Source: Escherichia phage ESCO5 | Length of the DNA: 64,000 nucleotides | Sequence record: NC_047776.2 | Strand: one strand, 5' to 3' | Part shown: positions 1 through 64,000 of the stretch, piece after piece | Layout: each line of letters begins with the position of its first letter | Position numbering within the stretch: position 1 is the first letter of the stretch | Notes under the pieces: generated by a model | Database searches by the model: none | Told to the model about the DNA's origin: nothing | The model's input: only the letters and a program-made list of their open reading frames with translations | Translations under genes and position numbers: made by a program

Positions 1-95
1 AATGATAATTATTCTCATTCGCATGATATTTGGGAATTGTCGCTGCGTGGACCTGACGGCCCGAAAATTCGCGTTAAGCACTTCTTACGTATACG

Positions 96-338
96 CCATG
101 ATTTTTGCCATATGATACTGATTCTATTAGATATTCTTGCCATGATTGCCATGAAACATGGTGTCCCGAAATAATCTCTCCCCGTGGATATTTTGGGTTA
201 CTTTTTATACAAGAGTGGGGTGTCAAAAATAATCGGTATATATGGGATAATTGATAGGAATCCCCTATGATAAATCGATTGTAATTGCCAAAGATTGATC
301 GTATGATGTTGGTGATTGATGATTGCCATGAAAGATGG
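96..338. repeat. Cluster of CCATGATT..GCCATG-type repeats in the leader upstream of the first ORF (copies near 96-117, 150-171, 318-338)
   Basis: Near-identical 18-nt copies GATTGCCATGAAA[C/G]ATGG at 154-171 and 321-338 plus a related copy at 96-117; non-coding AT-rich leader. Confidence 0.4.
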
Positions 339-360
339 CTAACGATGAGAGGAGATTGTC

Positions 361-735
361 ATGCAAAAGAGTAAAAATGTTCCGTTGAGTAGTGCAACAT
401 TGCTTCGCTTCTATAAAGCATGGATTGCCAACTATCCTGCAATGAATCGCACAACGAGTGGCTTATGTGGTTGTCTGGTAGATTATGTAGATGATTTTGT
501 TGGTGAGACAACTAGAGAAGAAGATAGAAGATGGCGTGATCATTTGTTAGACCGTTTGAAATATGAAATGAGGAAACAATTTACATGTGCAGGGCTGGAC
601 TACAATCTTCCGTTCAATGCAGATTGCATGGATTACCTTTCAGAGTGTATAAACTTGGCGTGTCATACCAACACGTTACGTCTTCAGTGGGTGAAAGATA
701 GGATTGAAGATGCAAATAATGCTTGCATTGAATAA
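361..735 (+). CDS. Hypothetical protein; member 1 of a five-copy small-protein family
   Basis: ORF with SD GAGAGGAG upstream; shares FY..W, GLCxCL, QF..GL..PF and R..WVKDR motifs with ORFs at 4578, 7798, 11097 and 12402. Confidence 0.6.
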   Translation: MQKSKNVPLSSATLLRFYKAWIANYPAMNRTTSGLCGCLVDYVDDFVGETTREEDRRWRDHLLDRLKYEMRKQFTCAGLDYNLPFNADCMDYLSECINLACHTNTLRLQWVKDRIEDANNACIE

Positions 736-784
736 AGATGTTTGTATAATGGATGACATAACAGATAGCCAATGAGGAGATGAA

Positions 785-994
785 ATGAAGAATTTGAAAA
801 CTGTCACAATGTTCTTGACTAATCCTACACGTGTGCAAGCACTGGCTAAAGCCAGCCGTGTAGCTGTAGAATTCCAAAACTTTAAGCCGTCCGTTGTGAC
901 AGGCAGTGAAACGTGTGTTATCGATTTCATTAACGAATACTTCCGAGGGAATCCGGTTGGTCGTTACTTTATTAAGGGTCTGAAGGATGCATAA
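785..994 (+). CDS. Hypothetical protein
   Basis: ORF with SD-like GGAG upstream. Confidence 0.45.
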   Translation: MKNLKTVTMFLTNPTRVQALAKASRVAVEFQNFKPSVVTGSETCVIDFINEYFRGNPVGRYFIKGLKDA

Positions 995-995
995 C

Positions 996-1217
996 ATGAA
1001 ACGCATGAAAATTCGTATTGAGAATGATGGTGGTTATAAAGGATTGGCACATGCAAAATTTCCACTTGTGTTGGAAGCTACTGTGGAATACAGTGGGCTT
1101 GCTCATGTGCGATTCTCGAAGATGATGGAAGTGCAGGAATGGTTTTGGGACGAGATAGATGCACGAGAAGGGGAAGATTATGTTTTCTTTCCTCACGAAT
1201 ATGAAATTGTCTATTAA
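996..1217 (+). CDS. Hypothetical protein
   Basis: ORF; ATG at 996 follows upstream stop with GAAGGA SD; track start 987 is an alternative. Confidence 0.4.
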   Translation: MKRMKIRIENDGGYKGLAHAKFPLVLEATVEYSGLAHVRFSKMMEVQEWFWDEIDAREGEDYVFFPHEYEIVY

Positions 1218-1229
1218 GGGTTGTGTGCA

Positions 1230-1469
1230 ATGATCACACCACAACAGAATGAAGCAGCAATGGATCTTCTTGATAGTTTGTATTTCGATAATTGGTACTC
1301 TGAATGTGAATGGATGAATGTGCAAACTCTGAAAGAGAAGACAGAAGCGTTGATTACCGTAGATCAATTTCTTGCAGAGACGGAAAGAATGAATTATGAT
1401 ATGGCATCTCGCGCACGACGCGTTTCCATTTTCAATAAAATGTTAGCATTATGGGGAGGTAGAAAATGA
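1230..1469 (+). CDS. Hypothetical protein
   Basis: ORF; first ATG at 1230 (track start 1221 is TTG). Confidence 0.4.
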   Translation: MITPQQNEAAMDLLDSLYFDNWYSECEWMNVQTLKEKTEALITVDQFLAETERMNYDMASRARRVSIFNKMLALWGGRK

Positions 1470-1927
1470 GACAATTCACTATACTGGCAGCTTATGTGCA
1501 ATGTGTTCACGATTATGTTAGTGCTCATACAGGTGTGCTGGAAGTTACCAGTAAAATTGAAGGTAATATGGGTACTGTCTGTGTGCAACATACTTTATCC
1601 AATGTGCCGTTTAAAGTGTTCACTGTTGTAGCTGCCGATTACAATCGTGTAGATGTGCGTTTCTTGGATCATAATTTTCGTAACGCACTAGATAATATTG
1701 AAGATTATCTTCCCGTGAAACCTTTGTCATTTCCACCGAGTCGTGCAAATAATGTAGTGACAAACCTTAATGAAAGGAATGTGGCTATGCACAAAAAAGT
1801 TCGTCAATTGAAAATGCTGATGGAAATGCAAGAAGAGATTGAAAAAGAACTGAAAGAAGATTTTGGTATGCTTCCAAAAGACGCTTTGAAATGGTTTAAT
1901 GGGCTTGAAGGAGAGAGCAATGTTTAA
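1466..1927 (+). CDS. Hypothetical protein
   Basis: ORF with SD GGGGAGG upstream; overlaps upstream stop (ATGA). Confidence 0.5.
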   Translation: MRQFTILAAYVQCVHDYVSAHTGVLEVTSKIEGNMGTVCVQHTLSNVPFKVFTVVAADYNRVDVRFLDHNFRNALDNIEDYLPVKPLSFPPSRANNVVTNLNERNVAMHKKVRQLKMLMEMQEEIEKELKEDFGMLPKDALKWFNGLEGESNV

Positions 1928-2378
1928 AGAAGGTCATGTCTACCGTTTCCAGGATGAGGATTATATGCGACTATATTCTACCTTTGATAACAGTATTGCA
2001 GCTATCATTGGAGAGAATTTTTTCGAGGTGTTGAGCACTGATACAAATGGTAATGTCTTGTCAATGGTTGTAATAGGTATGAGAGACGGTATTATCACTG
2101 CTGGCGATGGGGATCGTTACATAATCAATTCTGCTCATATAGATTATTTTGTTGACGGCGGTGTTCGTGGTGGTCGTGGAAAACCCCAAGAAGAACCTGT
2201 TGATACAACAAAAGAAGAGTGGTATGTTGTAATGACTGGTGACACCTGTATTTCTGGATCTCAAAATTATGAAGAAGCTTTGAAAGAAGCAGCGGAGCAT
2301 AAAATGGCTAATCCTACAGAAGAGGTTGAAGTTTATAAACGTTTGGTTGTTGCTACCATCGGCGTATCTTTTGTTTAA
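1920..2378 (+). CDS. Hypothetical protein
   Basis: ORF; ATG at 1920 preceded by GGAGAGAG. Confidence 0.5.
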   Translation: MFKEGHVYRFQDEDYMRLYSTFDNSIAAIIGENFFEVLSTDTNGNVLSMVVIGMRDGIITAGDGDRYIINSAHIDYFVDGGVRGGRGKPQEEPVDTTKEEWYVVMTGDTCISGSQNYEEALKEAAEHKMANPTEEVEVYKRLVVATIGVSFV

Positions 2379-2390
2379 AAGGAGAATGTT

Positions 2391-2828
2391 ATGTTTAAAA
2401 TTAATGCTGTTTACTGTTTCAAAAGCAAAGCTGCATGTGAAGCTTTCTCTATGATCTCTGATGAAAATTTCAAAATGGCAGCTTTGATTGAAGGGTCTTG
2501 TTTCCGCGTCGAAGATGTTAGTGAATCAGGGTCTGTTTGCTCATTGACTTTATTGGACAGCGGGGATATTATTGAAGCTGGACAGTATCCGTTCAGGAGT
2601 TGGGAGATATTGTTAGCTCGCGGAGAGCGTAACTTTTTTATGTGTGTGTCTGCGGGGGAAGTTGTGAAAGAAACTAAGGATGTTTCTGTTTACAATTCTG
2701 AATTTATAAGTTATAGTGAGTATCAACATCTGGAAGGCATTGTTGGTCACTTGTTATCTCTGATTGACATTGAATGTGACTTGCCTGAATCATTGAAAGA
2801 AGAGTTGAAAGCATTAGATCTGCTGTAA
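2391..2828 (+). CDS. Hypothetical protein
   Basis: ORF with SD AAGGAGA upstream. Confidence 0.5.
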   Translation: MFKINAVYCFKSKAACEAFSMISDENFKMAALIEGSCFRVEDVSESGSVCSLTLLDSGDIIEAGQYPFRSWEILLARGERNFFMCVSAGEVVKETKDVSVYNSEFISYSEYQHLEGIVGHLLSLIDIECDLPESLKEELKALDLL

Positions 2829-2855
2829 TGTTCCGCACAACGAAAGGAGAATAAA

Positions 2856-3155
2856 ATGAATCTGACCGAACAGTTACGCCGTATTGCAAAAGAAGCTTCC
2901 TTCAACTTCCCTGTTGAAGAAGTGATCGAGACATGTTTTGCTGAAGCACGAGCGGGAAACTCTTCAAGAAATTTCACGCCATCTGATTTTGGTCTGGATA
3001 ATTCCCCTACCCACCCAGGGGAGATCTACAATCAGGTGAAGTGGATGGATGAAGCAGTAGCAATTCTTCGTGAGCGTGGGCTTATTGTTTATAAAGAAAT
3101 GGATCTGAACGGGGCATACGAGTGGATCACTATTGATTGGTCGGAGGTGAAATAA
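2856..3155 (+). CDS. Hypothetical protein
   Basis: ORF with SD AAGGAGA upstream. Confidence 0.5.
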   Translation: MNLTEQLRRIAKEASFNFPVEEVIETCFAEARAGNSSRNFTPSDFGLDNSPTHPGEIYNQVKWMDEAVAILRERGLIVYKEMDLNGAYEWITIDWSEVK

Positions 3156-3364
3156 TGGTTACTATCACATTGACAGTTACACAAGAGCAAGCAGAAGAAT
3201 TACGTGATGCAGTGGCATACATGGGACGCTCTTATTATATGCCTTATAAATCACAAGATGTTTTTGCTACAGCCATTGAGAAAGCTTTAAACAAATATCG
3301 AGAAACTCATGCCGTTCCTAAAGTATCAGCAGAAGAGTTTGGCACTTGGCACGAAGTTCACTAA
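3155..3364 (+). CDS. Hypothetical protein
   Basis: ORF; ATG at 3155 preceded by GGAGGTGA. Confidence 0.45.
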   Translation: MVTITLTVTQEQAEELRDAVAYMGRSYYMPYKSQDVFATAIEKALNKYRETHAVPKVSAEEFGTWHEVH

Positions 3365-3374
3365 GGAGGTATCG

Positions 3375-3608
3375 ATGAAAGGTAACAAGATGAAAGTTAA
3401 TCAGGTACCGAGCGCATACACTTTGTGGCTTGCGCGAGCGTTAAACCAGACGATCAAAAATCCTAAGAAGCCAATGAAGAGTGGGAAGAAGTTTATGTCT
3501 AAGGGCAAAGCAACCTTTGGCTTCACTCGTATGTCTGTTAAGATGAAAAGGCTGGGGTATAAGCCAAACTACGCTCGTTACCCTTCCGAATACAACTGGT
3601 TTGACTAA
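3375..3608 (+). CDS. Hypothetical small basic protein
   Basis: ORF; ATG at 3375 preceded by AAGGAGG; Lys/Arg-rich. Confidence 0.45.
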   Translation: MKGNKMKVNQVPSAYTLWLARALNQTIKNPKKPMKSGKKFMSKGKATFGFTRMSVKMKRLGYKPNYARYPSEYNWFD

Positions 3609-3623
3609 AGAGGAGAACAAAAC

Positions 3624-3842
3624 ATGAAAACATCTATTCGCGTGAAACATGATCCGAACAGCAGTTACCCATACGTGTATGTTGAACGTCATGAAGGTGA
3701 CTATTACACCATAAAACGTAAAGTCCCAACTGATACAGGGTTTAACTTTGATGTTATTGCACTGGATGATCAAGGTGTTGATAATCTGGTGAATGCATTA
3801 CTCGCATTGAAGGAAGTACGATATGAAAATCAGACTAATTGA
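3624..3842 (+). CDS. Hypothetical protein
   Basis: ORF with SD AGAGGAGA upstream. Confidence 0.5.
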   Translation: MKTSIRVKHDPNSSYPYVYVERHEGDYYTIKRKVPTDTGFNFDVIALDDQGVDNLVNALLALKEVRYENQTN

Positions 3843-4014
3843 AAAGGGTGATACCATCTTCGAAACCCGTAAAGGGGAGATCACAGAGATTCCAGAAGAA
3901 CGATCAACAATCCTTGTAAATGGTGTTTTGAAATATTGCTGTAGTGTCTACAAATCTTACGAGAAGGATCAGTATGGCGATCCAGAAATCTGGTTTGTAG
4001 GCGATGTGTATTAA
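3823..4014 (+). CDS. Hypothetical protein
   Basis: ORF overlapping the end of the upstream gene. Confidence 0.4.
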   Translation: MKIRLIEKGDTIFETRKGEITEIPEERSTILVNGVLKYCCSVYKSYEKDQYGDPEIWFVGDVY

Positions 4015-4025
4015 GGAGGGGTAAA

Positions 4026-4385
4026 ATGAGCGGAGAGTTTCGTAAAGTAAAAAATATCCCTTTGTTTGAAGGAGATGTTGTTAGAATCAATGGAAGGTTG
4101 TTGAAATTTCACCAATTGATGTATCCAAGCACAACACGCAATGTGATGGTGATCTTCCAGGACGCTTTTGCTGCCAGCGATTACACTCCGTATTCAGCAG
4201 AAACCGAAGTATATTTTGAAGGATATGTTGATCGACCACTTGCAAAAGAGATGTGGGACAAGTATCATATAAACATTACAGATTCACGGGGTGTCTTCTG
4301 GAACTACCCTGGCGAAGGTAAGGTGGCTTTCGATTCTTGTGATCGTTTAGCCGAAGAGATTGCCGAATGGCGTGATACTCACTAA
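4026..4385 (+). CDS. Hypothetical protein
   Basis: ORF with SD AAGGAGGGG upstream. Confidence 0.5.
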   Translation: MSGEFRKVKNIPLFEGDVVRINGRLLKFHQLMYPSTTRNVMVIFQDAFAASDYTPYSAETEVYFEGYVDRPLAKEMWDKYHINITDSRGVFWNYPGEGKVAFDSCDRLAEEIAEWRDTH

Positions 4386-4400
4386 AACAGGAGAAAGATT

Positions 4401-4577
4401 ATGGCTACTTTTCGACAACTGAAAGATGTTTCACGTTTAGTAAGAAAAATCCGAGAAGCAGACGCTGCTGTGCGAAATGCGCTAACGCCAGCAGAGCGTG
4501 AAGATCTTGAAGAGGAGGTGAAAACAGCCGAGAATGCTTTTGCTGCGTATCTTTCAACACTGCACACAGGAGGTTAA
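4401..4577 (+). CDS. Hypothetical small protein (58 aa)
   Basis: ORF below the track cutoff; SD CAGGAGA upstream; fills the gap between neighbouring genes. Confidence 0.4.
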   Translation: MATFRQLKDVSRLVRKIREADAAVRNALTPAEREDLEEEVKTAENAFAAYLSTLHTGG

Positions 4578-4892
4578 ATGTCAGAGGAACTTAAAGAATT
4601 TTATCAGGCATATCATAACTGGCTGTTAGCTGGTGCTCCAGATAATAATCCTTTCTGGCATGATAAAGGGTTATGTAGTTGCCTCTATCTTTGGTCTGGT
4701 GGTTATGATGACCTAAATTATGAAATGCAAATGCAATTCCGCGAAGCAGGTTTGTCTGAAGAATACCCGTTTGATGATGGGGATTGGTTTAAATATGATT
4801 TTGCACAAAGAAACGGGCTGCTACATTTGAATGCTGCTCGTATAAAATGGGTAAAAGATCATGCCACACAGGAGGGTGTGCAATGCCTATAG
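4578..4892 (+). CDS. Hypothetical protein; member 2 of the five-copy family
   Basis: ORF with SD CAGGAGG; shares GLCSCL, YPF and IKWVKDH motifs with the family. Confidence 0.6.
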   Translation: MSEELKEFYQAYHNWLLAGAPDNNPFWHDKGLCSCLYLWSGGYDDLNYEMQMQFREAGLSEEYPFDDGDWFKYDFAQRNGLLHLNAARIKWVKDHATQEGVQCL

Positions 4893-5083
4893 TGTTAGTT
4901 TTCTTGGCGATTGTTATGGTAGTTCTTTTCGCTGCATGGCTTTGGGATTTTGACCCAGGAGCCGCGCAGCAAAGAGCTACAGACTTGAAAGAACAATGTA
5001 TTGTGCTCAAACATGAACGAAATGCGGAGAAATTTCTTGACCTGGAGTGTGATCGCCTTGTAAGATACAAGCAAGATAAATAA
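4883..5083 (+). CDS. Small membrane protein
   Basis: ORF; ATG at 4883 after AGGAGGG; hydrophobic N-terminal segment. Confidence 0.45.
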   Translation: MPIVLVFLAIVMVVLFAAWLWDFDPGAAQQRATDLKEQCIVLKHERNAEKFLDLECDRLVRYKQDK

Positions 5084-5097
5084 CCTTGAGGTGCAAA

Positions 5098-5286
5098 ATG
5101 GTAATTGAGATTAAACTTGAATATGCTTGGGCTGTTGCCTTGATCGCACAAATGCTTGGAGCAAAGATTGAAGAAGTGTATATCAACGCCTGGAGCGTAG
5201 AGATTGATGTTCCTATGGACAACATTGCTAATCGCTTGCTGGTGGCAGAGTGTGAACGCACCAACATAATCTACAAAGGAGCATAA
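5098..5286 (+). CDS. Hypothetical protein
   Basis: ORF; ATG at 5098. Confidence 0.4.
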   Translation: MVIEIKLEYAWAVALIAQMLGAKIEEVYINAWSVEIDVPMDNIANRLLVAECERTNIIYKGA

Positions 5287-5287
5287 T

Positions 5288-5509
5288 ATGAAAATTAGAG
5301 TTTGTGATGTATTGGGTTATGTTGGTTTTGAGAATGTTCAGATTCCTTTTGTTGTTGAAGCACATCTTGTTAGTGAGGATATGACAACATTCTTTGTTAC
5401 GATAGAAGAAATGTCCAAAGTTGAGGGATGGGAGTGGTTTGAAGAAGATGTTTGGGAAGGTTGTGATTACGTATTTTTCTCTGACGAAGTGAATGTTCTT
5501 GCGGAGTAG
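5288..5509 (+). CDS. Hypothetical protein
   Basis: ORF with SD AAAGGAG upstream. Confidence 0.5.
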   Translation: MKIRVCDVLGYVGFENVQIPFVVEAHLVSEDMTTFFVTIEEMSKVEGWEWFEEDVWEGCDYVFFSDEVNVLAE

Positions 5510-5511
5510 GT

Positions 5512-5718
5512 ATGTCTTGTTTTACAAAAGCAGTATCCATATGTAAGAAACAGTATGAAAGTGATTATGGAATATTTAATATTCCAGTAGACCATACAGT
5601 GTATTGTTCATGTGGTGGCAGAATGAAGAAAACAGTGATTTATGCGGATAATGGAGATGAACTTGTTCCAGTTATGGTTTGCAAAGCTTGTCATTCTGTT
5701 AAAACATTAAAAGCGTAA
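5512..5718 (+). CDS. Cys-rich small protein (zinc-ribbon-like)
   Basis: ORF; two Cys pairs (CSCGG...CKAC). Confidence 0.45.
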   Translation: MSCFTKAVSICKKQYESDYGIFNIPVDHTVYCSCGGRMKKTVIYADNGDELVPVMVCKACHSVKTLKA

Positions 5719-5813
5719 GGAGTCGGGACACCCGACGATTGGAGCTAAAAATTTTGCGTACAACCCTTTCCGCCCAACAGGGGCGCGTCGGGTAAATAAA
5801 GAGGAGAGTTTAT

Positions 5814-6212
5814 ATGAAAAAGATCATCGTAGGTTTCTTGTTACTCATTGCATCACTTGGAACAGCAAGTGCGTCTCAAGTTTATGAGTGTGTGTCAGAT
5901 GTGGTTGTTAAAAATCTGAAAGGTGAAGTGATTTCTGGTCCTAAGAAAATGGCTTCTGTTATCATTAATAAAGATAACTCCTTTATCCTTAAAAATTCGG
6001 GTGGTGCTTTGATGAGTGGCATTCTGCAATACACAGGAGAAAAAAGTAAAGATGGTAGTGCTATGTACGGTTCACAACAGTTTATTGGCACTACTGAAGT
6101 TGTGATGATGCGCACAGAGTATCGAGACACTTTGGCTTGGTTTGCATTTCTAAAAAATGATAAAACAATAACGAATGTTCTTACTCTAGAAGCTGATTGC
6201 ACGCAACGATAA
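5814..6212 (+). CDS. Secreted or periplasmic protein
   Basis: ORF with SD AGAGGAGAG; N-terminal signal peptide MKKIIVGFLLLIASLGTASA. Confidence 0.55.
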   Translation: MKKIIVGFLLLIASLGTASASQVYECVSDVVVKNLKGEVISGPKKMASVIINKDNSFILKNSGGALMSGILQYTGEKSKDGSAMYGSQQFIGTTEVVMMRTEYRDTLAWFAFLKNDKTITNVLTLEADCTQR

Positions 6213-6221
6213 GGGGTATTT

Positions 6222-6668
6222 ATGACTAAAATGAGACATTATGCTGTAAACTGCAACGATGTTTGGCGTTTGTGTCCTGATGATCCGACAGAAGGCACAT
6301 TTGTAAGATATGAGGATTATAAAGAGTTATCAGATGCTGTGATCGCATTGTTAACTGATATCCGTTCACGTTATCCAGGACAAGATTTCACTTGCCCTCA
6401 CATCAAACTTCTTGCTTGTCTGGTAGAAGGTGAGAAAGAAGTGGAAGATGGCTTCAAGCGTGTAGAGTATCAAGGTGAAACTTTAGAGGTTCCTGAATTT
6501 GTTAATTATATTGCAACAGATTCGAGTGGCGAGCGTTATGGCTACAGCCATAAGCCAGAGATTCCTGATTGGATTCCCGCTTGGAGATATTCCGTTAGTA
6601 CCGGAGACTATATCTTCCTTGGTGTAGGTAGTAGTAAGGATTGGCGTTTCTCTTTGACAGAGGTTTAA
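6222..6668 (+). CDS. Hypothetical protein
   Basis: ORF with SD AAGGGG upstream. Confidence 0.5.
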   Translation: MTKMRHYAVNCNDVWRLCPDDPTEGTFVRYEDYKELSDAVIALLTDIRSRYPGQDFTCPHIKLLACLVEGEKEVEDGFKRVEYQGETLEVPEFVNYIATDSSGERYGYSHKPEIPDWIPAWRYSVSTGDYIFLGVGSSKDWRFSLTEV

Positions 6669-6672
6669 TAAT

Positions 6673-6936
6673 ATGAAAGAGACATTGCCAGCAGCATACC
6701 GTTTGAATGATGAACGTATTTGGGAGTGGACCGACGTTTCTTGTTTTTACCCTGAAATAGTTCAATATTGGCGAGCGAAAGGGTGTGTTGTAGTTATCAA
6801 CCCTTGTGGACCAGTAGATGAAGATTGCTTGTATCTCGATGGAAAGTGGCACAGTTATTGTCGCTGGCCTTTTGAGTGGATGTGTAAAGAAGATCTCCCA
6901 GAGGGTTGGGAGTATCCAAAAGCAAATAGGAGATAA
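6673..6936 (+). CDS. Hypothetical protein
   Basis: ORF closely following the upstream gene. Confidence 0.45.
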   Translation: MKETLPAAYRLNDERIWEWTDVSCFYPEIVQYWRAKGCVVVINPCGPVDEDCLYLDGKWHSYCRWPFEWMCKEDLPEGWEYPKANRR

Positions 6937-6937
6937 T

Positions 6938-7300
6938 ATGTCTAAAGATTTTGTTGAAGTGTTTGTCAAAGACGAAGAAACTGGTTTAGGCACAGGTTTC
7001 ATTTGTGAAGAAACCTTTAAGCGTGAACAAGAAAAAGCTATTCTTATGCGAAACTATGATCACGCATTAGAACAATGGAAAAATGCAGAACAAAAATGCA
7101 AAAACCTTTATGCAGAAAATAGAAAACTACAAGATCAAATGGAGTTGTTAGCTATCAGTTTACGATCTCTCATTTTGGCTGTAGAAGATGGTTTTAAAAA
7201 TCCAGATGGTTTTCCTGTGAGCGATATTGAACATGATTTGTATCTTGCTCGTGGTGCTTACTTTTATGTTAAACAGAAGTCTGTAGAAGGAGAGAAGTGA
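6938..7300 (+). CDS. Hypothetical protein
   Basis: ORF; ATG at 6938 preceded by AGGAGA. Confidence 0.45.
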   Translation: MSKDFVEVFVKDEETGLGTGFICEETFKREQEKAILMRNYDHALEQWKNAEQKCKNLYAENRKLQDQMELLAISLRSLILAVEDGFKNPDGFPVSDIEHDLYLARGAYFYVKQKSVEGEK

Positions 7301-7497
7301 TGGAAGAAAAACTGGAACGTATTATCGAGTTAGCCATGTCTATTGGCTACGACGATTGTTTTATCCAAACTATTGGAGAAACACAGAACGATTACGACTC
7401 TTGGGTGAAAGAGTTGGAAGAACTCAAAACTTCCTTGATTGCTGACTTTGCTTACGCAGAGAATAAAGCAGATCGTTACAACTATCTGTGTCGATAA
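7297..7497 (+). CDS. Hypothetical protein
   Basis: ORF overlapping the upstream stop (ATGA). Confidence 0.4.
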   Translation: MMEEKLERIIELAMSIGYDDCFIQTIGETQNDYDSWVKELEELKTSLIADFAYAENKADRYNYLCR

Positions 7498-7500
7498 ACC

Positions 7501-7528
7501 TTGACATTTATTTTATGTATGGTATACA
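7501..7528 (+). promoter_or_regulatory. Sigma70-like promoter (TTGACA, 16-17 nt spacer, TATACA)
   Basis: Consensus -35 hexamer with a plausible -10, about 30 nt upstream of the ORF at 7560. Confidence 0.45.
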
Positions 7529-7559
7529 TACATTATCAACGTGAGCAAGGTGGTGTAAT

Positions 7560-7832
7560 ATGAATAAAGATCGGTTTCTTTCTTTAGTCGCGGAAGCGCC
7601 TTTTGATGTTCTTGGGGTGAGATTATGGAAAGACAGAAACTATGGGTTAGATGTTCAAACATATTCTCTTTGGTTGGTTGGGGAGCACAGCTTAGATGAA
7701 AGCTTGTGCATGGGTAGGGATTCTCGTTCCCTTTGTTTAAAGTTCAGAAGCTTAGAACGCGCAAACAAAGAGCAAGAAAAACTAACGAGGTGGCTAAATG
7801 AAAACAAGCACAGGGTTGATGGAGTTTTATAA
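7560..7832 (+). CDS. Hypothetical protein
   Basis: ORF with SD AAGGTGG upstream. Confidence 0.45.
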   Translation: MNKDRFLSLVAEAPFDVLGVRLWKDRNYGLDVQTYSLWLVGEHSLDESLCMGRDSRSLCLKFRSLERANKEQEKLTRWLNENKHRVDGVL

Positions 7833-8124
7833 AATTTATCTAGCATGGATTGATGTTGGTGCTCCTGATGGTAAACCTTTTCGGCGGGATTGTGGTTTGT
7901 GTGCCAACTTGTTCGATTATGTGCACAGAGGTAATTACAACCCCATTATAACAACCTTGTCAGATGAAATGCACGCACAGTTTTACCATAAAGGGTTGAA
8001 TCAAGGACTCCCTTTCAATGAGAACTACGATGCATATGTCTTAGAGTCAGATGCAGATGCCTGTCACCTGAACGTGGACAGAATTAATTGGGTAAGAGAT
8101 CGTATTGCAGAGGAGGATGAATAA
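7798..8124 (+). CDS. Hypothetical protein; member 3 of the five-copy family
   Basis: ORF with SD GAGGTGG; shares GLCANL, LPF and INWVRDR motifs. Confidence 0.6.
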   Translation: MKTSTGLMEFYKIYLAWIDVGAPDGKPFRRDCGLCANLFDYVHRGNYNPIITTLSDEMHAQFYHKGLNQGLPFNENYDAYVLESDADACHLNVDRINWVRDRIAEEDE

Positions 8125-8351
8125 TGTCGGATTATAACTGGTATGAACTTGAAGCTGTTTGTCAGTTTTATGATTCAATAGTTCTACGTGATCCAATCTG
8201 TCAAGAATTGAGTCGCCGTGCAAGTGCATTGGCAATCCGTGTTAAAATAAATGGTTGGAACCCAGACTTGGAAAAAGAGTTGGAATTTCTCTTAGAAACA
8301 ACACGTGTCTTCCACAAAGTGTTCCCTGAATGGTTCGAGATGGAAGAATGA
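8124..8351 (+). CDS. Hypothetical protein
   Basis: ORF; ATGTCG start overlaps the upstream stop. Confidence 0.45.
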   Translation: MSDYNWYELEAVCQFYDSIVLRDPICQELSRRASALAIRVKINGWNPDLEKELEFLLETTRVFHKVFPEWFEMEE

Positions 8352-8569
8352 TCATGTGGATTGTACGTCTTAAATATGATGGCCCTGATCCTTGGGTGCA
8401 TAACGTTTGCGGTTGTGATTCCGAAGAAGCAGCACATAAAGCAGGAAGAGCAGCAAGTGCCTTCTATAATGACAAACCTTTTTGTTTAGAAATGGCAGGT
8501 GTGGTTTGTATGAGCATGTTCGAATACTACTCTTATGAAATCAAAGAACACCAAGGGGAATGGAAATAA
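8348..8569 (+). CDS. Hypothetical protein
   Basis: ORF; ATG at 8348 overlaps the upstream stop (ATGA). Confidence 0.4.
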   Translation: MIMWIVRLKYDGPDPWVHNVCGCDSEEAAHKAGRAASAFYNDKPFCLEMAGVVCMSMFEYYSYEIKEHQGEWK

Positions 8570-8573
8570 ATCG

Positions 8574-8602
8574 TTGACAGAAGGATCTGTCTTTGTCATA
8601 AT
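8574..8602 (+). promoter_or_regulatory. Sigma70-like promoter (TTGACA, 17 nt spacer, CATAAT)
   Basis: Consensus -35 and near-consensus -10 upstream of the ORF at 8632. Confidence 0.5.
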
Positions 8603-8631
8603 CATCTCATCGAAACAAAGAGGAGAAAATC

Positions 8632-9045
8632 ATGAAAAAGTTTATTTGCACCCGTTCCACTAACAGTGATATCCTTGTAGGTAAGGTTATCAAAGGAGAA
8701 CTCTTCCATGCAAATGGTAAGAAATATATTCTGCTGAAAGATTCTTTCAACGGGGAATATCCGCGCTGCACTTTCTTCAATTACAACACTCCATTTGCTT
8801 TAGAAGGAGATGCTTGGGAATGGGCTGAACTCAATCCTTGTTATGAGGAAGAAGAATCTATGTTCTTAGGTTTAAACGTTTACCGTGTAGATTACACCAT
8901 GTGCGGAGCGGAACATTCTGTTCGCGTAGAAGCCGAATCCAAACTACAAGCACCTTTCAAGGCAGGATTGACTTTGGGTCATTGTTTGGCAAACATTGAA
9001 GATGTTGTGATCCAAAGAGTTGTTTTAGAGAAAGAGGCTATTTGA
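8632..9045 (+). CDS. Hypothetical protein
   Basis: ORF with SD AGAGGAGA upstream. Confidence 0.5.
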   Translation: MKKFICTRSTNSDILVGKVIKGELFHANGKKYILLKDSFNGEYPRCTFFNYNTPFALEGDAWEWAELNPCYEEEESMFLGLNVYRVDYTMCGAEHSVRVEAESKLQAPFKAGLTLGHCLANIEDVVIQRVVLEKEAI

Positions 9046-9099
9046 CAGAAGACGGTACAATATTTAAAATATAAAGATTAACCACAAAAGGAGAGAAAC

Positions 9100-9399
9100 A
9101 TGCAAGTTGAAGACCTGACCAAGATTCTGAATAAAGCCAAAGAGAAGGGTGCTATCAAAGACTGGAAACGTGAAACAAGTGAAGATTTATCTCATTGTTG
9201 TCGAGAATTTTACATTGAAGGTATTGCTAACGATCATTATACTATTGAATGGTATATTAACTTAATGACTCTTAAACACGGTTCATTTGAGGTTTGGTTT
9301 GATGACATTGATGTAAATGGTTTTCATCCTGGCTATAAAATCGCTATGCAGTTATCTTATCGTAGAGAAGTTGTAGCACATTTGGGTTTACATAACTAA
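9100..9399 (+). CDS. Hypothetical protein
   Basis: ORF with SD AAAGGAGAG upstream. Confidence 0.5.
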   Translation: MQVEDLTKILNKAKEKGAIKDWKRETSEDLSHCCREFYIEGIANDHYTIEWYINLMTLKHGSFEVWFDDIDVNGFHPGYKIAMQLSYRREVVAHLGLHN

Positions 9400-9409
9400 G
9401 GAGAAAAGA

Positions 9410-9733
9410 ATGCAAGCAGTTGTTAACGAAGCTATTATGAACTTATCCTTCTTGTTAGCTGGTTTAGGAGGTGTTCTCATAGGTTTGGCTCTTATCTGGT
9501 GTATTCGTCGATTAATCGGGTACCGACAAAAAGGTGTTTCATGTTTTGTATCTTACAATTTTACAACTGCTTACAGCAATGAGGTTGGATCTGGTAATGC
9601 TCAAGCATTTTTACCAACATATCCTCCTACGGTGGAAGATATTCGAAACTTGGAAGTAGAACTTATGGGACTAAGTGATAACTATACATCTCTCGTTATT
9701 CAAAATATTTTTCGACTAAAACAGGAGGCGTGA
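9410..9733 (+). CDS. Membrane protein
   Basis: ORF with SD AAGGAGA; hydrophobic N-terminal helix. Confidence 0.45.
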   Translation: MQAVVNEAIMNLSFLLAGLGGVLIGLALIWCIRRLIGYRQKGVSCFVSYNFTTAYSNEVGSGNAQAFLPTYPPTVEDIRNLEVELMGLSDNYTSLVIQNIFRLKQEA

Positions 9734-9946
9734 ATGAAGGCACATTACCCTCATCCCTTTGATCCTAAAAACAAAGCCGTAATTCTTCGTCAGTGGCAAC
9801 GGGTTTGTCGTACTAAATGTCCAATTAATAGCCAACACAATGTGGACAAGGATTATCTTGGGACATTTGTTGAATACACTTACATAGACAAAAACAAGCG
9901 TAAACAACATGTCGAGGAATACTGCTTAAAAGTAGAATGGCTGTAA
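9734..9946 (+). CDS. Hypothetical protein
   Basis: ORF with SD CAGGAGG upstream. Confidence 0.4.
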   Translation: MKAHYPHPFDPKNKAVILRQWQRVCRTKCPINSQHNVDKDYLGTFVEYTYIDKNKRKQHVEEYCLKVEWL

Positions 9947-9958
9947 ATAATAAATACC

Positions 9959-9987
9959 TTGACAAGTGTTTATTCGTTTTGTAAAGT
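9959..9987 (+). promoter_or_regulatory. Sigma70-like promoter (TTGACA, 17 nt spacer, TAAAGT)
   Basis: Consensus -35 hexamer upstream of the recombinase gene. Confidence 0.5.
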
Positions 9988-10016
9988 GAGAATACAGCAA
10001 TGGTTTAGGAGTGGTT

Positions 10017-10688
10017 ATGAAAAAGTTTGTTGTTTACAGTCGTCTTTCTAAACAGAAAAAAGGTGAGGCACAATATGGTATGGAGAGCCAAGAGAACGAT
10101 ATCCGTTACTTCTTAGACTCTGTGCCTGATGCTGAAGTTATTGGTCAATTTTCTGAATACTATTCGGGTAAGGGCGATTGGAAGCAACGTAAGGAACTGG
10201 TTAAAGCGGTTGAAATGTGTAAAGCTACCGGAGCAACTTTATTGGTAGCTAAAGTTGACCGCTTGGGTCGTAACAACGCCTCCGTAGCAACTCTTCTAGA
10301 GATGATCGATGTTAAGATAGCCATCATGCCAGACGCAGATAAAATGGTTATACAACTTCTATCTGTTCTGGCTGAACAAGAAGTTAGAGGTATTGCTGAT
10401 CGCATTAAAAAGGGTCTTGCTGTAGCAAAAAGTAAAGGTGTTTTATTAGGCAGTGCTAATCCTAAAACTGCTGCTGCACGTAGAAAAGGAAAAATGGAAT
10501 ACAATTCTGTTAAAGCAGACGCTTTTGCAGAGACATTCCGTGAACGCTTAGAAATCCTTAGAGATTTAAATACACCTTACAAAACTATTGCTGAAAAATT
10601 CAATAGTAAGAAAATCGCAACAGCACGTGGTGGTAAGTGGGATGCTAAAACTGTTTCTCGCTTGTGTGCTAGATTGAACATTAAATAG
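10017..10688 (+). CDS. Small serine recombinase (resolvase/invertase type)
   Basis: N-terminal YSRLS catalytic-serine motif and VDRLGRN motif; C-terminal helix-turn-helix; SD AGGAG before ATG 10017. Confidence 0.7.
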   Translation: MKKFVVYSRLSKQKKGEAQYGMESQENDIRYFLDSVPDAEVIGQFSEYYSGKGDWKQRKELVKAVEMCKATGATLLVAKVDRLGRNNASVATLLEMIDVKIAIMPDADKMVIQLLSVLAEQEVRGIADRIKKGLAVAKSKGVLLGSANPKTAAARRKGKMEYNSVKADAFAETFRERLEILRDLNTPYKTIAEKFNSKKIATARGGKWDAKTVSRLCARLNIK

Positions 10689-10696
10689 GAGAGGAT

Positions 10697-11107
10697 ATGA
10701 AACAAGAAAATGAATCTGTAGATCACTTAATCATGCTGTCAGCCCTTTTTGCCGGATGGGAGGTATTTTTTGAAAATTTGTTCAATTCTGCTACAGATGG
10801 TTCTGATTTTATGCGCCAATTTAAACGACGAACTGTTGAGGACTATACTTTCTATTCAGGTCGGATTGAAAAAGGTTACGAAGATATAGATACAGTACTT
10901 ACAATTAAAGTTTTAGATGTGATGTTTAGTGTTATAGATGCTATCGATGAAAGTCTTCCGATTTTAGAAGATTGTAATACGAAAGCTTATGTTTACAAAA
11001 TAGCCCGTGCTTATGTGTCTGCAAACAGTTGTCTTCTTTCCACCCAGATTGCGGTGAACAATCTTGCCAACTTGTTCGATGAAGGAGAAACTTTTTATGA
11101 CAATTGA
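10697..11107 (+). CDS. Hypothetical protein
   Basis: ORF with SD GGAGAGGA upstream. Confidence 0.45.
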   Translation: MKQENESVDHLIMLSALFAGWEVFFENLFNSATDGSDFMRQFKRRTVEDYTFYSGRIEKGYEDIDTVLTIKVLDVMFSVIDAIDESLPILEDCNTKAYVYKIARAYVSANSCLLSTQIAVNNLANLFDEGETFYDN

Positions 11108-11462
11108 TTTGAAGTGTAAGAGGATTCTTTTAGATTTCTATAATAATTGGTTAGAACACCTCCGTCTCTTTCCACGAGAAAGTGGTTACGCTAATGTTGG
11201 CTTATGCCGAGGTCTACGTATGTATATAAGTGATGAATTTCGAGCCGATCATTCTTTAGCATATTCTGTTTATGGTATGCAATTAGCCAGTTTTGAAAAT
11301 GCTGGTTTAGATACAACTTTCCCGTTTAACACAGCAAAATCTTTTGAGCAAGAGTGTAAGGAAAAACGTTGCATGTTTAATGAAAAACGTGTACAGTGGG
11401 TTAAGGATCGAGTTAAACAACTGGAACAAGAGTTGGATTTCTTTTATGACGAGGCAGAATAA
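11097..11462 (+). CDS. Hypothetical protein; member 4 of the five-copy family
   Basis: ORF; shares GLCRGL, FPF and VQWVKDR motifs; start taken at ATG 11097. Confidence 0.55.
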   Translation: MTIDLKCKRILLDFYNNWLEHLRLFPRESGYANVGLCRGLRMYISDEFRADHSLAYSVYGMQLASFENAGLDTTFPFNTAKSFEQECKEKRCMFNEKRVQWVKDRVKQLEQELDFFYDEAE

Positions 11463-11734
11463 TGGATAGACAAACCTTAAAAACAATGGCAGATGCTACT
11501 AATTCCCCGTACTTTGAAAAAGTAAGTAAATTGGTAGTTCAAGCCGCAGAGGAAGGATATTATAACATAAACATCCACAACCCAAATCTTATACTAGAAA
11601 TGCCAAGTGATAAGAAGATACAAGAGAGTATCTGTGAAGGTATTGTTAGTTACTGGCGCGAGCGTGGGTGTGGTGCAAACATGGCTTTAGACAGTGCAAA
11701 CATTGTAAGATATATAAATATTTCTTGGGGGTGA
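11462..11734 (+). CDS. Hypothetical protein
   Basis: ORF abutting the upstream stop. Confidence 0.45.
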   Translation: MDRQTLKTMADATNSPYFEKVSKLVVQAAEEGYYNINIHNPNLILEMPSDKKIQESICEGIVSYWRERGCGANMALDSANIVRYINISWG

Positions 11735-11738
11735 TTTT

Positions 11739-12350
11739 ATGATTCAATGCACTCATATCCAAATTACTTGGAGAGATGAACTTTACCATTTGGGACAATT
11801 TACTGTAGGGGAAACATACCCTGTCATTAAACATAATCCTAACATCGCAAACTTTGACAGGATGGTTCTTGTTGAGGACGATCTAGGTCAAACTTATTCT
11901 TTAGATCTAAAATATCCGTTTTCTTACGGCTACGATTGGATCGTTACTTTTGAAGACGTGGAGGAAAATAAAACAATGAACGAAAAAAATTCTTGGTATT
12001 ATCGTTGTGAACTGCCGCCAGTAGGTGAAAAGGTTATCTTTGTTCCTGATTTGGAAAGATATTCTTGGGACAGTTCTTATTCTGTTCCTAAAGAAGGCAC
12101 CGAAGTTGAAGTTATTGCACATCGCACAACTTCGCATGGTAACGATGTAGCAGTTGTTTTCTGGGATGATGAAGGCGCTGCTTGTGCAGGTGGCTTTGTT
12201 GCAGGTAATTTTGAACCCCTGCCAGATCCTTTGAAGGAGGCAATTTTAGGCGTAGCTTCTTTTGGACTCTCTTACACATCTGCACAGGAGATCGTAGAAG
12301 GTATTTTAAACGGTACCGTTCCAAACGAAATTTTCAAACAGATTAAATAA
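11739..12350 (+). CDS. Hypothetical protein
   Basis: 203-aa ORF. Confidence 0.5.
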   Translation: MIQCTHIQITWRDELYHLGQFTVGETYPVIKHNPNIANFDRMVLVEDDLGQTYSLDLKYPFSYGYDWIVTFEDVEENKTMNEKNSWYYRCELPPVGEKVIFVPDLERYSWDSSYSVPKEGTEVEVIAHRTTSHGNDVAVVFWDDEGAACAGGFVAGNFEPLPDPLKEAILGVASFGLSYTSAQEIVEGILNGTVPNEIFKQIK

Positions 12351-12401
12351 CAGTTGCACCCCGTTCTTCGGGGTGTTATTGTATACGTAAAGGAGGAGAT
12401 A

Positions 12402-12740
12402 ATGTATTACACTGAAGACTACATACTGTATAACTTTTTTAAAGGCTGGTTGAAATGGGCTGAACAAGCTCCTGTCGGAGATTGTGTTTTTCCTTGGGAT
12501 TCTCGTCAAGGTTTGTGTCGTTGTTTGGAAGATTGGCTTATAACCACAAACTACAACTCAGAAACTAAGAAATCTACATCACAGAGACTAAAAATGTTAT
12601 TTGAAGAAGATGGTTTAGATCCTATTTATCCTTTCGGTGAGGAAAGTTTCCACAATGGTCTTTTCCTTGGCACTCAACATTATGATAAAGATCGTGTAGA
12701 TTGGGTAAAAGAAAAGGTAGCACAGTATGAATGGGGTTAA
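12402..12740 (+). CDS. Hypothetical protein; member 5 of the five-copy family
   Basis: ORF; ATG at 12402 after AAGGAGGAG; shares GLCRCL, YPF and VDWVKEK motifs. Confidence 0.55.
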   Translation: MYYTEDYILYNFFKGWLKWAEQAPVGDCVFPWDSRQGLCRCLEDWLITTNYNSETKKSTSQRLKMLFEEDGLDPIYPFGEESFHNGLFLGTQHYDKDRVDWVKEKVAQYEWG

Positions 12741-12930
12741 GAATTATCACCGCTGGTTAGAAAGCTATCTTAAGAAATGTGAACTTGGTGTTCCAGGTTA
12801 TACTTACGACACAGACGAGATTCTTGATGAAATGGAAGTTTGGTTTAAAGAGCCTCGTGAACTATTGGCAAATATTCTAATGGCTTGGGATGGTACGGCA
12901 CAAAGCATCGGAGGAGGTAGAAATGAGTAA
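12727..12930 (+). CDS. Hypothetical protein
   Basis: ORF overlapping the upstream gene end. Confidence 0.4.
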   Translation: MNGVKNYHRWLESYLKKCELGVPGYTYDTDEILDEMEVWFKEPRELLANILMAWDGTAQSIGGGRNE

Positions 12931-13074
12931 GAAATTGTTTAATATTCGTGAGAACCGTGATGGATCGTTCTCTGTAGTCAATGAGTTTAACGTTTCGGTT
13001 GGGACTTTTATTACTAAACGTCAAGCAGAACAAGTAAGAGATACTTTAAACAAGTAAGTTTTTAAGGGGGACTT

Positions 13075-13494
13075 ATGTTAGGTAAGATCAAAGCTTTTTT
13101 CAAACGTATTGTTGAAGGAAGTCCAACAGAAGGTGCATTAGGAAGATCTCTAACAGGAGAACCACTTTCCATAATTTCTATCAGTCGGCATGGTGGATAT
13201 TCCATTCGACAAACACCTTTAGGTATAGAAGGTAGTATGCTTTCTTGGACAATATCTCAAGTTGGTGATAACAGACTTGCAGCTATAGCGTTACTTCGTG
13301 GGGAGTATGACTATTGTTTATCAGCATCTTGTAAAAAGCACCTCATAGAGCACATTAGAGACAGAGTAGAAAGAGAAGGCGGATACTTCTTCGAAACTAA
13401 GAGAAACGAACAAGGAACTCTTGACTTCACTAAGGTTTACTGGGACAATCATACTCGTCAAACTGTTGAACAACTTCTGGAGGAAAGATGTTAA
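13075..13494 (+). CDS. Hypothetical protein
   Basis: ORF with SD AAGGGGGA upstream. Confidence 0.5.
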   Translation: MLGKIKAFFKRIVEGSPTEGALGRSLTGEPLSIISISRHGGYSIRQTPLGIEGSMLSWTISQVGDNRLAAIALLRGEYDYCLSASCKKHLIEHIRDRVEREGGYFFETKRNEQGTLDFTKVYWDNHTRQTVEQLLEERC

Positions 13495-13697
13495 AAGCTT
13501 TTGCTGTATACTCTACTGTAGGATTCTTTTATTGGATTATAGTTATTGTCGGATGTTGGTTAGGTTCTTGTGTTGTGATGGGAGAATGGTTAACATACAA
13601 TGTATTCGAATGGGATGTAGTTTGTAGATCATTACTTGTTATATGGACTGCTATTGTTTGTTGGATAACTGTTAGTCTAACATTAGATCTATATTGA
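13488..13697 (+). CDS. Small membrane protein
   Basis: ORF; two hydrophobic segments. Confidence 0.4.
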   Translation: MLKAFAVYSTVGFFYWIIVIVGCWLGSCVVMGEWLTYNVFEWDVVCRSLLVIWTAIVCWITVSLTLDLY

Positions 13698-13706
13698 TTA
13701 ATAGAT

Positions 13707-13778
13707 GGTAGATAGATGATCATAGTTTATCTACCTTCACTTACGTTTCATACCTCACTATCGTGAGTAACATGAAAC
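13707..13778. repeat. Two inverted repeats in a 360-bp intergenic region (GGTAGATA...TATCTACC at 13707-13735; nested GTTTCAT..CTCAC/GTGAG..ATGAAAC at 13745-13778)
   Basis: Perfect 8-bp and 7-bp inverted repeats read directly from the sequence; no ORF in 13698-14057. Confidence 0.5.
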
Positions 13779-13990
13779 ATTATTATATAGAAATCTACTA
13801 CTCGCTATCGCTCGTAAACATATGTTTAGGGTACCATACTTTTTTGAAAAAGTCAATGGTGACTCACCTATCAATTATCTGTTTAAGATAAGTCTTACCT
13901 ATCAATCTAACTCTTAACTAGTATTGCACCTATAGTAAGACTATTCCTATAGTTATTAACCCTCTTCTTCTGTAGAATGTAATTAGATCC

Positions 13991-14019
13991 TTGACAAACT
14001 CACAAAGCTTGTGTTACAT
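13991..14019 (+). promoter_or_regulatory. Sigma70-like promoter (TTGACA, 17 nt spacer, TTACAT)
   Basis: Consensus -35 hexamer about 40 nt upstream of the ORF at 14058. Confidence 0.4.
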
Positions 14020-14057
14020 TGTGTCTCACAGGTGAATAATACCGAACAGGAGGAAGA

Positions 14058-14273
14058 ATGAGTTCCAATTTTCTATACAAAGCAAAAGATTCACGAGATG
14101 GAGAGAACCATTGGTGGTTGATCACAGGAGATGGTGTTATCATCCTACCGTGGGACGGAGAGACAAAAGTTCAAATACTAGAGAAAGTAAAAGGTGTTAG
14201 TTTTAATGTTAGTCATGACATAACAACTTTCAAAGCTTTTGCTATGAATCCTAGTCTTGTTGCTGAATGGTAA
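14058..14273 (+). CDS. Hypothetical protein
   Basis: ORF with SD CAGGAGGAAG upstream. Confidence 0.45.
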   Translation: MSSNFLYKAKDSRDGENHWWLITGDGVIILPWDGETKVQILEKVKGVSFNVSHDITTFKAFAMNPSLVAEW

Positions 14274-14286
14274 TCCAGGAGAAAAT

Positions 14287-14505
14287 ATGACTAAAATGTA
14301 TGCAGCCGTTGATAAGCTGGATGGGTCTGATTCTGTTTTTATTTTGAATAAAATGGGTGTCTTAGTTTATGCCCGAACTTCTCAAAACATAGAACACCAA
14401 GTGGAAGCAGCACAAATTTTAGAGCAAATAACCCCTCCATACCTATACTCAAATGTTGAGCGTTTTAACGATGCACTTGGTTTGACGTTAATAGCGGAAT
14501 GGTAG
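14287..14505 (+). CDS. Hypothetical protein
   Basis: ORF; ATG at 14287 after CAGGAGA. Confidence 0.4.
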   Translation: MTKMYAAVDKLDGSDSVFILNKMGVLVYARTSQNIEHQVEAAQILEQITPPYLYSNVERFNDALGLTLIAEW

Positions 14506-14507
14506 TA

Positions 14508-14705
14508 ATGGCGAAAATGTTGGAAATTGATAATGTCGTAACAATCACTACGTCCATACCTTGTCCTCCTATGCCTTGCCCCTATTGTGGTGGTGCAGGA
14601 TATGTTATGGCGGACGTAGGTCAAATTTACGAGTGCAACCCGTGCAAAACCACAGGTTATATCCAAATAGAATCAGAGGAGAAACACTATGAGCCAAAAC
14701 GCTAA
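14508..14705 (+). CDS. Cys-rich small protein (zinc-ribbon-like)
   Basis: ORF; CPYCGG...CNPCK motif. Confidence 0.4.
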   Translation: MAKMLEIDNVVTITTSIPCPPMPCPYCGGAGYVMADVGQIYECNPCKTTGYIQIESEEKHYEPKR

Positions 14706-15138
14706 AGAAAAAGAAGTAATCACGGTAATCCGTCAGATGGAAGGTGCCGAAAACAATGCTTTTGTTACTAAGATTCTTCTTAATATCTTTGAAGATGTTA
14801 TTTTAAACAACCCTGGTCATAAAGATTATCAGTATGATGTTATGATGGGTGCTTTGCTTGAGATTAACAAAAACACTTTTGCTGAATATGAGCAACACAT
14901 GCTTTTACCAGAGGAAGATCAGGATTATTTGTTATCTGGTGCTTTAAGTGCACAAGAAAATTTCTACCACGTTCTTAATATGGCTTATGCAGATGAACTT
15001 GCTGTTTCCCTTGAAGAGCGTATTCAAATGGTTCGTGATGTGATGAATGAACAAATCCAAGAAGTTGAAGACTTGGTAGCAGAACCTTTAGCAGAAATTC
15101 GTGCAGCTATTGAAAAACAAAAAGGAACTCAATCATGA
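14689..15138 (+). CDS. Hypothetical protein
   Basis: 149-aa ORF. Confidence 0.5.
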   Translation: MSQNAKEKEVITVIRQMEGAENNAFVTKILLNIFEDVILNNPGHKDYQYDVMMGALLEINKNTFAEYEQHMLLPEEDQDYLLSGALSAQENFYHVLNMAYADELAVSLEERIQMVRDVMNEQIQEVEDLVAEPLAEIRAAIEKQKGTQS

Positions 15139-15302
15139 TGCAAGTAGGTGATGTGGTTTGCCTTAAAGGTGCAAACAAACAAATGACAGTAATAGAAAGT
15201 TATGGTGAATCTTGTAAAGTAACTTGGTTCGATGAAAACGGGGAATTGCAACACGCCATATTCGATCAAAAAGCTTTGAGGAAGGTTGAAGAAAAAGAAT
15301 GA
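15135..15302 (+). CDS. Hypothetical small protein (55 aa)
   Basis: ORF below the track cutoff; ATGA overlaps at both ends; SD AAAGGA. Confidence 0.4.
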   Translation: MMQVGDVVCLKGANKQMTVIESYGESCKVTWFDENGELQHAIFDQKALRKVEEKE

Positions 15303-15562
15303 GCCATCCGTCAATATTTTTCTGTTTTGTAGATCTTGAAAACGAGTCTTTAATCGTTGATAGTGAGGGTTACTTCACTTATTGGGAATCCGAGCACGAA
15401 ACTATAAGTGTAGTGAAAGAAATTATGCAAACCAATCCAAGCCTACCAGCGCATAAGTACGGTATTGCAAAAGTGTTTGTTACTAAAACAGAGTACACAA
15501 AAGAGCGAAGCACTTTGTACCATAATATTGAAGTGATTCACTATTTCAAAGATGTTATTTAG
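15299..15562 (+). CDS. Hypothetical protein
   Basis: ORF overlapping the upstream stop. Confidence 0.45.
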   Translation: MSHPSIFFCFVDLENESLIVDSEGYFTYWESEHETISVVKEIMQTNPSLPAHKYGIAKVFVTKTEYTKERSTLYHNIEVIHYFKDVI

Positions 15563-15570
15563 GAGGTTAT

Positions 15571-16179
15571 ATGGAAGAGAAGATTTGGGATGGTAAAGAT
15601 CCTTTAGAAGTTGGACACGTAGCGCGTGTCAAAAAATCTACTACAGGTCCTGGTTTTTCTGGTTTGTATCATATACCAGAAGAAGGTCAGCACGTTACAA
15701 TTTTGGCTCGTGACAAACAAAACGGAGCAACGCCTGTGTGGATTGTTCGTTGGTATGACAAAGATCTTAACATTTGCTTGTCACCTATTATGGCTCATTT
15801 GCTGGAAGCCCCTTGCTCTGAAGAAGCTCTAATTTTTGTTTCGGCTTTTCAGAAAGCCACAGGTTTAACATTAGATGCAAAAGATGTGCAAAAAGCATTT
15901 GACATTATTCAGGAAGACAACGATACTACATCTAACGACGAACTGGTTGAAGTTACAATCTTATCTTCAGCAGATATCCGAGAGATTGATAATTGTGATT
16001 TTCCAATCACATTTAAAATGTCGCAGAAAGACATGCAGTCATCTGGAAGTTGTTTTGGTATACCTCGTTGGTTTTTTGATTCTATCAAAAATTCTACTAC
16101 AGAGGGATCAGACTATGATCAAGATGACGTGCTTTGGTTCTTAAAAAACCGAGAGATTGTTCTCTCACCACTTAAATAA
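15571..16179 (+). CDS. Hypothetical protein
   Basis: ORF with SD TAGGAGG upstream. Confidence 0.5.
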   Translation: MEEKIWDGKDPLEVGHVARVKKSTTGPGFSGLYHIPEEGQHVTILARDKQNGATPVWIVRWYDKDLNICLSPIMAHLLEAPCSEEALIFVSAFQKATGLTLDAKDVQKAFDIIQEDNDTTSNDELVEVTILSSADIREIDNCDFPITFKMSQKDMQSSGSCFGIPRWFFDSIKNSTTEGSDYDQDDVLWFLKNREIVLSPLK

Positions 16180-16188
16180 GGAGAAATA

Positions 16189-16290
16189 ATGGTTTCATTT
16201 ATCGTAGGTGTAGTTGTAGGCTATCTTATTAACAAATATCAAGACGTTATCACGGCAAAAGTAAAAGACATTTTAGACTCATCTAAATAA
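16189..16290 (+). CDS. Hydrophobic peptide (33 aa)
   Basis: Short ORF with SD AAGGAGA; single hydrophobic helix. Confidence 0.3.
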   Translation: MVSFIVGVVVGYLINKYQDVITAKVKDILDSSK

Positions 16291-16342
16291 TCTATCAAAG
16301 CTGCATCTTCAATAGGTGCAGCCTTTTAAAAGGAGATATGGC

Positions 16343-16516
16343 ATGACTAAACGCACTGATTTTAAATGTATGCATTGTGGGAAATCTTTTGGGGATCATC
16401 AAGCTCGCACATTCAACTGTCCACGTAAAGGTCGCGGAAATTTTAAAGGTTTTAATCCCGCACATGTTTATTCTCCAGATTACGATAAGCCAGAAGAAGA
16501 AAAATTTGTTATTTAA
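16343..16516 (+). CDS. Small Cys-containing protein
   Basis: ORF; ATG at 16343 after AAAGGAGA; CMHCGK...CPRKG. Confidence 0.4.
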   Translation: MTKRTDFKCMHCGKSFGDHQARTFNCPRKGRGNFKGFNPAHVYSPDYDKPEEEKFVI

Positions 16517-16528
16517 TAAGGAGGTCAT

Positions 16529-16810
16529 ATGGAACTCGTTCAAGAATTGTATAATGCTTTAGGAGCAAAAGGAAAAGATTGGCCCGAACATGCGCTTATT
16601 GCTATAAGAGACTCCGATGGTGAGATTAAGTTTTCAAGCGTAAGTAAAGAGCACATCGTAGAAACAAAACTGGGTATTTACATGCGTGGAACTTATTGCT
16701 TATTCAACACCAGAATGGTAGAAGCCCCTGTTATCGAGGATGGAACAAAAGATTGCCCCACAATCGTAACAAAATCTGAATATGAGAAGTTTTTCTACGC
16801 TAAGGCTTGA
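16529..16810 (+). CDS. Hypothetical protein
   Basis: ORF with SD AAGGAGG upstream. Confidence 0.5.
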   Translation: MELVQELYNALGAKGKDWPEHALIAIRDSDGEIKFSSVSKEHIVETKLGIYMRGTYCLFNTRMVEAPVIEDGTKDCPTIVTKSEYEKFFYAKA

Positions 16811-16854
16811 CACAGAAACAATACTATAGGATAGTGATCCTATCGTAGCAATAG

Positions 16855-16876
16855 AACCCGCTTCGGCGGGTTTTTT
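16855..16876 (+). terminator. Rho-independent terminator (CCCGC-TTCG-GCGGG followed by a T6 run)
   Basis: GC stem with UUCG tetraloop and T-run read from the sequence. Confidence 0.7.
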
Positions 16877-16901
16877 CATATCTGTAGCAATAGGAGGTCG
16901 T

Positions 16902-17132
16902 GTGTTAAATAAAATCGAAGAAGGTTGTATGGCATTTTTGGTAGATAACCCGTTTCCCTTTATGGTTAAGGTCCATGTAGGAGAGTATTTAGGTTATGAC
17001 GAATGGGATTGTAGTATCAATAGTGAAATGCACCACTACCAACCAACAATACTTAAGACGGATCAAATGGCGCGTATTACAGTAGAGGATGAATTGATCA
17101 TTGAGTTATACGAGAGAGCACTACACAAGTAA
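16902..17132 (+). CDS. Hypothetical protein
   Basis: ORF; GTG start at 16902 after TAGGAGG, alternative ATG at 16929. Confidence 0.4.
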   Translation: MLNKIEEGCMAFLVDNPFPFMVKVHVGEYLGYDEWDCSINSEMHHYQPTILKTDQMARITVEDELIIELYERALHK

Positions 17133-17173
17133 GCTAGAACCCACCTAAATCGAACAGAGACGCTCTAAAATAG

Positions 17174-17205
17174 AAAAGGCACCCACTTGGGTGCCTTTGT
17201 TTTAT
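17174..17205. terminator. Bidirectional terminator at the convergence point of the plus and minus blocks
   Basis: GGCACCC-ACTT-GGGTGCC hairpin flanked by an A-run upstream and a T-run downstream. Confidence 0.65.
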
Positions 17206-17474
17206 TCTTCGTTAGATTGCGTTTCAGACGCGTTAAATTCGGTTTCAGTGCAACTTGCTAGGTAACTTATGTTTCGCATCACTACAACTACAGGTGTTTG
17301 AAGTTTATCTTCTAGCCCAGCAGCCACTTGAGCCAAGGCATTATCAATATTTGATTTCCTAACACCTGTTCCATGCCCTGTTGCCAAGTAAAGATTACCT
17401 TCCCCTTTTTGTGTAGCATTAGCAAAGTAGTAAACGTAATGTGCAAGGTAGTAATCACGGATTTCTTCAGTCAT
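17202..17474 (-). CDS. Hypothetical protein
   Basis: ORF with SD AGGAG upstream. Confidence 0.45.
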   Translation of the reverse strand: MTEEIRDYYLAHYVYYFANATQKGEGNLYLATGHGTGVRKSNIDNALAQVAAGLEDKLQTPVVVVMRNISYLASCTETEFNASETQSNEE

Positions 17475-17485
17475 TTTGTTCTCCT

Positions 17486-17508
17486 AATAAGAAAGGGGCC
17501 GAAGCCCC
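17486..17508 (-). terminator. GGGGC-UUCG-GCCCC hairpin (terminator or processing site)
   Basis: Identical hairpin recurs at 29551-29564 and 36043-36056. Confidence 0.5.
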
Positions 17509-17517
17509 TTGAGTGGT

Positions 17518-18318
17518 TTATTTGTTTAAATGGTCTTCAACCATTTTGATAAAGCCTTCATCACTGAAGACTGTCCCTGCTTTCTCTCGGTAGACAAGCA
17601 CTCCACGTTCTTCGTAGAGAGTTTGTTCTACAAAATTCAAACCTGGGTTAACTACAACCATCTTAACCCCAATATTCAGGGCAGGGAAAAGTTCCCAATT
17701 GAAGTTGATAACTTGATTAGAGCAGCCCACAACGATAACCATGTCTTGAGCAGTTAGCGTGTCGAGGATTTGGTACATGTCGGTGTAGAACGGAGCATTT
17801 TCACCAAAAAACACCACGTTAGGTTTCACGTACTTGTAATCATCTACATCAATAGCAGCATAACCTACATCTTTGATGATTCGATTGTCTACAATCACTT
17901 CAGGCAGGAAGCCGTGAACATGCAGAACATCTTCATGAACAACACCTGCTTGTTCCAGAAGATCATCTACGTTTGTTGTGATGTTGATAACACGTTCACA
18001 ACCGTACTCTTGGAACCATTCCGCGATCTGGTAATGCGCAGCGTTAGGAGACACGCTATCCATCTCTACGCGACGTTTATTGTAGAAGTCGTGAGTTTTA
18101 CGGTAGAGGTTGTATCCCTCTGCATCTAATCCGCCAACAGCCCCAGGAACACACTGTTCTTGTTGGTATCCAGCACGGAAGTTGAAAATGTCGCATACTT
18201 CAGAGAGGTCATATTCGTCCCACAAAGCTTTACCGCTTGTGGTATCGGTGCGGAAAGTACGTACACCACTATCGGCGCTTAGACCAGCGCCGCTGATCAC
18301 TATTAATCGTCTTGGCAT
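17518..18318 (-). CDS. Sir2-family NAD-dependent deacetylase / ADP-ribosyltransferase-like protein
   Basis: GAGLSADSGVRTFR, TTNVDDL, HG and FFGE motifs typical of sirtuins. Confidence 0.6.
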   Translation of the reverse strand: MPRRLIVISGAGLSADSGVRTFRTDTTSGKALWDEYDLSEVCDIFNFRAGYQQEQCVPGAVGGLDAEGYNLYRKTHDFYNKRRVEMDSVSPNAAHYQIAEWFQEYGCERVINITTNVDDLLEQAGVVHEDVLHVHGFLPEVIVDNRIIKDVGYAAIDVDDYKYVKPNVVFFGENAPFYTDMYQILDTLTAQDMVIVVGCSNQVINFNWELFPALNIGVKMVVVNPGLNFVEQTLYEERGVLVYREKAGTVFSDEGFIKMVEDHLNK

Positions 18319-18803
18319 TCTTCCTCCTCATAATCATCATAATCTTCGTCATCCAAATCGTACACCTCGTCTTGAGAATAACTCACTTCAAAGTAAATAT
18401 CAAACTCTGCAAACAAACGTAGAATGTTGGACATGCTGTAATAGTTATCATAAGCTTCCTCTGCTTCATAGTAGAGGCGTAGCAAACGTTCAGCTTCTTC
18501 ATCTTCTACCCATTTATGATCGACATAGACAGAAGCAGCGTAGGTATTGTAGGCTTGTTCCCGACTATCGACAAGATTTCGGCTCAACAGTTCAGGGAAG
18601 TCCTTATAATTTACATTCAGTCTTCCGCATAACCACAAAGCAATATCATGCCAATCTGCATCCATACCACTAAAGCAACTTGCTTCTTCTCCAAAAGAAG
18701 CTTCTCCTAAATCGCCACTAATACGAACAACATTAGATGAATTATAGCCACACGTTTCACAATCAGAGTAACTATTATGCACATTGATATTTACTTGAAA
18801 CAT
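18303..18803 (-). CDS. Hypothetical protein with strongly acidic C-terminus
   Basis: ORF overlapping the Sir2-like gene by 16 nt; C-terminal D/E-rich tail. Confidence 0.45.
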   Translation of the reverse strand: MFQVNINVHNSYSDCETCGYNSSNVVRISGDLGEASFGEEASCFSGMDADWHDIALWLCGRLNVNYKDFPELLSRNLVDSREQAYNTYAASVYVDHKWVEDEEAERLLRLYYEAEEAYDNYYSMSNILRLFAEFDIYFEVSYSQDEVYDLDDEDYDDYEEEECQDD

Positions 18804-18861
18804 ATTCCCTCCTATAAAAGAAAAGCCCCCTGAAACAGGAGGCTTTGTTCAGATGTTGGCA

Positions 18862-19479
18862 CTATACCAGACTTTGTAGGTATTTGTCAAGGGCTTCTTG
18901 ATCACCTTGACAAACATAGCAACGGAAGTCTTGAGCAGAAGGTTCTTTGTCCTCGTCCCAATCCCAATAAACAGTACCTTTATAACGTGAGCCTGGGAAC
19001 TCGAAATATGCTGTATGAGTAATATGATGTGGGCCACCCCAAAACTGTGTAAAAGTAAATTGAGGATACGCTGCTTTAACTGTATTCTCAAACCAAGTTT
19101 TACGATCTAATGCTTCGTTTATAAAATAAGCATGGCGTTCCATTTCATCCCAGTCTTTCCAAACGCATTTTTCATCCAGAGAAAAAACAAAATCTTCACT
19201 GTTGAATTCATCTGTATCTTCCAAAATATCATAATCATGTGCACTAGGTATCCACCATCCAGCTTCTAATAGTGCTTTCACGGGTACAAAACCTTTTTCA
19301 GCATATTGATCAAATTCTTTTACTCTACGTACAGTGCAGTATTCATCTTCACCACCAATGTCCAGTAGACAAGCACCTTTGCGTCTTGCTGCAAGACCAT
19401 GTGTATCAAAAACTACAACACTACCTTCACCATCATTACGATCTACTTGATAAGCAACTACTGGTTTTGAATTTGACAT
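18862..19479 (-). CDS. Hypothetical protein
   Basis: 205-aa ORF. Confidence 0.5.
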   Translation of the reverse strand: MSNSKPVVAYQVDRNDGEGSVVVFDTHGLAARRKGACLLDIGGEDEYCTVRRVKEFDQYAEKGFVPVKALLEAGWWIPSAHDYDILEDTDEFNSEDFVFSLDEKCVWKDWDEMERHAYFINEALDRKTWFENTVKAAYPQFTFTQFWGGPHHITHTAYFEFPGSRYKGTVYWDWDEDKEPSAQDFRCYVCQGDQEALDKYLQSLV

Positions 19480-20162
19480 TATTTCTCCTTATCTAGAAGA
19501 TTGTTAGACAAAAACACTGCACGAGCAAAACCACGTGCGGTTAGTGATCTAAGTTGTTTTGTTTTTGCACTAGCTCCGCCTAAGCTTTTCCAACCCCAGA
19601 AGCAGCCTATATGATCTACTGGTTTCTTCACTGGTTGAACAAAGCCATTCCCGTGCCAAATACAAGTTTTCTTTGTATACCCATCACGGGTAGGCATTTT
19701 AGGATGAAAGCTTCCTTCTTCTTCAAACAAATACCCACCATACTCATAAGGATCAAAGTAAAAATCGGGTTTACGCCATAAGGTTGAAAGTTTACCTACT
19801 GGGTTCTCAATCATCCAAGGAACATTGTATTTGTTACCCAAAGCTTCCACTACACGAATATTAGCTAAAGCCTCATCTAATTCCTCTGTGCTGCGTTCGT
19901 GTTTGCTACCACTACCTGCTAACATAGTGCAAGGTGGAAATCCAAAAATAATATCGGGTTTAGGTATTCCATGATCTTCAGGGTTGAATGTAGAATCTAT
20001 CCAAGCATTCACATAGGTTATGTTTGGGTGCTCCATCCTAACCTCGTATTTACCGTGGTCCCCTTCATCAGCGTTTACACAAAAACACTTGTGACCTGCT
20101 TCGGCATAACGTAACACCATGATCCCAGATCCGTCAAACATAGACAAAACTGTTTTACTCAT
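19479..20162 (-). CDS. Cytosine-C5 methyltransferase-like protein (short)
   Basis: FDGSG (motif I-like), FPPCT (PC motif IV-like) and ENPVG (ENV-like); start taken at ATG 20162 after GGAGG. Confidence 0.45.
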   Translation of the reverse strand: MSKTVLSMFDGSGIMVLRYAEAGHKCFCVNADEGDHGKYEVRMEHPNITYVNAWIDSTFNPEDHGIPKPDIIFGFPPCTMLAGSGSKHERSTEELDEALANIRVVEALGNKYNVPWMIENPVGKLSTLWRKPDFYFDPYEYGGYLFEEEGSFHPKMPTRDGYTKKTCIWHGNGFVQPVKKPVDHIGCFWGWKSLGGASAKTKQLRSLTARGFARAVFLSNNLLDKEK

Positions 20163-20568
20163 TACCCCTCCATTCAAGACAAGCCATAACTTTACGCCAA
20201 TCACTTTCTGTAAGAAAAATCTCGTTTGCTTTCTTCCACAAATCTAGATCGTGAAGGGTTGGAATACGATATGTTAGTTCACAGAATCTATGTTCTTCTT
20301 CTGTAATATAACCAAAATGCAAAGCCACATCGTGAAACCAACACCAACCATGCATCTCTCGAACAACATGATCATGTTGAGACATTATTTTATGCCGTAA
20401 ACCTAACCAACAAGGAACAGATACTTTAGTAGTCTTTAATCTGTGATCAACAGTATTAGAGTATTCAATAATAGCTGTCAATTTCAATCGTGCTTTTTCT
20501 AAATCCTCATGCGTCACTTTGAAATAACTTTCTGAAAGATATCCACACATATTAATAACCTCCTTCAA
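20155..20568 (-). CDS. Hypothetical protein
   Basis: 137-aa ORF. Confidence 0.45.
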   Translation of the reverse strand: MKEVINMCGYLSESYFKVTHEDLEKARLKLTAIIEYSNTVDHRLKTTKVSVPCWLGLRHKIMSQHDHVVREMHGWCWFHDVALHFGYITEEEHRFCELTYRIPTLHDLDLWKKANEIFLTESDWRKVMACLEWRGNE

Positions 20569-21493
20569 AAGGCTTAACTACATGTTGATTAGCTTTAAAA
20601 CGTTCAACATAGTCGTTTTCACCCATGTTTTCATATAGCTTAATAACAACATAAAAGTTTTCCCAAGCATATTCCCTAAACCAACCACTAGTGATGGATG
20701 TGCAGACTTTAGATAAAGCCATTATAAAACTTTGCTTAGGGGTTGGACCTCCGATCTCTCCACCGAAAGGAATTTGTGAACGTTCCAAAGCCAAAACACA
20801 CGCTTCTTCATAAACACCTAACAGGCGCACATGTTTTGGTTGAGCAAAAAACTTTTCTTTGCTGGTCATAACTTCACTTCCATCTTTCATATAAGATTTA
20901 TATGCTGGAGCATCCATTACTGCGATTGCTTCATGAATAGAGTCATGATCATAAACATACGGAACCTCATCACCTTTAAAGAAATCTTTACTTCTCACGT
21001 TTAAGTTTGGATGAGAGTAAGTGTATGTTTCTTTCTCACGCAACTCATAAACACTCTTAAAATTTTCTGGGATCTTTGCGCCTAGTGATCGCATGAAATG
21101 AATATCTTTCATAGTTTTAAAGAAGTGAGGACTATCCTTTTTAAAACGATGACTCATTTTAAGAAGGTAGAGCACATCTAAAGGAGCAACAACGTGTCCA
21201 GCGTAAGTTCGACGAATATCATCAGAGTCTTCACAATAACTAATCAAAGCTTCTGTGCTATCTCCTTGAGAAGCAATATCGTATTCCAAATGTGCACCAG
21301 CTATCATTTTGACATGGCCCTTGTTCCCTTTACGCTCTACAAGTTCAACAAACTCATCTTGAGAGAACATTTTTGATAATTTTTCCCATTCTTGTTCTGT
21401 ACAGAGGTAATCTAAATCTACACAAGGGCGATACAAGTCTTTTCCCATATCCATAGCATGAATTTGTAATGCACGGCTACCGATTAACACCAT
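20552..21493 (-). CDS. Hypothetical protein (313 aa)
   Basis: ORF; weak GS...DLD pattern only, no confident family assignment. Confidence 0.5.
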   Translation of the reverse strand: MVLIGSRALQIHAMDMGKDLYRPCVDLDYLCTEQEWEKLSKMFSQDEFVELVERKGNKGHVKMIAGAHLEYDIASQGDSTEALISYCEDSDDIRRTYAGHVVAPLDVLYLLKMSHRFKKDSPHFFKTMKDIHFMRSLGAKIPENFKSVYELREKETYTYSHPNLNVRSKDFFKGDEVPYVYDHDSIHEAIAVMDAPAYKSYMKDGSEVMTSKEKFFAQPKHVRLLGVYEEACVLALERSQIPFGGEIGGPTPKQSFIMALSKVCTSITSGWFREYAWENFYVVIKLYENMGENDYVERFKANQHVVKPFEGGY

Positions 21494-21551
21494 AATATTT
21501 CTCCTCTATTGGTTGATAGGTTAAGTTTATCAAGCTTCCAGATTTCTGTCA

Positions 21552-21578
21552 ATAAAAAACCCGCCGAAGCGGGTTATT
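21552..21578 (-). terminator. Rho-independent terminator (CCCGC-UUCG-GCGGG followed by U-run on the minus strand)
   Basis: Hairpin and T-run read from the sequence. Confidence 0.6.
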
Positions 21579-21583
21579 ATTTA

Positions 21584-21856
21584 CTAACACATTGAGGAAG
21601 AAGAGATCCAAACACCTCTTGTGGTTAAACCATTTTCATCCAACTCTACACCATAATCTTCACAAATAAAATCAATATAGTGATCTGCGGCTGGCGTTCC
21701 TGTAGGGTAATAAGTTTCTCCGTTACCGTAGTCACCTATCCAAGCTTGTTCCTGAAACTGTTCACAAAGTTCTTCAATTTCCTTACGAAACTTTCTTTGT
21801 GCTTGTTCCATCTCTTTAACTTTCTTTTTTATCAGTAGTTCGCCTTCAGACTCCAC
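21584..21856 (-). CDS. Small acidic protein; paralog A of a three-copy family
   Basis: Shares a C-terminal GVW(I/H)SS..C end and FICEDY/AICFEDW motif with the ORFs at 21866 and 22365. Confidence 0.5.
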   Translation of the reverse strand: MESEGELLIKKKVKEMEQAQRKFRKEIEELCEQFQEQAWIGDYGNGETYYPTGTPAADHYIDFICEDYGVELDENGLTTRGVWISSSSMC

Positions 21857-21865
21857 AATCTCTCC

Positions 21866-22084
21866 TTAACAGCCACTACTGTGCCAAACGCCTTGAGAAT
21901 TAACGACGAAACCCTCATCACCTTCACCATAACAAGAAGAGGATTGCCAATCTTCAAAACAGATTGCGTCATCTTCTAAACTAAGACCAAAACCAGCATC
22001 TTCAGCTTCTTTTGTAAGTTCGTCCACTAAAGCCATAATAGCTTGGGCTTTTTCAGTTAATTCTTCAACATTACGATAACTCAT
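21866..22084 (-). CDS. Small acidic protein; paralog B
   Basis: Start at ATG 22084 (TAATG overlap with upstream stop, SD GGAG); ends ...QGVWHSSGC. Confidence 0.5.
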   Translation of the reverse strand: MSYRNVEELTEKAQAIMALVDELTKEAEDAGFGLSLEDDAICFEDWQSSSCYGEGDEGFVVNSQGVWHSSGC

Positions 22085-22392
22085 TAGTATTTCTCCTCTG
22101 GTTGGAAAACGGAACGACAGGCCCACATAGAAGATTCTTTCAACTTAGTCTTTGCTATTGAAATTTGGTCAAGGCGGGTGGATATATTGGTAGACTCTTC
22201 CAAATCTTCACAATCATCCAGTTCAGTCCACAATTCAGACATTAGAGCATCAAAGATTAAGCCTAATCGAACTTCAGCATCTTTAATAGCATTCACTTTA
22301 CCAATTTTGTCATCGGTATGCGCCTTATAACCTTTGATATCTTCGATTCCCACTTTACCTCCTATTAACAACTTAAAGAAGATGGATGCCAA
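22084..22392 (-). CDS. Hypothetical protein (start uncertain)
   Basis: ORF between paralogs B and C; track start is TTG. Confidence 0.35.
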   Translation of the reverse strand: MASIFFKLLIGGKVGIEDIKGYKAHTDDKIGKVNAIKDAEVRLGLIFDALMSELWTELDDCEDLEESTNISTRLDQISIAKTKLKESSMWACRSVFQPEEKY

Positions 22393-22562
22393 TTTGTCCC
22401 AGTGTTTTCATTTTCATCTTCTGGATCATAATAACCACCCATCCCATATTCAGGGGAGAAACGGAAACCTTCTCCAGTCTCGTCTGCTAACTGCTCTGCT
22501 TCCGCTAAAGCATCATAAGCTGCTTTTACGGCTTCTTCTACTGTTTTAAACTTGGTCGTCAT
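22365..22562 (-). CDS. Small acidic protein; paralog C
   Basis: Strong SD AGGAGAGGAG; ends ...TNWHPSSLSC. Confidence 0.5.
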   Translation of the reverse strand: MTTKFKTVEEAVKAAYDALAEAEQLADETGEGFRFSPEYGMGGYYDPEDENENTGTNWHPSSLSC

Positions 22563-22836
22563 AAAATTTCTCCTCTCCTAAAGACATGGTGACATGAAAT
22601 GCACGATATGTAAATTCGTTGTCCGTTGTGTTTGAATAAAACTCAAATTGAACAACACCGTCTTGAGAAGACAAATACATGCCAATTTGAACTGTACCTT
22701 CTGGTACCAAGTAAGCATACTCTGGGCGTAGTGTTACATTGTAAAAATAAAGTTCCCCAACACCCATTTCATCCCAAGCTTCCCAAGCGGTAACGAAGTT
22801 ACTTTCAAAACTTGTTACTGATCCGAACTCTGCCAT
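22546..22836 (-). CDS. Hypothetical protein
   Basis: ORF with SD GAGGAGG upstream. Confidence 0.5.
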   Translation of the reverse strand: MAEFGSVTSFESNFVTAWEAWDEMGVGELYFYNVTLRPEYAYLVPEGTVQIGMYLSSQDGVVQFEFYSNTTDNEFTYRAFHVTMSLGEEKFYDDQV

Positions 22837-23327
22837 AAAACCTCCTCAATCTTGTAGTTTGACTCCATCTCCAACACATTTCCACGAACGTCTCTCCGAA
22901 GAAAGGCATAAGCTTTATTAGGTATTGTAGACTCATATTTAACCATATCTGGCACAGCAAAAGATACTACTACTCCTGCTGGGCTTCTGTCAAGAGCCTT
23001 ATTAATATTTCTAAGGATATCGTTAGCCAAGATTTCTGCCAATTCTCCAAGAACGGTTTCGGTTATATCTTTATATCCCATTAAGTATTTGTTGATATCT
23101 TTCATCTCTGTATTGTTCAGAGTATAATCCAAAGGATAGAAATTCAAAGCGGAGTCACTTTTATGTGTCCACATGAAATGCACCCGATCCGAGCAGAATC
23201 GTAACCCTCTTTGAAGAATATCTTCTACAACAGGCAGAATTTCTTTTGTCACATCATTAACCATGTTGTAATCTAAGATTTCTGCCAAGTTTGTTCTTTG
23301 TTCACCACGTTTACGTTTAGGAATCAC
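22815..23327 (-). CDS. Hypothetical protein
   Basis: 170-aa ORF. Confidence 0.5.
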   Translation of the reverse strand: MIPKRKRGEQRTNLAEILDYNMVNDVTKEILPVVEDILQRGLRFCSDRVHFMWTHKSDSALNFYPLDYTLNNTEMKDINKYLMGYKDITETVLGELAEILANDILRNINKALDRSPAGVVVSFAVPDMVKYESTIPNKAYAFLRRDVRGNVLEMESNYKIEEVLWQSSDQ

Positions 23328-23898
23328 TTGTTATTGCCCTCATTACCAAAGGTCGTAGAAAATCGTAAATCTCTTGTTTTGTTTTCCCACGAATGTTTAA
23401 ACAAGGAACATTATTGGCTTTAGCTATCTTCCAAGCCGTAGCTGTTCCACCTTTTGCATCTCCATGTTTATCAGTATTAGCACAAGCCAACAAGAAACAT
23501 GATGGAGCAGGATTCTCCAAATCTCTACCTAACACTTGATGCACATTACGTTGGTGCAATTTTCTAGCACCCTGCTTAAGCTTTTCATAGGCTGGGTGAA
23601 CATCTTTGATCCATTGCACAGAGATAGCATAGTTCATTGTATCTGGTTTTGCAAGAACAATAACATCCCCTGGAATCTGATTACCTTTGAAATTTTCCCA
23701 AGGAACATAAATCTCCTTGTTAGTAGGATTTTCAGACTCTTGGACACCTGTTTCAAAAGCAGAATCACTACCCTCTGCCTTCCCAGACCTTAATTTAAAC
23801 CCAAGGTTTGAAAGCCATTTCCCTATGGCTACCATCAAAGCCCACTCTTCTTCGGATATGTCTCTACTTCCAACTCCCGTATAGAACAGTTCTGCCAT
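23317..23898 (-). CDS. DprA/SLOG-like Rossmann-fold protein
   Basis: TGVGSR ... RSGKAEGSDSAFETG pattern resembling the DprA/Smf nucleotide-binding core; start at ATG 23898 after GAGGTGA. Confidence 0.4.
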   Translation of the reverse strand: MAELFYTGVGSRDISEEEWALMVAIGKWLSNLGFKLRSGKAEGSDSAFETGVQESENPTNKEIYVPWENFKGNQIPGDVIVLAKPDTMNYAISVQWIKDVHPAYEKLKQGARKLHQRNVHQVLGRDLENPAPSCFLLACANTDKHGDAKGGTATAWKIAKANNVPCLNIRGKTKQEIYDFLRPLVMRAITSDS

Positions 23899-23905
23899 AA
23901 TCACC

Positions 23906-24214
23906 TCAACAAGTAATTTCAAAAGGTGTATACGGTTCCGTATTTCTCATGATCCAAGGACTGCTAGGATTGCTCGGATCATAAGGACCAAAAGGTTTTA
24001 TGGTCGGTTGTGTTTCTTTCTTCTGAATCTCTTCAAAAATACGACGAAGTTCAGAATATTCTTGATCCACCATAAGATTCGGTGCATCTGATTCTACAGC
24101 TTGCAGGTTATCTTCCTTAAGAACAATCTCACGAACAAGATTAACATCTTCTGTTTCTAAGATAACTTCTTTACGGATATTACCTACACTTTGAATAATT
24201 GTAATCTTATACAT
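23906..24214 (-). CDS. Hypothetical protein
   Basis: 102-aa ORF. Confidence 0.45.
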   Translation of the reverse strand: MYKITIIQSVGNIRKEVILETEDVNLVREIVLKEDNLQAVESDAPNLMVDQEYSELRRIFEEIQKKETQPTIKPFGPYDPSNPSSPWIMRNTEPYTPFEITC

Positions 24215-24957
24215 TAATCCTCCTCAAGAGTTGAATAAAATTGAAGACCACCGTCCATATCGAAATAAGCAAATGTTAAGTTATTATTGAACACAGATCC
24301 AGTATCCATATAAACACGATTCGCATTGATAATAGGTGTTTTTACATAAGAGTGTCCATGAAACACATAATCCACACCCATCACAACAGGAAGTTTCATT
24401 CCCTCTTTAGCACAGTCTACCATATCTCTGTCCCACATAAGTGCTTCAGCAAAACGGTTTTCCTGTGTTTTTGTCATCTTCGAAATGTATTCTGGAATAT
24501 CTGTTACAGGGAGATATTCCAAAGAAGATGGATACCCACCATGAATAAACGCAAGTTTCATGCCTCTGTAGTTAACAATGAGAACAACAGGTAAATCTTC
24601 TGTCATCATTGCTAAGGCTGTAGCTCCTTCTTCACCACATTCTTCAAAGACCGTATATCCTCCATTTTGATACCAACACTCGTAGTAGCTACGATCTCCT
24701 TCCAGCATACCTTTAATCATCATGTCTTCATGATTGCCACGAATAGCGTAGCGATTGTGTTTACGAGTAAATTCTAAAACACAACGAAAGTTTTGCTTTC
24801 CACGGTCAGTAAGATCTCCTAGAGATACAACCACATCTGTATCTCGGATACCTAACTTTGCCTTTCCTTTTTCATACAAATTATAACAACCGTGTAGATC
24901 TCCAATTATAAAAAGATCTTGATCGCTTTTAACAGTAATTTCTCTGTGTATGATCAC
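24214..24957 (-). CDS. Metallophosphoesterase (Ser/Thr protein phosphatase family)
   Basis: GDLHGCY and GNHE motifs of calcineurin-like phosphoesterases. Confidence 0.7.
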   Translation of the reverse strand: MIIHREITVKSDQDLFIIGDLHGCYNLYEKGKAKLGIRDTDVVVSLGDLTDRGKQNFRCVLEFTRKHNRYAIRGNHEDMMIKGMLEGDRSYYECWYQNGGYTVFEECGEEGATALAMMTEDLPVVLIVNYRGMKLAFIHGGYPSSLEYLPVTDIPEYISKMTKTQENRFAEALMWDRDMVDCAKEGMKLPVVMGVDYVFHGHSYVKTPIINANRVYMDTGSVFNNNLTFAYFDMDGGLQFYSTLEED

Positions 24958-25283
24958 TTATCCTCCTCAAAATCTAAGAAAATAAAAATATTCACCTTTC
25001 CTTCAATCTCTTGTTCTAAAACAAGATCGGCAAATTCTGCATAAGCTTTCTCTTCAACTTTTTCAATATGTTCTGCGGCATCTTTAAAAGGTGTATCCCC
25101 ATCCACCTTTACTAATAAGAAAAGAGATCGCATTTCGACGCTTTTACTGTTACGAGGAAGGAAATCTACAGCTTCAACAATTCTCCAACCCAAATAGCCA
25201 GGGGTTTTATGAATCTCCCCTAAATACTTTTCTAAGATTTTACGACCCTCGTCGATAAGGGCTTGTTCTGTAGTAATTTCCAT
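24954..25283 (-). CDS. Hypothetical protein
   Basis: 109-aa ORF. Confidence 0.45.
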   Translation of the reverse strand: MEITTEQALIDEGRKILEKYLGEIHKTPGYLGWRIVEAVDFLPRNSKSVEMRSLFLLVKVDGDTPFKDAAEHIEKVEEKAYAEFADLVLEQEIEGKVNIFIFLDFEEDK

Positions 25284-25293
25284 TCCTTCCTCC

Positions 25294-25884
25294 TCAAATT
25301 ATTAACGAAACCGCATGACTAAATCTTGGTTCAGATATAACCTCTGCTACAGTCACATATGTATCGTGCAGCCAAAAAGATTCTACTCTACAAACACAAA
25401 TACCGTTGATAATGAAATCTACACAGGATTTATTATTTTCGCACACCTGTTGACTATAAACAACCCCTAAAGAGTCATAAAGTGATCTCACTGTTGCTAC
25501 CATTTCATCTGTTTCGTCTTCCTGTGAAACAAAGAAAACGAATACAGACAAGTTATTAGCGAAAGTATTGCTATTCTCTACTTCAACCGACTTACAAGGT
25601 AAAAAGGAGTAATATTTACCATTAGGTATCAATTTCGCCTCAACCTGGTTAAGTATGCTTTGAGATGGTTTTGTTACATAAAAAAGATTTTCTGTTGGGT
25701 TTTCAACATTACTCCTTACTATGCAACGAGTGGGGTTCGAAGGATCAAAAACATGATCGAAATCGACACACACAGGTAAGTTAACAACTTTAAACTTTTT
25801 GCTAAGAATGCTTACTGCTGTAAAAATCAAACCAGCATTTATTTTGCCAGTGAAAGTTGAACGCATAACTACTCCTCGGATCAT
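25294..25884 (-). CDS. Hypothetical protein
   Basis: 196-aa ORF. Confidence 0.45.
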   Translation of the reverse strand: MIRGVVMRSTFTGKINAGLIFTAVSILSKKFKVVNLPVCVDFDHVFDPSNPTRCIVRSNVENPTENLFYVTKPSQSILNQVEAKLIPNGKYYSFLPCKSVEVENSNTFANNLSVFVFFVSQEDETDEMVATVRSLYDSLGVVYSQQVCENNKSCVDFIINGICVCRVESFWLHDTYVTVAEVISEPRFSHAVSLII

Positions 25885-26075
25885 TCTACCAAAGAGAATT
25901 CCGCCTCTTCCAGGTAGATTACAGACCTTGTTGCATGATATTTAACGCTCCAGAAATTACCTTCGCGCCGTAAAAGTATCTCATTCACATCAAGATTGCT
26001 TAGAAAAACCATATAACTTAAAGCTTGTTGACGCGTTGAGAATTGTTTCTCTAAAAGTTCTTCTCCGCTCTGCAT
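25881..26075 (-). CDS. Hypothetical protein
   Basis: 64-aa ORF. Confidence 0.35.
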   Translation of the reverse strand: MQSGEELLEKQFSTRQQALSYMVFLSNLDVNEILLRREGNFWSVKYHATRSVIYLEEAEFSLVE

Positions 26076-26120
26076 AATCCCTCCTTAAAATACTCCCTCC
26101 GAAAAGGGAGTATAAGTATA

Positions 26121-26324
26121 TCACGTAGTTGTTATGTTGTCTTCTTGGATACTAGAATCCACTTCTGCAAACATATCTTCTGCACTGTAATTATTTCCAG
26201 TCCAGCGTGATAAAAGGATAGCACCAATCTCTTTTGCATGAGATTCGGACTCTGCATAAACGTTAGTCCCAGTGTCACCTTTTTTCTTTTCATGTGCATA
26301 AATGCAGTAATAATTGTAAGCCAT
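26121..26324 (-). CDS. Hypothetical protein
   Basis: 67-aa ORF. Confidence 0.4.
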   Translation of the reverse strand: MAYNYYCIYAHEKKKGDTGTNVYAESESHAKEIGAILLSRWTGNNYSAEDMFAEVDSSIQEDNITTT

Positions 26325-26560
26325 TAATCTTCCCAGTCATTGCCCTCGGTAGAGTGAACTAAAGCTCGCACGATACCACCGTAATCTACTGCCTGATTTG
26401 CAGCATGTTCGGCATAAACTTCAATGGCTTTTTTGAAGAAAAGAGCAGTAGCTGCTTCAATATTATCCATTTCGCCATCTACATCAGTAGAAAGTGAAAG
26501 GTTGAGGCTTTCATCTACTTCATCAAAATCAATAGCCACTGTCATAATTAGTTTACCCAT
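26324..26560 (-). CDS. Hypothetical acidic protein
   Basis: 78-aa ORF. Confidence 0.4.
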   Translation of the reverse strand: MGKLIMTVAIDFDEVDESLNLSLSTDVDGEMDNIEAATALFFKKAIEVYAEHAANQAVDYGGIVRALVHSTEGNDWED

Positions 26561-26572
26561 AGTTCACACTCC

Positions 26573-27082
26573 TTAAACAAAATAAAATGGTTGAGAGAGG
26601 CCCAAACGATTCTTTGGGTCGTATACATACCAAGCGTATGCTGTCTTATCTGTTCCACCTGCAACAAACGAAGGCCGTTCTGAAAGGACTATAAGGTTTG
26701 TTGGTGGATTCTTTTGATGGAACTCTCGTCGTTTCTTTGACTCCAAGAAGCCCAACCGAAGAAGATAAATACAAACATCCGCCTCTTTTAAGCTCTTTTC
26801 CAAGAACTCCATTGCTAACTTAAATGGAGGATTTGTGATTATAATGTCGGGACGATTTTCCCATTCATGACTAAAATAATCTTTACCTTCTTCAAGTTCG
26901 CAATATTCTGAACCTTCAGGAAAATGGCGATAAATCGCTTCAGCTTCACCTCTGCAAGGTTCTGCAAAAACCCAACCTTCTTCCTTTAGATTTTTGAAAT
27001 CTATAACACTAAACAAACTATTGATTGCTTTTTGCGGTGTCGGATAATAATCGCTCGTTGGGCGATCATAATCTAATGCCAT
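26573..27082 (-). CDS. Small N6-adenine DNA methyltransferase-like protein (phage Dam type)
   Basis: IITNPPF catalytic motif (D/N-PP-F/Y) and size typical of small phage adenine methyltransferases. Confidence 0.55.
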   Translation of the reverse strand: MALDYDRPTSDYYPTPQKAINSLFSVIDFKNLKEEGWVFAEPCRGEAEAIYRHFPEGSEYCELEEGKDYFSHEWENRPDIIITNPPFKLAMEFLEKSLKEADVCIYLLRLGFLESKKRREFHQKNPPTNLIVLSERPSFVAGGTDKTAYAWYVYDPKNRLGLSQPFYFV

Positions 27083-27500
27083 CTAAAATCTCCTCTTTTG
27101 TAATATTATCCAACTCTTTAAAGGATGAAATCTCGTTTAATAATCCTATTTGATCAGCCTCTAGAGGATAAGTGTTTTTATCTGTTTTTCTAGACAGAAT
27201 ATCTTCAACAAACTTATCAATAGCCAAAGAAGAATCATAAAATTTTAAAAGTTGGTAATCCATAGGAGATATTTTGTCATCTCTTAGAAATATTTCTAAC
27301 ATGTTTTCAGGAGTATCGTGGTTTAGTTTATGTTCACCAAAAATATTAACTTCGTAAACATCTTTGCCAAACCAACGTTTCTTCTTTTCAACAGTATAGG
27401 TTTTTGCCACCAGACCATCTAAACAGTTTCTTGCCCTCTTACATGTTTGACGGTAAGAGTGGATAGCGCCTTCAACAAACTTAGCAGGAACTTGTAACAT
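27066..27500 (-). CDS. Hypothetical protein
   Basis: 144-aa ORF. Confidence 0.45.
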   Translation of the reverse strand: MLQVPAKFVEGAIHSYRQTCKRARNCLDGLVAKTYTVEKKKRWFGKDVYEVNIFGEHKLNHDTPENMLEIFLRDDKISPMDYQLLKFYDSSLAIDKFVEDILSRKTDKNTYPLEADQIGLLNEISSFKELDNITKEEILDGIRL

Positions 27501-27524
27501 TATTAATCTCCTATGTTTAAGAAA

Positions 27525-27541
27525 TGCCCCCGAAGGGGCAG
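27525..27541 (-). terminator. GCCCC-UUCG-GGGGC hairpin followed by U-rich tract on the minus strand
   Basis: Hairpin read from the sequence between two minus-strand genes. Confidence 0.5.
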
Positions 27542-27545
27542 TTTG

Positions 27546-28238
27546 TTAAATAGCGGTTCCTTCGAAATCCGCCACATTTACGAGATTAATATTTTCAGAT
27601 TTAGAAGTCAAGTTGTTTTCTGCAACAGATTTTTCTTCAGTATCCGCCTCGTTACCTGCCACGTTACGAGGTTCTTCTTCACCGTAGGGATTACCGAATT
27701 TCAAAAGATTGATCAATTCTTCTTTGGAGAAGTTTTCTAAATCATCATCTGTTAATTCAATAATCTCGTCTTGTTCTTCAATAAATGTTTCACCACCAGA
27801 AAAAGCATCTCGCTTTTTAGCTACTTCCATAGCCTGTTCTGGTGTTGCCCCTGCATCAAGAGCAGCTAAAGCAAAGTCTGACCCGCTTCCTACCGCATAA
27901 TATTCTTCATCAATCGGATATGCACGTGTTGGGTTATTACCTTCGTGCAGGAAAATACGTCCGTCTGGATGAACAACAAGTGCAATAAACTCTTCATCTT
28001 CTTTATCTGGATCAGAGTGAATCATCAAACCAGGGACAGCATCACGTGCTGCTTCGCACTGTAGATTTTGTTCAAACCATTGAAAGAAAGAAAGCACGGA
28101 GGTCAGACGACCAGCACCACCTACAAGGTAATCTCCAATTTTTCGGACCTTTTTGAAATTAATAGAATCTACACGTCCACCAAAAGTTACCTTACCGTCA
28201 CTCAAAATCTTATTTTTGGTTGCAATAATTGTCGTCAC
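27546..28238 (-). CDS. HslV-like N-terminal-threonine peptidase with acidic C-terminal extension
   Basis: MTTIIATKN start, KKVRK, GGAG and GSG motifs aligning with bacterial HslV. Confidence 0.55.
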   Translation of the reverse strand: MTTIIATKNKILSDGKVTFGGRVDSINFKKVRKIGDYLVGGAGRLTSVLSFFQWFEQNLQCEAARDAVPGLMIHSDPDKEDEEFIALVVHPDGRIFLHEGNNPTRAYPIDEEYYAVGSGSDFALAALDAGATPEQAMEVAKKRDAFSGGETFIEEQDEIIELTDDDLENFSKEELINLLKFGNPYGEEEPRNVAGNEADTEEKSVAENNLTSKSENINLVNVADFEGTAI

Positions 28239-28741
28239 TATTCTTCCTCCTCTGTTAATGTTTTAAGAACCGCTTTCCCGCCATTCACATATTTGCAGAT
28301 GTATTCTATCGCACGTAGTGTCTCTTTGTCAACAAAAATTTGATCAGACGTTGCGAGCGGGTTATTAAGAAGATCACTACAATCACGAACAAGCAGTGCT
28401 TTCTTATTAAACAAATTACTTAAGAACAGTAACTTCGCCTCTTCTTCTGTTATGTGCAGAAGGCTAGGATCGGAGCCAGCTATTCCTATTATACAATCAA
28501 ACAAGCTTTCTTTACTATCAGAAAGTTCTTGAAAATGGTTTAAAAGCCAATCTTCTCCTAGACACCAACATTTAAACATTTCCAGTTTATCTCGGAGGGT
28601 CATATTCTCTAAAGTAAGAGCAATCTCTTTTTCAATATGGTTTACACAAATTTGACGAAATTCGTTAGGTTTTACGAGTCCCGTTTGATAGCACTCATCT
28701 ATACCGCTTCTTCCGATAGCTATTGTTGCTACACCCATCAA
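28238..28741 (-). CDS. Hypothetical protein
   Basis: 167-aa ORF. Confidence 0.45.
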   Translation of the reverse strand: MMGVATIAIGRSGIDECYQTGLVKPNEFRQICVNHIEKEIALTLENMTLRDKLEMFKCWCLGEDWLLNHFQELSDSKESLFDCIIGIAGSDPSLLHITEEEAKLLFLSNLFNKKALLVRDCSDLLNNPLATSDQIFVDKETLRAIEYICKYVNGGKAVLKTLTEEEE

Positions 28742-28773
28742 TCCTCCTTATAAATGGCTTCCCTGCCACATTA

Positions 28774-29532
28774 TTAAATAAACACTTCAGTAATCAGTTT
28801 AGACAAACGTCCACGTTTATTATCGTCCGTTGTCAGTTCAACGTATCCAATAAAATCTACAATTGGCTCACGAACACCTTCTTCATTTTCTGGATATAAA
28901 AGTTCCAAAATTTGATGCAGACCATTGCTACGTTTTTTAATTGCATATGTCTGGCGAACATCGCCTAATACAATAACATGCGTATTAATACCTGCACGTT
29001 CAATAAGAAGTTTAAGTGTTTCTGTTGACATAAGTTGTGCTTCGTCAATAATGACGATTGTATTATCCAGGGTAGCCCCCAACAAATAGTTAGGAATATT
29101 CAATTCGATCTTACCTGATCCAATATCGTTTTCCAATTTGTTGGCTGTCATGAATTGCTGGAAAATACGTTTTGTAGATTCATAGTGTGCTGCTAGTTTA
29201 TCTGTTTTATCCCCAGACAAGAAACCAATCTGGTCATCTCCGACTTCAGTAGGGTTCTTGATAAAAAGTAGTTTACGGAAGTCTCCTGAACGAAGCATCT
29301 GCAAAGCTTTCCATAAAGCAACAGAGGTTTTACCAGTCCCTGCCGGAGCATTTACAACAGTCAAATCATTCCAGATCATGCTTTGAACAATCTTATTTTG
29401 GTCCCCTTCAGGCATAAATTCATCTAAACGGTAATCGTCATTACCTACCGCTTTTGCTGCATAACGGCTTTCAATCTTTGCTGAATTAGCCAGTTTCTGC
29501 CGTTGTGTTTTAGCTGCGGTTTTATTTCCCAT
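28774..29532 (-). CDS. phoH: PhoH-like ATPase
   Basis: P-loop GTGKTS and DEAQ box; start taken at internal ATG 29532 after SD GGAGTG (track start 29583 would cover the intergenic hairpin). Confidence 0.8.
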   Translation of the reverse strand: MGNKTAAKTQRQKLANSAKIESRYAAKAVGNDDYRLDEFMPEGDQNKIVQSMIWNDLTVVNAPAGTGKTSVALWKALQMLRSGDFRKLLFIKNPTEVGDDQIGFLSGDKTDKLAAHYESTKRIFQQFMTANKLENDIGSGKIELNIPNYLLGATLDNTIVIIDEAQLMSTETLKLLIERAGINTHVIVLGDVRQTYAIKKRSNGLHQILELLYPENEEGVREPIVDFIGYVELTTDDNKRGRLSKLITEVFI

Positions 29533-29550
29533 AGTAGCACTCCTTTTAGA

Positions 29551-29564
29551 AGGGGCCGAAGCCC
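29551..29564 (-). terminator. GGGGC-UUCG-GCCCC hairpin between lysozyme and phoH
   Basis: Same hairpin as at 17495 and 36043. Confidence 0.45.
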
Positions 29565-29569
29565 CTTTA

Positions 29570-30070
29570 TTAGTTGTAAGCATCTAAAGTTCCAGAAGTC
29601 AGAACTTTAATTACTCGTTCAGCACGGTTTGGCGTCTGGCTATACCATCGGCTTTTACGCATGTTTTTACCTGCTTGAGTATAATATGCATTGCTGATTA
29701 AAGTCAAGCTATTTTGAAACCCTTCAGCACCTTTTAACCCCAACTGGAAAACCATGTTGATTATTCCCAATTTACGAGTATCACTTACCTTATCATAGAT
29801 TGGTGATAAGATAGCACTGTTTTTTATGTCTCTCTTCACTTTTGCAACATCGTCAGCAAAGATTTGACGGGCTTCTTTTTCTGTGATAACTCCATTAGTC
29901 TTACGACCAAGAAGATTATCTAAGATTTGAATAGCCTTTGCTTTATCTTTTATTTTAGTCAGAAGGTGTCCTATGCCGACTGTCCAATAACCAAGATGGT
30001 CTTGATAAACAGTAAGCTTCAGTCCTTCATCGACTCGTAGCATATCAAACTCATCTACTACTTTAGCCAT
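29570..30070 (-). CDS. T4-type lysozyme (muramidase, likely endolysin)
   Basis: MLRVDEGLKL..Y.D..GYWTVGIGHLLT and NMVFQLG, SRWY.QTPNRA motifs matching T4 lysozyme. Confidence 0.85.
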   Translation of the reverse strand: MAKVVDEFDMLRVDEGLKLTVYQDHLGYWTVGIGHLLTKIKDKAKAIQILDNLLGRKTNGVITEKEARQIFADDVAKVKRDIKNSAILSPIYDKVSDTRKLGIINMVFQLGLKGAEGFQNSLTLISNAYYTQAGKNMRKSRWYSQTPNRAERVIKVLTSGTLDAYN

Positions 30071-30077
30071 TTACTTC

Positions 30078-30227
30078 CTATTCGTCGTCTCCTACTCCGT
30101 GATCCAACTCGTTAAACAACAGATGTTCTGGAGAAGTTTCACGTTTTGGTTTCGTTTTCTTTATGTTGGACTTCAGCTCATTTGCCAAAGCACGAGAAAA
30201 GATCTTACGTTTCTGTTTACTTTTCAT
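30078..30227 (-). CDS. Small basic protein (49 aa)
   Basis: ORF below the track cutoff; SD GGAG; Lys/Arg-rich. Confidence 0.35.
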   Translation of the reverse strand: MKSKQKRKIFSRALANELKSNIKKTKPKRETSPEHLLFNELDHGVGDDE

Positions 30228-30232
30228 AATTG

Positions 30233-30493
30233 TTACTCCGCAATTTGAGCCATGAGATCACGCAGTTCGGTAAAACCGCCTACGTATGTTACCTCCCCGT
30301 TCACTTCAGACAGAATTTGTGGAAATGTGCGTGGAGGAACTCCGGTAAGATCAACAACTGTTTTAGTCATTGATTCTAAATCATAGTCTTGGCCAAGACT
30401 TAAATATTCAAACTGTTTATTGCGCATAGTCAATAGTTGTTTTGACATTTCACAAAATTGACAGTTAGGTTTACCAAAAATTACAAATTCCAT
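30233..30493 (-). CDS. Glutaredoxin (T4 NrdC-like)
   Basis: CQFC active site and C-terminal TFPQI...GGFTELRDL resembling T4 glutaredoxin. Confidence 0.75.
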   Translation of the reverse strand: MEFVIFGKPNCQFCEMSKQLLTMRNKQFEYLSLGQDYDLESMTKTVVDLTGVPPRTFPQILSEVNGEVTYVGGFTELRDLMAQIAE

Positions 30494-31335
30494 TACCTCT
30501 CCTTATTAAGTAATACTGCTAAAGACTGTTCAATACCTTTATTTAAATCTGATTTTGTAAGATAGTGACTGGTTACTAGTTGTGACTTCACCGGACGTGC
30601 TGCTGGAGCATTATAGGTTGAAGCTGATACCGCCGATATCTTAACAGGTTCTGGCATCTGTGTCAAGATCTTTTCCGCAAACTCCGCCCAAGAAATAAGA
30701 TGGCTTCCTGCAAAATGGTAAGTCTTAACAGACCTTGACCAACCTGTTTTTAATACTTCAAAAATAGCTTCTGCTAAATCTGGAGCATATGTTGGACAAG
30801 AGAACTGATCAGCAACAATAATAAAATCACGTTGTCCATCATTATAGCGAGACAACATAGTTTTTAGAAAGTTATTTCCAAATTCGCTATATACCGAGGC
30901 TGTTCGAATAATATATGCATTTGGGTTAACTCCTCGCACCATTTTTTCACCAAGTTTTTTCGTATACCCATAATTGTTTATTGGGTTAGGTGCAGTATCT
31001 TCAAAAATAGGATGAGAATAATTAAAAATATAGTCTGTAGAAATATGCACAAAATCAATTTTAAGTTTGCTGCACACTGCCGCAATATTTGCAGGTCCAT
31101 ATGCATTAACAGCCAAAGCAGTAGCAAAATCATGTTCTGCTTTATCTACAGCCGTATAAGCGGCGCAATTAATAACACCATCTACATAATCTTCAACAAT
31201 AGCGTTTCGCACAGCTTCAAAATTTGTAATATCTACACGTTCTTTAGGATAAATTAAAGATACATTTGAAGGAACCACTTTACGTAAAGCTTGTCCCAGT
31301 TGTCCATTACCACCCAATACCAGATATGTTAGCAT
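30493..31335 (-). CDS. rmlD: dTDP-4-dehydrorhamnose reductase
   Basis: NCAAYTAVDKAE, STDYIF, YGYTK and DQF.CPTYA motifs characteristic of RmlD. Confidence 0.85.
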   Translation of the reverse strand: MLTYLVLGGNGQLGQALRKVVPSNVSLIYPKERVDITNFEAVRNAIVEDYVDGVINCAAYTAVDKAEHDFATALAVNAYGPANIAAVCSKLKIDFVHISTDYIFNYSHPIFEDTAPNPINNYGYTKKLGEKMVRGVNPNAYIIRTASVYSEFGNNFLKTMLSRYNDGQRDFIIVADQFSCPTYAPDLAEAIFEVLKTGWSRSVKTYHFAGSHLISWAEFAEKILTQMPEPVKISAVSASTYNAPAARPVKSQLVTSHYLTKSDLNKGIEQSLAVLLNKER

Positions 31336-31895
31336 ACACCCTCGCTACGTAACTGTTGAAAAGATTTAGCCATTGCATCTTTTGTTGATAAAATAGGTTT
31401 AAAACCTTCGTCAAAAATCATATCGAAGCCCCAATCGATACCTATGTCAGGATCATCCCAACGTAAACTTTGTTCACTAGAAGGGTCGTATGGAGTTGTG
31501 CATTTGTATTCAAAGATCGCATCCATACTCAAAACTATAAAACCATGTGCCAAACCAGGAGGAAGCCAAAACTGCGTATGGTGTCGTGCACGAAGAACAA
31601 CACCGTCCCAAGCACCGTAAGTTGGACTATCTTTACGTAAATCTACAGCGAAATCCAATACTTCTCCACTTACACAACGAACAAGCTTACCTTGCGGATT
31701 ATTTGTTTGAAAGTGCATTCCTCGCAAAACACCGAAGTTTGATTTAGACATATTATCTTGAACGAAAGTTTGCTTACCAATGATATCTTCGTATTTTTGT
31801 TCATTGTATGTTTCTAAAAAGAAACCACGGTCGTCTTTATAAACGTCTGGTTTGATAATTACCGCACCTTCAATTTTTGTTTTTTCTACTTTCAT
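31329..31895 (-). CDS. rmlC: dTDP-4-dehydrorhamnose 3,5-epimerase
   Basis: DDRGFF, FVQDN.S and GVLRGMHFQ motifs of RmlC; start at ATG 31895 (4-nt overlap with rmlA stop) rather than the longer track ORF. Confidence 0.85.
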
Positions 31896-32770
31896 TTTCC
31901 CTCCGCTAATTTGAGTAGGTATTGCCCGTACTCTGTTTTCTTCAGTGAGTTTCCATGGTAGACCAAAGTCTCTAAAGAAATCCACCCTTTTTTGAAAGCA
32001 ATTTCTTCCAGGCACGCAATCTTCAATCCTTGACAGTTCTCAATAGTCTGCACGAATTGACCAGCTTCCATCAGACTGGCGTGTGTTCCTGTGTCAAGCC
32101 AAGTAAATCCTCGTCCGAGAACTTCCACTTGTAACTTCCTGTCTTCGAGGTAGCTGCGATTGATATCAGTGATCTCCAGTTCTCCACGCGCGGAAGGGGT
32201 TACTTCTAATGCACGTTGAATAACAGAGTTATCATAGAAATACAAACCTGTGACAGCATAATCTGATTTAGGATTTTCAGGTTTCTCTTCAATAGAAATA
32301 ACTTGACGATTACTCCCAAATTCAACCACACCGAATCGTTCAGGATCTTTCACCAAACACCCGAAGATACAAGCTCCGCCCCAAACATCTACCATCTCAC
32401 TAGCGTCAATCAGTAGTTTACCAAAGCTTTGTCCGAAGAATAGGTTGTCACCTAAAATAAGAGCAACAGAGTCTTCTCCGATAAAATCTTTACCGATGAT
32501 GAAAGCGTCCGCAAGACCTCGTGGCTTGGATTGGATTGCGTAAGTGAGTTTTATCCCAAACATAGACCCATCTCCAAGAAGATACTCAAAGTCTTCCTGA
32601 TCGCCTGGTGTGGTGATGATTAAGATATCCTTAATGTCAGCCAACATCAATACCGATAAAGGGTAGTAGATCATGGGTTTGTCATACACAGGGAGCAATT
32701 GCTTGCTCACACTGCGTGTTACCGGATGAAGGCGGGTTCCACTTCCTCCCGCCAAAATAATACCTTTCAT
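31892..32770 (-). CDS. rmlA: Glucose-1-phosphate thymidylyltransferase
   Basis: [19 protein letters not shown]-terminus and overall RmlA pattern. Confidence 0.9.
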
Positions 32771-32778
32771 AACCCTCC

Positions 32779-33771
32779 TTAAATCTTCTCACTCCACCAT
32801 TGAGGGTTGTTTAAGTACCATTCAATCGTTGAGTAGAGATCTTGTTCAAATGTAGAGTTTGCACTCCAACCCAGTTCAGACTCTATTTTAGAAGGATTGA
32901 TTTCATAACGCAAGTCATGTCCTTTACGATCTTCAACAAAAGTTATCAAGTTGGAAGAAGGGTAGGTTCCTGCTTCTGGATGTACAGCATCTATGTAGTC
33001 ACAAACCATATAGATGATCTCCATATTGGTTTTGGGATTACGTGTTCCAACATTATACGTTTGACCTGGTTCTCCACCTGTTGCCACTTGAAGAATAGCT
33101 CGCGCATGATCCTCAACAAAAAGCCAGTCTCGCACCTGATCGCCTTTACCATACACCGGAATCTCTTTATTCGTCAAGATACTTGTGATGATTTTTGGGA
33201 TCAGCTTTTCTGGATGTTGATAAGGTCCAAAGTTATTGGAGCAGTTGGTTATCACAACAGGTAAACCGTAGGTACGGTACCAAGCTTTCACAAGATGGTC
33301 AGATGCTGCCTTAGACGCACTGTACGGGCTTGAAGGGGCATAAGCTGTCTCTTCGGTAAAGGGAACGCCAGAGTCTGCCATATCGCCGTACACTTCGTCT
33401 GTGGAGACATGTACGAACATCTTAAGTTTATTTTTTGGGAGGAGCCTTGCAGCTTCCAATAAATTGTATGTACCAATAATATTGGAGTCGATGAAAACTC
33501 GTGGATTCTTGATAGAATTATCCACATGACTCTCTGCCGCTAAGTGAATGATGAAATCGGGATTGCACTCTACTACTAAACTTTTGACCTGGGTTTCGTT
33601 TGCCAAATCTGTTATGCTCAGTTTAACGTGAGTGATATCGCCTACATTCTCAATATCTGCTGCATAGCCCATCTTATCAACGACAAAAACTTCGTTATTG
33701 GGATCTTGACAAAGAGAGCGCACCACGGCACTCCCAATAAAACCAAGACCACCTGTTACCAGATAGCGCAT
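32779..33771 (-). CDS. rmlB: dTDP-glucose 4,6-dehydratase
   Basis: [11 protein letters not shown]-binding motif, YSASKA catalytic motif, size 330 aa. Confidence 0.9.
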
Positions 33772-33780
33772 CAGTTCTCC

Positions 33781-34107
33781 TTACCAGACATGTTGAGAAA
33801 TAATAGTTTCCGTTTTAATGTTATATTTTTCAAGTAGCTTTGCATAGGCTTCTTTTGCATTCTCATTCAATTGCTCAAGATCTACAGCTATGCTTCCTTC
33901 TCCTCCTTCTAAATCAAGGCCATATATGCAATAAGACTCATCCGCATCGTAGAAAGGAGAGATGCGGCTTAAGTCAAGACCTTCTTGTAAGAACCAGTTA
34001 AAATCTCCGTCAAATTCTTCTTCAATTCTAGGATCTTCTCCTACAGCCTCTTCCCACTTATTTAAAGGTGCACCCTGTAACATACGCCATTCGATATCAA
34101 TACCCAT
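33781..34107 (-). CDS. Hypothetical acidic protein
   Basis: 108-aa ORF. Confidence 0.45.
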   Translation of the reverse strand: MGIDIEWRMLQGAPLNKWEEAVGEDPRIEEEFDGDFNWFLQEGLDLSRISPFYDADESYCIYGLDLEGGEGSIAVDLEQLNENAKEAYAKLLEKYNIKTETIISQHVW

Positions 34108-34261
34108 TTTTCATCTCCTCCTCTTCTTGAGCAGCTTTAATAATTGCTTCATAAATATCGTAAGCAATGCCTCCACAACATCTAGCTTCGAAAGCTATTG
34201 CTTCTGCAATGTGATCTGTTAATTCTCGTGGAATGCGGACATACTCTTTTTCACTCGCCAT
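34097..34261 (-). CDS. Small protein (54 aa)
   Basis: ORF below the track cutoff; SD GGAGG. Confidence 0.35.
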   Translation of the reverse strand: MASEKEYVRIPRELTDHIAEAIAFEARCCGGIAYDIYEAIIKAAQEEEEMKNGY

Positions 34262-34403
34262 CTTCTACCTCCAACCCTTCTTTTTCAAAGACTACTACTC
34301 GTCCCTCACCATGACAATTCAGGCAAGGAAATGTTACCATAATTTCCACTTCCATCTGTCCAGTCCCACCGCACACAGGACAAAAAATAAGTTTTTCAGC
34401 CAT
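34251..34403 (-). CDS. Small zinc-ribbon protein (50 aa)
   Basis: ORF below the track cutoff; CPVCGG...CLNCHG. Confidence 0.35.
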   Translation of the reverse strand: MAEKLIFCPVCGGTGQMEVEIMVTFPCLNCHGEGRVVVFEKEGLEVEDGE

Positions 34404-34612
34404 TATTCCTCCTTAATTATTTCAAACTTGGCAACACCATTTACAATAATATGACCACAAGACATAACTCCTAGCCAAGGATCGCCGTTTTTCTTCAGGC
34501 GTTTACCGAATACATCACAAAAACCATTCTTCATTTCAGAGGCTTCATAAGAAGCCCCTTTATCAAAAACGTCTTTGAATGTGTCGATTATACCAACACA
34601 TTTCAAAATCAT
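34403..34612 (-). CDS. Hypothetical protein
   Basis: 69-aa ORF. Confidence 0.4.
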   Translation of the reverse strand: MILKCVGIIDTFKDVFDKGASYEASEMKNGFCDVFGKRLKKNGDPWLGVMSCGHIIVNGVAKFEIIKEE

Positions 34613-35697
34613 TCGAAGTCAAGCTCCTCATCATCAGAGAGATCTTTGTTAGCTGAATTCAATTTGTAGTTAGTTAACTGAATCTCTTGGGCTGCTGACT
34701 GAATCAAATCAGGATTCAACCATTTTTCCATCCAAGCTAAAGGGCTATGTTTAGGTGCTTTAAACTTGGCTTTCATTTTCAATCGACGATAAATAGGAGC
34801 AGCATTGAAATAAACCCACTGTTTAGACAATTCGGCGTTAAGACCTACAATAAAACGACCTTCACTAAACAGGTAGTCACACCACTGTTCCTCTTGTTCA
34901 ACAACAGTGTCGAGGATCAAAGTCAACTCTTCAATATTGTCTTCGTAAATTTTACGCCAAATTGGGTCATGCATCAATGCATCAATTACAGCATAATCCA
35001 TCTTAACATGCAAGATTTCATCTAGCATAATTTTCTGGATCAGTTTACAAGCTCCAACAAACAGTTGTTGTTCTGCCATAGCAAAAGTAGCAGAGAAGGA
35101 AGATATAAACTGAATACCTTCTAACCCAATCAGGGCTACCATCCCTTTAAGAATCAGCAGTCGAAGTTCATCGTTAGCTTCAATCAATCCTAGAGCATAC
35201 TTATGACCAGCTTCTTCCAACTGACCCATGATATCAGCAATGATACCCATACGATTGAAAATTTTATCATTAATCATAATCTGATTGATGACTTCAATTG
35301 GATCTGGAGTACATTGACGGATTATTTCAGAATACGTTAACGCATGGAGAACTTCCATTTCACTCTGCTTCATCATCATAGCACAGGCTTCATTGTTACT
35401 CAAGAATGGAGAGAACAAAGTGATGATTGATTTTGCAAGAGAATCATTTTCCCATTGGAACGATAAGTTTTTAATCATAACATCATAGTTGTTTTTAGAA
35501 CAAGCTACGAAATCTTTACGTGTCTGATCCAAGTTAACTTCGTTTTCATCCCAATCTTGTGCTTTTTGAAGTTTGTAGAGTTTGTGCATTTCTGGATAAG
35601 TCACGTTAACAGAATCAAAGATCCCTAATTGCTCCCCCAAAAATACTGGATATTTCCCTGTCTTGTAAACTTCGTTGTGTAAATTAATTGCTGCCAT
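34609..35697 (-). CDS. nrdB: Ribonucleotide reductase class Ia beta subunit
   Basis: Di-iron ligand pattern (E..H in EMEVLHALTYSE) and typical size 362 aa. Confidence 0.9.
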   Translation of the reverse strand: MAAINLHNEVYKTGKYPVFLGEQLGIFDSVNVTYPEMHKLYKLQKAQDWDENEVNLDQTRKDFVACSKNNYDVMIKNLSFQWENDSLAKSIITLFSPFLSNNEACAMMMKQSEMEVLHALTYSEIIRQCTPDPIEVINQIMINDKIFNRMGIIADIMGQLEEAGHKYALGLIEANDELRLLILKGMVALIGLEGIQFISSFSATFAMAEQQLFVGACKLIQKIMLDEILHVKMDYAVIDALMHDPIWRKIYEDNIEELTLILDTVVEQEEQWCDYLFSEGRFIVGLNAELSKQWVYFNAAPIYRRLKMKAKFKAPKHSPLAWMEKWLNPDLIQSAAQEIQLTNYKLNSANKDLSDDEELDFE

Positions 35698-36022
35698 TTA
35701 AATCCTCCACTATTTCACAAAAACCTTTTAAGTTTAAAATATCTTGTTCCTCAACACCATTAATCCGGTAGAAACCTTCTAAGGCTTGCCATACGCTTCT
35801 ACCAAGTATAACAGTCACTGTTTCTTCACTTCTTGCTCTTGTTATTGCGTAAGCCGTAGCTTCTGGATAAAAAGATTCCCAAATCTGGATATTAGCTATT
35901 TGAAGTCCGCCAAGATAATGGTGACACCAAACAGGGGTAAAATCTTCAGGGGGAATCAACAAAGGCTTAAACCCAGGACGGTAGATTGGGGTTACTCCAG
36001 GTAAAACTATAAGTGTGCTCAT
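35684..36022 (-). CDS. Hypothetical protein
   Basis: 112-aa ORF. Confidence 0.45.
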   Translation of the reverse strand: MSTLIVLPGVTPIYRPGFKPLLIPPEDFTPVWCHHYLGGLQIANIQIWESFYPEATAYAITRARSEETVTVILGRSVWQALEGFYRINGVEEQDILNLKGFCEIVEDLNGSN

Positions 36023-36030
36023 AATCTCTC

Positions 36031-36056
36031 CTCAATAAAAAAGGGGCCGAAGCCCC
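36031..36056 (-). terminator. Rho-independent terminator (GGGGC-UUCG-GCCCC followed by U6 on the minus strand)
   Basis: Hairpin at 36043-36056 with the A6 run on the plus strand immediately upstream. Confidence 0.65.
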
Positions 36057-36063
36057 TGTATTG

Positions 36064-36723
36064 TTAGCCTCGGAATACTGTTTTTGTTTCTGCCAGATTG
36101 TAATAGAAATCCGACTTGTTTACAAGTGTTTTGTAAACATCCTTACAAAAATGATCTTCCTGTTTGTAACGTTCCGCTGTCTCTTTGATGGACTTGGCTT
36201 TATCCTTAAGCCAAGCAAAATGTGCTTCTTCTTCTGTTGCAAAGTATCCTAAATGTTTGCTCTTGCTACCAGAAGCTTTGGCATAAATTTTACCATCTCC
36301 TTTCCTGACGTGCGCTCCCAGTAAATACTTCCTTTCTGTTCTCTTTGAGAAACTCAAAAGGGTATTCACATACGGAGGAACAAATCTACAATATTCAGGG
36401 CAGTATACAGTATTACCTTCCAGAACAAGGTCTTTGTCTAAAACAAAACCTTCGACATTATGTTCTTGATACCAGGTATCAAAATTTGAGAAAGTAAACC
36501 AAGAATCACACACAGTAGTAAACTCATAACCAGGACGTGTGTCCTTCATTTTATAAGCCCTATCAAACATGTTCCTCCACGCTGCATAAGAAGGATCTAT
36601 GAAAGTGTTTACTCTCTTCCCATTAATGGTTCCCCCTTCCCACAGTCTACGATCTACGTCCACAATCAAGGGGATTTCTCCCCTCTCTGTGAGAACGGTA
36701 ACTTTACGTTTACCCTTCTTCAT
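36064..36723 (-). CDS. Homing-endonuclease-like protein with AP2-type DNA-binding domain (paralog of 53002-53607)
   Basis: C-terminal HLGYFATEEEAHFAW AP2-like motif; W..M..R, CD.W..FSNF and LDKD motifs shared with the ORF at 53002. Confidence 0.55.
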   Translation of the reverse strand: MKKGKRKVTVLTERGEIPLIVDVDRRLWEGGTINGKRVNTFIDPSYAAWRNMFDRAYKMKDTRPGYEFTTVCDSWFTFSNFDTWYQEHNVEGFVLDKDLVLEGNTVYCPEYCRFVPPYVNTLLSFSKRTERKYLLGAHVRKGDGKIYAKASGSKSKHLGYFATEEEAHFAWLKDKAKSIKETAERYKQEDHFCKDVYKTLVNKSDFYYNLAETKTVFRG

Positions 36724-36734
36724 CTGTTCTCCTA

Positions 36735-38978
36735 CTACATTTTACAGGCACTACACCCTTCGTCTTCAGAATCTTCTTGTGCTAAAGAATCTGCTGATTT
36801 TGTTCTACTATTAAGGTAATACAATGATTTGCCACCCAGTCTAGCAAAATTCAGAATAAACTGCATCTCAGCTTTCACGGATAAACGTCCACCTACTAAT
36901 TTAGAATAATCTAGCCAAGAATCACAAGAAATTCCTTGGTCAGTAAATTTGGTAAAGATACCATACATTTCTGCAAGGTCTTTAGCCGGAGTATCCCAGG
37001 CAGATTGGTAGAACATTTTCAGTTTTTCGTAGTCTGGAACAATAAATAATACACTACCTTTCTGACTTTGTTTATACATAATGGTATCACGGACAGGATA
37101 CAGAGAGTTAGTAGTATTGCTTACCAAACTGCTGGACTCATTAGGTGCAATAGCAGCCAATACACTGTTACGGATACCACCTTGTTCAATGATTTCAGCA
37201 CGTAAGCCTTCCCAGTCCATTTTAAGATCAAAATTACCGATACTATCTACTGTTTTAGCATAGGTGTCAATTGGTAGCCAACCTTGAGGCCATTTGGTCT
37301 TATCGATCCATTCCGCATTACCTTTTTCCTTAGCCAGACGCAGAGAGGCTTTTGCCAACCAAAAGTAATGACGTTCTGCAAGTTCATGCATTAATTTTTT
37401 AGCATAAGCATCTGAATAATTTACAAAATTACTTGCCAAGTAATGCGCTAAGTTTGTAATACCTACACCAATAGATCTACGTGCTTTAGCAGTTATTTCG
37501 TTATGTTTAAATGGATAATCCATTGTTTCAATAACGTTGTCAATTGTCAATACAGTGTAGTATGCAACATCCTCATATTCTTCAGGTAATACACGACCAG
37601 CAACAATAGAAGATAAGAAGCATAAAGCCAATTCTTGATCTTCTGTATTCTCACCAGTAAAGAGATCCGGCATACTGTGGAAAGCTTTAGTTGGCAAGAA
37701 GATCTCTTGACACAGGTTTGATTGATACACCGTATCCAGGAAAGGTGTATGGTTGTTAACGTTGTCAGCAAAGAACATGTAAATACGTCCTGTTTCTGCA
37801 CGTTGAACAATAATCTCTGTCAGAAGATCACGAGCCTTAACAAATTTTTTCTTAATGCGACGACGACTTACTTTGTCATAAACTGCATCAAACTCTTCTT
37901 CACTTTTATATAAAGCTTCATAAAGTTCAGGAGCATCATCACAACTAACTAACATCCAGTCTTCGTTTTTTGCTGCTCGACGCAAGAACGAACGGTTAAC
38001 AACAATAGAATAATCTAGTTTATCCACTCGTTTATCTATAGGTGTTGTTGGATTCTTCAGTCGAATCAGATCGTCGAAGTCTGGTTCAAGTATGGTAAAG
38101 GTAACTGTAGCACTACCTCCACGGCTTGCTTGCTTTGAAGCTCCAACACTATCTTCCATCCATTTCAGATACGGAAGAAGACCACCGTGAATAATACGAT
38201 TATTCTTAACACCTTGACCTGTGGCACGAGTTTGAAGATTAACACCAATACCTGCGTTATTCAACGTATACTCATGAGCTAAGTAATTAGCAATGGCTAA
38301 AGACTCTGCCGTATCGTCTGCACGGAATAAACAACAAGACGCACTTCCTTTGATTGGAGTTCGTAGAGTTGTCAGATATGGCGATGGCAGATTAATCTTA
38401 AGATCGCTGACATAAGTATAAAGTTTTTTAATATCTTCTATACGGCGTTCTTTTGGTTGGATCTCCATAACCTTCATTGCGATACCAATGAAAAGGAACT
38501 GTGGAGACTCATGCACCACATCGTTTACTGCATCTCGAATAAGATATTTATCCACCATTTGACGTAAAACAGAATAACCATAAGTTAGATTTTTATTATG
38601 CTTTACAATCTTACCGATTTCTTTGATCTCTTCATCAGTATAATCCATTTTAGCCCAATGACCACGTTCTACCATATCATGATAAAAGGTATTCAGTGAA
38701 GGGATACTGTGGTATCCCCCATGAGCCTGTTTGTAAATCATACCCAGAAGAAGTCTTCCTGCCATATCACTGTAAGCTTGTGTTTTCTTGTCAATACACG
38801 CTGCAATCATTGCTTTATGCAGATCACGTGTAGACACACCGTCATAACACCGCTTCACAGCTTCTAATTCAATTTCAGACCAGTTTAGTTTACCTGCTGC
38901 AAATTCAGACCACTTGCGAAGTTTTTCTGGGTTAAACTCCTCTGTCTTACCATTAGATTTAGTTACAAAACGAATCAA
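36735..38978 (-). CDS. nrdA: Ribonucleotide reductase class Ia alpha subunit
   Basis: 747 aa; N-terminal ATP-cone-like region, catalytic-core motifs and C-terminal CSAC tail. Confidence 0.9.
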   Translation of the reverse strand: MIRFVTKSNGKTEEFNPEKLRKWSEFAAGKLNWSEIELEAVKRCYDGVSTRDLHKAMIAACIDKKTQAYSDMAGRLLLGMIYKQAHGGYHSIPSLNTFYHDMVERGHWAKMDYTDEEIKEIGKIVKHNKNLTYGYSVLRQMVDKYLIRDAVNDVVHESPQFLFIGIAMKVMEIQPKERRIEDIKKLYTYVSDLKINLPSPYLTTLRTPIKGSASCCLFRADDTAESLAIANYLAHEYTLNNAGIGVNLQTRATGQGVKNNRIIHGGLLPYLKWMEDSVGASKQASRGGSATVTFTILEPDFDDLIRLKNPTTPIDKRVDKLDYSIVVNRSFLRRAAKNEDWMLVSCDDAPELYEALYKSEEEFDAVYDKVSRRRIKKKFVKARDLLTEIIVQRAETGRIYMFFADNVNNHTPFLDTVYQSNLCQEIFLPTKAFHSMPDLFTGENTEDQELALCFLSSIVAGRVLPEEYEDVAYYTVLTIDNVIETMDYPFKHNEITAKARRSIGVGITNLAHYLASNFVNYSDAYAKKLMHELAERHYFWLAKASLRLAKEKGNAEWIDKTKWPQGWLPIDTYAKTVDSIGNFDLKMDWEGLRAEIIEQGGIRNSVLAAIAPNESSSLVSNTTNSLYPVRDTIMYKQSQKGSVLFIVPDYEKLKMFYQSAWDTPAKDLAEMYGIFTKFTDQGISCDSWLDYSKLVGGRLSVKAEMQFILNFARLGGKSLYYLNSRTKSADSLAQEDSEDEGCSACKM

Positions 38979-38994
38979 CTTCTCCTCCCTATTA

Positions 38995-39249
38995 TTAATG
39001 CATATTCAAAACATCTACATCATAACCGAACTTCATTTCATTAAAAAGTCCATTAGCATATAGAAAACCTTCAAAATGAGTTATGTCATCAAACCCTTTT
39101 GCTTTTGCTCGACGATCTGCTTCTTGTCTTTTAGGAGATAAACGTTTTGAAGTGTCTAGAATTACAGTTACATTACAACCAATAGTTTCATCAAAATAGA
39201 CTTCGATTTCACAGCCTTCATATTTATTATCAGTCATTGTCCCTCTCAT
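38995..39249 (-). CDS. Hypothetical protein
   Basis: 84-aa ORF. Confidence 0.45.
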   Translation of the reverse strand: MRGTMTDNKYEGCEIEVYFDETIGCNVTVILDTSKRLSPKRQEADRRAKAKGFDDITHFEGFLYANGLFNEMKFGYDVDVLNMH

Positions 39250-39689
39250 TGATTAGTATCATCTGCTTTCGCAGGATCATAAGAGTTACCGAAATCATCC
39301 ATCTTAATATGTGACGCACCCCAACCTGTAAATTCTTCATCACCAAAATGAAAAATATCATTTTCTTGATAGATTCGTTTAAAACCACAATTAGGTGAAA
39401 CAGGGAAAGTGAAAAGCGTTGTATTTGCAAACACTACTCGCTTATCGTTATTGCTTCGGATATTCACATTACGCTCAACAGAATAGTGTGAATCTTCAGC
39501 CATACCCAGCATTACAAGCGACGCTCTAATAACAGCATTTTGTTTCTCGTGTGGAATATTGCCATTGTGTTTATTTGATTCTAGTTTCCAGATAGGGGTA
39601 GACATTACAGTAGACATGCTTACGGTAGCCCAAGTTGTAGTATTTACTAATGACATATTTTCTCCTTCGTTTTGAATGGGAGGACTCAC
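39246..39689 (-). CDS. Hypothetical protein
   Basis: 147-aa ORF with SD AAGGAGA. Confidence 0.45.
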   Translation of the reverse strand: MSPPIQNEGENMSLVNTTTWATVSMSTVMSTPIWKLESNKHNGNIPHEKQNAVIRASLVMLGMAEDSHYSVERNVNIRSNNDKRVVFANTTLFTFPVSPNCGFKRIYQENDIFHFGDEEFTGWGASHIKMDDFGNSYDPAKADDTNQ

Positions 39690-39710
39690 CTCCTCCCAGT
39701 ATTGTGCTAT

Positions 39711-39738
39711 ATTATACTAAAACTAATACTAAAGTCAA
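39711..39738 (-). promoter_or_regulatory. Sigma70-like promoter on the minus strand (TTGACT, 16 nt spacer, TATAAT)
   Basis: Reverse complement of 39711-39738 gives consensus -35 and -10 hexamers; a GGGAGGA/TCCTCCC hairpin lies in the leader at 39678-39697. Confidence 0.55.
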
Positions 39739-39754
39739 TAACTATTTAAACAGA

Positions 39755-40753
39755 TCACCATTTAGTATGATTTGTTAAAAGTTGACGATGTTGAATCCAA
39801 CCTTTGAAATTGCCAGACCAAAACTTACCATTACGATCTACATGGGTAATACCTGGTTCCCAAGAGTTAAAATCCCAGGGAGCATTGATAAACAAATCTT
39901 CAAAACAGTTCTCTCCGTATTGTTCGCATGTTTCTTGCATTGGGGTGGCTTGATGTTCAAACGGAGAAGCATGAACCTTACGCCCAGTCAGCAAACGACC
40001 ATAGATATCTAAAGCTTTATCTTTAGTTGCATTCAAACGACGATAGCTAACCTGTGCACAACACGAAGCTGAAATAGCTTTGGCTTCTTCCAAAGTAAGC
40101 ACAACAACTTCTCCAGATTCATCTTGAACATAGTATCCACCAAAAACAAAATGATCGTCACCTTCTGTGCCAATATTATCATAGAAATGGTCTACATAAG
40201 GTGTGTGCCATTGCCCTGGTTTCAGCACTTCTGGTGTAGATTCTTCATACTCTTTGTGCATCTCTTTAGCCAAAGCTTCGATAGTAGGATCGGCTTCTTT
40301 GTCATCACGTAGCCACCAGAAATTTTCATATTCTGTTGCTGTCAGAACTGTTTTAATTCGTTGGAAAGGTTCCAGAAGACGGTTTGCAACTTGTTTGTGG
40401 TACCCTGCCAAAGAGAATTCTTCTGCAAAACGTGCTGCACTAAGCGCGGCAAGATCCCACCACTCTTGAGCAGTATAACCTGCATCAATAAGAGCATCAT
40501 GGTCAACACCTTTGTCCTGCATACCAGGTTGGTTAGCCCCAAAACGATAAGGACGAGCAGGCTGATTTCGCACCATTTCGATCAGTGTTTTAACAGGTAT
40601 AGCACGGCTAGAAGCAGCGTTACGACTGAACAGGCGGTGAGTCATCAGTTCTGAATGAATAATACGTGGATATTCAAGTTCGAAAGTTACAATCTCTTTT
40701 CCGTCTTCAGTGATGGAATGTGCAATAATACTAGCCGAAATCTGTTTTGTCAT
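39755..40753 (-). CDS. ThyX-like (flavin-dependent thymidylate synthase family) protein, divergent and C-terminally extended
   Basis: THRLFSRNAASSR aligns with the ThyX RHR..S.N..S.R signature; 332 aa is longer than typical ThyX. Confidence 0.55.
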   Translation of the reverse strand: MTKQISASIIAHSITEDGKEIVTFELEYPRIIHSELMTHRLFSRNAASSRAIPVKTLIEMVRNQPARPYRFGANQPGMQDKGVDHDALIDAGYTAQEWWDLAALSAARFAEEFSLAGYHKQVANRLLEPFQRIKTVLTATEYENFWWLRDDKEADPTIEALAKEMHKEYEESTPEVLKPGQWHTPYVDHFYDNIGTEGDDHFVFGGYYVQDESGEVVVLTLEEAKAISASCCAQVSYRRLNATKDKALDIYGRLLTGRKVHASPFEHQATPMQETCEQYGENCFEDLFINAPWDFNSWEPGITHVDRNGKFWSGNFKGWIQHRQLLTNHTKW

Positions 40754-40762
40754 TTTTTCTCC

Positions 40763-41371
40763 TTAGTTTTTAAAATTGTTCAAAGTGTTAAAAACATCCA
40801 AACATGTTAGCCACTGATCTTCTAAACCTGTGATCACAACGTTTGGTTTTTTCTTTAGTTCTTCTAGATGGTTATCTTTATAAGGTGTATTAAAATATAT
40901 TTTAACTACTTCATCCGGAAAATATAATAGGTTATCAGCCCTGTCATCTATTGCTATATCACAAGGTAATAAGTATTTTTCTTTCGTAGCAAAAAAGCCG
41001 TTACCAGATCCTTTGCTAAAATCAATCGTATCTAATGTTCTTAAAACATGTTTATGTTTAGAACTTAAGTGACCACCTTTTGTCACACTCGCGATCAAAA
41101 GATTGCTACCTTTCCTTGAAACATACTTTAAGAAATCTGGCATACCTGGAACAAAACCCATTGTATCGTAGAGATGAGGATTATCCAGAAATCCGTAAGG
41201 ATCTATGTTGAACTCTTCCCTGAAACCAGGAAAATAGTTGGTAAGATCATAATCTGCATTTTTTGTGAATGTGTCGATTTTAACACCAAGGCCACTAATC
41301 TTATTCAACCATTCTAACCAAGCAACATCTAACGGAGCCACAACTAAATCCCAATCACATACTATCTGCAT
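40763..41371 (-). CDS. HAD-superfamily phosphatase, putative 5'-deoxynucleotidase
   Basis: N-terminal CDWDLV (DxD-type nucleophile motif) and IDDRADN C-terminal motif. Confidence 0.45.
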   Translation of the reverse strand: MQIVCDWDLVVAPLDVAWLEWLNKISGLGVKIDTFTKNADYDLTNYFPGFREEFNIDPYGFLDNPHLYDTMGFVPGMPDFLKYVSRKGSNLLIASVTKGGHLSSKHKHVLRTLDTIDFSKGSGNGFFATKEKYLLPCDIAIDDRADNLLYFPDEVVKIYFNTPYKDNHLEELKKKPNVVITGLEDQWLTCLDVFNTLNNFKN

Positions 41372-41407
41372 AAAACCTCCTCTCTCTTTTAGTATAGTTA
41401 TCTTATA

Positions 41408-41983
41408 CTAACTTTCAATTTCCTGCAATAGGATTTTGACTATTTGTTTACGGCGTTTTGCTACTGTGCTTTCAGGTTCTATTTTACGCTTCTTCAGCCA
41501 TGCTTTATCTTTCTTAGCTCTACACAAAGCTATCGCTTCTTTTTCAGCTTTTGCTTCTTCAAAAGATATGCCTTGCTTGTCTGCATAAGCAAGAATAGAG
41601 TTGCACAATTTACAAACCATTCGCAAATCTTCTTCTTTCACATAAATCAAACGGAAAACAAAAAGAGGAATATCATCAAAACATTGAAGTTGTTTTGCTG
41701 CGTGAATATGATCCACTTGGAAGTCTTTCATTCCTCCTCTATGTCCACATATTTCGCACTCACAATTCCAAACTTGTTTTGGTTTTCCAGTTTTCTTATC
41801 TAGCATTACATTGCCGTCTTTATCTACGCGATCAACTTTAAAACGCCTTGCATTGATAACCTTAATTTTATTAGGGTGTCTCATCCATGCTTTTCTAAAA
41901 CATCCCCTAAGATAAGTATAAAATTCCGCTTGTGTTTTCCAGGGTGTTCCTTCACCCCACATTATTTTTGGTTCACCTGCCAA
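41408..41983 (-). CDS. HNH endonuclease
   Basis: CECEICGH...DHIH...CKLCN zinc-bound HNH motif. Confidence 0.65.
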   Translation of the reverse strand: MAGEPKIMWGEGTPWKTQAEFYTYLRGCFRKAWMRHPNKIKVINARRFKVDRVDKDGNVMLDKKTGKPKQVWNCECEICGHRGGMKDFQVDHIHAAKQLQCFDDIPLFVFRLIYVKEEDLRMVCKLCNSILAYADKQGISFEEAKAEKEAIALCRAKKDKAWLKKRKIEPESTVAKRRKQIVKILLQEIES

Positions 41984-42206
41984 TATTGCTCACCTTTTTA
42001 GCTGTATATTCCCCTGGTGGGATATTGTGTTTAAAAAACAAAAGGCGGTCTAACCCCGCCTTGCACATTGTTTCTGGAATAGTCAAAGTTAGTAAAAGTT
42101 TATCACCTTTTCGGTTGAATATTTTATAAACTTCTCCTGCTCCATATTGTTTAGTATTGCTCGCCACTAATACGTTCCTTAAGTTGTTTAATAGCTTCGA
42201 TTGCAT
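41973..42206 (-). CDS. Hypothetical protein
   Basis: 77-aa ORF, start uncertain. Confidence 0.3.
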   Translation of the reverse strand: MQSKLLNNLRNVLVASNTKQYGAGEVYKIFNRKGDKLLLTLTIPETMCKAGLDRLLFFKHNIPPGEYTAKKVSNIGR

Positions 42207-42552
42207 CTACATAAGAAGAGTTATACATGTGTTTCAGTGCTACTCGTATTAAAGGATCTTTTGTGAAGAAATCAATAAGAAGCATAGCTTGATCATGTTT
42301 AGCTGCATTTGTCATAGATGGATAATTTTCACGAACCATATACGTGTTATTTTGCATAAGGGTTCTTTCTAGTTCAATACAATGAATAGCTTTATCTAGG
42401 TTAATCTGACGTTCACCTTTAATACGTGTTGCGTATTTTGCCAATTTGCAAAAACAAGGTGTGCCACCAACCAAATAAGCTAGTTCAATAGGTTGCATTG
42501 CCATTTTTGTGTAGTGATCACCGTCAACCTGATTATCAAAAGCATTAGACAT
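42151..42552 (-). CDS. Hypothetical protein (DUF3310-like pattern)
   Basis: GDHYT...QPIE pattern seen in a common phage protein family. Confidence 0.4.
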   Translation of the reverse strand: MSNAFDNQVDGDHYTKMAMQPIELAYLVGGTPCFCKLAKYATRIKGERQINLDKAIHCIELERTLMQNNTYMVRENYPSMTNAAKHDQAMLLIDFFTKDPLIRVALKHMYNSSYVDAIEAIKQLKERISGEQY

Positions 42553-42817
42553 AATTTTCCTCCTGAATTCCTACTGCACCTTCTTCTGGGTAGTCTGCAT
42601 AATAAGCTACCCTACCTTGATAGATAATATCACCATCGTCATTATAAATTGCTGTATCTTCTTGGATTGTTATTTCAACGTCAAGAAGATCTGGATCTTT
42701 ATTGATGGTATAGTTCAAACCTAACATTTCAAACAGTTCGAAAATTTCGTTACCTGTTAATGTAATGCTCATATTTCCTCCTTTTATTGTGGTTAGCAGA
42801 GTATACACTAATATCAA
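42545..42817 (-). CDS. Hypothetical protein
   Basis: 90-aa ORF. Confidence 0.4.
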   Translation of the reverse strand: MILVYTLLTTIKGGNMSITLTGNEIFELFEMLGLNYTINKDPDLLDVEITIQEDTAIYNDDGDIIYQGRVAYYADYPEEGAVGIQEENYV

Positions 42818-42858
42818 ATTTTTGTCAATAAAAAAGGGAGCAATAAGCTCCCTGATTA

Positions 42859-43818
42859 TTAGATTCCAATGATAGTTGCTGCTCGTTTATCCTTGGATCT
42901 GGTGTTTGCTCTACTACGTGACAAACCTCCGCAAGATTCACAACGAATGATATCGAAAGAACTTACCGCAGTGTGGTATTGTTTACCAGTAACAACGTGA
43001 ACGTGATCACTGCCACAACGAGAACAACGGACCTTCTCATCTGGGTAATAAGCGGATAAGTTAGGATGCTGTGGAATCCACGGAAGGATTTTCATATACA
43101 AATCACGGAGTGAAACAACATCACCGTCATTGTAAATCTGCATACGTTCAAAAGCATCACGATCACCTTCACAACATGCTTTCCATAAAGGGAACCCCTC
43201 GTTATCCAGTTTTTCACTTTCTGTTTCGAAATATGCTCCCATTTCTTTAAGGGAGTTGGAAGGAAGTGCAAATTGTTTCTTAGCTGCCTTCAATGTATCA
43301 ACAACTACATAATTAGAAGGAGGAGCCATATCGTGATATGCAAATCGTTGGTTAATGTATGCACGGTCAAACTTATACCCGTTGTGTGCCACAACTACAT
43401 CTGCCTCATTCAGAAGGTTCCAAAGATCTTGGCAAAGCTCCCAATCATCTGTATGATCAATATCAAAAAGAGGATAAGAAGACAAATTCTTACCTTCCAC
43501 TTCACCAGTATACAGATCAGCAGAAGAATAAGATAACAAATAACCTCTGCGAATTACCTGGTCTGGAGAAATGAAGGCTTTGAATCGACGGAAAGTATAT
43601 GCAATCTCTGGTGCAGTTTCAACATCAATAATTTTAATAACTGGTTGTTTCTTTTTAACTGGTTCTTGTTTACTTCCACTGAAACGTGCAAGGAAATCAT
43701 TCACTGTGCTTTTTCTTGTTGGGCTACCTAAAACAATTGCTGCAATATTGCGAGAAGACATACCCTCTGCACTCATACTAAGGATATCTGCTTTCTGCTC
43801 TTCTGTTAATCTGCTCAC
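42859..43818 (-). CDS. DEDD-family 3'-5' exonuclease with N-terminal HTH and C-terminal zinc ribbon
   Basis: IDVETA (Exo I-like), VVVAHNGYKFD (Exo II-like), N-terminal resolvase-type HTH, C-terminal CSRCG...CESCG. Confidence 0.55.
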   Translation of the reverse strand: MSRLTEEQKADILSMSAEGMSSRNIAAIVLGSPTRKSTVNDFLARFSGSKQEPVKKKQPVIKIIDVETAPEIAYTFRRFKAFISPDQVIRRGYLLSYSSADLYTGEVEGKNLSSYPLFDIDHTDDWELCQDLWNLLNEADVVVAHNGYKFDRAYINQRFAYHDMAPPSNYVVVDTLKAAKKQFALPSNSLKEMGAYFETESEKLDNEGFPLWKACCEGDRDAFERMQIYNDGDVVSLRDLYMKILPWIPQHPNLSAYYPDEKVRCSRCGSDHVHVVTGKQYHTAVSSFDIIRCESCGGLSRSRANTRSKDKRAATIIGI

Positions 43819-44933
43819 TCTGCCTCCTGTTGTGAGATGTATGACTGAAGCATACTCTCAAATGTTGTATCGTCATTATCCCAGCGTTTCATGTATACCA
43901 ACTGGAAAATTGTTTCTATCCATTCATCTGTTGTCATATGGACTTCTTCTCCATCCCAAGAAGTAAAATTAACACCATCTGGGAACCACGAGTAGTAAGT
44001 ATCTTTAACTGTTTGGAAAAGCTCTGCTTGAGTTTTACAAGCTGAAAGAAGATTAAAACAAGTAATATCTCCAAACTTAATATCAAAATCTTGATAGGGT
44101 CGGATACTATCTGTTTTATCTCCCATTAGCATCTGATATGCTAACCAGTAACTGCCCCAACCTTTAACTTCTTTCTTTTTACCTTTATCTACGATCCATA
44201 TATCGCCAATAGATTCATCAATAAGAATTATATCTGGATTTTTAAAGACTCCATCTTCTTTGTAGAAATTAAAAAGAATACTAGGAGTATGTAAACTATC
44301 TTTATCTATAGATACCACGATATAAGAAAATTTACCCGTCCTTTTATAATCTTTATAACCTTGGAAACCATATTTCTCTAACTCATCGTCAGCCTCTATT
44401 ACAGTAACAACATCACCATTGTGGAACTCCACAAGATAATCTTTGGTTTCTGAAAGCTGAAGTGGTTTGATATCTAATCGTTCAGACTTATATTCTACAG
44501 GCATTTTGAAGGCGTGTCTGAAAGTTTTTCCTACGCCAATAACTCCGCAATATTTTTCTAAACGCAGATGTTTTAGAATACCTAAGACTTTTGTTTTAGC
44601 TGCTTGGAAGGTGTGTCCGATATCTTCTGGCGGGTATTGCTTATCAATAATTTCGAACTCTTCCTTTGTGAAGGGACGTTTGTTTTTGGAGGCTCTTTCT
44701 GCATTTGTATCTCCTAGCCAACCTCCAATTTTAGTCTTACTTTTACCCCAAAACTCTGTCTTATTTTTAAATTCCTTTTGAGCACCTGAAGGGATGTGCT
44801 TCGCAATGATTGTTCTTTTCTCTAATGCAGACGCTGCTTGGAAAGCAATCTGATCATAATCAATTGCAGCTATTGTCTCTTCGTTGACATATAAATGAAG
44901 ATCTTCAGGTTTAATTAAAATATAACCGCTAAT
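43815..44933 (-). CDS. T4 RNase H-like 5'-3' exonuclease / flap endonuclease; start codon non-canonical or unresolved
   Basis: AAIDYDQIA, YKSER, EADD, LIDESIGD and LMGDKTDSI motifs align with T4 RNase H; the conserved N-terminal part lies in a 147-codon open stretch with no in-frame ATG/GTG/TTG upstream of the track start at 44504. Confidence 0.5.
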   Translation of the reverse strand: MSGYILIKPEDLHLYVNEETIAAIDYDQIAFQAASALEKRTIIAKHIPSGAQKEFKNKTEFWGKSKTKIGGWLGDTNAERASKNKRPFTKEEFEIIDKQYPPEDIGHTFQAAKTKVLGILKHLRLEKYCGVIGVGKTFRHAFKMPVEYKSERLDIKPLQLSETKDYLVEFHNGDVVTVIEADDELEKYGFQGYKDYKRTGKFSYIVVSIDKDSLHTPSILFNFYKEDGVFKNPDIILIDESIGDIWIVDKGKKKEVKGWGSYWLAYQMLMGDKTDSIRPYQDFDIKFGDITCFNLLSACKTQAELFQTVKDTYYSWFPDGVNFTSWDGEEVHMTTDEWIETIFQLVYMKRWDNDDTTFESMLQSYISQQEAE

Positions 44934-44945
44934 ATTTCCCCCTAA

Positions 44946-45155
44946 TTATTCATCGTCATCCTCTGTTGAGAATGTTTTAGTATACGGACATTGACGACTT
45001 TTCGGGATTGCTATAACTTCATCTTGGTTAGCGTTAGAATAGTAGCAATATTTTGTGTTGCCATTAACTTCAGAATTAGACAAGATTAAAGTAATTTGAC
45101 CTGCTGCTACTGTGAAACTAAAAGCTAAAAGAACAACTGTCAGAATCTTTTTCAT
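44946..45155 (-). CDS. Small secreted protein
   Basis: Strong SD AGGAGG; N-terminal signal peptide; stop TAA is in frame with the downstream flap-endonuclease reading frame. Confidence 0.5.
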   Translation of the reverse strand: MKKILTVVLLAFSFTVAAGQITLILSNSEVNGNTKYCYYSNANQDEVIAIPKSRQCPYTKTFSTEDDDE

Positions 45156-45164
45156 AACGCCTCC

Positions 45165-45192
45165 TAAAAAGCCTACCTCATTAAGTAGGTAG
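45165..45192 (-). terminator. Rho-independent terminator (GCCTACCT/AGGTAGGC stem followed by U5 on the minus strand)
   Basis: Perfect 8-bp inverted repeat and T-run read from the sequence. Confidence 0.6.
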
Positions 45193-45227
45193 GCATAATA
45201 TCATAACTAATCCCGCAAGTCAAGAAC

Positions 45228-46106
45228 TTATTTAAGGATTGTTGCTTTGGTTAAATCTTCCATCAGACCTCGAATCTCATTGAAGCACAGAAGGACTGAA
45301 GCTTCAATACTACCTTCTTCGTCTGCAAAATATTTCGGAAAACGTAGTTTAGAAAGTTTAAACTCTTTATCAACTACAAAATCTACAACACCGTCATATT
45401 CAAGACCGATTGCAACAACATCTTTACCATCTTCTTTTAGTTCGACAGCTTTAGACTCGTATAGGGATTCTTTACTCCAAACAACAACGCCCTCGCTATC
45501 CTCCATTTTGATATAATTTCCGAGAGTAATACGATCTGCTTCGTGATTCTCCAGCAATTCACCAAAACCTTTTACAATAGCTTCTTCGTGCACACTAAAA
45601 CCTACCGAAGGGAAAGTCCCCAGGACGGAACGGAGGAAAGAAGTAATCTCTTCTGCAACCTTTTTACTTCCATTAAGAACATAAAGAAGATTCGTAGTTT
45701 TATCCAAGACAACATAGTTAGAGAAATCTTCAGGTTCTGTTTCAGGCAATAGTGCAAATTCAATATCTTCTTTCATTGCTTTGACTACTTCTTTATCGAC
45801 ATAAAACTCTTTACCTTCGCTCTCCATGTCCTGACGCATTTCTTCTAGACGTTCATTCAGAATACGTTTAACTTTCTTTTTATCTACTTTCTTCACAGAT
45901 TGACCTACATTAAGCAGTTCAAGATCTGAAAACTCTTTTACAAATTTAGAGTCATCTTCGAAACGAACAAGACCGATAGTGTGTGACTGGGAGCCTTCTG
46001 CTGTTACAAATTCCAGAGGAATATCTGTAATGCTGTTAAGGGATGCTACAGAAGCATTGTCACCAACAACCATAGGCAGAGCGGATTTAAAAGATTTTAC
46101 AAACAT
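45228..46106 (-). CDS. RdgC-like recombination-associated protein
   Basis: Lys-rich central segment and LRSVLGTFPSV, GKDVVAIGLEYDGVVDFV segments resembling E. coli RdgC. Confidence 0.45.
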   Translation of the reverse strand: MFVKSFKSALPMVVGDNASVASLNSITDIPLEFVTAEGSQSHTIGLVRFEDDSKFVKEFSDLELLNVGQSVKKVDKKKVKRILNERLEEMRQDMESEGKEFYVDKEVVKAMKEDIEFALLPETEPEDFSNYVVLDKTTNLLYVLNGSKKVAEEITSFLRSVLGTFPSVGFSVHEEAIVKGFGELLENHEADRITLGNYIKMEDSEGVVVWSKESLYESKAVELKEDGKDVVAIGLEYDGVVDFVVDKEFKLSKLRFPKYFADEEGSIEASVLLCFNEIRGLMEDLTKATILK

Positions 46107-46162
46107 GTTTCCTCCTATTTAATACATCTCACATTACCGCCCGTAAAGGGCGGCTTACAACA

Positions 46163-46888
46163 TTACTTGTTAATAATGGCTGCAATGTTAGGTTCAATGA
46201 AACCTGACCACTTCATGATCTTACCTTTATCATCAAAGAACACATACACTTTCTGTTTTTCATTATAAACAGCATGAACACCAGTGTATGCCCCTTCTGG
46301 ACGATTGGCATTTCGTTCTTCAATTGCAGCGCATTCTTGTGCAATGGCTGAATCGATATCCGAAGTTTTCCAAGTTTTCAGCAACTGTTGTTTAGTTGGA
46401 TACTTGGAATCATTACTTTTCAATACCTCTTTAATAACTTTCTTTTCTGGATATTTTGAACGGATTAGAGTGTCACGAGACATACGCATAATACCAGCAG
46501 CCATTAGTGCCATTTGAACTGGCTCTGTAAATGTTTGTTCCAAAGCATCAAAATCAGTATACACAGTTGGAGTAAAAACATCGCCTACAGCATAGTCCAA
46601 GAAATTCATCGTATGTTCTTCACCAAAGAACATGTAGGTCAGATAACTGGATACTACAAAAATATCCGCTGCTGCATCCAATAGTTCTACATGATCGTTT
46701 ACTTTCGCGGCTGTTTCATACTCTTTAAGCTCTTCACGAACGAATCCGATTTGGGACATAAATAGCTCTTGAGTGAATTCAGGTTGTTCACCACCCCGTG
46801 CTTTAGCATTCCAATCAATCACGTGCTTCGCTGCATTTTTGAAAAATTCAGTATCGAACTTAATATCTTTAAAAAAATTCTCGATCAT
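46163..46888 (-). CDS. MazG-like all-alpha nucleoside triphosphate pyrophosphohydrolase
   Basis: EELKEYETAAKVNDHVELLDAAADIF (E..E...E..D metal-binding pattern). Confidence 0.5.
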   Translation of the reverse strand: MIENFFKDIKFDTEFFKNAAKHVIDWNAKARGGEQPEFTQELFMSQIGFVREELKEYETAAKVNDHVELLDAAADIFVVSSYLTYMFFGEEHTMNFLDYAVGDVFTPTVYTDFDALEQTFTEPVQMALMAAGIMRMSRDTLIRSKYPEKKVIKEVLKSNDSKYPTKQQLLKTWKTSDIDSAIAQECAAIEERNANRPEGAYTGVHAVYNEKQKVYVFFDDKGKIMKWSGFIEPNIAAIINK

Positions 46889-46897
46889 TATAACTCC

Positions 46898-47158
46898 TTA
46901 TTTAAAATAGCTTTCTAGAAAGTTGCTAATATTTACTACAGTCTCACCCATGTAAATTCCTGCGAAACCGAAAACAAGCATACGTGGAATATTGAAATAC
47001 CATTTATCCGCTGGAAAAGATGCCAGAATTACAATAGCAATTGCTATCAGCATCATAAGAATTGTTGCTAAAATTATCATAAAAATGCCTCCAGGTATTT
47101 TGAACAATGATAAGCTAAGAAACAAGAAACTACCGCATACCCAACTCCAGACATACAT
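46898..47158 (-). CDS. Small membrane protein
   Basis: Two hydrophobic helices. Confidence 0.4.
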   Translation of the reverse strand: MYVWSWVCGSFLFLSLSLFKIPGGIFMIILATILMMLIAIAIVILASFPADKWYFNIPRMLVFGFAGIYMGETVVNISNFLESYFK

Positions 47159-47271
47159 GAATCAATCACAACACATACGGTTCTTTTCTTTGAATTCTTA
47201 GGAAAGTTTTCTGAAGCATTCATACAATAAAAAGAAAGCACACTGAAAATGATTAAAATGGCTAAGAACAT
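47077..47271 (-). CDS. Small membrane protein
   Basis: 64-aa hydrophobic ORF. Confidence 0.35.
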   Translation of the reverse strand: MFLAILIIFSVLSFYCMNASENFPKNSKKRTVCVVIDSCMSGVGYAVVSCFLAYHCSKYLEAFL

Positions 47272-47280
47272 TTTTCCTCC

Positions 47281-48408
47281 TTACTCTGCTGGTTCCCAAG
47301 TGCCTGGGATCATTTCTCGAATACGAACACCAACAGGTTTTGTTGGAATACCTTCATCTGAAAATTCTTCATACTCTATTTCAACGAACTGATTAATCAA
47401 GGTAGAAGCATTCTCTGCTTTACGATAATTGATAGTCTCATGAGCATCTTTACGCATTAAGAATTCGACTACTTTACCATTTTCCATCTCACCTGTCAAC
47501 ACTCCATCGCCATTTTTATCGCTTTTTGAATTTGTTACTTTAACTTCAAGGGTGTGGCGAGGCTTACGTTTAATAACGTCATAAGAACGTTTATCAAATT
47601 CGTAAACTCCGTGAGCATTACGATATACTACACCTTCAGCTTTCTCAAGTAAAGCTTTTTCATAGAAAGCGTCAAACTGCTCTTGGTTTTCAATATACTC
47701 TGTATGAACTACACAAATAAGCTCGTCAAGACCATAATCTTCAACTACTGCCTTAAGAGCAGCAAGAGCATCAACACGTTTTTCAAACGGTAGACCTGGA
47801 ACTGGAATATCGTATACGTAATAATTCAGCAAAGGTGTATTTGCATTATGCTTCTTCCAAGCACTGTTAATTTGTTGCAGACTAAGGACACCTAACCCAG
47901 CAAACACTTCACCATCAAGAGGATGACCAACAACTTCACTAATAAAGTTTGGAATACCTTTCCAATGAGGTGGCAGGTTATACACTTCCCCAGCTTTTGA
48001 TAAACACTCCCCTTTCATGTTAATCATAGAACGTAACCCGTTCAGTTTGTATTGTGCATAACCAGGGAACACAACCCTTTCAGGATAATCTTTATAATCC
48101 TGGCATTTCATTGGTGTGGAAGGAACATGGTTTTCAGCTTCTTCTTTTGTTTTATAATAGCCATTCTTTAACTGTTTTGTCCATTTGGCAAAAGCTTCAA
48201 GTTCAGCTTGTTCTTCCGGTGTTGTTTCATTGGAACGACCAATGTTTTTTGCTTCTGCTGTATAAGATTTTTCTGTGATCTTTCCACCTACTCTTCCATG
48301 AGCTACAGTAACAACTGCACCATCTGTATATACTGTCCACTGTTTAAGTTTTCCTTTTGAATCTTTACCATACAGCGTTTGATTTGTTTGTTGCATTAGT
48401 CCTCCCAT
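47281..48408 (-). CDS. ATP-dependent polynucleotide ligase (nucleotidyltransferase superfamily; DNA or RNA ligase)
   Basis: Motif I variant KLNGLR, motif III LDGEVF, motif IV EGVVYRN, motif V VIKRKP. Confidence 0.6.
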   Translation of the reverse strand: MGGLMQQTNQTLYGKDSKGKLKQWTVYTDGAVVTVAHGRVGGKITEKSYTAEAKNIGRSNETTPEEQAELEAFAKWTKQLKNGYYKTKEEAENHVPSTPMKCQDYKDYPERVVFPGYAQYKLNGLRSMINMKGECLSKAGEVYNLPPHWKGIPNFISEVVGHPLDGEVFAGLGVLSLQQINSAWKKHNANTPLLNYYVYDIPVPGLPFEKRVDALAALKAVVEDYGLDELICVVHTEYIENQEQFDAFYEKALLEKAEGVVYRNAHGVYEFDKRSYDVIKRKPRHTLEVKVTNSKSDKNGDGVLTGEMENGKVVEFLMRKDAHETINYRKAENASTLINQFVEIEYEEFSDEGIPTKPVGVRIREMIPGTWEPAE

Positions 48409-48617
48409 TTAAAAACTGAAATTTTCAATCTGTTACACACTTCATCCAAATCTGCGTCGAGTAACGTTGTAGATGTTGCCAACATATAATCAATGCTTGT
48501 GAAACCTTGCCCTTTGGCATAGTCAAGCATATCTTCATACATATCTTCAAGATCACCGTCATCAAAAGTAGCTAGAAAATCCTCGTCTCCGCTACGAACA
48601 TAAAATGCAGTACTCAT
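48396..48617 (-). CDS. Hypothetical acidic protein
   Basis: 73-aa ORF. Confidence 0.4.
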   Translation of the reverse strand: MSTAFYVRSGDEDFLATFDDGDLEDMYEDMLDYAKGQGFTSIDYMLATSTTLLDADLDEVCNRLKISVFKWED

Positions 48618-48805
48618 TCTTCTTCATCCCAAGATTCAAAAGCACAACAATCATCGGTTTCTATAATACCAACACGTCCGCAGGTATTGCAAGTGATTTT
48701 ATCCCCGTAGAATAAATAATTTTTATCACCCTCTGTGTTTACAGTTATGTCATTACTACCACAAGGGCAAGTCAGCCAACCAACAACAACGATATCTTTT
48801 TTCAT
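48614..48805 (-). CDS. Zinc-ribbon protein
   Basis: CPCGS...CNTCG. Confidence 0.4.
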   Translation of the reverse strand: MKKDIVVVGWLTCPCGSNDITVNTEGDKNYLFYGDKITCNTCGRVGIIETDDCCAFESWDEEE

Positions 48806-48814
48806 AATCCCTCC

Positions 48815-49141
48815 TTAAGCGTTCAGTTCGTTGTTGAGTTCGTAAATCTCTTCTTGAAGAGCATCAATCTCTTCCTCCAAACGGGAGATCTCTTCTTTTA
48901 GATATACCATTTCGGACTCTTTCTCTTCTAATTCATTTTCAAATTTTACTTTATTCGCCTCATTTTCATAATGCAGTTCAGCGTAATCATCACGCATTTG
49001 TTCAATAAGATGAATCAGAGACAAGATATAATTGTCTCCCGTTTCATCACGCCACTCTTCACCGTGACGGAGAACGGTAATTCGTCCAGTATCTTCATCT
49101 AAAATTGTCTCATATTTACGATCATCTGTATAAATCTGCAT
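48815..49141 (-). CDS. Coiled-coil protein
   Basis: Glu/Leu-rich heptad-like C-terminus. Confidence 0.45.
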   Translation of the reverse strand: MQIYTDDRKYETILDEDTGRITVLRHGEEWRDETGDNYILSLIHLIEQMRDDYAELHYENEANKVKFENELEEKESEMVYLKEEISRLEEEIDALQEEIYELNNELNA

Positions 49142-49150
49142 TATTTCTCC

Positions 49151-49555
49151 TTATTGAAGTTTAAGTGAACCACGAAGACGTTTCTCTTGCTGATCACGGA
49201 TATATTGTGGAACCTCGTGAATTGAATCATTACCGTGCCTATTTTCAACAATTAAAGAGATAACTTGATAACCAAACTCTTCAGCAAGAGCTAGATAAGG
49301 TTTAAGTTCTTTCTCTGTGGTTGAAGTATTAGAAACAATAATCTTGTTAAGATTAGATGCCATAGCATCACGAACAATACCCTGACACCATGCGTGTGCT
49401 TTACCTACATTTTCTGGCTTCCAATCGTAAACACCACTCTCTGTGTAATGATATTGATCTGCCTCACAGATAGGCCAATAACCTTCAGAAATAATTTCTG
49501 CTACTGTAGATTTACCAGCACCTGAAACGCCACGTAAAATGATAAGTTGTTTCAT
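49151..49555 (-). CDS. Polynucleotide 5'-kinase-like P-loop kinase (T4 Pnk kinase-domain type, kinase only)
   Basis: LRGVSGAGKSTVA Walker A and overall resemblance to the T4 Pnkp N-terminal kinase domain; 134 aa, no phosphatase domain. Confidence 0.6.
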   Translation of the reverse strand: MKQLIILRGVSGAGKSTVAEIISEGYWPICEADQYHYTESGVYDWKPENVGKAHAWCQGIVRDAMASNLNKIIVSNTSTTEKELKPYLALAEEFGYQVISLIVENRHGNDSIHEVPQYIRDQQEKRLRGSLKLQ

Positions 49556-50488
49556 TTATCCTCCAAAAAAGTTTTCGATTTTTTCACGTCGCTCTTGCTG
49601 ATTTAAAGCAGCCCATTGAGTCTTCGTAAAATTATTTCGAATCCATTCTAACAAAGCGTAATATTCTTCGTCAACAATTTGTTTGGCATTTTTCGGATTA
49701 TCCCAAATCAGATCCCACTTTTTATCTCCACCGCGCATAAGAAACTTCTTAGTAAGATAGTGTGGTGATTTAATTTTTAAAAGTAAGTTGAACGGATAGT
49801 TTGTTTCACGAACTACAAACCCTTCGTGTTTACAATGTTTAGACATTTCAACAACATCTGAAAACTTAACCATTGGATAAACTTCAGGACGCTTAAATTT
49901 GGTGACAGAAGCAATTCCATCAAGAGCACCTTCAGGTAACATAAAACTTGTCCCATCAGGATTTTGAATTCTGGCACCAATTAAGTATGCACCTGGTTCT
50001 TCTTCGACAATATGCGGATCAGAAGGATCACAGATTTCAAAAAGGAAAGTTGCTTTTGCACTCTCTGTCCATTTGATGAAATGTTCTATGTCATCACACT
50101 CTGAAACAATACGATTCTTTGCAATACTTGCAAAATCTGATTCAAGGCTTCCTGTTGTCGATACAATAAGTTGACCTTTATATACACCTACAGAGGCCAT
50201 AAAACCATTTACTTTACGAACCACATCTACAAGTTCATCCAATGGTAGATCTGTGCCATTCTCAAAACGATTAAAAATCTTAGTGAAAGGCCAAATAACA
50301 ACATTGTCATCAGCATCAACAACGATTCCGCGACATTCTAGAAGACGAGAATCAATGCTCCATAAGTTATCCCAGAAAACTTTGTTCTTATACTTAAGAA
50401 CAGATAGACCAGAATACTCTCCTTCTTTATATGTTTTCTTATGAACTAAACCTTTTTCAACCAAATCGTCGCAATTAAATTTAGTCAC
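49556..50488 (-). CDS. RNA ligase, T4 Rnl1-like
   Basis: LLECRGIVV matches T4 Rnl1 LECRGIMF; motif I variant RKVNG; SLESDFAS region. Confidence 0.6.
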   Translation of the reverse strand: MTKFNCDDLVEKGLVHKKTYKEGEYSGLSVLKYKNKVFWDNLWSIDSRLLECRGIVVDADDNVVIWPFTKIFNRFENGTDLPLDELVDVVRKVNGFMASVGVYKGQLIVSTTGSLESDFASIAKNRIVSECDDIEHFIKWTESAKATFLFEICDPSDPHIVEEEPGAYLIGARIQNPDGTSFMLPEGALDGIASVTKFKRPEVYPMVKFSDVVEMSKHCKHEGFVVRETNYPFNLLLKIKSPHYLTKKFLMRGGDKKWDLIWDNPKNAKQIVDEEYYALLEWIRNNFTKTQWAALNQQERREKIENFFGG

Positions 50489-50489
50489 A

Positions 50490-51041
50490 TTACTCTCCTT
50501 TGATTATTTTGTGATGGTCTACAGTCACGATATCTCGTTTACTCATCATAGAAATTATCTCATCAAAATGCAAGATTTTTCCGTGTGCATCCCAACCCAC
50601 ATCTAACATTTTACCATAAGCTTCATCAGGGAAAGATCCGTGGGAATGCCCGTGTAGCATGATTGATCCACGACCTTGTTTATTCCAGGAGGCCATAGGG
50701 TAATGACTTAAGACGAAGAACAGCTTCTGATATTTCACTTCGTCATAATACACCACTTCACCATACTCTGCAAGCACTTCTCGGTGTTTGCTGTAGTCAT
50801 GGTTCCCAACACAGTAGGTGATATCTCCTTGGAGACGAGAAGCAATTTTACGGGTATCTTCTTCAGTTCCGAAACAGAAGTCGCCCAAATGCCACATCTT
50901 AACACCAGGAGTAGTAGCACATTTGTTCCATGCTTCGATCAAGGCTTCTGTCATGTGGTCCATATCTTCCCACGGACGATATTCAGGAGCAAACTCTCGA
51001 ATACGTTTATGCATAAAATGCAAATCGCTTGTAATAAACAT
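50490..51041 (-). CDS. Metallophosphoesterase (calcineurin-like)
   Basis: SDLHF, GDF and GNHD metal-binding motifs. Confidence 0.65.
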   Translation of the reverse strand: MFITSDLHFMHKRIREFAPEYRPWEDMDHMTEALIEAWNKCATTPGVKMWHLGDFCFGTEEDTRKIASRLQGDITYCVGNHDYSKHREVLAEYGEVVYYDEVKYQKLFFVLSHYPMASWNKQGRGSIMLHGHSHGSFPDEAYGKMLDVGWDAHGKILHFDEIISMMSKRDIVTVDHHKIIKGE

Positions 51042-51397
51042 TAGTATAATCCCTCGCTAAATAATTCATGGTCGTGACCATTACGCTCATGGTCGATCTG
51101 GTCAGCATTTTCCGCGATGATGTAAGCATCCGCACGACTCCACCAATTGTAATACTGATCGATAAAGCCTTGATTATCTGGTGTGCACAAAGTTTTGTTG
51201 ATTACACCTGCTTCTTTCAACACGTTTAACTGTGCATATAGTACAGGATTTGCATGTCGAACACAAGGAATAATTAACTCTTCACCATTATTCAAAATAT
51301 ACTTATTTGCAGCACAGACGATAACACGTTGCGCATAATGACCCTCACCCATCCAGGTAAGAGGTTGGTAACAAATATTGTTTTCAATACCACTCAT
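51041..51397 (-). CDS. Hypothetical protein
   Basis: 118-aa ORF with SD GAGGA. Confidence 0.45.
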   Translation of the reverse strand: MSGIENNICYQPLTWMGEGHYAQRVIVCAANKYILNNGEELIIPCVRHANPVLYAQLNVLKEAGVINKTLCTPDNQGFIDQYYNWWSRADAYIIAENADQIDHERNGHDHELFSEGLY

Positions 51398-51403
51398 TGT
51401 TTC

Positions 51404-51547
51404 CTAATCCTCCTCTCTTAAGTTATCCTCGAAAAAACTAGTGTCTGGAAGTAAAAGATCATTACTTGTGTCGGGCCAATCCTCTTCTTCTCGGTAGATA
51501 AAGTAACCTTCGTCCTCTTCTTGTTCCGACCAAACCGAATGATGCAT
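51404..51547 (-). CDS. Small acidic protein (47 aa)
   Basis: ORF below the track cutoff with SD GGAGAG. Confidence 0.35.
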   Translation of the reverse strand: MHHSVWSEQEEDEGYFIYREEEDWPDTSNDLLLPDTSFFEDNLREED

Positions 51548-51556
51548 GTTCTCTCC

Positions 51557-51901
51557 TTAGTAGTGCACACGAATCATTTTAATACCATAACGCAGCATAG
51601 ATTCTTTTGCAAGCATGAATTTATCCCCAGCGGCGGGATTAGAAGTATGCACGAAAATGGTGGGTGAACCAAAGCAAGGTTTACCAAACGCCAGAAGTTC
51701 TTCCAGGTACAGGAAAACATCATACCCATCTTGGTCTGACTCCATACCTAAATCATTGTCAAAAGACCACTCGGTTACTCTTCGATACAGTTTAGCAGGA
51801 TCGTTGAGAAAGGCCATAGCTTCTTGTGACGTTTTAAACCAAATTGCATCCTCCTGTCCATAGTCGGCTGGGTTCCGCATATCATCTATCCAAACTTTCA
51901 T
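51557..51901 (-). CDS. Hypothetical protein
   Basis: 114-aa ORF. Confidence 0.45.
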   Translation of the reverse strand: MKVWIDDMRNPADYGQEDAIWFKTSQEAMAFLNDPAKLYRRVTEWSFDNDLGMESDQDGYDVFLYLEELLAFGKPCFGSPTIFVHTSNPAAGDKFMLAKESMLRYGIKMIRVHY

Positions 51902-51911
51902 ATAACCTCCT

Positions 51912-52382
51912 TTAAGCTGGCATGATTAAAAAAGAACTTTCCACTTCAAAATGCCAATCATCAACAAGCCCTGATTCCCAATCCTTCTCTTCATGGAAAG
52001 AGCAAATCCAACGGTACATACCTGGCGGTGTATTCTCAACATCTTCTGGCAACCCATAATCCAAAGCTGTCTTACCGTTCTCTGTAAAACTAGGATGGAG
52101 ATTAGGAGCCTTCAGTACAGAAACCATACCTCCAACATCCACAGCTACGATCCACTCTGTCATGTATGGGCTGTCATATTGAGGCTCATCAGAACCTACC
52201 TCAACAGCCTCTGTGCGTAAGATGATAATAGCCTGCTCTGTGATTGGGGCTTTGACAATATAACCGTGGTCCTCAAAAAGATCGATAACCTCGAACTCAT
52301 CGCCGTTTTCGACACCATAACTCTTATTCAAAGAGATAAACTTCGGGTTATCATCGTAAGCTTTAGTTACTTTAATTCTCAT
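51912..52382 (-). CDS. Hypothetical protein
   Basis: 156-aa ORF. Confidence 0.45.
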   Translation of the reverse strand: MRIKVTKAYDDNPKFISLNKSYGVENGDEFEVIDLFEDHGYIVKAPITEQAIIILRTEAVEVGSDEPQYDSPYMTEWIVAVDVGGMVSVLKAPNLHPSFTENGKTALDYGLPEDVENTPPGMYRWICSFHEEKDWESGLVDDWHFEVESSFLIMPA

Positions 52383-52603
52383 TTTTCCTCCTTCACTTTA
52401 ACCTCAAATTCTACAGGATTACCCTCAATGTAAAAACACTGATACTCTGCCTTATCATCATCATCACGAGGCCAAGTTACCAAGGAGTTATAGCAATCTT
52501 CTGGTGCTTTGAAGATGGTTTTAGTCTCCACAGTAACATTCCCATTAAGTGTTGCCAATACCACCCACCCAGCTACAGGGATCATAGTGCCTCCACTTTC
52601 CAC
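52379..52603 (-). CDS. Hypothetical protein
   Basis: 74-aa ORF. Confidence 0.4.
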   Translation of the reverse strand: MESGGTMIPVAGWVVLATLNGNVTVETKTIFKAPEDCYNSLVTWPRDDDDKAEYQCFYIEGNPVEFEVKVKEEK

Positions 52604-52764
52604 GTTTTACCCTTATCAACCAAGGTCTTTGCTACAGCATACTCCTTCCCATTAACAATGAAATAATAAACTATAAAAGATTTTCCGATTGTTACTGTCT
52701 TAGTAACCTCTACGCGTTTAACACCTTGCATGTATTTTGCCTTACCGGAATAGAGTAAAATCAT
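52582..52764 (-). CDS. Hypothetical protein
   Basis: 60-aa ORF. Confidence 0.35.
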   Translation of the reverse strand: MILLYSGKAKYMQGVKRVEVTKTVTIGKSFIVYYFIVNGKEYAVAKTLVDKGKTWKVEAL

Positions 52765-53042
52765 TTTGCATTCCTCTTGTTGTTGATAACATCCATAGCA
52801 GTATATGGTTTATTAGTGCCATGATACTCCAGAATCATTGGAGATCCTTCTTGCACTACTTCAAAGATACCATAAACAGAACTTTCAGCAAATACCATTT
52901 GCTTCGTACCTTCATCGTTTACAACGAGAGAAAACTTCTTGCCTGTCCCGTTGAGGATCTCGTATTTCTTGCCAGCCGTGAATAATCCAGAGTACCACTC
53001 ATTATCTGTTGCTTTTACACACTTCAGGAAAGTCTTGATCAT
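52761..53042 (-). CDS. Hypothetical protein
   Basis: 93-aa ORF. Confidence 0.4.
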   Translation of the reverse strand: MIKTFLKCVKATDNEWYSGLFTAGKKYEILNGTGKKFSLVVNDEGTKQMVFAESSVYGIFEVVQEGSPMILEYHGTNKPYTAMDVINNKRNAK

Positions 53043-53607
53043 TTCTTTTTATCTCCTCTTTTAATCTATCTACTATACGAACATCATAGACGCCCTCTGT
53101 ATACATGTCAATAACTTCTTCAAGATAAACTTTTTTAGCTTTTCTGTAAGCTTCTTTTGCTGCCTCTTCTGTAGAAAAACTTCCAAGATAGAAGCCCTTA
53201 CCGAACTTACGGATGCTCGCTTGGTAGACCTTATCTCTCTTGTGATATGTAACACCCCTATAAGATGTCGAACCCATAAGTGCAAAATTCACATACTCTG
53301 GTATAAAGACACACGTGCTTGGTGAATAAACTTTAGAATCGGAAAGAAAATCCTTATCTAAAACTTTACCTTCCCAAGATTGACTCTCCATCCAGTTTTT
53401 GAAGTTAGAGAAGACCAACCATTCATCACAAACTTGAGAATTTTTGTATGCTGGCATCCTTGCCAACTGCTTCTCACAGTAACACCTACGCAACATATCC
53501 GTCCATCTCTCGTAATAAGGGCATGTCTTCCTTTTACCATCTTCTCCCCAAAAAGTAACTGGAACTTTTGAATCATTTATTCCTTTTCCGAACACTAGTT
53601 TTTTCAT
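53002..53607 (-). CDS. Homing-endonuclease-like protein with AP2-type DNA-binding domain (paralog of 36064-36723)
   Basis: FYLGSFSTEEAAKEAY AP2-like motif; W..M..RC, CDEW..FSNF and LDKDFL motifs shared with the ORF at 36064. Confidence 0.55.
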   Translation of the reverse strand: MKKLVFGKGINDSKVPVTFWGEDGKRKTCPYYERWTDMLRRCYCEKQLARMPAYKNSQVCDEWLVFSNFKNWMESQSWEGKVLDKDFLSDSKVYSPSTCVFIPEYVNFALMGSTSYRGVTYHKRDKVYQASIRKFGKGFYLGSFSTEEAAKEAYRKAKKVYLEEVIDMYTEGVYDVRIVDRLKEEIKRNDQDFPEVCKSNR

Positions 53608-53926
53608 AAATTTTTAATACTCCGTTTTCTTTTGCACAGGTTGGTACTGTCTTAAGTCCTCTTCGTTTTGCATCTGGAAGATTGAGTGTCCACCATCCGA
53701 ACCAATAAATTTGGTCTGCCGTGAGTGGTTCAGCCATTGGATCTGCCTCCTGCTCCTCAAGACGTTGCAACGCTTCTTCAATCTTCTCGATTGGTGTGTC
53801 AAAGACGAATGCCTCCGTATCAAATTTATCTTTCTTAGGAACTGATTTGGCTACTTTGAGAACCTCGTTTTTCGGTTTCTTAGTAACGTTCTTTGGCTTT
53901 GATAACTTCTTCGGTGTTTTCGCCAC
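53573..53926 (-). CDS. Hypothetical protein with Lys-rich N-terminus
   Basis: 117-aa ORF. Confidence 0.4.
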   Translation of the reverse strand: MAKTPKKLSKPKNVTKKPKNEVLKVAKSVPKKDKFDTEAFVFDTPIEKIEEALQRLEEQEADPMAEPLTADQIYWFGWWTLNLPDAKRRGLKTVPTCAKENGVLKIYEKTSVRKRNK

Positions 53927-54119
53927 TTACTACCTCCATACGATCTAAAAAGTCATTCACAAATCTCCAGTAACGTTGACCTGTTCTAAGATCTTCATAG
54001 ATAACCACAGGATCAAACACTTTAGATATTCCGGCGGGTTTTGGAAATTCCACTACTGTATATAAACCACCTTTTGCTACACAAGAATAGGTTACGCCTG
54101 TAATTGGATAGTTGCTCAT
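53880..54119 (-). CDS. Hypothetical protein
   Basis: 79-aa ORF. Confidence 0.4.
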   Translation of the reverse strand: MSNYPITGVTYSCVAKGGLYTVVEFPKPAGISKVFDPVVIYEDLRTGQRYWRFVNDFLDRMEVVSGENTEEVIKAKERY

Positions 54120-54310
54120 TTCTTTACGTACTCCATGATTGGGGTATGGTCGCCAGTAAGCGTAACACGGCTGTAGGACACATCTTGTGTCTTCAATGTA
54201 TCAATCCACTCTAAGAAGTGTTCTTTCGCTTCTGTGTAGTTCTGTGTGCCTTTAACAACGTGTATACCATCTAGAGTTACACGGAATACCATTTGAATAA
54301 CGTCTTTCAT
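54116..54310 (-). CDS. Hypothetical protein
   Basis: 64-aa ORF. Confidence 0.4.
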   Translation of the reverse strand: MKDVIQMVFRVTLDGIHVVKGTQNYTEAKEHFLEWIDTLKTQDVSYSRVTLTGDHTPIMEYVKK

Positions 54311-54423
54311 TTCTTACCTCCCTTGTTTTCAAAATAACTTACTAGAACATCGTGAACCACACACATGGCAAAAATCAGAACAATTGTTGTCAGGACTGGA
54401 TTCTCACTAATTAGTGCTATCAT
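54307..54423 (-). CDS. Small membrane peptide
   Basis: Internal ATG with SD GGAGGTGG; hydrophobic. Confidence 0.3.
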   Translation of the reverse strand: MIALISENPVLTTIVLIFAMCVVHDVLVSYFENKGGKK

Positions 54424-54730
54424 CTTTAACCACCTCCAATTGCCTTTCGAGTTTGACTTTGTTTGAGAACTGATAATGACACAACTTACATTGCATGTCA
54501 ACAATCTGATCGTGATTTAACCCTACAATTTTAACTTCCTTTGCACCATCCCACTCCAAATACTCAAAGCCATCCAAATGATTACTCTTGTCCAACAGGA
54601 ATGCTATCTGCTGCCATTCAATCTGAATGTCATTTAAATGATATGCTGCACAGAATATATCTTCATAGTAAAAAACGATCATTGTCATTGCTTCGTCCAG
54701 CACAACTACCTCTTGTCTTGTAAATCTCAT
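54407..54730 (-). CDS. Hypothetical protein; first gene of the minus-strand block
   Basis: ORF with SD TAGGAGG upstream. Confidence 0.5.
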   Translation of the reverse strand: MRFTRQEVVVLDEAMTMIVFYYEDIFCAAYHLNDIQIEWQQIAFLLDKSNHLDGFEYLEWDGAKEVKIVGLNHDQIVDMQCKLCHYQFSNKVKLERQLEVVKDDSTN

Positions 54731-54980
54731 TCTAGCCTCCTAAACGCGTCTCTGACGCACTTTTTATATATAAGATGATAAATCACCTTACCTAGTAAGT
54801 GAACTTGCTCTACGAGCCTCTTATGAAGCTTATGTTATAGGCTATACTATTGCTACCTGTTTAAGCAAGGTTTTTGCACAAAGAAAATAATTTTTAATAA
54901 AACTCTTGACTTTTGTGTTCGAAGTATGCTACCCTAGAAATCTATTAACGAGCGCAGCGAGTTAAGGTTTTAGGTTGTTG

Positions 54981-55190
54981 ATGTAGTACTCTGTACTCAA
55001 GTACTGTACTCCGTACTAGATTAATAATTATTAAATATTAATAATAAATAATTATTAGATCTAACAAACAGGTACAGTGTATCAGAACTGGTACGTACAG
55101 ATCAACTTCTATCAATTAAAAAATAAAATAATAAATTATTATAAATAATACTTGATCTATAGATCAGTATGAAGTACAGTACAGAACATC
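54981..55190. repeat. Repeat-rich AT-rich non-coding region: five tandem GTACT motifs (54984-55017), AT palindrome TAATAATTATTA (55021 onward), GTAC-containing segment, palindrome GATCTATAGATC (55154-55165), inverted AGTACAGTACAG (55171-55187)
   Basis: Read directly from the sequence; lies between the divergent minus-strand and plus-strand blocks. Confidence 0.6.
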
Positions 55191-55212
55191 TTAACAAGAA
55201 TGGAGGTGTGCA

Positions 55213-55383
55213 ATGATTAGCGAGAATCCGTGCAAATGGCATCATGTACCTATTAAAGATTGTATGTCTTGTAATCCACGTTCTATTTATAACATTGCAT
55301 CTTATGACGATGACAATGTGTTAGACGATGATGAAGGCTGGGAGGATTTAGATTGGACTGGTTATGAAACCAAAAAAGGATAA
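55213..55383 (+). CDS. Small Cys-containing protein (56 aa)
   Basis: ORF below the track cutoff; SD GGAGGTG. Confidence 0.4.
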   Translation: MISENPCKWHHVPIKDCMSCNPRSIYNIASYDDDNVLDDDEGWEDLDWTGYETKKG

Positions 55384-55436
55384 AATTATTCCTAGTTGAC
55401 TTAAGATATCCTTCGTGCTAAACTAGAAGTGAGGAG

Positions 55437-55688
55437 ATGCCGATCACTCCCCATTTGGGGTTCGAAGGATATATGCAAAATAGTTTTTATTTTAGGCGCC
55501 GTGCTTGTAATAGGCATTTGACAAACCACTCCAGACGTGATAAAAATGGAGTCATCAAGGAATCAGACCTCTGTTCTATTTGCACAGGTTTGGCTTTTGA
55601 TGATAGTCCCGAAAGGGTTTATCAGCATCAATGTATAACAGACGTTCTCGTGTCAAACTTGGTAGAGGACGAACAACTAACAGATTAG
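55437..55688 (+). CDS. Hypothetical protein
   Basis: 83-aa ORF. Confidence 0.4.
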   Translation: MPITPHLGFEGYMQNSFYFRRRACNRHLTNHSRRDKNGVIKESDLCSICTGLAFDDSPERVYQHQCITDVLVSNLVEDEQLTD

Positions 55689-55696
55689 GAGGAACA

Positions 55697-55945
55697 ATGT
55701 CTCTATTAGAAAAACACGTGTTTGAAGATGGTAACGGCAATGCAGTTTTTCTTTTCCATCCAGAAAAATACACATCTGAAAACAATGGTACAACTTCTAT
55801 TGTAATCACTAAAGATGTTAAAGTTATTGATTTCTTGGCTCTGATGCGAGAGATGGATCTTGAAATTAATACTTTTAACGCAGAAGCTTTGGTTGTTGCT
55901 CTTCTGGAAAAGAAAGATAGTGAAGAAGTAGCAGAATATGCTTAA
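55697..55945 (+). CDS. Hypothetical protein
   Basis: ORF; ATG at 55697 after TTAGGAGG. Confidence 0.45.
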   Translation: MSLLEKHVFEDGNGNAVFLFHPEKYTSENNGTTSIVITKDVKVIDFLALMREMDLEINTFNAEALVVALLEKKDSEEVAEYA

Positions 55946-55952
55946 ATAACTA

Positions 55953-55982
55953 TTGACAAACGTATCCTTCATATGTTAGGAT
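55953..55982 (+). promoter_or_regulatory. Sigma70-like promoter with extended -10 (TTGACA, 18 nt spacer, TGnTAGGAT)
   Basis: Shares the AACTATTGACAA -35 context with the promoters at 56541 and 57509. Confidence 0.4.
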
Positions 55983-56192
55983 ACGTTCATCAAGTGTGGT
56001 AACAGGGTCGTTGACTTTTGTTAAGAGAGGCTTGCACTGCGGATAGTGTTAGAGACTACTTCTTCAGAGGTTAGCTACCAAAGAGGAAAAGGAATAGTCT
56101 CGGCTCAAGAACTTTTACGCTGAAAGTTGGGCTTGGTCTTAGAGAATGTAGCGGTTCCCTACAATCGTCAGCGTCTCTGTTACCACATTTAT

Positions 56193-56267
56193 GGCCCTGT
56201 AGCTCAATGGGAGAGCTGTCGGCTCATAACCGATAGGTAGCTGGATCGAAACCAGCCAGGGCCACCA
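56193..56267 (+). tRNA. tRNA with CAU anticodon (Met or lysidine-modified Ile2 type)
   Basis: Hand-folded cloverleaf: acceptor GGCCCTG/CAGGGCC, anticodon loop CTCATAA, encoded CCA; resembles E. coli tRNA-Ile2. Confidence 0.7.
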
Positions 56268-56269
56268 AC

Positions 56270-56344
56270 GTCTTTATGGTGTAATGGATAGCACAGGAGT
56301 CTTCTAAACTCTTAGTCAAGGTTCGATTCCTTGTAAAGACACCA
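56270..56344 (+). tRNA. tRNA-Arg (anticodon TCT)
   Basis: Acceptor GTCTTTA/TAAAGAC, anticodon loop CTTCTAA, T-loop TTCGATT, encoded CCA. Confidence 0.7.
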
Positions 56345-56540
56345 GAACATTTTAACATGAATTAGCTCAAGTGATTTGAACCCACTACTGATCATGGTGG
56401 CAGAGAATGAGGCAAGTATGTCAGACATTATAAACAAAGGCCACGGTTATATTAGAAGACATAAATGCTCGAAGAGCACCGTTCGTGGAGAACGGGGGTT
56501 GGTGGAGTCACCATTCATGGTAAAATGTTTTAAAAAACTA

Positions 56541-56570
56541 TTGACAACAAACATTATTTTATGTTAGATT
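56541..56570 (+). promoter_or_regulatory. Sigma70-like promoter with extended -10 (TTGACA, 18 nt spacer, TGnTAGATT)
   Basis: Immediately upstream of tRNA-Ser at 56579. Confidence 0.45.
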
Positions 56571-56578
56571 ATAAGTAT

Positions 56579-56669
56579 GGAAGGGCAAATCGACGTGGCG
56601 ACGAAAACGGTCTTGAAAACCGCCGAGCTTGAAAGAGCCTTGGGAGTTCGACTCTCCCTCCTTCCGCCA
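56579..56669 (+). tRNA. tRNA-Ser (anticodon TGA), type II
   Basis: Anticodon arm CGGTCTTGAAAACCG matches E. coli tRNA-Ser(UGA); long variable arm; discriminator G; encoded CCA. Confidence 0.7.
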
Positions 56670-56674
56670 GATTA

Positions 56675-56760
56675 GGTAGATTGGTGAAATGGTAGCCACG
56701 ACAGTTTGCTAAACTGTAGTCGGAAACGGCGTGTAGGTTCGAGTCCTACATCTACCGCCA
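56675..56760 (+). tRNA. tRNA-Ser (anticodon GCT), type II
   Basis: Acceptor GGTAGAT/ATCTACC, anticodon stem-loop ACAGT-TTGCTAA-ACTGT, long variable arm, discriminator G. Confidence 0.7.
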
Positions 56761-56890
56761 AGTTCTTTTTAATGTAGCTTACTTTAGCAGAGTAAATCTT
56801 CGGCAAGTGGCGGTAACCACTTTACCGATACCTCATAGTTAGTGGTGCGAACACTGGCTATTTTAAAAAGAATTTAAATATTAGTATTTA

Positions 56891-56978
56891 GGTGAGTTAA
56901 TTCCGTAGGGGTAGCGGGGCAGACTGTAAATCTGTTATCATTGCGATTCGGGTGGTTCGACTCCATCACTCACCACCA
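56891..56978 (+). tRNA. tRNA-Tyr (anticodon GTA), type II
   Basis: Anticodon arm GCAGACTGTAAATCTG matches E. coli tRNA-Tyr; long variable arm; discriminator A. Confidence 0.7.
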
Positions 56979-56984
56979 AATTAA

Positions 56985-57070
56985 GATGAGTTGGCTGAAT
57001 GGTTTAAGCGGCGGACTGTTAATCCGTGTTCGAAAGAACAATATAGGTTCGAATCCTATACTCATCGCCA
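56985..57070 (+). tRNA. Type-II-shaped tRNA with GTT (Asn) anticodon and discriminator G
   Basis: Acceptor GATGAGT/ACTCATC, 3-bp D-stem, anticodon arm GCGGACTGTTAATCCGT as in E. coli tRNA-Asn, extra GTTC-GAAA-GAAC hairpin in the variable region, T-arm ATAGG-TTCGAAT-CCTAT. Confidence 0.55.
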
Positions 57071-57077
57071 GAATTAT

Positions 57078-57152
57078 GGACTTGTAGAGTTAAGGTAAAC
57101 CCCCAGTCGCCAATAGGCTTCTGGAATTGCAGGTATCGAATCCTGCCGAGTC
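57078..57152 (+). pseudogene. tRNA-like remnant with aberrant anticodon domain
   Basis: Acceptor-like GGACTTG/CGAGTCC and T-arm-like GCAGG-TATCGAAT-CCTGC (8-nt loop); no 7-nt anticodon loop could be folded. Confidence 0.3.
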
Positions 57153-57160
57153 CCAGCATT

Positions 57161-57235
57161 GCTCCTATAGTATAATGGCTATTACAACGGTTTTGTAATC
57201 CGTGGATCTCTGTTCGATTCAGTGTGGGAGCACCA
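57161..57235 (+). tRNA. tRNA-Thr (anticodon TGT)
   Basis: Acceptor GCTCCTA/TGGGAGC, anticodon loop TTTGTAA, T-loop TTCGATT, encoded CCA. Confidence 0.6.
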
Positions 57236-57508
57236 ACACAACATTAAGAGCACTGTGATTGATCGTCGTATCCTGTGCACAAGGTCTGCTCGAAAGACAG
57301 TGTTCTTAGTATTGTGTTGATCACAAAAAGAGTCACCCGAAACTTGACCGGAGTAGGGTTGGATGGGGCAAAATGAGAAGCGGCTCTCCCATCGACAGCA
57401 ACGAAGAATAATATTTGACTTTTGTTTTGTATTATTTTAAGTTAGCTTACCGAACGTAGGGCTAGTCACCCAACGGGATACTCGTCACTGTCCCACTCAA
57501 TAAAACTA

Positions 57509-57538
57509 TTGACAACCAATAGTAAAATGTAGTATAGT
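57509..57538 (+). promoter_or_regulatory. Sigma70-like promoter (TTGACA, 18 nt spacer, TATAGT)
   Basis: Consensus -35 and near-consensus -10 about 12 nt upstream of tRNA-Gly. Confidence 0.55.
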
Positions 57539-57549
57539 AAAGATGTAGG

Positions 57550-57623
57550 GCGTTCTTGGTGTAGCGGTAGCATTCCGTCCTTCCAAGTCGGCGGCACGAG
57601 TTCGATCCTCGTAGAACGCTCCA
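57550..57623 (+). tRNA. tRNA-Gly (anticodon TCC)
   Basis: Acceptor GCGTTCT/AGAACGC, anticodon loop CTTCCAA, T-arm ACGAG-TTCGATC-CTCGT, discriminator T, encoded CCA. Confidence 0.7.
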
Positions 57624-57721
57624 AATTATTTAATAAAGGGTTGCCAGAAAACTTTCTCTTTTACTCATGGTTTTCTCCTTCTCTCACACTTCTTCTGGTT
57701 GCCCTTCATTAAATGATTTAT

Positions 57722-57797
57722 TGGTTTGTAGTGTAGTCCGGTAGCACACGACACTTTGACTGTCGTAGGTTTGGTTCAAATCCAGACAGACCAGCCA
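57722..57797 (+). tRNA. tRNA-Gln (anticodon TTG)
   Basis: U1-A72 start and discriminator G as in E. coli tRNA-Gln; anticodon stem-loop CGACA-CTTTGAC-TGTCG; encoded CCA. Confidence 0.7.
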
Positions 57798-57890
57798 TAT
57801 AACAAAGGTGAGTCACTACCTTAAGTGTGAAGTTAAAAACGAGGAGCCGCCGAACACTTTCTTTTGCGGTGTACCTTTAGAATGTTATCA

Positions 57891-57975
57891 CGGGACGTAG
57901 CACAGCTTGGTAGTGCGCTCGCTTTGGGAGCGAGAGGTCGAGTGTTCGAATCACTCCGTCCCGACCAATTAAATG
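57891..57975 (+). tRNA. tRNA-Pro (anticodon TGG)
   Basis: Acceptor CGGGACG/CGTCCCG, D-stem GCAC/GTGC, anticodon stem-loop CTCGC-TTTGGGA-GCGAG, T-loop TTCGAAT, encoded CCA. Confidence 0.7.
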
Positions 57976-57981
57976 TTTCGT

Positions 57982-58057
57982 AGTTCAATGGTAGAACCCA
58001 CGACTGATAATCGTGAGACACAAGTTCGATTCTTGTCGAAACAACCAGTTTCCCGTT
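57982..58057 (+). tRNA. tRNA-Ile (anticodon GAT)
   Basis: Acceptor TGTTTCG/CGAAACA, D-stem GTTC/GAAC, anticodon stem-loop CACGA-CTGATAA-TCGTG, encoded CCA. Confidence 0.65.
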
Positions 58058-58059
58058 AG

Positions 58060-58129
58060 ACTTACAGGATAAGAGATCCACAATTTATTGTGACGCTGGT
58101 TCGAATCCAGCACGGGATACATAATAGCG
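58060..58129 (+). pseudogene. tRNA-like remnant with perfect T-arm but no foldable anticodon loop
   Basis: T-arm GCTGG-TTCGAAT-CCAGC and acceptor-like TTCCCGT/ACGGGAT; central hairpin CACAA-TTTA-TTGTG has a 4-nt loop; no CCA. Confidence 0.3.
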
Positions 58130-58135
58130 GGATAG

Positions 58136-58214
58136 AGGAGTCTGGTCGTCCTCGCCAGTTTCATATGCTGGAGATCATTGGTTCAAATCCAATTCCCGCC
58201 TCCAAATATCGCTT
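58136..58214 (+). tRNA. tRNA with CAT anticodon (Met type) and mismatched 1:72 pair
   Basis: Anticodon stem-loop CCAGT-TTCATAT-GCTGG, T-arm ATTGG-TTCAAAT-CCAAT, encoded CCA; A1 opposite C72. Confidence 0.6.
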
Positions 58215-58320
58215 GCCAGCGGTATCTTTGAAGACCTTGCCTGGTTCCTTCTAAGATGGAGGGGTGCGACTCCTTAACGCACAATCATAATAAAGCATTT
58301 CAAATTAACAGTATTTATTG

Positions 58321-58342
58321 GCCTCCTTATTGGAGGCTTTTT
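58321..58342 (+). terminator. Rho-independent terminator (GCCTCC-TTATT-GGAGGC followed by T5) ending the tRNA cluster
   Basis: Perfect 6-bp stem and T-run read from the sequence. Confidence 0.7.
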
Positions 58343-58361
58343 GCTATCTATCGAATAAAAC

Positions 58362-58390
58362 TTGACTTATTATTTTTTATATGTTAAGAT
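58362..58390 (+). promoter_or_regulatory. Sigma70-like promoter with extended -10 (TTGACT, 17 nt spacer, TGnTAAGAT)
   Basis: Upstream of the ORF at 58412. Confidence 0.5.
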
Positions 58391-58411
58391 AAAGTTTAGG
58401 AGGATTTTATT

Positions 58412-58708
58412 ATGCCTAAACTAAAACGTGGTCGTGGAAGACCAACAGCCGAAATGCAACAGATTTACGCAATGGATGCGGCGCAAGCAAGTGTAAAAGA
58501 ATTATTTGCAGAGCATTATTTAGAAGCTATGCGGTATATTGTTGAACTTGTTAATGATAAGGATGCAGCAAAACCTCTCCGCTTCCAAGCAGCTAAAGCT
58601 ATTAAAGAGCAAGTAGAAGAATGGTTAGAAGAACATTATGAAGCTATGGAAGAAGAAACCCCTGCCGTGCAGAATACAGATGACGTTCCTAAAAAGATCG
58701 TAATCTAA
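58412..58708 (+). CDS. AT-hook-like DNA-binding protein (possible regulator or small terminase subunit)
   Basis: N-terminal KRGRGRPT motif; own promoter and terminators on both sides. Confidence 0.4.
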   Translation: MPKLKRGRGRPTAEMQQIYAMDAAQASVKELFAEHYLEAMRYIVELVNDKDAAKPLRFQAAKAIKEQVEEWLEEHYEAMEEETPAVQNTDDVPKKIVI

Positions 58709-58756
58709 TCCCTCTCCTCTCTTGGGGCTTTGCCCCTCCTCCTTGTTATTTTTAAC

Positions 58757-58786
58757 ACCCCTCTCCGAAAGGTTAGGGGCTTTTTT
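58757..58786 (+). terminator. Rho-independent terminator (CCCCT...AGGGG stem followed by T6)
   Basis: GC stem plus T-run after the ORF at 58412. Confidence 0.55.
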
Positions 58787-58797
58787 ATTTTTAATGC

Positions 58798-58827
58798 TTG
58801 CAATTGTATATCCTTTTGTGATAAGAT
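58798..58827 (+). promoter_or_regulatory. Sigma70-like promoter with extended -10 (TTGCAA, 18 nt spacer, TGnTAAGAT)
   Basis: Same extended -10 as the promoter at 58362. Confidence 0.4.
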
Positions 58828-58848
58828 CAGATATGAGGAGGATAAAAT

Positions 58849-59022
58849 ATGCGCAATTTTGTAGTTAAAAATGATTTTAACCGTTCTTCTTATCATAAAG
58901 ATAAAAAGAATGATTACACACGGGCTTGGAACTTGGAGGAAGAACTTTATGATGACAGAGAAGACGTGGGAAGAGATCCTAGCGGAGGCTCAACCAATGG
59001 AAGTGAAGAAGATAGTTAATAA
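58849..59022 (+). CDS. Small hydrophilic protein (57 aa)
   Basis: ORF below the track cutoff with strong SD GAGGAGG; overlaps the track ORF 58871-59086 in another frame. Confidence 0.4.
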
Positions 59023-59069
59023 TGCCCCTTCTCTTCCTAAAATAAAATTTTATGAGGAAGTAGAAGATA

Positions 59070-59462
59070 ATGAATCTAAAGACTAAAACTGTATTAGGTT
59101 TTGTTTTAATTGTTGTTCTTATTTTTGCCGGAATGTTTGCTTATAACAAGATACGTGAGTCTGGCTACAAAGATGGTGTTGCCTATCAAACGCAATTATA
59201 TCAAGCAGCCCAAGCAAAAGCAAAACAGGATTTTGATGTTCTTCAAAAAAGAGCCGATGAAGAAAGAGCATTATTAAATACTCAAATAAACAACTTGTCT
59301 AAAAACAATGCACAATTAAGAGCAGATTTAGAGAAGAAGAAACAAACGATCAATGAGGATACAACGAATTATGCAAAAACTAATTCTGGCAGTATGTCTT
59401 GCTTTGCCCCTAATGATGATGGGTTGTTCATCATCAATAAAAGTTTCCCCAGTTCTTATTGA
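59070..59462 (+). CDS. Inner-membrane spanin-like protein (i-spanin candidate)
   Basis: N-terminal transmembrane helix followed by a charged coiled-coil region; overlapped at its 3' end by a lipoprotein ORF. Confidence 0.5.
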   Translation: MNLKTKTVLGFVLIVVLIFAGMFAYNKIRESGYKDGVAYQTQLYQAAQAKAKQDFDVLQKRADEERALLNTQINNLSKNNAQLRADLEKKKQTINEDTTNYAKTNSGSMSCFAPNDDGLFIINKSFPSSY

Positions 59463-59697
59463 TGAGTGTAAGGCTGTAGCCATAGAAAAGGTTAAAGGTC
59501 CAGATTCGGATTTGATGGATAAAGTATCGACACCTGTACCATACACTAAAAATCAAATTGCAAAAGGGGTTAGTAGATCTGAAGTTGTTAACAACCAAAC
59601 TCAAAACAACGCTCTTTGGGAGCAAGATAGACGAAAGGTTTTAGGTTTACAAACATATATTAAAACACTGCAAGAAAAAGGTATTATTGCTGAATAA
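59353..59697 (+). CDS. Outer-membrane lipoprotein spanin-like protein (o-spanin candidate)
   Basis: Signal peptide with lipobox-like LMMMGC followed by SSS; overlaps the i-spanin candidate out of frame. Confidence 0.4.
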   Translation: MRIQRIMQKLILAVCLALPLMMMGCSSSIKVSPVLIDECKAVAIEKVKGPDSDLMDKVSTPVPYTKNQIAKGVSRSEVVNNQTQNNALWEQDRRKVLGLQTYIKTLQEKGIIAE

Positions 59698-59706
59698 GGA
59701 GGGAAT

Positions 59707-61782
59707 GTGGCAAAGAAAAAGGCAGCAGGTAGTTTAGCTGGAGTAGATATTGAAGTAAAGGCTCAACCAGGTAAACAGACTCTTGCAATGGATTTAATGC
59801 CAGAAGTTATGATTTATGGTGGTGCCGCTGGATGTGTTTCTGCTGAAACGGAATATCTTACAAAAGATGGTTGGAAACAGATTAGTGAATATTCGGGAGA
59901 GGATATTTACCAATACAACCCTAAGAATAAGCGTTTAGAATTGGTAACACCTTACTTTGTAGAATACGATTTAAATGGAGATAATCTATACAGAATAACA
60001 AATGGTGTAGGATTGTTCCAAGAACTTAGTATGGAACACCGTTTTGTATTCTATAAGAAAAAGAAATCAAAGAAACATTTCGAGATTCTTGTAGGAGATC
60101 TTATTGCATTACAGCAAATAGGAAAACCCCTGCAAGGTTATGTAGAAAATCCATTCGGTAAACGTGTTCCTTTTAACATACCTGGTAAAAAGAGCACTTA
60201 CTTAAAAATACACGAGGTTATTTCAACAGATGATAAGAAATATTGTTTTGAGACTCCAAGCAGCTATATTGTCTTTAGACGTGGCGATCACTGCTTCGTT
60301 ACTGGGAATAGCGGCAAGTCTCGTCTGCTATTGCTGAAAGCTTTAAAATACGCCTACAAAGACCCTTTGTTTGGGGGAATACTTTTCCGTAAGAACACCA
60401 CTGCTCACCGTAAACCAGGTGGTCTGTTTACAGAAGCAAAACGTTTGTATCTTCCTTTACAACCGCACGTAAAAGAAAGTACAATGGATATCATTTTTGA
60501 AGCCACTGGTGGCGGAACCCTCAAATTCGACCATTTGGAAAATGATAACGTAACAGCAGAAACAAACCATCAGGGTACACAGTATTCAATGGTAGGTTTT
60601 GACGAGTTAACCCACTTCACGCAATATGAAATGCTCTATCTTCTGGGACGTATGCGTTCAGAATCAGAAACAAGCTTCATGTTGTGCACATGTAACCCCG
60701 ATGCAGATAGTTGGGTTTTGAATTGGGTGTTACCTTATCTTGATGAGGGTGGTTATCCTAGAGAAGATATGTGTGGTAAACAAAAATATTTCATCATTGT
60801 TAACGATGAACCTGTTTTTGCTGACACACCTGAAGAACTGAAAGAAAAATATCCAGAAAACTGTTTCATGGAAAACCCTAATACAGGGGAGACAGTTGTT
60901 ATTGAACCACAAACTTTCGTATTTATTGGTGGGACAATATTTGATAACCCAGAACTGATTAGGCTTAACCCTAATTACTTAGCACAGCTTAAATCACAAA
61001 CAGCAATTAAAAGAGCACAGCTTCTGGATGGTTGTTGGTTTGCACGTATTCAGAAAGAATCTTTCTTTCAACGTGAATGGTTACATAAAATATCTTATAA
61101 AGATGTTCCTAACAATCTTAAACTAATGCGAGCCTGGGATAAAGCTGTTTCAGTTCCTACAGAAACTTATCGTTATCCAGACTATACAACGTCTGTCAAA
61201 ATGGGTAAAGATCAAGATGGTAATATCTACATCTTTGGTGACTATGACTATGACGCTGTGGATGAGAAAAGTAAAATTTTCGGAAGGTTTAGAAGACTAC
61301 CTGGGGAAAGGGATAATCTGATTCTTAATCAATGTAAGATTGATGGACCAGAAGTTACAGTAGTGCTTCCTAAAGACCCATCTGGTGCTGGGACAATAGA
61401 ATATACAGAGTCTGCAAAGAAACTTATTCTAGAAGGTTTTGTTGTTAAACCAGACGCTATGCCAGGCAACAAGAAAAAGCTTCAGCGTTTTATGCCTTTT
61501 AGTAGTGCGTGTCAAAATGGTTTTGTTTATATTGTTGAAGATTCTTTCCCTAATGTGGAAACTCTAACCCACTTTTATAAAGAATTGGAATCTTTCAATG
61601 GTGAAAGATCTACAGCCACTATTAAAGATGACATTCCCGATGCTGCTGCTTCTTGTTTCAATACTCTGTCAAAAGAGAATACTTTTAAGGCAGTAGCTAT
61701 CCCTACAACAACAAATGCTCCTACAGGATACAGTAGAATGAACAGCGGATTTCACCAACCGTATAGTGTCCGTAAAAGATAA
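59707..61782 (+). CDS. Terminase large subunit, interrupted by a mini-intein
   Basis: Split Walker A YGGAAG...SGKS, Walker B MVGFDELTHF, size and position upstream of the portal gene. Confidence 0.75.
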   Translation: MAKKKAAGSLAGVDIEVKAQPGKQTLAMDLMPEVMIYGGAAGCVSAETEYLTKDGWKQISEYSGEDIYQYNPKNKRLELVTPYFVEYDLNGDNLYRITNGVGLFQELSMEHRFVFYKKKKSKKHFEILVGDLIALQQIGKPLQGYVENPFGKRVPFNIPGKKSTYLKIHEVISTDDKKYCFETPSSYIVFRRGDHCFVTGNSGKSRLLLLKALKYAYKDPLFGGILFRKNTTAHRKPGGLFTEAKRLYLPLQPHVKESTMDIIFEATGGGTLKFDHLENDNVTAETNHQGTQYSMVGFDELTHFTQYEMLYLLGRMRSESETSFMLCTCNPDADSWVLNWVLPYLDEGGYPREDMCGKQKYFIIVNDEPVFADTPEELKEKYPENCFMENPNTGETVVIEPQTFVFIGGTIFDNPELIRLNPNYLAQLKSQTAIKRAQLLDGCWFARIQKESFFQREWLHKISYKDVPNNLKLMRAWDKAVSVPTETYRYPDYTTSVKMGKDQDGNIYIFGDYDYDAVDEKSKIFGRFRRLPGERDNLILNQCKIDGPEVTVVLPKDPSGAGTIEYTESAKKLILEGFVVKPDAMPGNKKKLQRFMPFSSACQNGFVYIVEDSFPNVETLTHFYKELESFNGERSTATIKDDIPDAAASCFNTLSKENTFKAVAIPTTTNAPTGYSRMNSGFHQPYSVRKR
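59833..60309 (+). mobile_element. Mini-intein (159 aa, HINT domain only) in the terminase P-loop
   Basis: Begins CVSAETEYLT (block A, Cys1), contains SMEHRF (block B TxxH-like), ends DHCFVTGN with +1 Ser; resembles the Ssp DnaE intein termini. Confidence 0.7.
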
Positions 61783-61785
61783 TTG

Positions 61786-61814
61786 TTGACAAAAGTCACT
61801 TTAAAGTGTATTAT
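61786..61814 (+). promoter_or_regulatory. Sigma70-like promoter (TTGACA, 17 nt spacer, TATTAT)
   Basis: Consensus hexamers upstream of the portal gene. Confidence 0.55.
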
Positions 61815-61883
61815 AACTAGATAGGTGAGGTTGTATATAATACAGCCTTGCCTTAACGATTTTATACCTGACTGGAGGAACAA

Positions 61884-63449
61884 GTGTCAACAGGAAAAAG
61901 AACGTACACTAAAAAGTCAGAATACTGGGACAAAGGTGCTGCAAATAAAGCTGCTCTCTCTCCAACAAAAGAAGCAGAGAAAGAGAAAACGTTACTCCTG
62001 TCACCTGAAATAGGAACGATCGGATTAAACTCAATCAAAGCATTTACGAATTTCATGCAGCCTTATGAGACTCGTTTCCCAGAATGTATTCGAACTTTTA
62101 AAGAGATGGGTGAAGACCCTGATGTAGCTACTGCTCTTGATGCTACGTATATCTTTGTAGATAGAGCATTCTTTGATTTTAAGATAAAATACAATGTAAG
62201 CTCGGCAAAGTCAAGAAAAGCTGCTAAGTTTATCGATTATATGTTACGTAATATGCAAGCCCCTCTACGTCAATATGTTAGATCACTTTTGACATATAAG
62301 CAATACGGGTTTGCATTCGCAGAAAAAGTTTATGAGTTGGATGAAGATCCTAAGAGTCCTTACTTTGGGTATTGGCGATTAACTAAGCTGGCTTTTAGAC
62401 CACAAGATACTCTTCACATGGCTCAACCTTTTACATATTCGGCAGACGGACGTTCTATCTTGTCTGTTAACCAGAATATCACCAATACAATGTTAGCCCC
62501 AGGTAATACAACTTTAGAAACTGGTATTAAAGAAATTCCTTTCAGTAAAGTTTTATTTGTTGGTAGCAACATTACAGAGAATAACCCACTAGGAGTTAGT
62601 CCGCTTTTAGCTGTATATCGTAGCTGGCGTGAAAAATCTCTTATTCAGGAATTTGAGGTTATTGGGGTATCTAAAGATTTAGGCGGTATGCCAGTTCTTA
62701 AGGTTCCAAGTGACATTCTAAACAGGGCATCTTTAGATCCTGCTGGGGATGAAGCACAATCTCTTCGAGTTCTCCAAGCCAACATCGCTAACCTGCACTC
62801 TGGTGAGCAAGCCTACATGGTATTGCCTTCAGACGTTTATGAAGGTACAGTGATGCGTCAATACGATCTTGTATTCCAAGGTGTTGATGGCACGGGTAAA
62901 CAGTTTGACACTCAAGCACTAATCAAACAACGCAAACTAGATATTTATAACCGCTTTGGTGCGGGTGTGTTGATTATGGGTGATGGTGATGCAGGAAGTT
63001 TTGCGCTTTCTGACAACAAACAAACACTATTGTCTCATTTTATTGAGCGAGATGTAGATATTGTTGTAGAAGCTATAAACTCTCAACTAATCCCTCAAAC
63101 ACTACGACTAAACAATATCTTCCTTTCTGATGAAGATATGCCTAAGTTTGTCAGTGGTGAAATGGGTGATCCTGATATTGAAGTAAATGCTAAAGCTATT
63201 CAACAGTTGGTAGCCTCTGGTGCAATACCTTTAACCCCAGAAGTTATTAACGAGTTCCTTGAAAAAATTGGTTTTGAATATCGCATCCCTGACGATATTG
63301 TTGCCAATAAAGAGAAATTCTTTGAATTCATGGATAACTATATGCCTGACAAAACTTCACGATCAGGAGATGGTTTAGCTACAGCAGGGACTGGAACATC
63401 TGATACTGTTTCTGCTTTAGATCCTTCAGCACAAAACCTGTCGAATTAA
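61884..63449 (+). CDS. Putative portal protein
   Basis: 521-aa ORF immediately downstream of the terminase; GTG start after GGAGG; call is positional. Confidence 0.5.
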   Translation: MSTGKRTYTKKSEYWDKGAANKAALSPTKEAEKEKTLLLSPEIGTIGLNSIKAFTNFMQPYETRFPECIRTFKEMGEDPDVATALDATYIFVDRAFFDFKIKYNVSSAKSRKAAKFIDYMLRNMQAPLRQYVRSLLTYKQYGFAFAEKVYELDEDPKSPYFGYWRLTKLAFRPQDTLHMAQPFTYSADGRSILSVNQNITNTMLAPGNTTLETGIKEIPFSKVLFVGSNITENNPLGVSPLLAVYRSWREKSLIQEFEVIGVSKDLGGMPVLKVPSDILNRASLDPAGDEAQSLRVLQANIANLHSGEQAYMVLPSDVYEGTVMRQYDLVFQGVDGTGKQFDTQALIKQRKLDIYNRFGAGVLIMGDGDAGSFALSDNKQTLLSHFIERDVDIVVEAINSQLIPQTLRLNNIFLSDEDMPKFVSGEMGDPDIEVNAKAIQQLVASGAIPLTPEVINEFLEKIGFEYRIPDDIVANKEKFFEFMDNYMPDKTSRSGDGLATAGTGTSDTVSALDPSAQNLSN

Positions 63450-63477
63450 AAATATTTAATATTTTTTAATTTTTCTA

Positions 63478-63506
63478 TTGACAAAACAACAAATATCCTG
63501 TAGACT
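63478..63506 (+). promoter_or_regulatory. Sigma70-like promoter (TTGACA, 17 nt spacer, TAGACT)
   Basis: Consensus -35 upstream of the ORF at 63543. Confidence 0.4.
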
Positions 63507-63542
63507 AAGATTTATGGGATATCTGTTTTTAAGAGGTTTCAA

Positions 63543-64000
63543 ATGGAACTCAATAAAGATACACTGTGGGAACTCTTCAAAACCTTCGCTGGTTTTAAAG
63601 AGAATTCTGAATCCCAACAAGATTCTATACCATCTCAAAAACCTGAAACTTTAGTCAAACAAAATAAATTTGATGAAGAAAAGATGCAGGTTATTGAGGT
63701 CTTGTATTGTCCACCTGAAGAAGACGATCTCCACGGAGAGCGCATGTCTGATTTGGAAATCAGGAAGATGGTTGACAACTTCAATGAGAATATTACCAAC
63801 ATTAGTGGTAATCTTGGTCACATGAAGAACACCGATAAGTTTTCTCCAATTAAAGCTTGGGTAAATGAAGTTGATTGTTACATTGGTGACGAACTCGTTG
63901 TGGAAGGAACTCCCCTCGTTAAAATCCAATTCAACGACCCTGAATTATATCAAGCTCGTAAAGACGGCGTTCTTAAAGGTTTGAGTATAGGCGCAATGGG
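63543..64000 (+). CDS. Head-morphogenesis protein (possibly prohead protease or scaffold), 3'-truncated by the window
   Basis: Open frame from ATG 63543 to the window end; call is positional. Confidence 0.35.
   Translation, partial: MELNKDTLWELFKTFAGFKENSESQQDSIPSQKPETLVKQNKFDEEKMQVIEVLYCPPEEDDLHGERMSDLEIRKMVDNFNENITNISGNLGHMKNTDKFSPIKAWVNEVDCYIGDELVVEGTPLVKIQFNDPELYQARKDGVLKGLSIGAM

Follow-up and report, generated by a model that had tools for sequence, protein, structure and literature searches.

We found that the functional unit in this part of the Escherichia phage ESCO5 genome is a triad of genes, encoding a metallophosphoesterase (MPE), a short Rnl1-like RNA ligase and a 134-aa kinase, and not a set of four genes. 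The initial annotation had proposed a four-gene cassette that included a DNA ligase. The kinase, the RNA ligase and the MPE of that cassette are co-inherited in the 70 loci that we compared, but the DNA ligase is not a member and its position varies.

The window that we analyzed is a stretch of 64,000 nucleotides from record NC_047776.2. The phage is a Phapecoctavirus (an E. coli myovirus) of the subfamily Stephanstirmvirinae, and the sequence of vB_EcoM_REC is 100% identical to the window. The four minus-strand open reading frames claimed initially were all present where they had been placed, although the start of the DNA ligase probably needs shifting, and Pfam and PHROG profile matches upheld their domain assignments (Table 1). 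The observation was confirmed and the interpretation of the cassette was partly supported. The list of four genes was incomplete, however, because the gene of a cREC (cyclic-phosphate-processing receiver-like) domain protein had been overlooked.

Table 1. Features of the cassette and its surroundings in the window.
Feature	Coordinates	Strand	Basis
Sirtuin (SIR2), homologue of the rV5-type RNA-repair-associated sirtuin	17518..18318	-	SIR2 1.7e-20
MazG-like nucleotide pyrophosphohydrolase	46163..46888	-	PRA-PH 2.7e-6, phrog_671 5e-27
ATP-dependent DNA ligase	47281..48396	-	PF01068, phrog_114, NCBIfam DNA ligase
Predicted stand-alone polynucleotide 5'-OH kinase, 134 aa, without phosphatase domain	49151..49555	-	AAA_33, phrog_505, fold, linkage
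Predicted short Rnl1-like ATP-dependent RNA ligase, 310 aa	49556..50488	-	PF09511, phrog_562, hhalign
Calcineurin-like MPE, predicted 2',3'-cyclic phosphodiesterase / 3'-phosphatase	50490..51041	-	PF00149, phrog_547, 1xm7
PF26092 / T4_Y16D-family protein	51041..51397	-	phrog_839 4e-47
cREC domain protein	51557..51901	-	PF20274 3.9e-17
Array of 10 tRNA genes	56193..58204	+	ARAGORN

Linkage of the triad genes

Linkage was examined in 70 diverse phage loci carrying the RNA ligase, at 30-88% identity. The kinase was present in 65 of these loci and the MPE in 67, and the triad genes almost always shared a strand. The order was MPE, ligase, kinase in 33 loci and kinase, ligase, MPE in 27, with the ligase central in both mirror images. 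With two opposite gene orders, the linkage evidently outlasts rearrangement, and phages of Escherichia, Pseudomonas, Vibrio and Acinetobacter all keep it. In the window, the genes are packed tightly, with junctions that abut or overlap by 0-1 nt; in the 70 loci, no fusion among kinase, MPE and ligase was found. Kinase and ligase counts match almost genus by genus (621 and 686 phage genomes), and the gene set is widespread in phages. In the 70-locus comparison, the clustering of the three genes is far beyond chance. Sequence comparison supports the triad as a conserved, co-inherited module with the heal-and-seal logic of RNA repair.

Relatives and catalytic residues of the enzymes

The kinase had been described as resembling the kinase domain of Pnkp without its phosphatase domain, and both fold and profile agree. 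The protein matches the AAA_33 P-loop domain (3.5e-10) and the PNK family phrog_505 (1e-7), with a P-loop, GVSGAGKST, at 49531-49505. The folds nearest to its AF2 model (pLDDT 89) were the CthPnkp kinase and T4 Pnk (TM 0.76-0.79), with NMP and sugar kinases at TM 0.5-0.6. The top PDB profile matches were Pnkp1 (8e-7), CthPnkp (2e-5), the Mucorales RNA kinases (6e-5) and T4 Pnk (1e-4). Fold and profile thus support kinship with the Pnkp-type polynucleotide kinases, but without their phosphatase. The invariant D33 aligned with the general-base Asp of RDD/SSD and is a candidate for the general base. Counterparts of T4 Pnk Arg38 and Asp85 were not found in the kinase (variable H/F/L/W and Asn, respectively), suggesting that its substrate contacts are unlike those of T4 Pnk. 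This kinase is often annotated merely as an 'ATPase'.

The MPE, whose stop codon is 1 nt away from the start of the ligase, matches PF00149 Metallophos (3e-5, 24.9 bits against a cutoff of 21.5) and phrog_547 (6.5e-56). At each of its metal ligands (D6, H8, D54, N80, H81, H113, H132 and H134), 66-68 of 68 sequences have the same residue. The MPE profile matched 1xm7 at 1e-23, and neither λ-phosphatase nor CthPnkp appeared among its matches. By this profile comparison, the MPE is placed in the uncharacterised aq_1665 clade, not in the λ-phosphatase/CthPnkp clade. For an MPE with both RNA 2',3'-cyclic phosphodiesterase and phosphatase chemistry, CthPnkp and λ-phosphatase provide a precedent (PMC2190708). 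About 670 phage genomes that were absent from the ligase search results also have a member of the MPE family.

The RNA ligase begins with a GTG codon, and its stop abuts the kinase start. It matches the whole of the PF09511 RNA_lig_T4_1 model (8.7e-15) as well as phrog_562 (4.9e-70), and hhalign aligned its residues 47-265 with residues 48-266 of T4-type Rnl1 (97% probability, E 7e-11). A PDB search with the ligase profile retrieved only T4 Rnl1. The LECRGI motif reported initially was found as LLECRGIVV, aligned with ALECRGIMF of T4 Rnl1. Residues R53, K70, K92, N94, G95, E151, E222, G223, K238 and K240 are invariant in 71/71 family members, and F72 is F or Y across these 71. The essential residues of T4 Rnl1 are kept except for D101→N and K119→T. 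The hhalign alignment also showed that the ligase is without the greater part of the C-terminal domain, which gives T4 Rnl1 its tRNA specificity, and the ligase scored 24.8 bits against the NCBIfam RnlA equivalog, far under the cutoff of 242 bits. Because the C-terminal domain is mostly absent and the RnlA score is below cutoff, the tRNA anticodon loop is only a candidate target. PHROG and RefSeq label the protein 'RNA ligase and tail fiber protein attachment catalyst'.

Both ligases carry K-x-N-G as motif I, as the initial annotation had noted: K92-V-N-G at 50215-50204 in the RNA ligase and K-L-N-G at 48048-48037 in the DNA ligase. The variant had been called uncommon, which is true of the linked DNA ligase homologues (3/28, the other 25 having K-x-D-G) but not of the RNA ligase family, in which the Asn is invariant in 71/71 members. 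Fungal Trl1 normally has K-x-N-G as its motif I (PMC6379707), and KRNG stands at the aligned position in the ASFV DNA ligase. K-x-N-G is no shared oddity that ties the two ligases together.

The DNA ligase and other neighbours

The open reading frame of the DNA ligase (47281-48408) matches PF01068 (6e-9) and phrog_114 (2e-74), and its PDB relatives are DNA ligases (4d05, ASFV 6imj). The start is probably 48396 rather than 48408, because a GGAGGA Shine-Dalgarno sequence lies just upstream and that start and RBS are annotated in ESCO13. In 33 of the 70 loci, a DNA ligase lay no more than 10 kb from the RNA ligase, on either side and with gaps of 0 to 8 kb, and it directly adjoined the kinase in two of them (L040 and L043). 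The gene sits among replication and recombination genes, and in the close relative NC_048196 it is the sole full-length DNA ligase annotated. The variable position relative to the triad suggests that it is a neighbour, not a core member, and probably the phage's replicative enzyme.

Across 11 homologues, the cREC residues D6, D7, D48, D50, T86 and S87 vary little or not at all. The gene occurs in 341 phage records, all of enterobacterial phages; it lies between ligase and kinase in Klebsiella/Salmonella-type relatives and directly after the ligase in rV5-like phages. The domain has been predicted to open 2',3'-cyclic phosphates (PMC7824862, PMC9503650). cREC is a lineage-specific fourth component of the cassette. 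The Y16D-family gene, which overlaps the MPE start by 1 nt, is probably a passenger: all homologues of its product carry PF26092 (named T4_Y16D), but the gene was near the triad in just 3-4 of the 70 loci, and in distant phages it lies among unrelated early genes. The MazG-like gene, present in 13 of the 70 loci and always downstream on the same strand, is part of a conserved wider neighbourhood in enterobacterial phages, and MazG has been counted in the rV5/Mydo neighbourhood (PMC9503650). The sirtuin gene is unlinked here, 31 kb from the cassette; its product is 50% identical to the sirtuin of the rV5-like phage Bas53, whose gene directly follows cREC. The phage's own tRNA set, mentioned initially, was recovered as an array that is encoded on the other strand and lies roughly 4 kb upstream of the cassette's transcription block, and in Bas53 a tRNA array is likewise juxtaposed with the repair module.

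Proposed RNA repair, alternative readings and known systems

We consider it reasonably probable that 49151-51041, together with cREC in this lineage, encodes a split heal-and-seal RNA repair system analogous to T4 Pnkp and Rnl1. We infer the enzymatic activities, the RNA substrate and a role in countering host defence; judged by sequence, the cassette most likely repairs tRNA, or other RNA, that has been cut. Cleavage would be the work of a host ribonuclease, in the typical case an anticodon nuclease or toxin that is metal-independent, and the MPE, aided or preceded by cREC, would open and remove the cyclic or 3' phosphate to leave a 3'-OH. The kinase would move an NTP phosphate onto the 5'-OH, with Asp33 as general base, and the ligase, adenylylated on Lys92, would activate the 5'-phosphate and seal the break. 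The idea of RNA repair is not new for this gene set: for rV5- and Mydo-like phages, the Aravind group has described what is essentially this neighbourhood and predicted this role in print (PMC9503650). No experimental paper on the cassette was found in the literature.

Iyer et al. proposed for the rV5/Mydo neighbourhood an NAD-dependent, Trl1-like logic (PMC9503650), which seems unlikely here. In such a pathway, cREC or the MPE would open the cyclic phosphate to give a 3'-OH/2'-phosphate end, the K-x-N-G ligase would join 2'-phosphate ends like the fungal and plant tRNA ligases, the sirtuin would strip the 2'-phosphate in the manner of KptA/Tpt1, and the MPE and MazG would process the ADP-ribose by-products. 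The phage encodes a matching sirtuin and cREC, a close relative has a NADAR gene, motif I is shared with Trl1-LIG, which needs a 2'-PO4 (PMC6379707), and the invariant basic K248 and R252 after motif V lie roughly at the position of the Trl1 RxxR. However, the ligase profile leads to T4 Rnl1 and not to Trl1, and the sirtuin is distant here, its family being also common in T5-like phages without the ligase. cREC is absent from most triad phages (Pseudomonas, Vibrio), suggesting that the core works without it.

It is less likely again that the kinase and the phosphoesterase heal 5'-OH/3'-phosphate nicks, made in DNA by host nucleases or phage DNA metabolism, for the nearby DNA ligase. T4 and mammalian PNKP act on DNA too, the cassette lies within a replication/recombination block (RdgC, exonucleases), and the 33 loci with a DNA ligase nearby have it on the same strand. 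Yet the constant gene between or beside the kinase and the MPE is the RNA ligase, which the kinase follows in its phyletic pattern, whereas the DNA ligase varies in position and distance, and over half of the loci have none; cREC, moreover, is known solely from RNA-repair and cyclic-phosphate contexts. We regard it as very improbable that mere synteny joins genes with unconnected roles, in which case the ligase would attach tail fibres, the kinase would phosphorylate nucleotides and the MPE would dephosphorylate proteins or nucleotides. Tail-fibre attachment is the second activity of T4 gp63, and the PHROG and RefSeq label of the ligase, the frequent 'ATPase' label of the kinase and the breadth of the MPE family relative to the ligase family would fit such a reading. 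Nevertheless, linkage across opposite gene orders and diverse phages is difficult to account for unless the genes share a function. The adenylyltransferase residues are invariant throughout, and a protein that served purely as a structural chaperone would not need them to be. The closest relatives of the kinase are polynucleotide, not nucleotide, kinases.

The split RNA repair system that we favour has likenesses to several known systems. Fungal Trl1 (LIG-KIN-CPD) also combines a ligase, a 5'-OH kinase and cyclic-phosphate processing, the activities predicted for the cassette; the two ligases share K-x-N-G, and Mucorales Trl1-type kinases are among the profile matches of our kinase. Trl1 differs in uniting three functions in one protein, which has a 2H-type CPD and a C-domain of its own, and Trl1-LIG was not retrieved from the PDB by the cassette ligase profile. 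The parallel with bacterial Pnkp drawn initially stands for the kinase, which in structure and in profile is matched best by the kinase domains of CthPnkp and Pnkp1. Bacterial Pnkp/Hen1 systems (Clostridium thermocellum Pnkp; Capnocytophaga Pnkp1/Rnl/Hen1) likewise join kinase, MPE and ligase, but the cassette places these predicted activities on separate polypeptides, its ligase is Rnl1-type and not Rnl4, its MPE corresponds only at superfamily level, and no Hen1 methyltransferase was seen in its neighbourhood.

T4 Pnkp and Rnl1, which counter the PrrC anticodon nuclease, are phage-encoded and follow the same heal-and-seal logic. T4 Rnl1 and the cassette ligase belong to one family by descent, and T4 Pnk shares its fold and general-base Asp with the cassette kinase. 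In T4, the kinase carries a fused HAD phosphatase that heals the 3' end, whereas the cassette has a separate MPE plus cREC; the cassette ligase lacks most of the C-terminal domain and departs from T4 Rnl1 in motif I and at K119 (Thr); and rnlA and pnk lie apart in T4-type genomes, unlike the three adjacent genes here. The gene families of the cassette match those of the sirtuin-centred predicted RNA-repair neighbourhood of rV5/Mydo (Iyer et al. 2022, Viruses 14:1977, section 3.7.3; PMC9503650), namely a T4-like ligase, cREC, nucleotide kinase, MazG and calcineurin-like phosphoesterase. Compared with their Bas53 counterparts, the window proteins show 30-54% identity, and both modules adjoin a tRNA array and a DNA ligase. 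The cassette differs in that it is all on one strand in the order cREC-Y16D-MPE-Rnl-kinase, with the sirtuin moved away and a T4_Y16D-family gene inserted, and in that its host phage belongs to the Stephanstirmvirinae rather than the Vequintavirinae.

Gene content and conservation of the cassette

Over the 3.8-kb region that holds the cassette, the match to Escherichia phage vB_EcoM_REC was complete (100% identity), and 27 phage records matched at 99% or more, among them the relatives ESCO13 and Schickermooser (NC_048196.1) of the genus Phapecoctavirus, Stephanstirmvirinae. The cassette lies inside a long minus-strand block of early/middle genes that, by the sign of the GC skew, begins near 54 kb and ends near 17.5 kb. 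The initial annotation had proposed a four-gene RNA-repair cassette comprising a DNA ligase, a polynucleotide kinase, an Rnl1-like RNA ligase and a calcineurin-like metallophosphoesterase (MPE). All four ORFs were present as described, Pfam/PHROG matches upheld each domain call, and translation placed KVNG, KLNG and the P-loop at the expected coordinates. The interpretation held in part: the module of kinase, RNA ligase and MPE stood, but its boundaries did not, since the DNA ligase has to be left out and a gene for a cyclic-phosphate-processing receiver-like domain (cREC) brought in. A promoter and terminator scan gave 36 promoter-like matches against 31.8 expected, which is background, and no operon was defined from them.

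Features of the cassette region and of other loci in the window
Feature	Coordinates	Strand	Remarks
Sirtuin (SIR2)	17518-18318	-	E 1.7e-20; 31 kb from the cassette
DUF7277/DUF7275 protein	20552-21493	-	313 aa; DUF7277 E 1.6e-13, DUF7275 E 5.5e-75
Second MPE, λ-phosphatase (NinI) type	24214-24957	-	Unlinked; PF00149 E 2.7e-13; motifs GDLHG, GDLTDRG, GNHE
DNA ligase	47281-48396		PF01068 36.3 bits (cutoff 26.2); phrog_114 2e-74
Three small ORFs	48396-49141	-	Between kinase and DNA ligase; kept only in the closest relatives (2/70 loci); 108-aa coiled-coil protein (phrog_18076); 63 aa, two CxxC pairs, zinc-ribbon-like; 73 aa, acidic
Polynucleotide kinase	49151-49555	-	134 aa
Rnl1-like RNA ligase	49556-50488	-	310 aa
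MPE	50490-51041	-	183 aa
T4_Y16D-family gene	51041-51397		Conservation limited to close relatives
cREC	51557-51901		PF20274 E 3.9e-17, 63 bits (cutoff 27)
AP2-domain protein	53002-53607	-	201 aa; AP2 DNA-binding domain E 1.3e-7, slightly under the Pfam cutoff
Array of 10 tRNA genes	56193-58204		Divergent from the cassette block

We collected 70 viral-contig loci carrying relatives of the RNA ligase (30-88% identity), predicted their ORFs, and ran two search iterations with the window proteins as queries. The kinase was found in 65 of these loci and the MPE in 67, nearly always on the ligase strand and within 2 kb. The order was MPE, ligase, kinase in 33 loci and kinase, ligase, MPE in 27, with the ligase central in both, and no fusions among the three were seen in the 70 loci. 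That the genes stay linked despite rearrangement and a sequence divergence above 60% argues strongly for a shared function, and the proposal that kinase, MPE and RNA ligase form one linked unit was borne out. In isolated phages the kinase and ligase counts agreed closely from genus to genus: kinase/ligase record counts were 196/197 for Escherichia, 173/175 for Pseudomonas, 36/36 for Klebsiella, 24/24 for Acinetobacter and 13/13 for Aeromonas; the 686 phage genome records with the ligase family (about 300-320 aa) included a further 83 from Vibrio and 77 from Streptomyces, among others.

About 23 'Campylobacter phage' records (host Campylobacter jejuni; MG065639, MG065644, MG065650, MG065654, MG065677 and MG065689 among them) correspond in the cassette region to E. 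coli Phapecoctavirus- or rV5-like genomes; over the cassette, Campylobacter phage B15 and the window share 99.8% identity. This suggests that the dataset contains mislabelled hosts or contaminating coliphages. Homologues of the AP2-domain protein turned up in 11 of the 70 loci; their place and strand differ from locus to locus, a pattern expected for a mobile homing-endonuclease-like gene. The N-terminal 'GSRAL...DLDYL' (GS...DxD-like) of the 313-aa ORF recalls Pol-beta-type nucleotidyltransferases; its assignment as RlaP, the RNA-ligase-associated nucleotidyltransferase, was rejected on its Pfam matches. A 198-aa 'nucleotidyltransferase' of Schickermooser had no Pfam match.

Predicted activities of the encoded proteins

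The RNA ligase matched the Pfam model of T4 RNA ligase 1 over the model's full length (E 8.7e-15), and T4 Rnl1 alone was retrieved in its PDB profile search. Profile comparison with Tequatrovirus Rnl1 (97% probability, E 7e-11) aligned residues 47-265 with 48-266. Nucleotidyltransferase motifs I, III, IV and V were present with the catalytic lysine: K92, G95, E151, E222/G223 and K238/K240 correspond to T4 K99, G102, E159, E227/G228 and K240/K242, and none of them varies in the 71 sequences compared. The Rnl1-specific N-terminal sub-module that contacts ATP is present as well (R53, K70 and F72 for T4 R54, K75 and F77), R53 and K70 being invariant in the same set and F72 being F or Y. Two T4 residues are replaced in all 71 family members, D101 of motif I by Asn and K119 by Thr. 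The protein is predicted, from these matches, to be an Rnl1-type ligase that would be adenylylated on its lysine and would seal 3'-OH/5'-PO4 RNA ends.

The T4-type all-helical C-terminal domain (T4 aa 255-374) was not matched in these comparisons. Beyond the end of the alignment there are about 45 residues in the phage ligase versus about 108 in T4, and similarity ends soon after motif V, so that most of the T4 domain is missing or replaced. The score against the NCBIfam RnlA equivalog TIGR02308 was 24.8 versus a cutoff of 242. In T4 Rnl1 the C-terminal domain confers tRNA (anticodon-loop) specificity (PMC6379707).

Searching the PDB with single sequences yielded next to nothing for the kinase and the MPE, and their assignments rest on profile searches. 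The kinase is one of a family of compact, stand-alone proteins (131-138 aa) and matched AAA_33 and, more weakly, a polynucleotide kinase PHROG. Its profile ranked Capnocytophaga Pnkp1 (8e-7), Clostridium thermocellum Pnkp (CthPnkp, 2e-5), Mucorales Trl1-type RNA kinases (6e-5 to 9e-5) and T4 Pnk (1e-4), with generic P-loop proteins all below them. An AlphaFold (AF2) model built on the 18-member alignment A1 (pLDDT 89) had its best solved-structure matches in Foldseek to the C. thermocellum Pnkp kinase and T4 Pnkp (TM 0.76-0.79), versus just 0.5-0.6 for nucleotide and sugar kinases. Invariant residues in A1 include R8, G12, G14, K15, D33, H36, N76, T77, E104, H107 and H113, of which H36, N76, E104 and H107 vary in the wider set of 66 sequences. 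D33 is invariant in 66/66 and aligns with the general-base Asp after strand 2 (T4 D35, Cth D38), its partners being the Asp of 'NRDDFR' in Pnkp1 and of 'SSDFCR' in Cth. From profile and model, the kinase is predicted to phosphorylate 5'-OH ends of RNA or DNA.

Two T4 positions were not found in the phage kinase. The Arg three residues after the general base (T4 R38, Cth R41) is H36, and family residues there vary (F28, H19, L10, W5); the Asp of the 'SDTN' motif (T4 D85, which contacts substrate and metal with R38) is N76, Asn in 60/66. Because neither position is conserved, the family counts as a divergent branch that may contact its substrate differently from T4 Pnk.

The MPE scored above the gathering cutoff of PF00149 and carries all the dinuclear-metal motifs (D-x-H, G-D, G-N-H, H and G-H-x-H). 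D6, H8, D54, N80, H81, H113, H132 and H134 are invariant in 66-68 of 68 homologues, and this conservation of the metal ligands makes it very likely that the MPE is an active enzyme. Its profile matched Aquifex aq_1665 (1xm7; E 1e-23), an uncharacterised structural-genomics protein, with weak matches to GpdQ (1e-3) and YfcE-type proteins; λ-phosphatase and CthPnkp chains were absent from the matches at E<=1. The family occurs in 1355 phage records, including Staphylococcus, Listeria, Enterococcus and Bacillus myoviruses that are absent from the ligase search results. A role in healing RNA 3' ends is proposed from genomic context and by analogy, since hydrolysis of RNA 2',3'-cyclic phosphates by MPEs has precedent (PMC2190708). 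The clade in which RNA 2',3'-cyclic phosphodiesterase activity has been demonstrated in vitro is the λ-phosphatase type, and the window encodes a second MPE of this type, unlinked to the cassette.

The cREC gene had been overlooked initially. Its acidic residues D6, D7, D48 and D50 are invariant among homologues, and its neighbours are RNA-repair genes, not histidine kinases: it stands between ligase and kinase in Klebsiella/Salmonella-type relatives and directly after the ligase in the rV5-like phage Bas53. It was found only in enterobacterial phages (341 records) and is therefore a lineage-specific addition to the triad. The Aravind group predicted a role for this receiver-like domain in opening cyclic phosphates; its known contexts are confined to RNA repair and ADP-ribose (PMC7824862, PMC9503650).

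The DNA ligase and alternative readings

The DNA ligase gene most likely starts at 48396, not at 48408 as initially called, because a GGAGGA ribosome-binding site precedes this ATG, which overlaps the upstream stop (TAATG). PDB relatives of the product (4d05, 6imj, 6dt1, 8u6x) are all DNA ligases, and motif I K117 is invariant in 28/28 homologues. Its proposed membership in the cassette did not survive the neighbourhood comparison: it lies within 10 kb of the RNA ligase in just 33 of the 70 loci, on either side and at variable distance, and its neighbours are RdgC, exonuclease and polymerase-subunit genes. The best reading is that it serves the phage as its ordinary DNA ligase. Schickermooser has one annotated full-length DNA ligase; the other 'DNA ligase' label, on a 65-aa ORF (L080:15760-15957 of the NC_048196.1 RefSeq record), is certainly a mis-annotation.

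Both ligases do carry K-x-N-G in motif I, as was claimed, but this does not link them meaningfully. Asn is found throughout the RNA ligase's family, whereas only 3 of the 28 linked DNA-ligase homologues, all from close relatives, have it and the remaining 25 have K-x-D-G. We therefore rejected the shared motif as a mark of common origin or cofactor. The ASFV DNA ligase aligns as KRNG, and Trl1-LIG is a well-studied KxNG precedent (PMC6379707).

In the best-supported reading, which is probable though by no means secure, the separate genes of the cassette together encode a heal-and-seal pathway like that of T4. Ends with a 2',3'-cyclic phosphate or 3'-phosphate would be converted to 3'-OH by the MPE, alone or together with cREC, the kinase would supply the 5'-phosphate, and the Rnl1-like ligase would seal the break via a K92-AMP intermediate. 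Anticodon loops of tRNA are a plausible substrate, and the countering of anticodon nucleases a plausible role, because the tRNA array is adjacent, an idea weakened by the missing T4-type specificity domain of the ligase. With the DNA ligase so loosely placed, we regard healing of DNA ends for this neighbouring enzyme as quite improbable. Least probable of all are unrelated functions, including tail-fibre attachment in the manner of T4 gp63; the MPE family does occur in phages outside the ligase search results, but the persistent linkage of the triad argues for shared function.

A Trl1-like variant of the pathway, dependent on NAD and a sirtuin, is unlikely. The window sirtuin is 50% identical to the one within the RNA-repair neighbourhood of rV5-like phages, and only one gene follows it in the long minus-strand block; it is far more variable than the cassette among close relatives, reaching at least 99% identity in 1 record versus 27. 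A wider proposal, distinctly unlikely as a whole, is that the short K-x-N-G ligases of more than 680 phage genomes constitute an RNA-ligase clade of their own as Shuman uses the term, with an Rnl1-type adenylyltransferase and a short C-terminal module of their own, and that in enterobacterial phages cREC would leave a 2'-phosphate end, the ligase would seal, and the sirtuin would strip the 2'-phosphate. If true, viruses of bacteria would have a counterpart to the tRNA-splicing chemistry of eukaryotes, made from unrelated parts. Outside the window, NC_048196.1 carries a NADAR-domain gene (E 3e-35; L079:23124-23666), NADAR being part of the NAD/ADP-ribose network discussed for cREC and sirtuin, and a TerD/TelA/TerC-like cluster at about 108-116 kb (L078/L079).

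Significance and relation to known RNA-repair systems

A large part of bacterial immunity consists of defences that cleave tRNA or other RNA (PrrC, RloC, PARIS, retron-associated nucleases, colicins and many toxin-antitoxin RNases). To our knowledge, T4 is essentially the sole phage with an experimentally shown RNA-repair counter-defence, which makes the cassette a good experimental target. More than 600 sequenced phages carry the triad, and some of them are candidates for therapy against E. coli, Klebsiella, Pseudomonas and Acinetobacter. A demonstration that it works, and on which RNAs, would account for part of the host range of such phages against RNase-based defences, reveal what the uncharacterised aq_1665-type phosphoesterases and cREC do, and perhaps supply new, compact reagents (RNA ligase and kinase).

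The cassette is a previously predicted kind of phage RNA-repair system, and its genes were annotated beforehand. [quoted passage not shown] The window has homologues of every gene of that neighbourhood, 30-54% identical to those of Bas53, and several GenBank records already label the genes 'putative RNA ligase/RNA repair', 'polynucleotide kinase' or 'phosphoesterase'. Our literature search found no experimental study of the cassette.

The parallel drawn initially with bacterial Pnkp is sound for the kinase, whose best matches are CthPnkp and Pnkp1; for the phosphoesterase it extends no further than the superfamily, and the ligase is of Rnl1 type. Bacterial Pnkp is a single trifunctional polypeptide with a Hen1 partner, whereas the phage genes are separate and no Hen1 methyltransferase is annotated in the Schickermooser genome. 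The MPE domain of bacterial Pnkp is λ-phosphatase-like, unlike the triad MPE, which matches aq_1665 instead. T4, too, differs from the triad, in the enzyme that heals the 3' end.

Follow-up and report, generated by a model that had tools for sequence, protein, structure and literature searches.

A divergent promoter region with lineage-specific GTAC arrays as a probable early-transcription control region in Escherichia phage ESCO5

Within the 64,000-nt stretch of the Escherichia phage ESCO5 genome that we analyzed (sequence record NC_047776.2; hereafter the window), two blocks of genes point away from each other across a 480-bp gap that is rich in repeats and in A and T. This raises the question of whether the gap is a replication origin or a regulatory center for the two blocks. 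An earlier note on this DNA had proposed either, pointing to five tandem GTACT motifs, an AT-only palindrome, a 12-bp perfect palindrome, and an inverted array of AGTAC motifs. We confirmed all of these elements at their coordinates. The edges of the gap, 54730 for the minus-strand gene and 55213 for the start of the plus-strand gene, match REC_00203 and REC_00204 of vB_EcoM_REC (OM386667.1), with which the locus is 100% identical. The window was assigned to the genus Phapecoctavirus. Genome-wide statistics were computed on the nearest record (~156 kb) and some counts on the 64,000-nt window only.

We found no feature that identifies the gap as an origin. Our results support the reading as a regulatory hub and do not support that as an iteron origin. 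Specifically, we consider it probable that in this phage, a phAPEC8-like myovirus, early transcription in both directions is controlled from the gap. The features on which the argument draws are the following.

54735 to 54758, minus strand: 5' leader of the minus-strand gene, with the hairpin GCGTCAGAGACGC (54758-54746), the ribosome-binding site AGGAGG (~54741-54736), and the ATG at 54730.
54775 to 54803, minus strand: P_L, a sigma-70-type promoter predicted by a promoter scan, with −35 TTCACT (54803-54798), a 17-nt spacer, and −10 TATCAT (54780-54775).
54884 to 54902, plus strand: UP-like AT-only tract of 19 nt, upstream of P_R1.
54906 to 54935, plus strand: P_R1, an extended −10 promoter predicted by pattern searches, with TTGACT, an 18-nt spacer, and TGC-TACCCT.
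54945 to 54965, plus strand: leader box or hairpin, TTAAC-GA-GC-GCA-GC-GA-GTTAA, with the core GAGCG-N(1-2)-AGCGAG; it spans roughly +4 to +24 in the predicted P_R1 transcript.
54985 to 55017, plus strand: left GTAC array, five GTACT at 54986, 54993, 55001, 55006, and 55013, two of them as CTGTACT.
55017 to 55063, no strand: imperfect palindrome with TAGAT/AGATCTA flanks, containing AT-only run 1 (55020-55057, 38 nt).
55072 to 55103, plus strand: middle GTAC group, GTACAG at 55072 and GTACGTACAG at 55091-55100, then GATC.
55114 to 55150, plus strand: AT-only run 2 (37 nt), abutting the −35 of P_R2.
55152 to 55180, plus strand: P_R2, a promoter predicted by reading the sequence, with −35 TTGATC (55152-57), a 17-nt spacer, and −10 TACAGT (55175-80).
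55164 to 55184, plus strand: right GTAC array, with AGTACAGTACAG at 55173-84; the array overlaps both the −10 and the start of P_R2.
55202 to 55215, plus strand: ribosome-binding site GGAGG and ATG of the first plus-strand gene.

Run 2, the three middle GTAC sites (55072, 55091, and 55095), and four GATC sites had been missed in the earlier note.

Divergent promoters for both blocks had been expected in the gap, and this expectation held at the level of prediction: P_L faces left, and P_R1 and P_R2 are arranged in tandem facing right. Their positions are kept in the five lineages of Stephanstirmvirinae that we compared (REC, phiWec188, phi92, Citrobacter Tr1, and Klebsiella phi1_175008). In all three promoters, the hexamers are 17 to 18 nt apart, and the orientation is right for the downstream genes. 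P_L is invariant in 12 close relatives. With hexamers read by eye, its counterparts are TTGACT-17-TACCAT in Tr1 and TTGACA-17-TATCAT in phi1_175008; phi92 and phiWec188 have weak or partial matches. Transcription from P_R1 would start near 54942. The 30 nt upstream of the P_R1 −35 are 80% A+T, among the highest values in our promoter census. The P_R1 element TATGCTACCCTAA is kept by phi92, Tr1, and phi1_175008, and phiWec188 has ATGTGATACCCTAA in its place. P_R2 fits the loose pattern of the census but matches at only 4/6 and 4/6 positions in the ESCO5/REC lineage. Its counterparts are stronger: phi92 and phiWec188 both have TTGACT-17-TAGAGT, and phi1_175008 has TTGACC-17-TACACT.

The census returned dozens of sigma-70-type promoters, many of them with an extended −10. 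Among its strict matches, 39 of 47 were co-oriented with the local genes, and two of the eight exceptions were the junction promoters themselves. An ACTTGATCT −35, as in P_R2, is reused at the genome's other divergent junction. An A/T-rich tract lies at about −40 to −60 of P_R1 and P_R2 and reaches 100% A+T at P_R2. A similar arrangement is present at the promoter at 63444-63510, where the third-longest AT-only run (63444-63474) also adjoins a promoter, CTATTGACA-17-TAGACT. Literature searches found no transcript data for Stephanstirmvirinae. For rV5, promoters of the same type have been predicted, and bidirectional promoters were expected at such junctions (PMC3606486).

The box at the start of the P_R1 transcript recurs elsewhere: near-identical modules of promoter plus box are present at window position 13856 and at REC position 134840, both on the minus strand, making three copies in total. 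The box core is invariant in seven copies from five lineages, and three of the four pairs of the outer stem are changed on both sides (RNAalifold). The predicted energy of the box is unremarkable (−4.3 kcal/mol; z = −0.25). We infer that the box may stabilize the message or bind a regulator.

Two groups of known systems resemble this arrangement. The E. coli rrn P1-P2 promoters and the early promoters of T-odd phages are tandem sigma-70 promoters with UP elements and an extended −10. The locus is like these in its 17- to 18-nt spacers, the TGn motif at P_R1, the A/T tracts before the −35, the downstream tRNA cluster, and the presence of two tandem promoters ~245 bp apart. It differs from them in that the AT tracts are 37 to 38 nt long, the −10 of P_R1 (TACCCT) is unusual and strictly conserved, and a hairpin box follows the start. 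Lambdoid phages have pL and pR with nut sites and a structured N leader that is cleaved by RNase III. The locus shares with these the back-to-back early promoters, the hairpin box near the start, and the long structured leader before a small gene. However, ESCO5 is a virulent phage, no repressor/Cro pair was recognized, and the box is unlike boxA/boxB.

The first plus-strand gene encodes 56 amino acids with a Cys/His-rich N terminus and an acidic tail, belongs to PHROG 26411 (function unknown), and is followed downstream by the tRNA cluster. The nine nearest proteins comprise one HNH-AP2 homing endonuclease and eight proteins without a Pfam match, whose PHROG families have no known function. 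No family matches were found for regulator candidates among the neighboring and lineage-specific small genes. A neighboring 71-amino-acid protein has an arginine-rich N terminus, which is only a lead to an N-like protein. On the minus-strand side, the stem of GCGTCAGAGACGC is invariant in an alignment of close relatives, and the scan that predicted P_L called it a terminator-like site of the plus strand. An Rfam 15 scan of 54500-56300 matched tRNA-Met alone, with other hits far below threshold, and the leader had no similarity match in E. coli genomes and plasmids.

We then have to ask which parts of the gap are shared and which are not. The layout of P_L, P_R1, hairpin box, variable leader, AT tract, and P_R2 is kept in the five lineages, while the identity of the flanking protein drops to 33-58%. 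An AT-only tract of 23 to 35 nt occupies the position of run 2 in phi92, phi1_175008, Tr1, and phiWec188. The GTAC arrays, by contrast with this layout, are absent from phi92, Tr1, phi1_175008, and even phiWec188, which is of the same genus and has a flanking protein 93.5% identical. Both the arrays and run 1 are confined to the phAPEC8 lineage. Searches of viral and metagenome collections found only four further loci.

From this we propose the following mechanism. Host sigma-70 RNA polymerase would start leftward at P_L and rightward at the tandem P_R1 and P_R2. P_R1 would be a strong promoter with an extended −10, one of a three-copy class that always bears the GAGCG-N-AGCGAG box at the 5' end of the transcript. 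P_R2 would act just ahead of the first plus-strand gene, with the tRNA cluster beyond. We read run 2 as a UP-like tract of P_R2; the palindrome would lie in its −35 and spacer, and the right array would sit on its −10 and start. The left array and run 1 would be a lineage-specific, partly inverted duplicate of this P_R2 segment, carried in the ~270-nt leader of P_R1. The inverted GTAC-rich arms may jointly tune rightward early transcription or translation, either by pairing with each other over a long distance in the leader RNA of P_R1 or as a pair of operators bound by a protein.

The control region is favored by the layout common to five lineages, the invariant box with its covarying outer stem, and the recurrence of the module. 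It is also favored by the AT tracts that adjoin a −35 elsewhere and by the variant nieznany, where the middle GTAC group and run 2 are deleted and run 1 then lies directly upstream of P_R2 as a replacement. There are points on the other side. All three promoters are predictions, and P_R2 matches the hexamers only in part in the ESCO5/REC lineage. The canonical UP element is about 20 bp long, which the AT-only tracts of 37 to 38 nt exceed. The least stable duplex of the genome would equally suit a DNA-unwinding element. The GTAC cluster is unique, and its left array is identical across many records. Finally, no candidate for a DNA-binding protein was found among the neighboring genes.

The AT-rich DNA itself is exceptional. 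Runs 1 and 2 are the two longest AT-only runs in the ~156-kb genome and are 72% identical to each other as a direct repeat. Run 1 plus its flanks forms a predicted hairpin with arms of 16 to 17 bp (55017-32 and 55047-63; z = −4.0 as DNA or RNA). In UP17, an extra C in the left arm of run 1 turns the arms, compared by eye, into a perfect 17-bp inverted repeat. Nearest-neighbor duplex stability has its genome minimum here at 40-, 100-, and 200-bp windows; the 200-bp minimum is −216.8, against a mean of −257.1 with a standard deviation of 8.7. For phi92 (first 50 kb) and for every relative's locus examined, the minimum of stability falls here again. Thus, the AT richness of the region is far beyond chance. 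The same cannot be said of the 12-bp perfect palindrome. It is present as had been claimed (GATCTATAGATC, 55154-55165), but it extends to the 14-mer TGATCTATAGATCA (55153-55166), which spans the −35 and spacer of P_R2, and palindromes of at least 12 bp are as frequent in the genome (44) as in Markov simulations (44.5 ± 7.8).

We asked the same of the GTAC sites. GTAC is avoided in the window, with 70 sites against 186 expected from a Markov model (ratio, 0.38). Ten of the genome's ~166 sites nevertheless cluster in this gap, all inside 197 bp, where by our own arithmetic ~0.2 would be expected per 200 bp. When 200-bp windows were scanned across the ~156-kb genome in 20-bp steps, the maximum was nine sites, no other region came close, and all 14 top-ranked windows, down to five sites, fell in this region. 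The cluster is far beyond chance, although any P value for it is an overstatement, because tandem copies are not independent events. A 53-nt query covering the left array (54972-55024) matched 44 phage records at 100% identity and a further 19 at 95-99%. A cluster that is unique in a GTAC-avoiding genome, together with identity in 44 records, hints at a specific function of the arrays. On whether either of the two phage methyltransferases could modify GTAC, Pfam and PDB sequence searches yielded nothing of use.

Other motifs in the gap gave no such signal. GATC has four sites in the gap; four in 120 bp ties the genome maximum, which is also reached by 27 of 15,618 windows. We rejected TAGATCTA, AGATCT, and GATC as operators or Dam clusters, since they are not enriched in the genome and show only mild local clustering. 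The T4-late-type TATAAATA at 55140 was likewise set aside, as its four copies in the window are patternless.

How might the arrays act? The left and right arms form an imperfect inverted repeat of 19 nt (54999-55017 and 55164-55182), in which, by our own count, 15 of 19 positions are identical to the reverse complement. RNA folding pairs 55001-17 with 55166-82, and the predicted fold of the leader is more stable than expected from shuffled sequence (z = −3.1). The complementarity of the arms and this folding are consistent with a joint role. As evidence for an RNA stem, natural variation is weak: few substitutions are informative, and those in the isolate KKP3954 are confounded by a loss of GTAC throughout its genome. 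For operators, there are precedents in the met-boxes of MetJ, which are bound by ribbon-helix-helix proteins, and in the looped operator pairs of gal and lac. The locus resembles these in having motif copies ~7 to 8 bp apart and an inverted set ~165 bp away over a promoter −10. It differs in that one spacing is only 5 bp and 165 bp is not clearly a whole number of helical turns. No LexA, CRP, met-box, or TrpR-type sites were found in the region; the likeness of its motifs to half-sites of LexA (TACTGT/ACAGTA) and TrpR (GTACTAG) was rejected because they are not arranged as in real operators.

Alternatively, the arrays may do nothing. Slippage and local, partly inverted duplication could have given rise to functionless arrays and a functionless duplicate AT run, both tolerated in a long noncoding leader, in which case only the promoters, the AT tract on the P_R2 side, and the hairpin box matter. 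We regard this as possible but not likely. Small tandem duplications and deletions are indeed common in the gap (the duplications include TTAAGGT(T) and ATTATAAATA, and the deletions a 67-nt loss in nieznany), and the arrays are lineage-specific. Viable isolates also lose them: dw-ec has a 14-nt loss in the gap and lacks two copies of the left array, EP57 has the right array deleted, and KKP3954 lacks four of the five GTAC cores of the left array and seven of the ten sites in the region. The KKP3954 loss is part of a genome-wide purge of GTAC (7/10 sites lost here and 11/27 elsewhere), so cores disappear here at least as readily as in the rest of the genome. We rejected a sequencing artifact as its cause, since the 11 changes in coding sequence include seven synonymous ones, and the purge therefore reflects real selection. 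A literature search on KKP 3954 found nothing. However, because GTAC is selected against genome-wide, ten extra sites should be costly, yet the 53-nt stretch is identical in 44 records, which come from many countries. Moreover, simple slippage cannot explain the inverted arrangement of the arms. Given their absence from other lineages and their variation in copy number and presence among viable isolates, we read the GTAC arms as dispensable accessories, not origin iterons.

A different possibility is that the gap is an origin primed by transcription. In the primary origin of T7, an AT-rich stretch lies beyond the promoters phi1.1A and phi1.1B, and oriF and oriG of T4 each combine a promoter with a downstream unwinding element. 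By analogy, early transcripts from P_R1, and perhaps P_R2, would form an R-loop in the AT tracts and prime the leading strand for the T7-like replisome of the phage. No dedicated initiator would be needed, and such an origin could coexist with the promoter role. The locus is like these origins in that its predicted promoters are followed within ~100 bp by the genome's least stable DNA: the conserved strong promoter lies ~80 nt before run 1, and run 2 lies 55 nt further. The stability minimum of the ~156-kb genome, which recurs at this position in phi92 (first 50 kb) and in four other lineages, and the uniqueness of the repeat cluster also fit. So do the phage's family A DNA polymerase and its Toprim-DnaB fusion, a primase-helicase like T7 gp4. 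The whole REC record carries no initiator annotation, and none was recognized among the neighbors. Unlike in T7 and T4, transcription here would be by the host polymerase, and the AT tract would also, or only, be the upstream element of P_R2.

We consider an origin of this kind unlikely. A comparable AT-only tract precedes an ordinary promoter elsewhere, and there are viable isolates from which an AT run or part of the arrays is missing. The cumulative GC skew, which the earlier note had suggested as a check, has a local minimum here, in favor of an origin. However, each of its four extremes falls on a strand switch, with the global minimum near 135 kb, where the other divergent junction lies. 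In addition, the rightward plus-strand block has the weakest skew of five, the opposite of what a departing fork predicts, although gene class confounds this comparison. Because the skew tracks gene orientation, we conclude that it is uninformative on the origin. GC skew was likewise concluded to be uninformative in rV5 (PMC3606486).

An extended version would make the locus the main, host-polymerase-primed origin of phAPEC8/phi92-like phages, with the conserved module of P_R1 and hairpin firing into the genome's least stable DNA. In the phAPEC8 lineage, the GTAC arrays would be bound by a GTAC-recognizing phage protein whose off-target binding would explain the purging of GTAC from the remainder of the genome in this lineage. 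We think that this combination is quite improbable.

We found still less for the iteron-type origin suggested by the earlier note, in which a phage initiator would bind GTACT/AGTAC and melt the AT tract between the repeats; we judge it very unlikely. The SV40 core origin has pentanucleotide arrays, an AT tract, and a palindrome, and iteron origins include lambda ori and plasmid oriV. As in these, short repeats in both orientations adjoin AT-only DNA and a palindrome, the AT-rich unwinding element is present (runs of 38 and 37 nt, 100% A+T), and the genome has no second repeat cluster of this kind. However, the core is only 5 nt, and the GTACT copies are spaced irregularly, 7, 8, 5, and 7 bp from start to start, without helical phasing. 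Tandem Repeats Finder reported no array outside the AT run. Searches of the region for DnaA, IHF, and Fis sites and for oriC-type 13-mers came up empty apart from a single relaxed DnaA-like 9-mer (TTTTGCACA), and we found no Rep-, O-, or DnaA-like initiator gene near the locus at the Pfam/PHROG level. The elements on the right-hand side map onto P_R2. The repeats are not kept in relatives that share the replication genes: they are missing from same-genus phages with ~93% flanking identity and from the rest of the subfamily, and they are partly lost in KKP3954 (seven of ten cores), dw-ec (two copies), and EP57 (the right array).

In phage P1, clusters of a short methylatable motif flank the cleavage region of pac. 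A packaging or terminus signal of this sort (pac, cos, or the boundary of a terminal repeat) is extremely improbable here: two clusters of a short palindromic motif plus GATC sites do flank a central segment, and the nieznany record starts 28 bp inside the adjacent gene, but the choice of first base is arbitrary in the records of this group, and phi92 has an annotated 343-bp direct terminal repeat at 1-343, with the homologous locus at 47.8-48.2 kb. BME3 has a terminal repeat of 342 bp (PMC12210895). The rV5 and BME3 papers were the only ones that our literature searches for origins, promoters, and termini of Stephanstirmvirinae returned.

We return to the gap as a divergent early-transcription control region. 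Stephanstirmvirinae are often isolated as therapeutic candidates, and their control of transcription and replication is unstudied; our literature searches found no mapping of promoters or an origin in the subfamily. The analysis gives a testable map of early control and defines a subfamily-wide module of promoter plus hairpin that is present in three copies per genome. The most obvious origin-like features of the locus have a simpler explanation as promoter parts, and the unique GTAC cluster, paired with avoidance of GTAC across the genome, is a small puzzle. Conserved as the least stable duplex, the locus is nevertheless where tests for an origin in these phages should begin.

The 480-bp gap between the divergent gene blocks (54731-55212) is best accounted for, on its predicted promoters, as a divergent early promoter hub. 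The window belongs to Phapecoctavirus (subfamily Stephanstirmvirinae), the phAPEC8-like E. coli myoviruses. We found that 54300-55700 is 100% identical to Escherichia phage vB_EcoM_REC (REC; OM386667.1) and that the gap sequence is present in 63 phage records at 94-100% identity. Most of the window is 99.8-100% identical to REC, while the first ~9 kb (1-9000) is only ~97% identical, with several indels. Thus, the source genome is a close relative or a recombinant and not the REC record itself. Around the gap, window positions equal REC positions minus 2473. To the left lies a 37-kb minus-strand block, its first gene adjoining the gap, with genes for nucleotide metabolism, ligase, and exonucleases. 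To the right, the plus-strand block opens with small genes plus ten tRNA genes and goes on to terminase, portal, head, and tail genes.

We compared the locus among five lineages: REC type, phiWec188 type, phi92 (Justusliebigvirus), Citrobacter phage Tr1, and Klebsiella phage phi1_175008. The flanking protein in these lineages was 33-94% identical to that of the window, and the following order of elements was kept in all five.

54803-54775, minus strand: P_L, predicted leftward promoter, TTCACT-17-TATCAT (TTGACA-17-TATCAT in the Klebsiella phage)
54906-54935, plus strand: P_R1, predicted rightward promoter, TTGACT-18-TGC-TACCCT
54945-54965, plus strand: box, GAGCG-N-AGCGAG, 13-16 nt after the P_R1 -10, with flanks that pair into a short stem
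Between box and AT-only tract, plus strand: variable leader, about 150-200 nt
Abutting P_R2, plus strand: AT-only tract, 23-38 nt across lineages
55152-55180, plus strand: P_R2, predicted rightward promoter, TTGATC-17-TACAGT, weaker than its relatives'

The counterparts of P_R2 read TTGACT-17-TAGAGT in phi92 and phiWec188 and TTGACC-17-TACACT in the Klebsiella phage. The P_R1 block, TATGCTACCCTAA, is near-invariant throughout the subfamily. In the box, the core was unchanged in 7 of 7 copies, and three of the four outer stem pairs were altered on both sides. Because the predicted folding energy of the box is ordinary, its support comes from conservation and covariation and not from thermodynamics. 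The hub carries a conserved, previously undescribed module of predicted promoter plus hairpin, for which we infer promoter activity and a role of the box. Two AT-only runs lie in the gap, and the second (run 2, 55114-55150) occupies the position of the tract immediately upstream of P_R2. The palindrome (55153-55166) overlaps the P_R2 -35 and spacer, and the right array (55173-55184) overlaps its -10 and start. A 67-bp deletion in phage nieznany takes out run 2 and sets run 1 (55020-55057) in the same position upstream of P_R2. Elsewhere, the AT-only run that ranks third in length genome-wide (31 nt, 63444-63474) abuts a good sigma-70 promoter (CTATTGACA-17-TAGACT; 63444-63510), an arrangement like that at P_R2; it immediately follows the portal gene and precedes those for the scaffold and major head proteins. 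Since this run abuts a promoter and run 1 replaces run 2 in nieznany, we read the AT tract of the hub as promoter-associated and UP-like, if unusually long.

The module is present in three copies in the REC genome: in the gap, at window position 13856 (minus strand), and at REC 134840 (minus strand), upstream of co-oriented genes. At 13800-13856, a P_R1-type promoter with a GAGCG-AT-AGCGAG box points leftward in a 360-bp gap inside another plus-strand gene block. Its transcript, possibly a small or antisense RNA, would run into two hairpins and lie antisense to the upstream genes. Of all 200-bp stretches in the genome, the one downstream of this copy is among the six least stable. A census of sigma-70-type promoters gave many matches in the phage, many with a TGn extension and most oriented with the local genes, a pattern consistent with published work on rV5, a related phage (PMC3606486). 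At 55396-55688, an extended -10 promoter (TTGACT-17-TGCTAAACT) precedes a 71-amino-acid ORF (55473-55688) with an arginine-rich N terminus and Cys pairs. This ORF is annotated in phiWec188, annotated in a longer form from an upstream ATG in phAPEC8, EP57, and Ro121lw, and unannotated in the REC record. Further extended -10 promoters are scattered among the tRNA cluster (55953, 56541, and 58362).

Other observations concern the neighboring genes. A gene for an HNH endonuclease with an AP2 domain (53002-53607, minus strand) is shared with REC and missing at the same place in nepoznato, nieznany, and phiWec188; thus, a mobile homing-endonuclease insertion is the probable explanation. In the nepoznato tRNA cluster, a different HNH gene replaces tRNA-Gln. 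Neither an annotated gene nor a long minus-strand ORF occupies a 440-bp stretch (44505-44945) directly upstream of a 229-amino-acid exonuclease-like ORF (43815-44504), and the phi92 gene apparently corresponding by position encodes about 345 amino acids. Therefore, the exonuclease-like gene may be frameshifted or split in the window.

The repeats, palindrome, and AT elements listed in the earlier note were all present where it had placed them, and to them we added run 2, GTAC at 55072, 55091, and 55095, and four GATC sites. GTAC is among the most avoided 4-mers of the window (70 sites; observed/expected, 0.38). Ten GTAC sites fall within about 200 bp at the gap, which no other 200-bp interval of the ~156-kb genome approaches; this cluster is far beyond chance. 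Runs 1 and 2 are the two longest AT-only runs of the genome, and nowhere in the genome is the duplex less stable than in the gap region, whether taken over 40, 100, or 200 bp. The 12/14-bp perfect palindrome was unremarkable (44 such in the genome; 44.5 expected), and the clustering of GATC was mild.

Among the five lineages, the left array (five GTACT, 54985-55017), run 1, and the middle group (55072-55103) were restricted to the phAPEC8-type lineage; where the arrays would be, phiWec188-type phages, members of the same genus, carry unrelated AGATCT-rich sequence. Runs 1 and 2 share 72% identity, and 15 of the 19 bases of 54999-55017 agree with the reverse complement of 55164-55182. Thus, the left array together with run 1 looks like the run 2/P_R2 -10 segment copied in inverted orientation, and the two sides of the gap look like a diverged inverted duplication. 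The left array and run 1 sit in the P_R1 leader, where the GTAC-rich arms would be able to pair in the RNA (leader fold z = -3.1), and run 1 with its flanks gives a significant predicted AT hairpin or cruciform (z = -4.0). Across 12 diverged isolates, the gap varied mainly through small duplications and deletions: two GTACT copies are missing in dw-ec, the right array in EP57, and the middle group and run 2 in nieznany. The inverted pair of GTAC-rich arms is probably an accessory of this lineage, and whatever role the arrays have would probably be regulatory.

Seven of the 10 GTAC cores of the gap are gone from phage KKP3954, and the cores are thus dispensable for viability. This contrasts with a 53-nt query spanning the left array, which was 100% identical in 44 matching records. 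Genome-wide, 18 of 37 aligned GTAC sites were gone in KKP3954 against 1.7% overall divergence, 7 of 11 coding changes were synonymous, and the observed/expected ratio was down to 0.16. This purge, which includes the losses in the gap, has the look of genuine selection, with restriction avoidance as the simplest cause. Avoidance was strongest in the cluster-carrying lineage (0.38-0.51, versus 0.72-0.95 in phi92, Tr1, and the Klebsiella phage), which points to pressure, specific to this lineage, from a restriction system that recognises GTAC. The window also strongly avoids CCGG (0.36) and GGCC (0.43).

We also considered a transcription-primed origin at the gap. In the T7 primary origin and T4 oriF/oriG, a strong early promoter has the genome's least stable DNA no more than about 100 bp downstream. 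The gap is similar: P_R1, a predicted strong early promoter, lies within about 100 bp upstream of the genome's least stable DNA. The phage encodes a T7-like replisome (family A polymerase and Toprim-DnaB fusion), and we recognised no initiator in it. Extreme instability is kept at this locus in phi92 and all four other lineages examined; within the first 50 kb of phi92, the locus is the least stable site and holds the sole AT-only run of at least 20 nt. However, conserved instability fits a conserved strong upstream promoter element as well as it fits an unwinding element, and we consider an origin of this type unlikely.

The earlier note had proposed an iteron-like origin. While its regulatory center with divergent promoters is supported by the conserved layout, an iteron-type origin fails most defining tests: the repeat cores measure 5 nt and are spaced irregularly, without phasing, the host-factor sites searched for in the gap were absent apart from one relaxed DnaA-like 9-mer, no initiator-like gene was found nearby, and the GTAC repeats were not conserved among the relatives compared. 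Nor is the gap a genome end, as the 343-bp terminal repeat of phi92 is annotated at position 1, far from the counterpart of the gap at 47.8-48.2 kb; a terminal repeat of 342 bp is reported for BME3 (PMC12210895).

Cumulative GC skew, the check that the note had suggested, was computed on a composite REC genome; it peaked near 19.6 and 100 kb, with minima near 57 and 135 kb. The four extremes are exactly the four gene-orientation switch points. Therefore, skew is uninformative on the origin either way, as the rV5 authors also concluded (PMC3606486). The second divergent junction (REC 136517-136635, outside the window) holds two back-to-back predicted promoters in 118 bp, TTGACA-16-TGTTAAGAT leftward and ACTTGATCT...TATCAT rightward, with no AT-only runs and no repeats, although the global skew minimum falls there. 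Also outside the window, an 800-bp noncoding AT-rich stretch (REC 142856-143665; locus L023 26383-27192) contains a pair of ~45-bp direct repeats (CAAAAGTGAAAGTTGAAAACCAAAATTTAAAGTTTAGG...) and Fur-box-like sequences (GATAATGATTCGCATT). It adjoins a GC-rich gene on the opposite strand, ranks second lowest in the genome for stability over 200 bp, and is another place to examine for an origin. The gap itself gives one testable lead to the origin of this phage group.

Follow-up and report, generated by a model that had tools for sequence, protein, structure and literature searches.

The 86-nt gene at positions 56985-57070 (+) of the window, which is the whole 64,000-nucleotide stretch of Escherichia phage ESCO5 (NC_047776.2) analyzed here, is a genuine class-II-shaped tRNA with a GUU anticodon. 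Class-II-shaped tRNA-Asn forms a large family that is borne by viruses and tRNA arrays and is nearly absent from cellular genomes. We consider it probable, at roughly 0.6, that the window tRNA is a working elongator charged with asparagine and that its variable arm, less surely, serves the escape from tRNA-cutting nucleases of the host.

In the textbook view, only the tRNAs for Leu, Ser, Sec, and bacterial Tyr have a long variable arm. A viral tRNA-Asn of class II shape that is widespread, accompanied by less common counterparts for Thr, Cys, Trp, Ile, and Lys, goes against this rule on a large scale and offers a natural test of how far AsnRS and other systems of the class I type can accommodate an additional arm. 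A description of a long-arm phage tRNA-Asn was not found in the literature open to search; phages go unmentioned in a 2020 review on non-canonical tRNAs, and the word "variable" is absent from the PARIS paper (PMC12409363).

Structure of the tRNA

ARAGORN called a tRNA-Asn(gtt) of 86 nt at exactly 56985-57070 (+), and the Rfam model RF00005 matched the gene over its full length with 62.1 bits, where the gathering score is 29. The earlier note on this DNA, made from the letters alone, had allowed that a covariance model might place the anticodon elsewhere or score the gene as a pseudogene; in the Rfam match, GUU is kept at the anticodon position, and a 12-nt stretch of the variable region appears as an insertion relative to the model. 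When the 86-mer alone was folded with ViennaRNA without constraints, the same five-helix cloverleaf as that of ARAGORN was obtained, at -23.7 kcal/mol. The parts of the molecule are as follows.

56985-57070 (+): whole tRNA gene, class-II-shaped tRNA-Asn(GUU) with encoded CCA (ARAGORN, Rfam RF00005)
56985-56991 (+): acceptor stem of 7 bp, 5' strand GAUGAGU, pairing with ACUCAUC at 57060-57066
56994-57009 (+): D arm with a 3-bp stem GCU/AGC and a 10-nt loop, GAAUGGUUUA (ARAGORN)
57011-57027 (+): anticodon arm GCGGA-CUGUUAA-UCCGU, 5-bp stem and 7-nt loop, anticodon GUU at 57018-57020
57028-57042 (+): variable region of 15 nt (ARAGORN, ViennaRNA)
57043-57059 (+): T arm AUAGG-UUCGAAU-CCUAU with a 5-bp stem (Rfam, ARAGORN)
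57067-57070 (+): discriminator G73 (57067), then encoded CCA (57068-57070) (sequence)

The 4-bp stem of the variable arm, GUUC/GAAC (57028-57031 with 57036-57039), starts directly after the anticodon stem, is capped by a GAAA tetraloop (57032-57035), and is followed by three unpaired bases, AAU (57040-57042). Class II tRNAs have a variable region of at least 10 nt that folds into a stem-loop, and the window tRNA is of this kind; its D arm is also of the class II style, with a 3-bp stem, an enlarged loop, and unpaired positions 13 and 22, where G13 stands opposite A, and C11-G24 is present. ARAGORN and ViennaRNA thus agree on the type II build that the earlier note had read by eye, including the 3-bp D stem and the GTTC-GAAA-GAAC hairpin, and the discriminator is the G that it had named. 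The acceptor stem opens with G1-C72, A2-U71, and U3-A70, and U33, A37, and the invariant bases of the T and D loops are intact. An alternative fold that uses GUUCGAA of the arm as a false T loop was ruled out because the arm sequences are unrelated in other genera.

The anticodon arm had been claimed to be the same as that of E. coli tRNA-Asn, and indeed a 19-nt stretch, CGGCGGACTGTTAATCCGT, is identical in all four E. coli K-12 genes, asnT, asnU, asnV, and asnW. The phage tRNA shares this arm, G73, and the codons with E. coli tRNA-Asn(GUU), whereas the bodies of the two differ: that of the host is a class I molecule whose variable loop is 5 nt, D stem 4 bp, and D loop 8 nt, in contrast to the 15-nt arm and 3-bp D stem of the phage tRNA, and whose acceptor end begins with U1-A72/C2-G71/C3-G70 in place of G1-C72/A2-U71/U3-A70.

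Distribution and covariation of the arm-bearing tRNA-Asn

A sensitive BLAST search of GenBank phages with the 86-mer returned 756 records, in which most matches span the variable arm and are annotated as tRNA-Asn. Sorted by the word that opens the organism name, these records include Salmonella (240), Escherichia (195), Klebsiella (178), and also Enterobacter, Pseudomonas, Proteus, and Erwinia. Eleven representatives were retrieved and their tRNA structures called with ARAGORN, which found arm-bearing tRNA-Asn(GUU) of 84-87 nt in ten phage genera or groups, listed here with the phages that carry it.

Phapecoctavirus: the window itself, ASO2A
Justusliebigvirus: AV123
Winklervirus (T4-like): CBH8
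Karamvirus (T4-like): CC31
Epseptimavirus (T5-like): SB9
Novosibvirus (T5-like): RP7
Mydovirus: KPP-1
Henunavirus: pEp_SNUABM_01
Alcyoneusvirus (jumbo): Muenster
Unclassified 278-kb Pseudomonas phage: 2PS

In the alignment of the ten genera, 99.2% of cells are paired and 18 of the 24 pairs have changed on both sides, values that shuffled and slid controls came nowhere near. All seven pairs of the acceptor stem covary. The variable arm is 97.4% paired with compensatory changes in all four of its pairs (UUC/GAA, AAC/GUU, AGC/GCU, UCA/UGA, and UCC/GGA were seen in its stem, and the first pair also changes from G-C to A-U), which argues that the arm is selected for pairing. Kuttervirus SeF6a, on the other hand, encodes an ordinary-shaped 75-nt tRNA-Asn that has a host-like anticodon arm and no variable arm; where it matches the window tRNA, over positions 7-52 of the latter, the two are 84.8% identical, and the D arms align closely. 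Such a close match between tRNAs of different shapes suggests gain or loss of the hairpin within one lineage.

A pattern composed of GGACTGTTAATCC, 18-24 bases, and GTTCRA was then used to scan IMG/VR viral contigs, species genomes, and E. coli genomes; since the pattern fixes the anticodon arm, conservation of this arm in the metagenomic set is by construction. At least 120 viral contigs of IMG/VR match, and ARAGORN found arm-bearing tRNA-Asn in 109 of the 120 listed. Among 185,579 bacterial and archaeal species genomes, one per species, 64 stretches fit the pattern, and arm-bearing tRNA-Asn was confirmed by ARAGORN in 17, mostly where tRNA genes are densely arrayed, at 10-36 per 8 kb. None of these 17 loci in the one-genome-per-species set belongs to Enterobacterales, and the pattern is absent from 5,426 complete E. 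coli genomes. Over all retrieved loci, at least 104 distinct arm-bearing tRNA-Asn sequences were collected. The arm of the family is a helix of 3-4 bp that starts atop the anticodon stem, mostly bears a GNRA tetraloop, and is followed by 3-4 unpaired bases. At least six viral contigs encode both forms of tRNA-Asn, the ordinary and the arm-bearing, next to each other, a coexistence that hints at non-redundant roles. A covariance model of the family, R1, was discarded as a family classifier because it is non-specific: at E<=1e-6 it picks up 535 tRNAs, of every kind.

Charging identity of the tRNA

The earlier note had assumed that SerRS recognizes the long variable arm as well as G73, and AsnRS the GUU anticodon and G73, and these rules agree with published work: the GUU anticodon and G73 suffice to transplant Asn identity in E. 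coli, and SerRS does not read the anticodon and recognizes the long variable arm, the acceptor stem, and G73 (PMC9976931). In addition, C2-G71 is a published antideterminant against E. coli SerRS, and G73 is one for TyrRS. ARAGORN structures of all distinct tRNAs from the retrieved loci were compiled into the following identity table.

Arm-bearing tRNA-Asn (n=69), arm and discriminator: stem 3-4 bp; 3-4 unpaired 3' bases in 56/69; G73 in 62/69
Arm-bearing tRNA-Asn (n=69), acceptor pairs: 1-72, U-A 41, G-C 23; 2-71, C-G 28, G-C 27, A-U 9; 3-70, mixed
tRNA-Ser (n=59), arm and discriminator: stem mostly 4-6 bp; one unpaired 3' base in 43/59; discriminator G 35, U 20
tRNA-Ser (n=59), acceptor pairs: 1-72, G-C 55; 2-71, G-C 57; 3-70, A-U 53
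tRNA-Tyr (n=26), arm and discriminator: stem 3-4 bp; three unpaired 3' bases in 19/26; A73 in 25/26
tRNA-Tyr (n=26), acceptor pairs: 1-72, G-C 23; 2-71, G-C 15; 3-70, G-C 16
Ordinary tRNA-Asn (n=21), arm and discriminator: no arm; G73 in 21/21
Ordinary tRNA-Asn (n=21), acceptor pairs: 1-72, U-A 12, G-C 9; 2-71, C-G 19; 3-70, C-G 13

In the arm-bearing family, the arm has the geometry of tRNA-Tyr, the acceptor end is like that of tRNA-Asn, and the Ser acceptor signature is missing. The contrast between Ser and Tyr arms is repeated in E. coli serU and tyrU, the arm of serU consisting of one unpaired base, 6 bp, and one unpaired base. In the window tRNA, all the Asn identity elements, G34, U35, U36, and G73, are present. 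Bacterial tRNA-Tyr(GUA) resembles it in the 3-4-bp arm, the three unpaired 3' bases, and G34-U35 but differs in A73 and A36; with the Tyr elements A73 and anticodon GUA absent from the window tRNA, the Tyr likeness is one of arm geometry alone. Judging from these elements, we conclude that the tRNA is most likely charged with asparagine by the host AsnRS and that charging with serine is unlikely. The arm might nevertheless hinder AsnRS, because class IIb synthetases reportedly approach the tRNA from the variable-loop side, as is said of the AspRS complex described by Ruff et al. in 1991. The earlier note's other suggestion, an ordinary tRNA-Asn with an insertion, stands in part: Asn is the closer identity, whereas an arm that is conserved, covarying, and family-wide, together with a D arm of the class II style, is hardly that of an ordinary tRNA with a chance insertion.

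Arm-bearing tRNAs of other class I families were found in the same viral contigs as the top non-Asn matches of the covariance model R1, and Rfam confirms Thr and one Trp among them. Their discriminators are U73 in 6/6 for Cys(GCA), G73 in 3/3 for Trp(CCA), mostly A73 for Thr(UGU) of T5-like phages, A73 for Ile(GAU) and Lys(UUU), and G73 for Asp. In E. coli, the tRNAs for Cys, Trp, Ile, and Lys have the same discriminators as their arm-bearing counterparts, and thrU has A73. Because the discriminators of these sister tRNAs follow their own anticodon families, the arm appears to be an addition under which the anticodon family still sets the identity; recruitment of SerRS by the arm would predict a shared G73, and the sister tRNAs count against it. 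A Henunavirus tRNA-Lys has its extra helix within the D loop, not in the variable region.

Possible role of the arm in escape from host tRNA nucleases

The role that we propose for the tRNA, as a working elongator whose arm may shield it, would run as follows. The tRNA would decode AAU and AAC, and the host AsnRS would add asparagine through GUU and G73, the anticodon arm being the same base for base as that of the host tRNA-Asn. The arm would alter the shape of the molecule next to the anticodon stem's 3' strand, and host nucleases that cut tRNA-Asn there, namely AriB between positions 40 and 41 and P2 OLD at paired CNG motifs, might no longer fit. The anticodon arm would thereby be free to stay identical to that of the host for AsnRS, for the queuosine and t6A enzymes, and for decoding. 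Phage T5 appears to have taken the opposite course, with a tRNA-Asn that is ordinary in shape and carries mutations in its anticodon stem. That nuclease shielding is the reason for the arm has, in our estimate, about one chance in three.

Host nucleases of the required kind are known. AriB of PARIS cleaves E. coli tRNA-Lys(UUU) as well as tRNA-Thr(UGU) and, less efficiently, tRNA-Asn(GUU) between positions 40 and 41, and the Lys, Thr, and Asn tRNAs of T5 jointly neutralize PARIS (PMC12409363). P2 OLD cleaves ThrU at paired CNG motifs in its stem, and Lys, Asn, and Val tRNAs more slowly; phage tRNA-Thr variants evade it by means of a changed motif and a shorter stem (PMC12445682). The T5 tRNAs acting against AriB and the tRNA-Thr acting against P2 OLD resemble the window tRNA in being phage copies of host tRNAs that are cut, Asn(GUU) included; the resistant variants, however, have base changes or a shortened anticodon stem within an ordinary shape, whereas in the window tRNA the anticodon arm is unchanged and a variable arm is added. 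Both published target motifs, C28-G-G/C40-C-G and UAAUCC divided after UAAUC, are retained in the window tRNA. The T5 tRNA-Asn is of ordinary shape with a heavily altered anticodon stem, and the T5 tRNA-Thr is similar; the arm-bearing Asn and Thr tRNAs of T5-like phages have host-like anticodon arms. The AriB cut lies three bases away from position 44, where the variable arm begins, which makes a steric block plausible.

The association between the arm and a host-like anticodon arm suggests such shielding; the Kuttervirus tRNA-Asn, which is of ordinary shape with a host-like anticodon arm, counts against it. T4 and T7 need no tRNA-Asn against PARIS (PMC12409363). Indirect agreement with shielding comes from two phages of the BASEL collection, whose supplement identifies Bas33 as HildyBeyeler and Bas34 as SelmaRatti. 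Bas33, which is T5-like, has an intact 86-nt arm-bearing tRNA-Asn, and the T5 tRNA-Lys alone rescues it from PARIS; in Bas34, three mismatches interrupt the acceptor stem of the tRNA-Asn copy, which also has U32 and receives no ARAGORN call, and all three T5 tRNAs, tRNA-Asn included, are required under PARIS (PMC12409363). The same contrast lends indirect support to charging with Asn, but it is weak because Bas34 needed even tRNA-Lys, which it appears to encode. We also considered the PARIS work on T5 tRNA-Asn as direct support for shielding and set it aside, since the T5 tRNA-Asn is ordinary-shaped and the arm-bearing form is therefore untouched by that work.

Current models of the phage-host conflict over tRNAs credit escape to point changes in the anticodon stem only. 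It is tempting, if speculative, to regard a GNRA-capped helix on class I tRNAs, placed in the variable region of those for Asn, Thr, Cys, Trp, and Ile and in the D loop of the Henunavirus tRNA-Lys, as a general viral armor against tRNA-cutting defenses that leaves all determinants for synthetases and decoding identical to those of the host. The class-II-shaped tRNA-Asn might then be its commonest example and, just as tentatively, a second route beside anticodon-stem mutations. If the arm does block the PARIS and P2 OLD nucleases, it would provide a transferable principle for designing tRNAs that withstand nucleases and for engineering phages.

Alternative explanations

The suggestion in the earlier note that the tRNA inserts serine at Asn codons would mean that SerRS charges it wholly or partly through the arm and G73, so that Ser appears at AAU and AAC by mistranslation or recoding; the comparison goes against this, and we regard it as quite improbable. 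The idea has some grounds, because SerRS disregards the anticodon and depends on the arm, along with G73 and the acceptor stem (PMC9976931), and because SerRS-charged allo-tRNAs, which like the phage tRNA join a long arm to an anticodon of a class I family, place Ser at non-Ser codons in E. coli (PMC7609411). The window tRNA, moreover, shares the class II body, G73, and C11-G24 with bacterial tRNA-Ser, has G1-C72, and has a variable region of 15 nt, the same length as in the phage's own tRNA-Ser(GCU); as the arm of that tRNA-Ser is also of 4 bp, a short arm alone would be no bar to SerRS. C11-G24 is said to have been given a role in Ser identity by Normanly et al. in 1992. Against the idea, in the hands of Himeno et al. 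in 1990 a tRNA-Tyr reportedly took Ser once its arm had been lengthened and G73 introduced, both being required. The acceptor end of the window tRNA has A2-U71 and U3-A70 instead of the near-universal G2-C71 (57/59) and A3-U70 (53/59) of tRNA-Ser, of which the latter is not strict because the phage's tRNA-Ser(GCU) likewise has U3-A70. Bacterial tRNA-Ser also has an arm of mostly 4-6 bp with usually a single unpaired 3' base, and its orientation, with about one unpaired base on each side, is one to which SerRS is sensitive; the window arm has no unpaired base on the 5' side and three on the 3' side. Across the family, the antideterminant C2-G71 occurs in 28/69 members and U1-A72 in 41/69, G73 is found in 62/69, the AsnRS determinants are complete in the window tRNA, and sister arm-bearing tRNAs have discriminators other than G. 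The allo-tRNAs have 8/4 or 9/3 acceptor/T helices, which form a 12-bp domain, in contrast to 7/5 in the phage tRNA (PMC7609411). If the tRNA did accept serine, Asn codons would be recoded by hundreds of phages, and a tRNA that turns Asn into Ser proteome-wide would hardly be retained by hundreds of phages without another tRNA-Asn. Nematode arm-bearing tRNAs with Gly and Ile anticodons, reported by Hamashima et al. in 2012, are said to carry Leu; these and the allo-tRNAs have the identity set of the synthetase that reads the arm, whereas the phage tRNA has the full Asn set and no Ser acceptor signature.

Another possibility, doubtful but deserving attention, is that the tRNA is functional and charged with Asn, and that the arm is a class II legacy, for example of a tRNA-Tyr(GUA) copy that acquired GUU and G73, or a tolerated insertion. 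The arm would then have no role in defense and, with comparable doubt, would be retained since the class II core no longer folds without it. The Tyr-like arm geometry fits such a history, as does the fact that the Tyr and Asn anticodons are one base apart; the acceptor strand GAUGAGU differs in one pair from GGUGAGU of the neighboring tRNA-Tyr, the Kuttervirus relative has no arm, and covariation implies selection for pairing and no particular function. This acceptor likeness to tRNA-Tyr is, however, missing in other genera. Duplication of the adjacent tRNA-Tyr was rejected as the origin of the family because the likeness is missing in Justusliebigvirus, Mydovirus, Epseptimavirus, and Winklervirus, while a local event is possible. 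Legacy also fits poorly with phages that keep ordinary and arm-bearing copies together, and with an arm-bearing form that recurs in viruses and tRNA arrays across several amino-acid families and is almost never found in cells, a distribution that argues for a virus-specific advantage. We give very little credence to the view that the tRNA has no translational role at all, being a nuclease decoy or competitive inhibitor, or a decaying pseudogene. The authors of the PARIS work did suggest that overexpressed viral tRNAs possibly act as AriB inhibitors (PMC12409363), a tRNA-like RNA without an anticodon loop adjoins the gene, and the copy in Bas34 is degenerate; against this, the helices, invariant loop bases, U33, A37, G73, and CCA are intact in the window tRNA, the pairs covary across genera, and the gene is the sole tRNA-Asn found in the window of a phage rich in AAU codons.

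Gene cluster and phage setting

The tRNA region is 100% identical to that of Escherichia phage vB_EcoM_REC (OM386667.1, Phapecoctavirus), in which the gene is annotated as a plain tRNA-Asn, REC_00209, and about 300 related phage records match it. ARAGORN, Rfam, and the annotation in a 98%-identical phage place the gene after two tRNA-Ser genes and a tRNA-Tyr gene, just as had been noticed at first reading. The elements around it are as follows.

56541-56570 (+): promoter-like site TTGACA-18-TAGATT with TG (consensus match alone, 10/12)
~56579-56669: tRNA-Ser(UGA) (Rfam; tRNAscan-SE annotation in the 98%-identical phage)
56675-56760: tRNA-Ser(GCU) (ARAGORN)
~56891-56978: tRNA-Tyr(GUA) (Rfam; tRNAscan-SE annotation in the 98%-identical phage)
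58320-58338 (+): intrinsic-terminator-like hairpin with a T run, closing the tRNA cluster (sequence pattern)

The site at 56541-56570 is the nearest promoter-like site 5' of the run Ser(UGA)-Ser(GCU)-Tyr-Asn-tRNA-like-Thr, and the window tRNA would be transcribed together with its neighbors from this site, acting as a strong promoter of the sigma-70 type. In phage ASO2A, a terminator is annotated at the position that matches the hairpin at 58320-58338. The GC content of the window is 38.5%, and Asn codons make up 48.8 per 1000 in the phage ORFs, with AAU predominating; within the window, 56985-57070 is the only tRNA-Asn detected. The RNA directly adjoining tRNA-Asn is tRNA-like and has no anticodon loop. 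ARAGORN misses the neighbors Ser(UGA) and Tyr(GUA), both of which the Rfam model detects. That several odd tRNAs of the cluster escape ARAGORN, and that arm-bearing genes are annotated simply as "tRNA-Asn," is a concern for the annotation of such genes.

Long-arm forms of other class I tRNAs

Long-arm forms of several further tRNAs that normally belong to class I, namely those for Thr, Cys, Trp, Ile, and Lys, are present in viral contigs, which are listed here by the L numbers of the fetched comparison loci and in the coordinates of each locus.

L086 4406-4492; L156 8998-9084: long-arm tRNA-Thr
L118 345-428; L119 13818-13901; L120 1324-1407: long-arm tRNA-Cys
L009 1065-1151; L088 1347-1430: long-arm tRNA-Trp
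L120 440-525: long-arm tRNA-Ile
L014 1693-1780: long-arm tRNA-Lys

The arms of these tRNAs share one design, which consists of a short stem, a GNRA-type loop, and three to four unpaired bases, and their discriminator bases follow the family to which the anticodon belongs. Further viral tRNAs with an extra hairpin or a lengthened variable region are the following.

L009 2328-2414: tRNA-Lys(UUU) of Erwinia phage pEp_SNUABM_01, 87 nt
L095 9355-9446; L093 1697-1792; L121 7444-7538; and others: tRNA-Ile(UAU) with a long variable region

The extra hairpin of this tRNA-Lys(UUU), GAC-GCAA-GUC, is located in the D loop, not in the variable region; the gene scores 55.6 bits in Rfam and was not called by ARAGORN. 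The variable regions of these tRNA-Ile(UAU) genes are 21-27 nt long, in most cases with AGAU in the loop (e.g., CAGAUUA and AGAUAA), and are longer than the Asn-type arm and different from it.

Neighbors of tRNA-Asn in the ESCO5 cluster

56579-56669, +: tRNA-Ser(UGA), without ARAGORN call
56761-56890, +: inter-tRNA spacer, strongly folding
56891-56978, +: tRNA-Tyr(GUA), without ARAGORN call
57078-57155, +: unannotated tRNA-like RNA, directly 3' of tRNA-Asn
57161-57235, +: tRNA-Thr(UGU)
57236-57317, +: inter-tRNA spacer, strongly folding

The tRNA-like RNA, for which neither ARAGORN nor Rfam gave a call, combines an acceptor stem of 7 bp with a T arm, whose loop reads AUCGAAU, and a CCA-like end, while the place of the anticodon loop is taken by a bulged hairpin topped with a 4-nt loop. 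It shares UGUAGAGUUAAG(G)UAAACC and an equivalent location with "rna3, putative tRNA-like RNA" of phage T5 (L196 9878-9950, minus strand). The upstream spacer has an 11-bp closing stem (fold z = -3.2 against shuffles), and at the start of the downstream one lies a long and nearly perfect hairpin (fold z = -1.5 for a tested stretch of 185 nt). By analogy with the stable small RNAs annotated in the T5 tRNA region, both spacers may represent RNAs of that kind.

In tRNA-Thr(UGU), a U31-U39 mismatch leaves an anticodon stem of 4 bp. According to a published study (PMC12445682), such a shortened stem contributes to the resistance of phage tRNA-Thr to P2 OLD, a host defence that cuts tRNAs; the paired CNG motif is retained despite the shortening. 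The best model for tRNA-Ser(UGA) is that of selenocysteine tRNA, at 37.4 bits, under the threshold of that model, and tRNA-Tyr(GUA), with an irregular D arm, reaches only 39 bits with the tRNA model.

tRNA-related genes of phages Bas34 and T5

L200 136-218: annotated tRNA-Asn of Escherichia phage SelmaRatti (Bas34), a degenerate arm-bearing copy

In this tRNA, the acceptor stem contains three mismatches and position 32 is a U (U32), and this degeneracy may explain why Bas34 needed T5 tRNA-Asn in the published experiments with PARIS, a tRNA-cutting host defence. In T5, the gene T5.081 (L196 17618-18052), which adjoins the tRNA region, encodes a 144-aa protein annotated as "tRNA amidotransferase."
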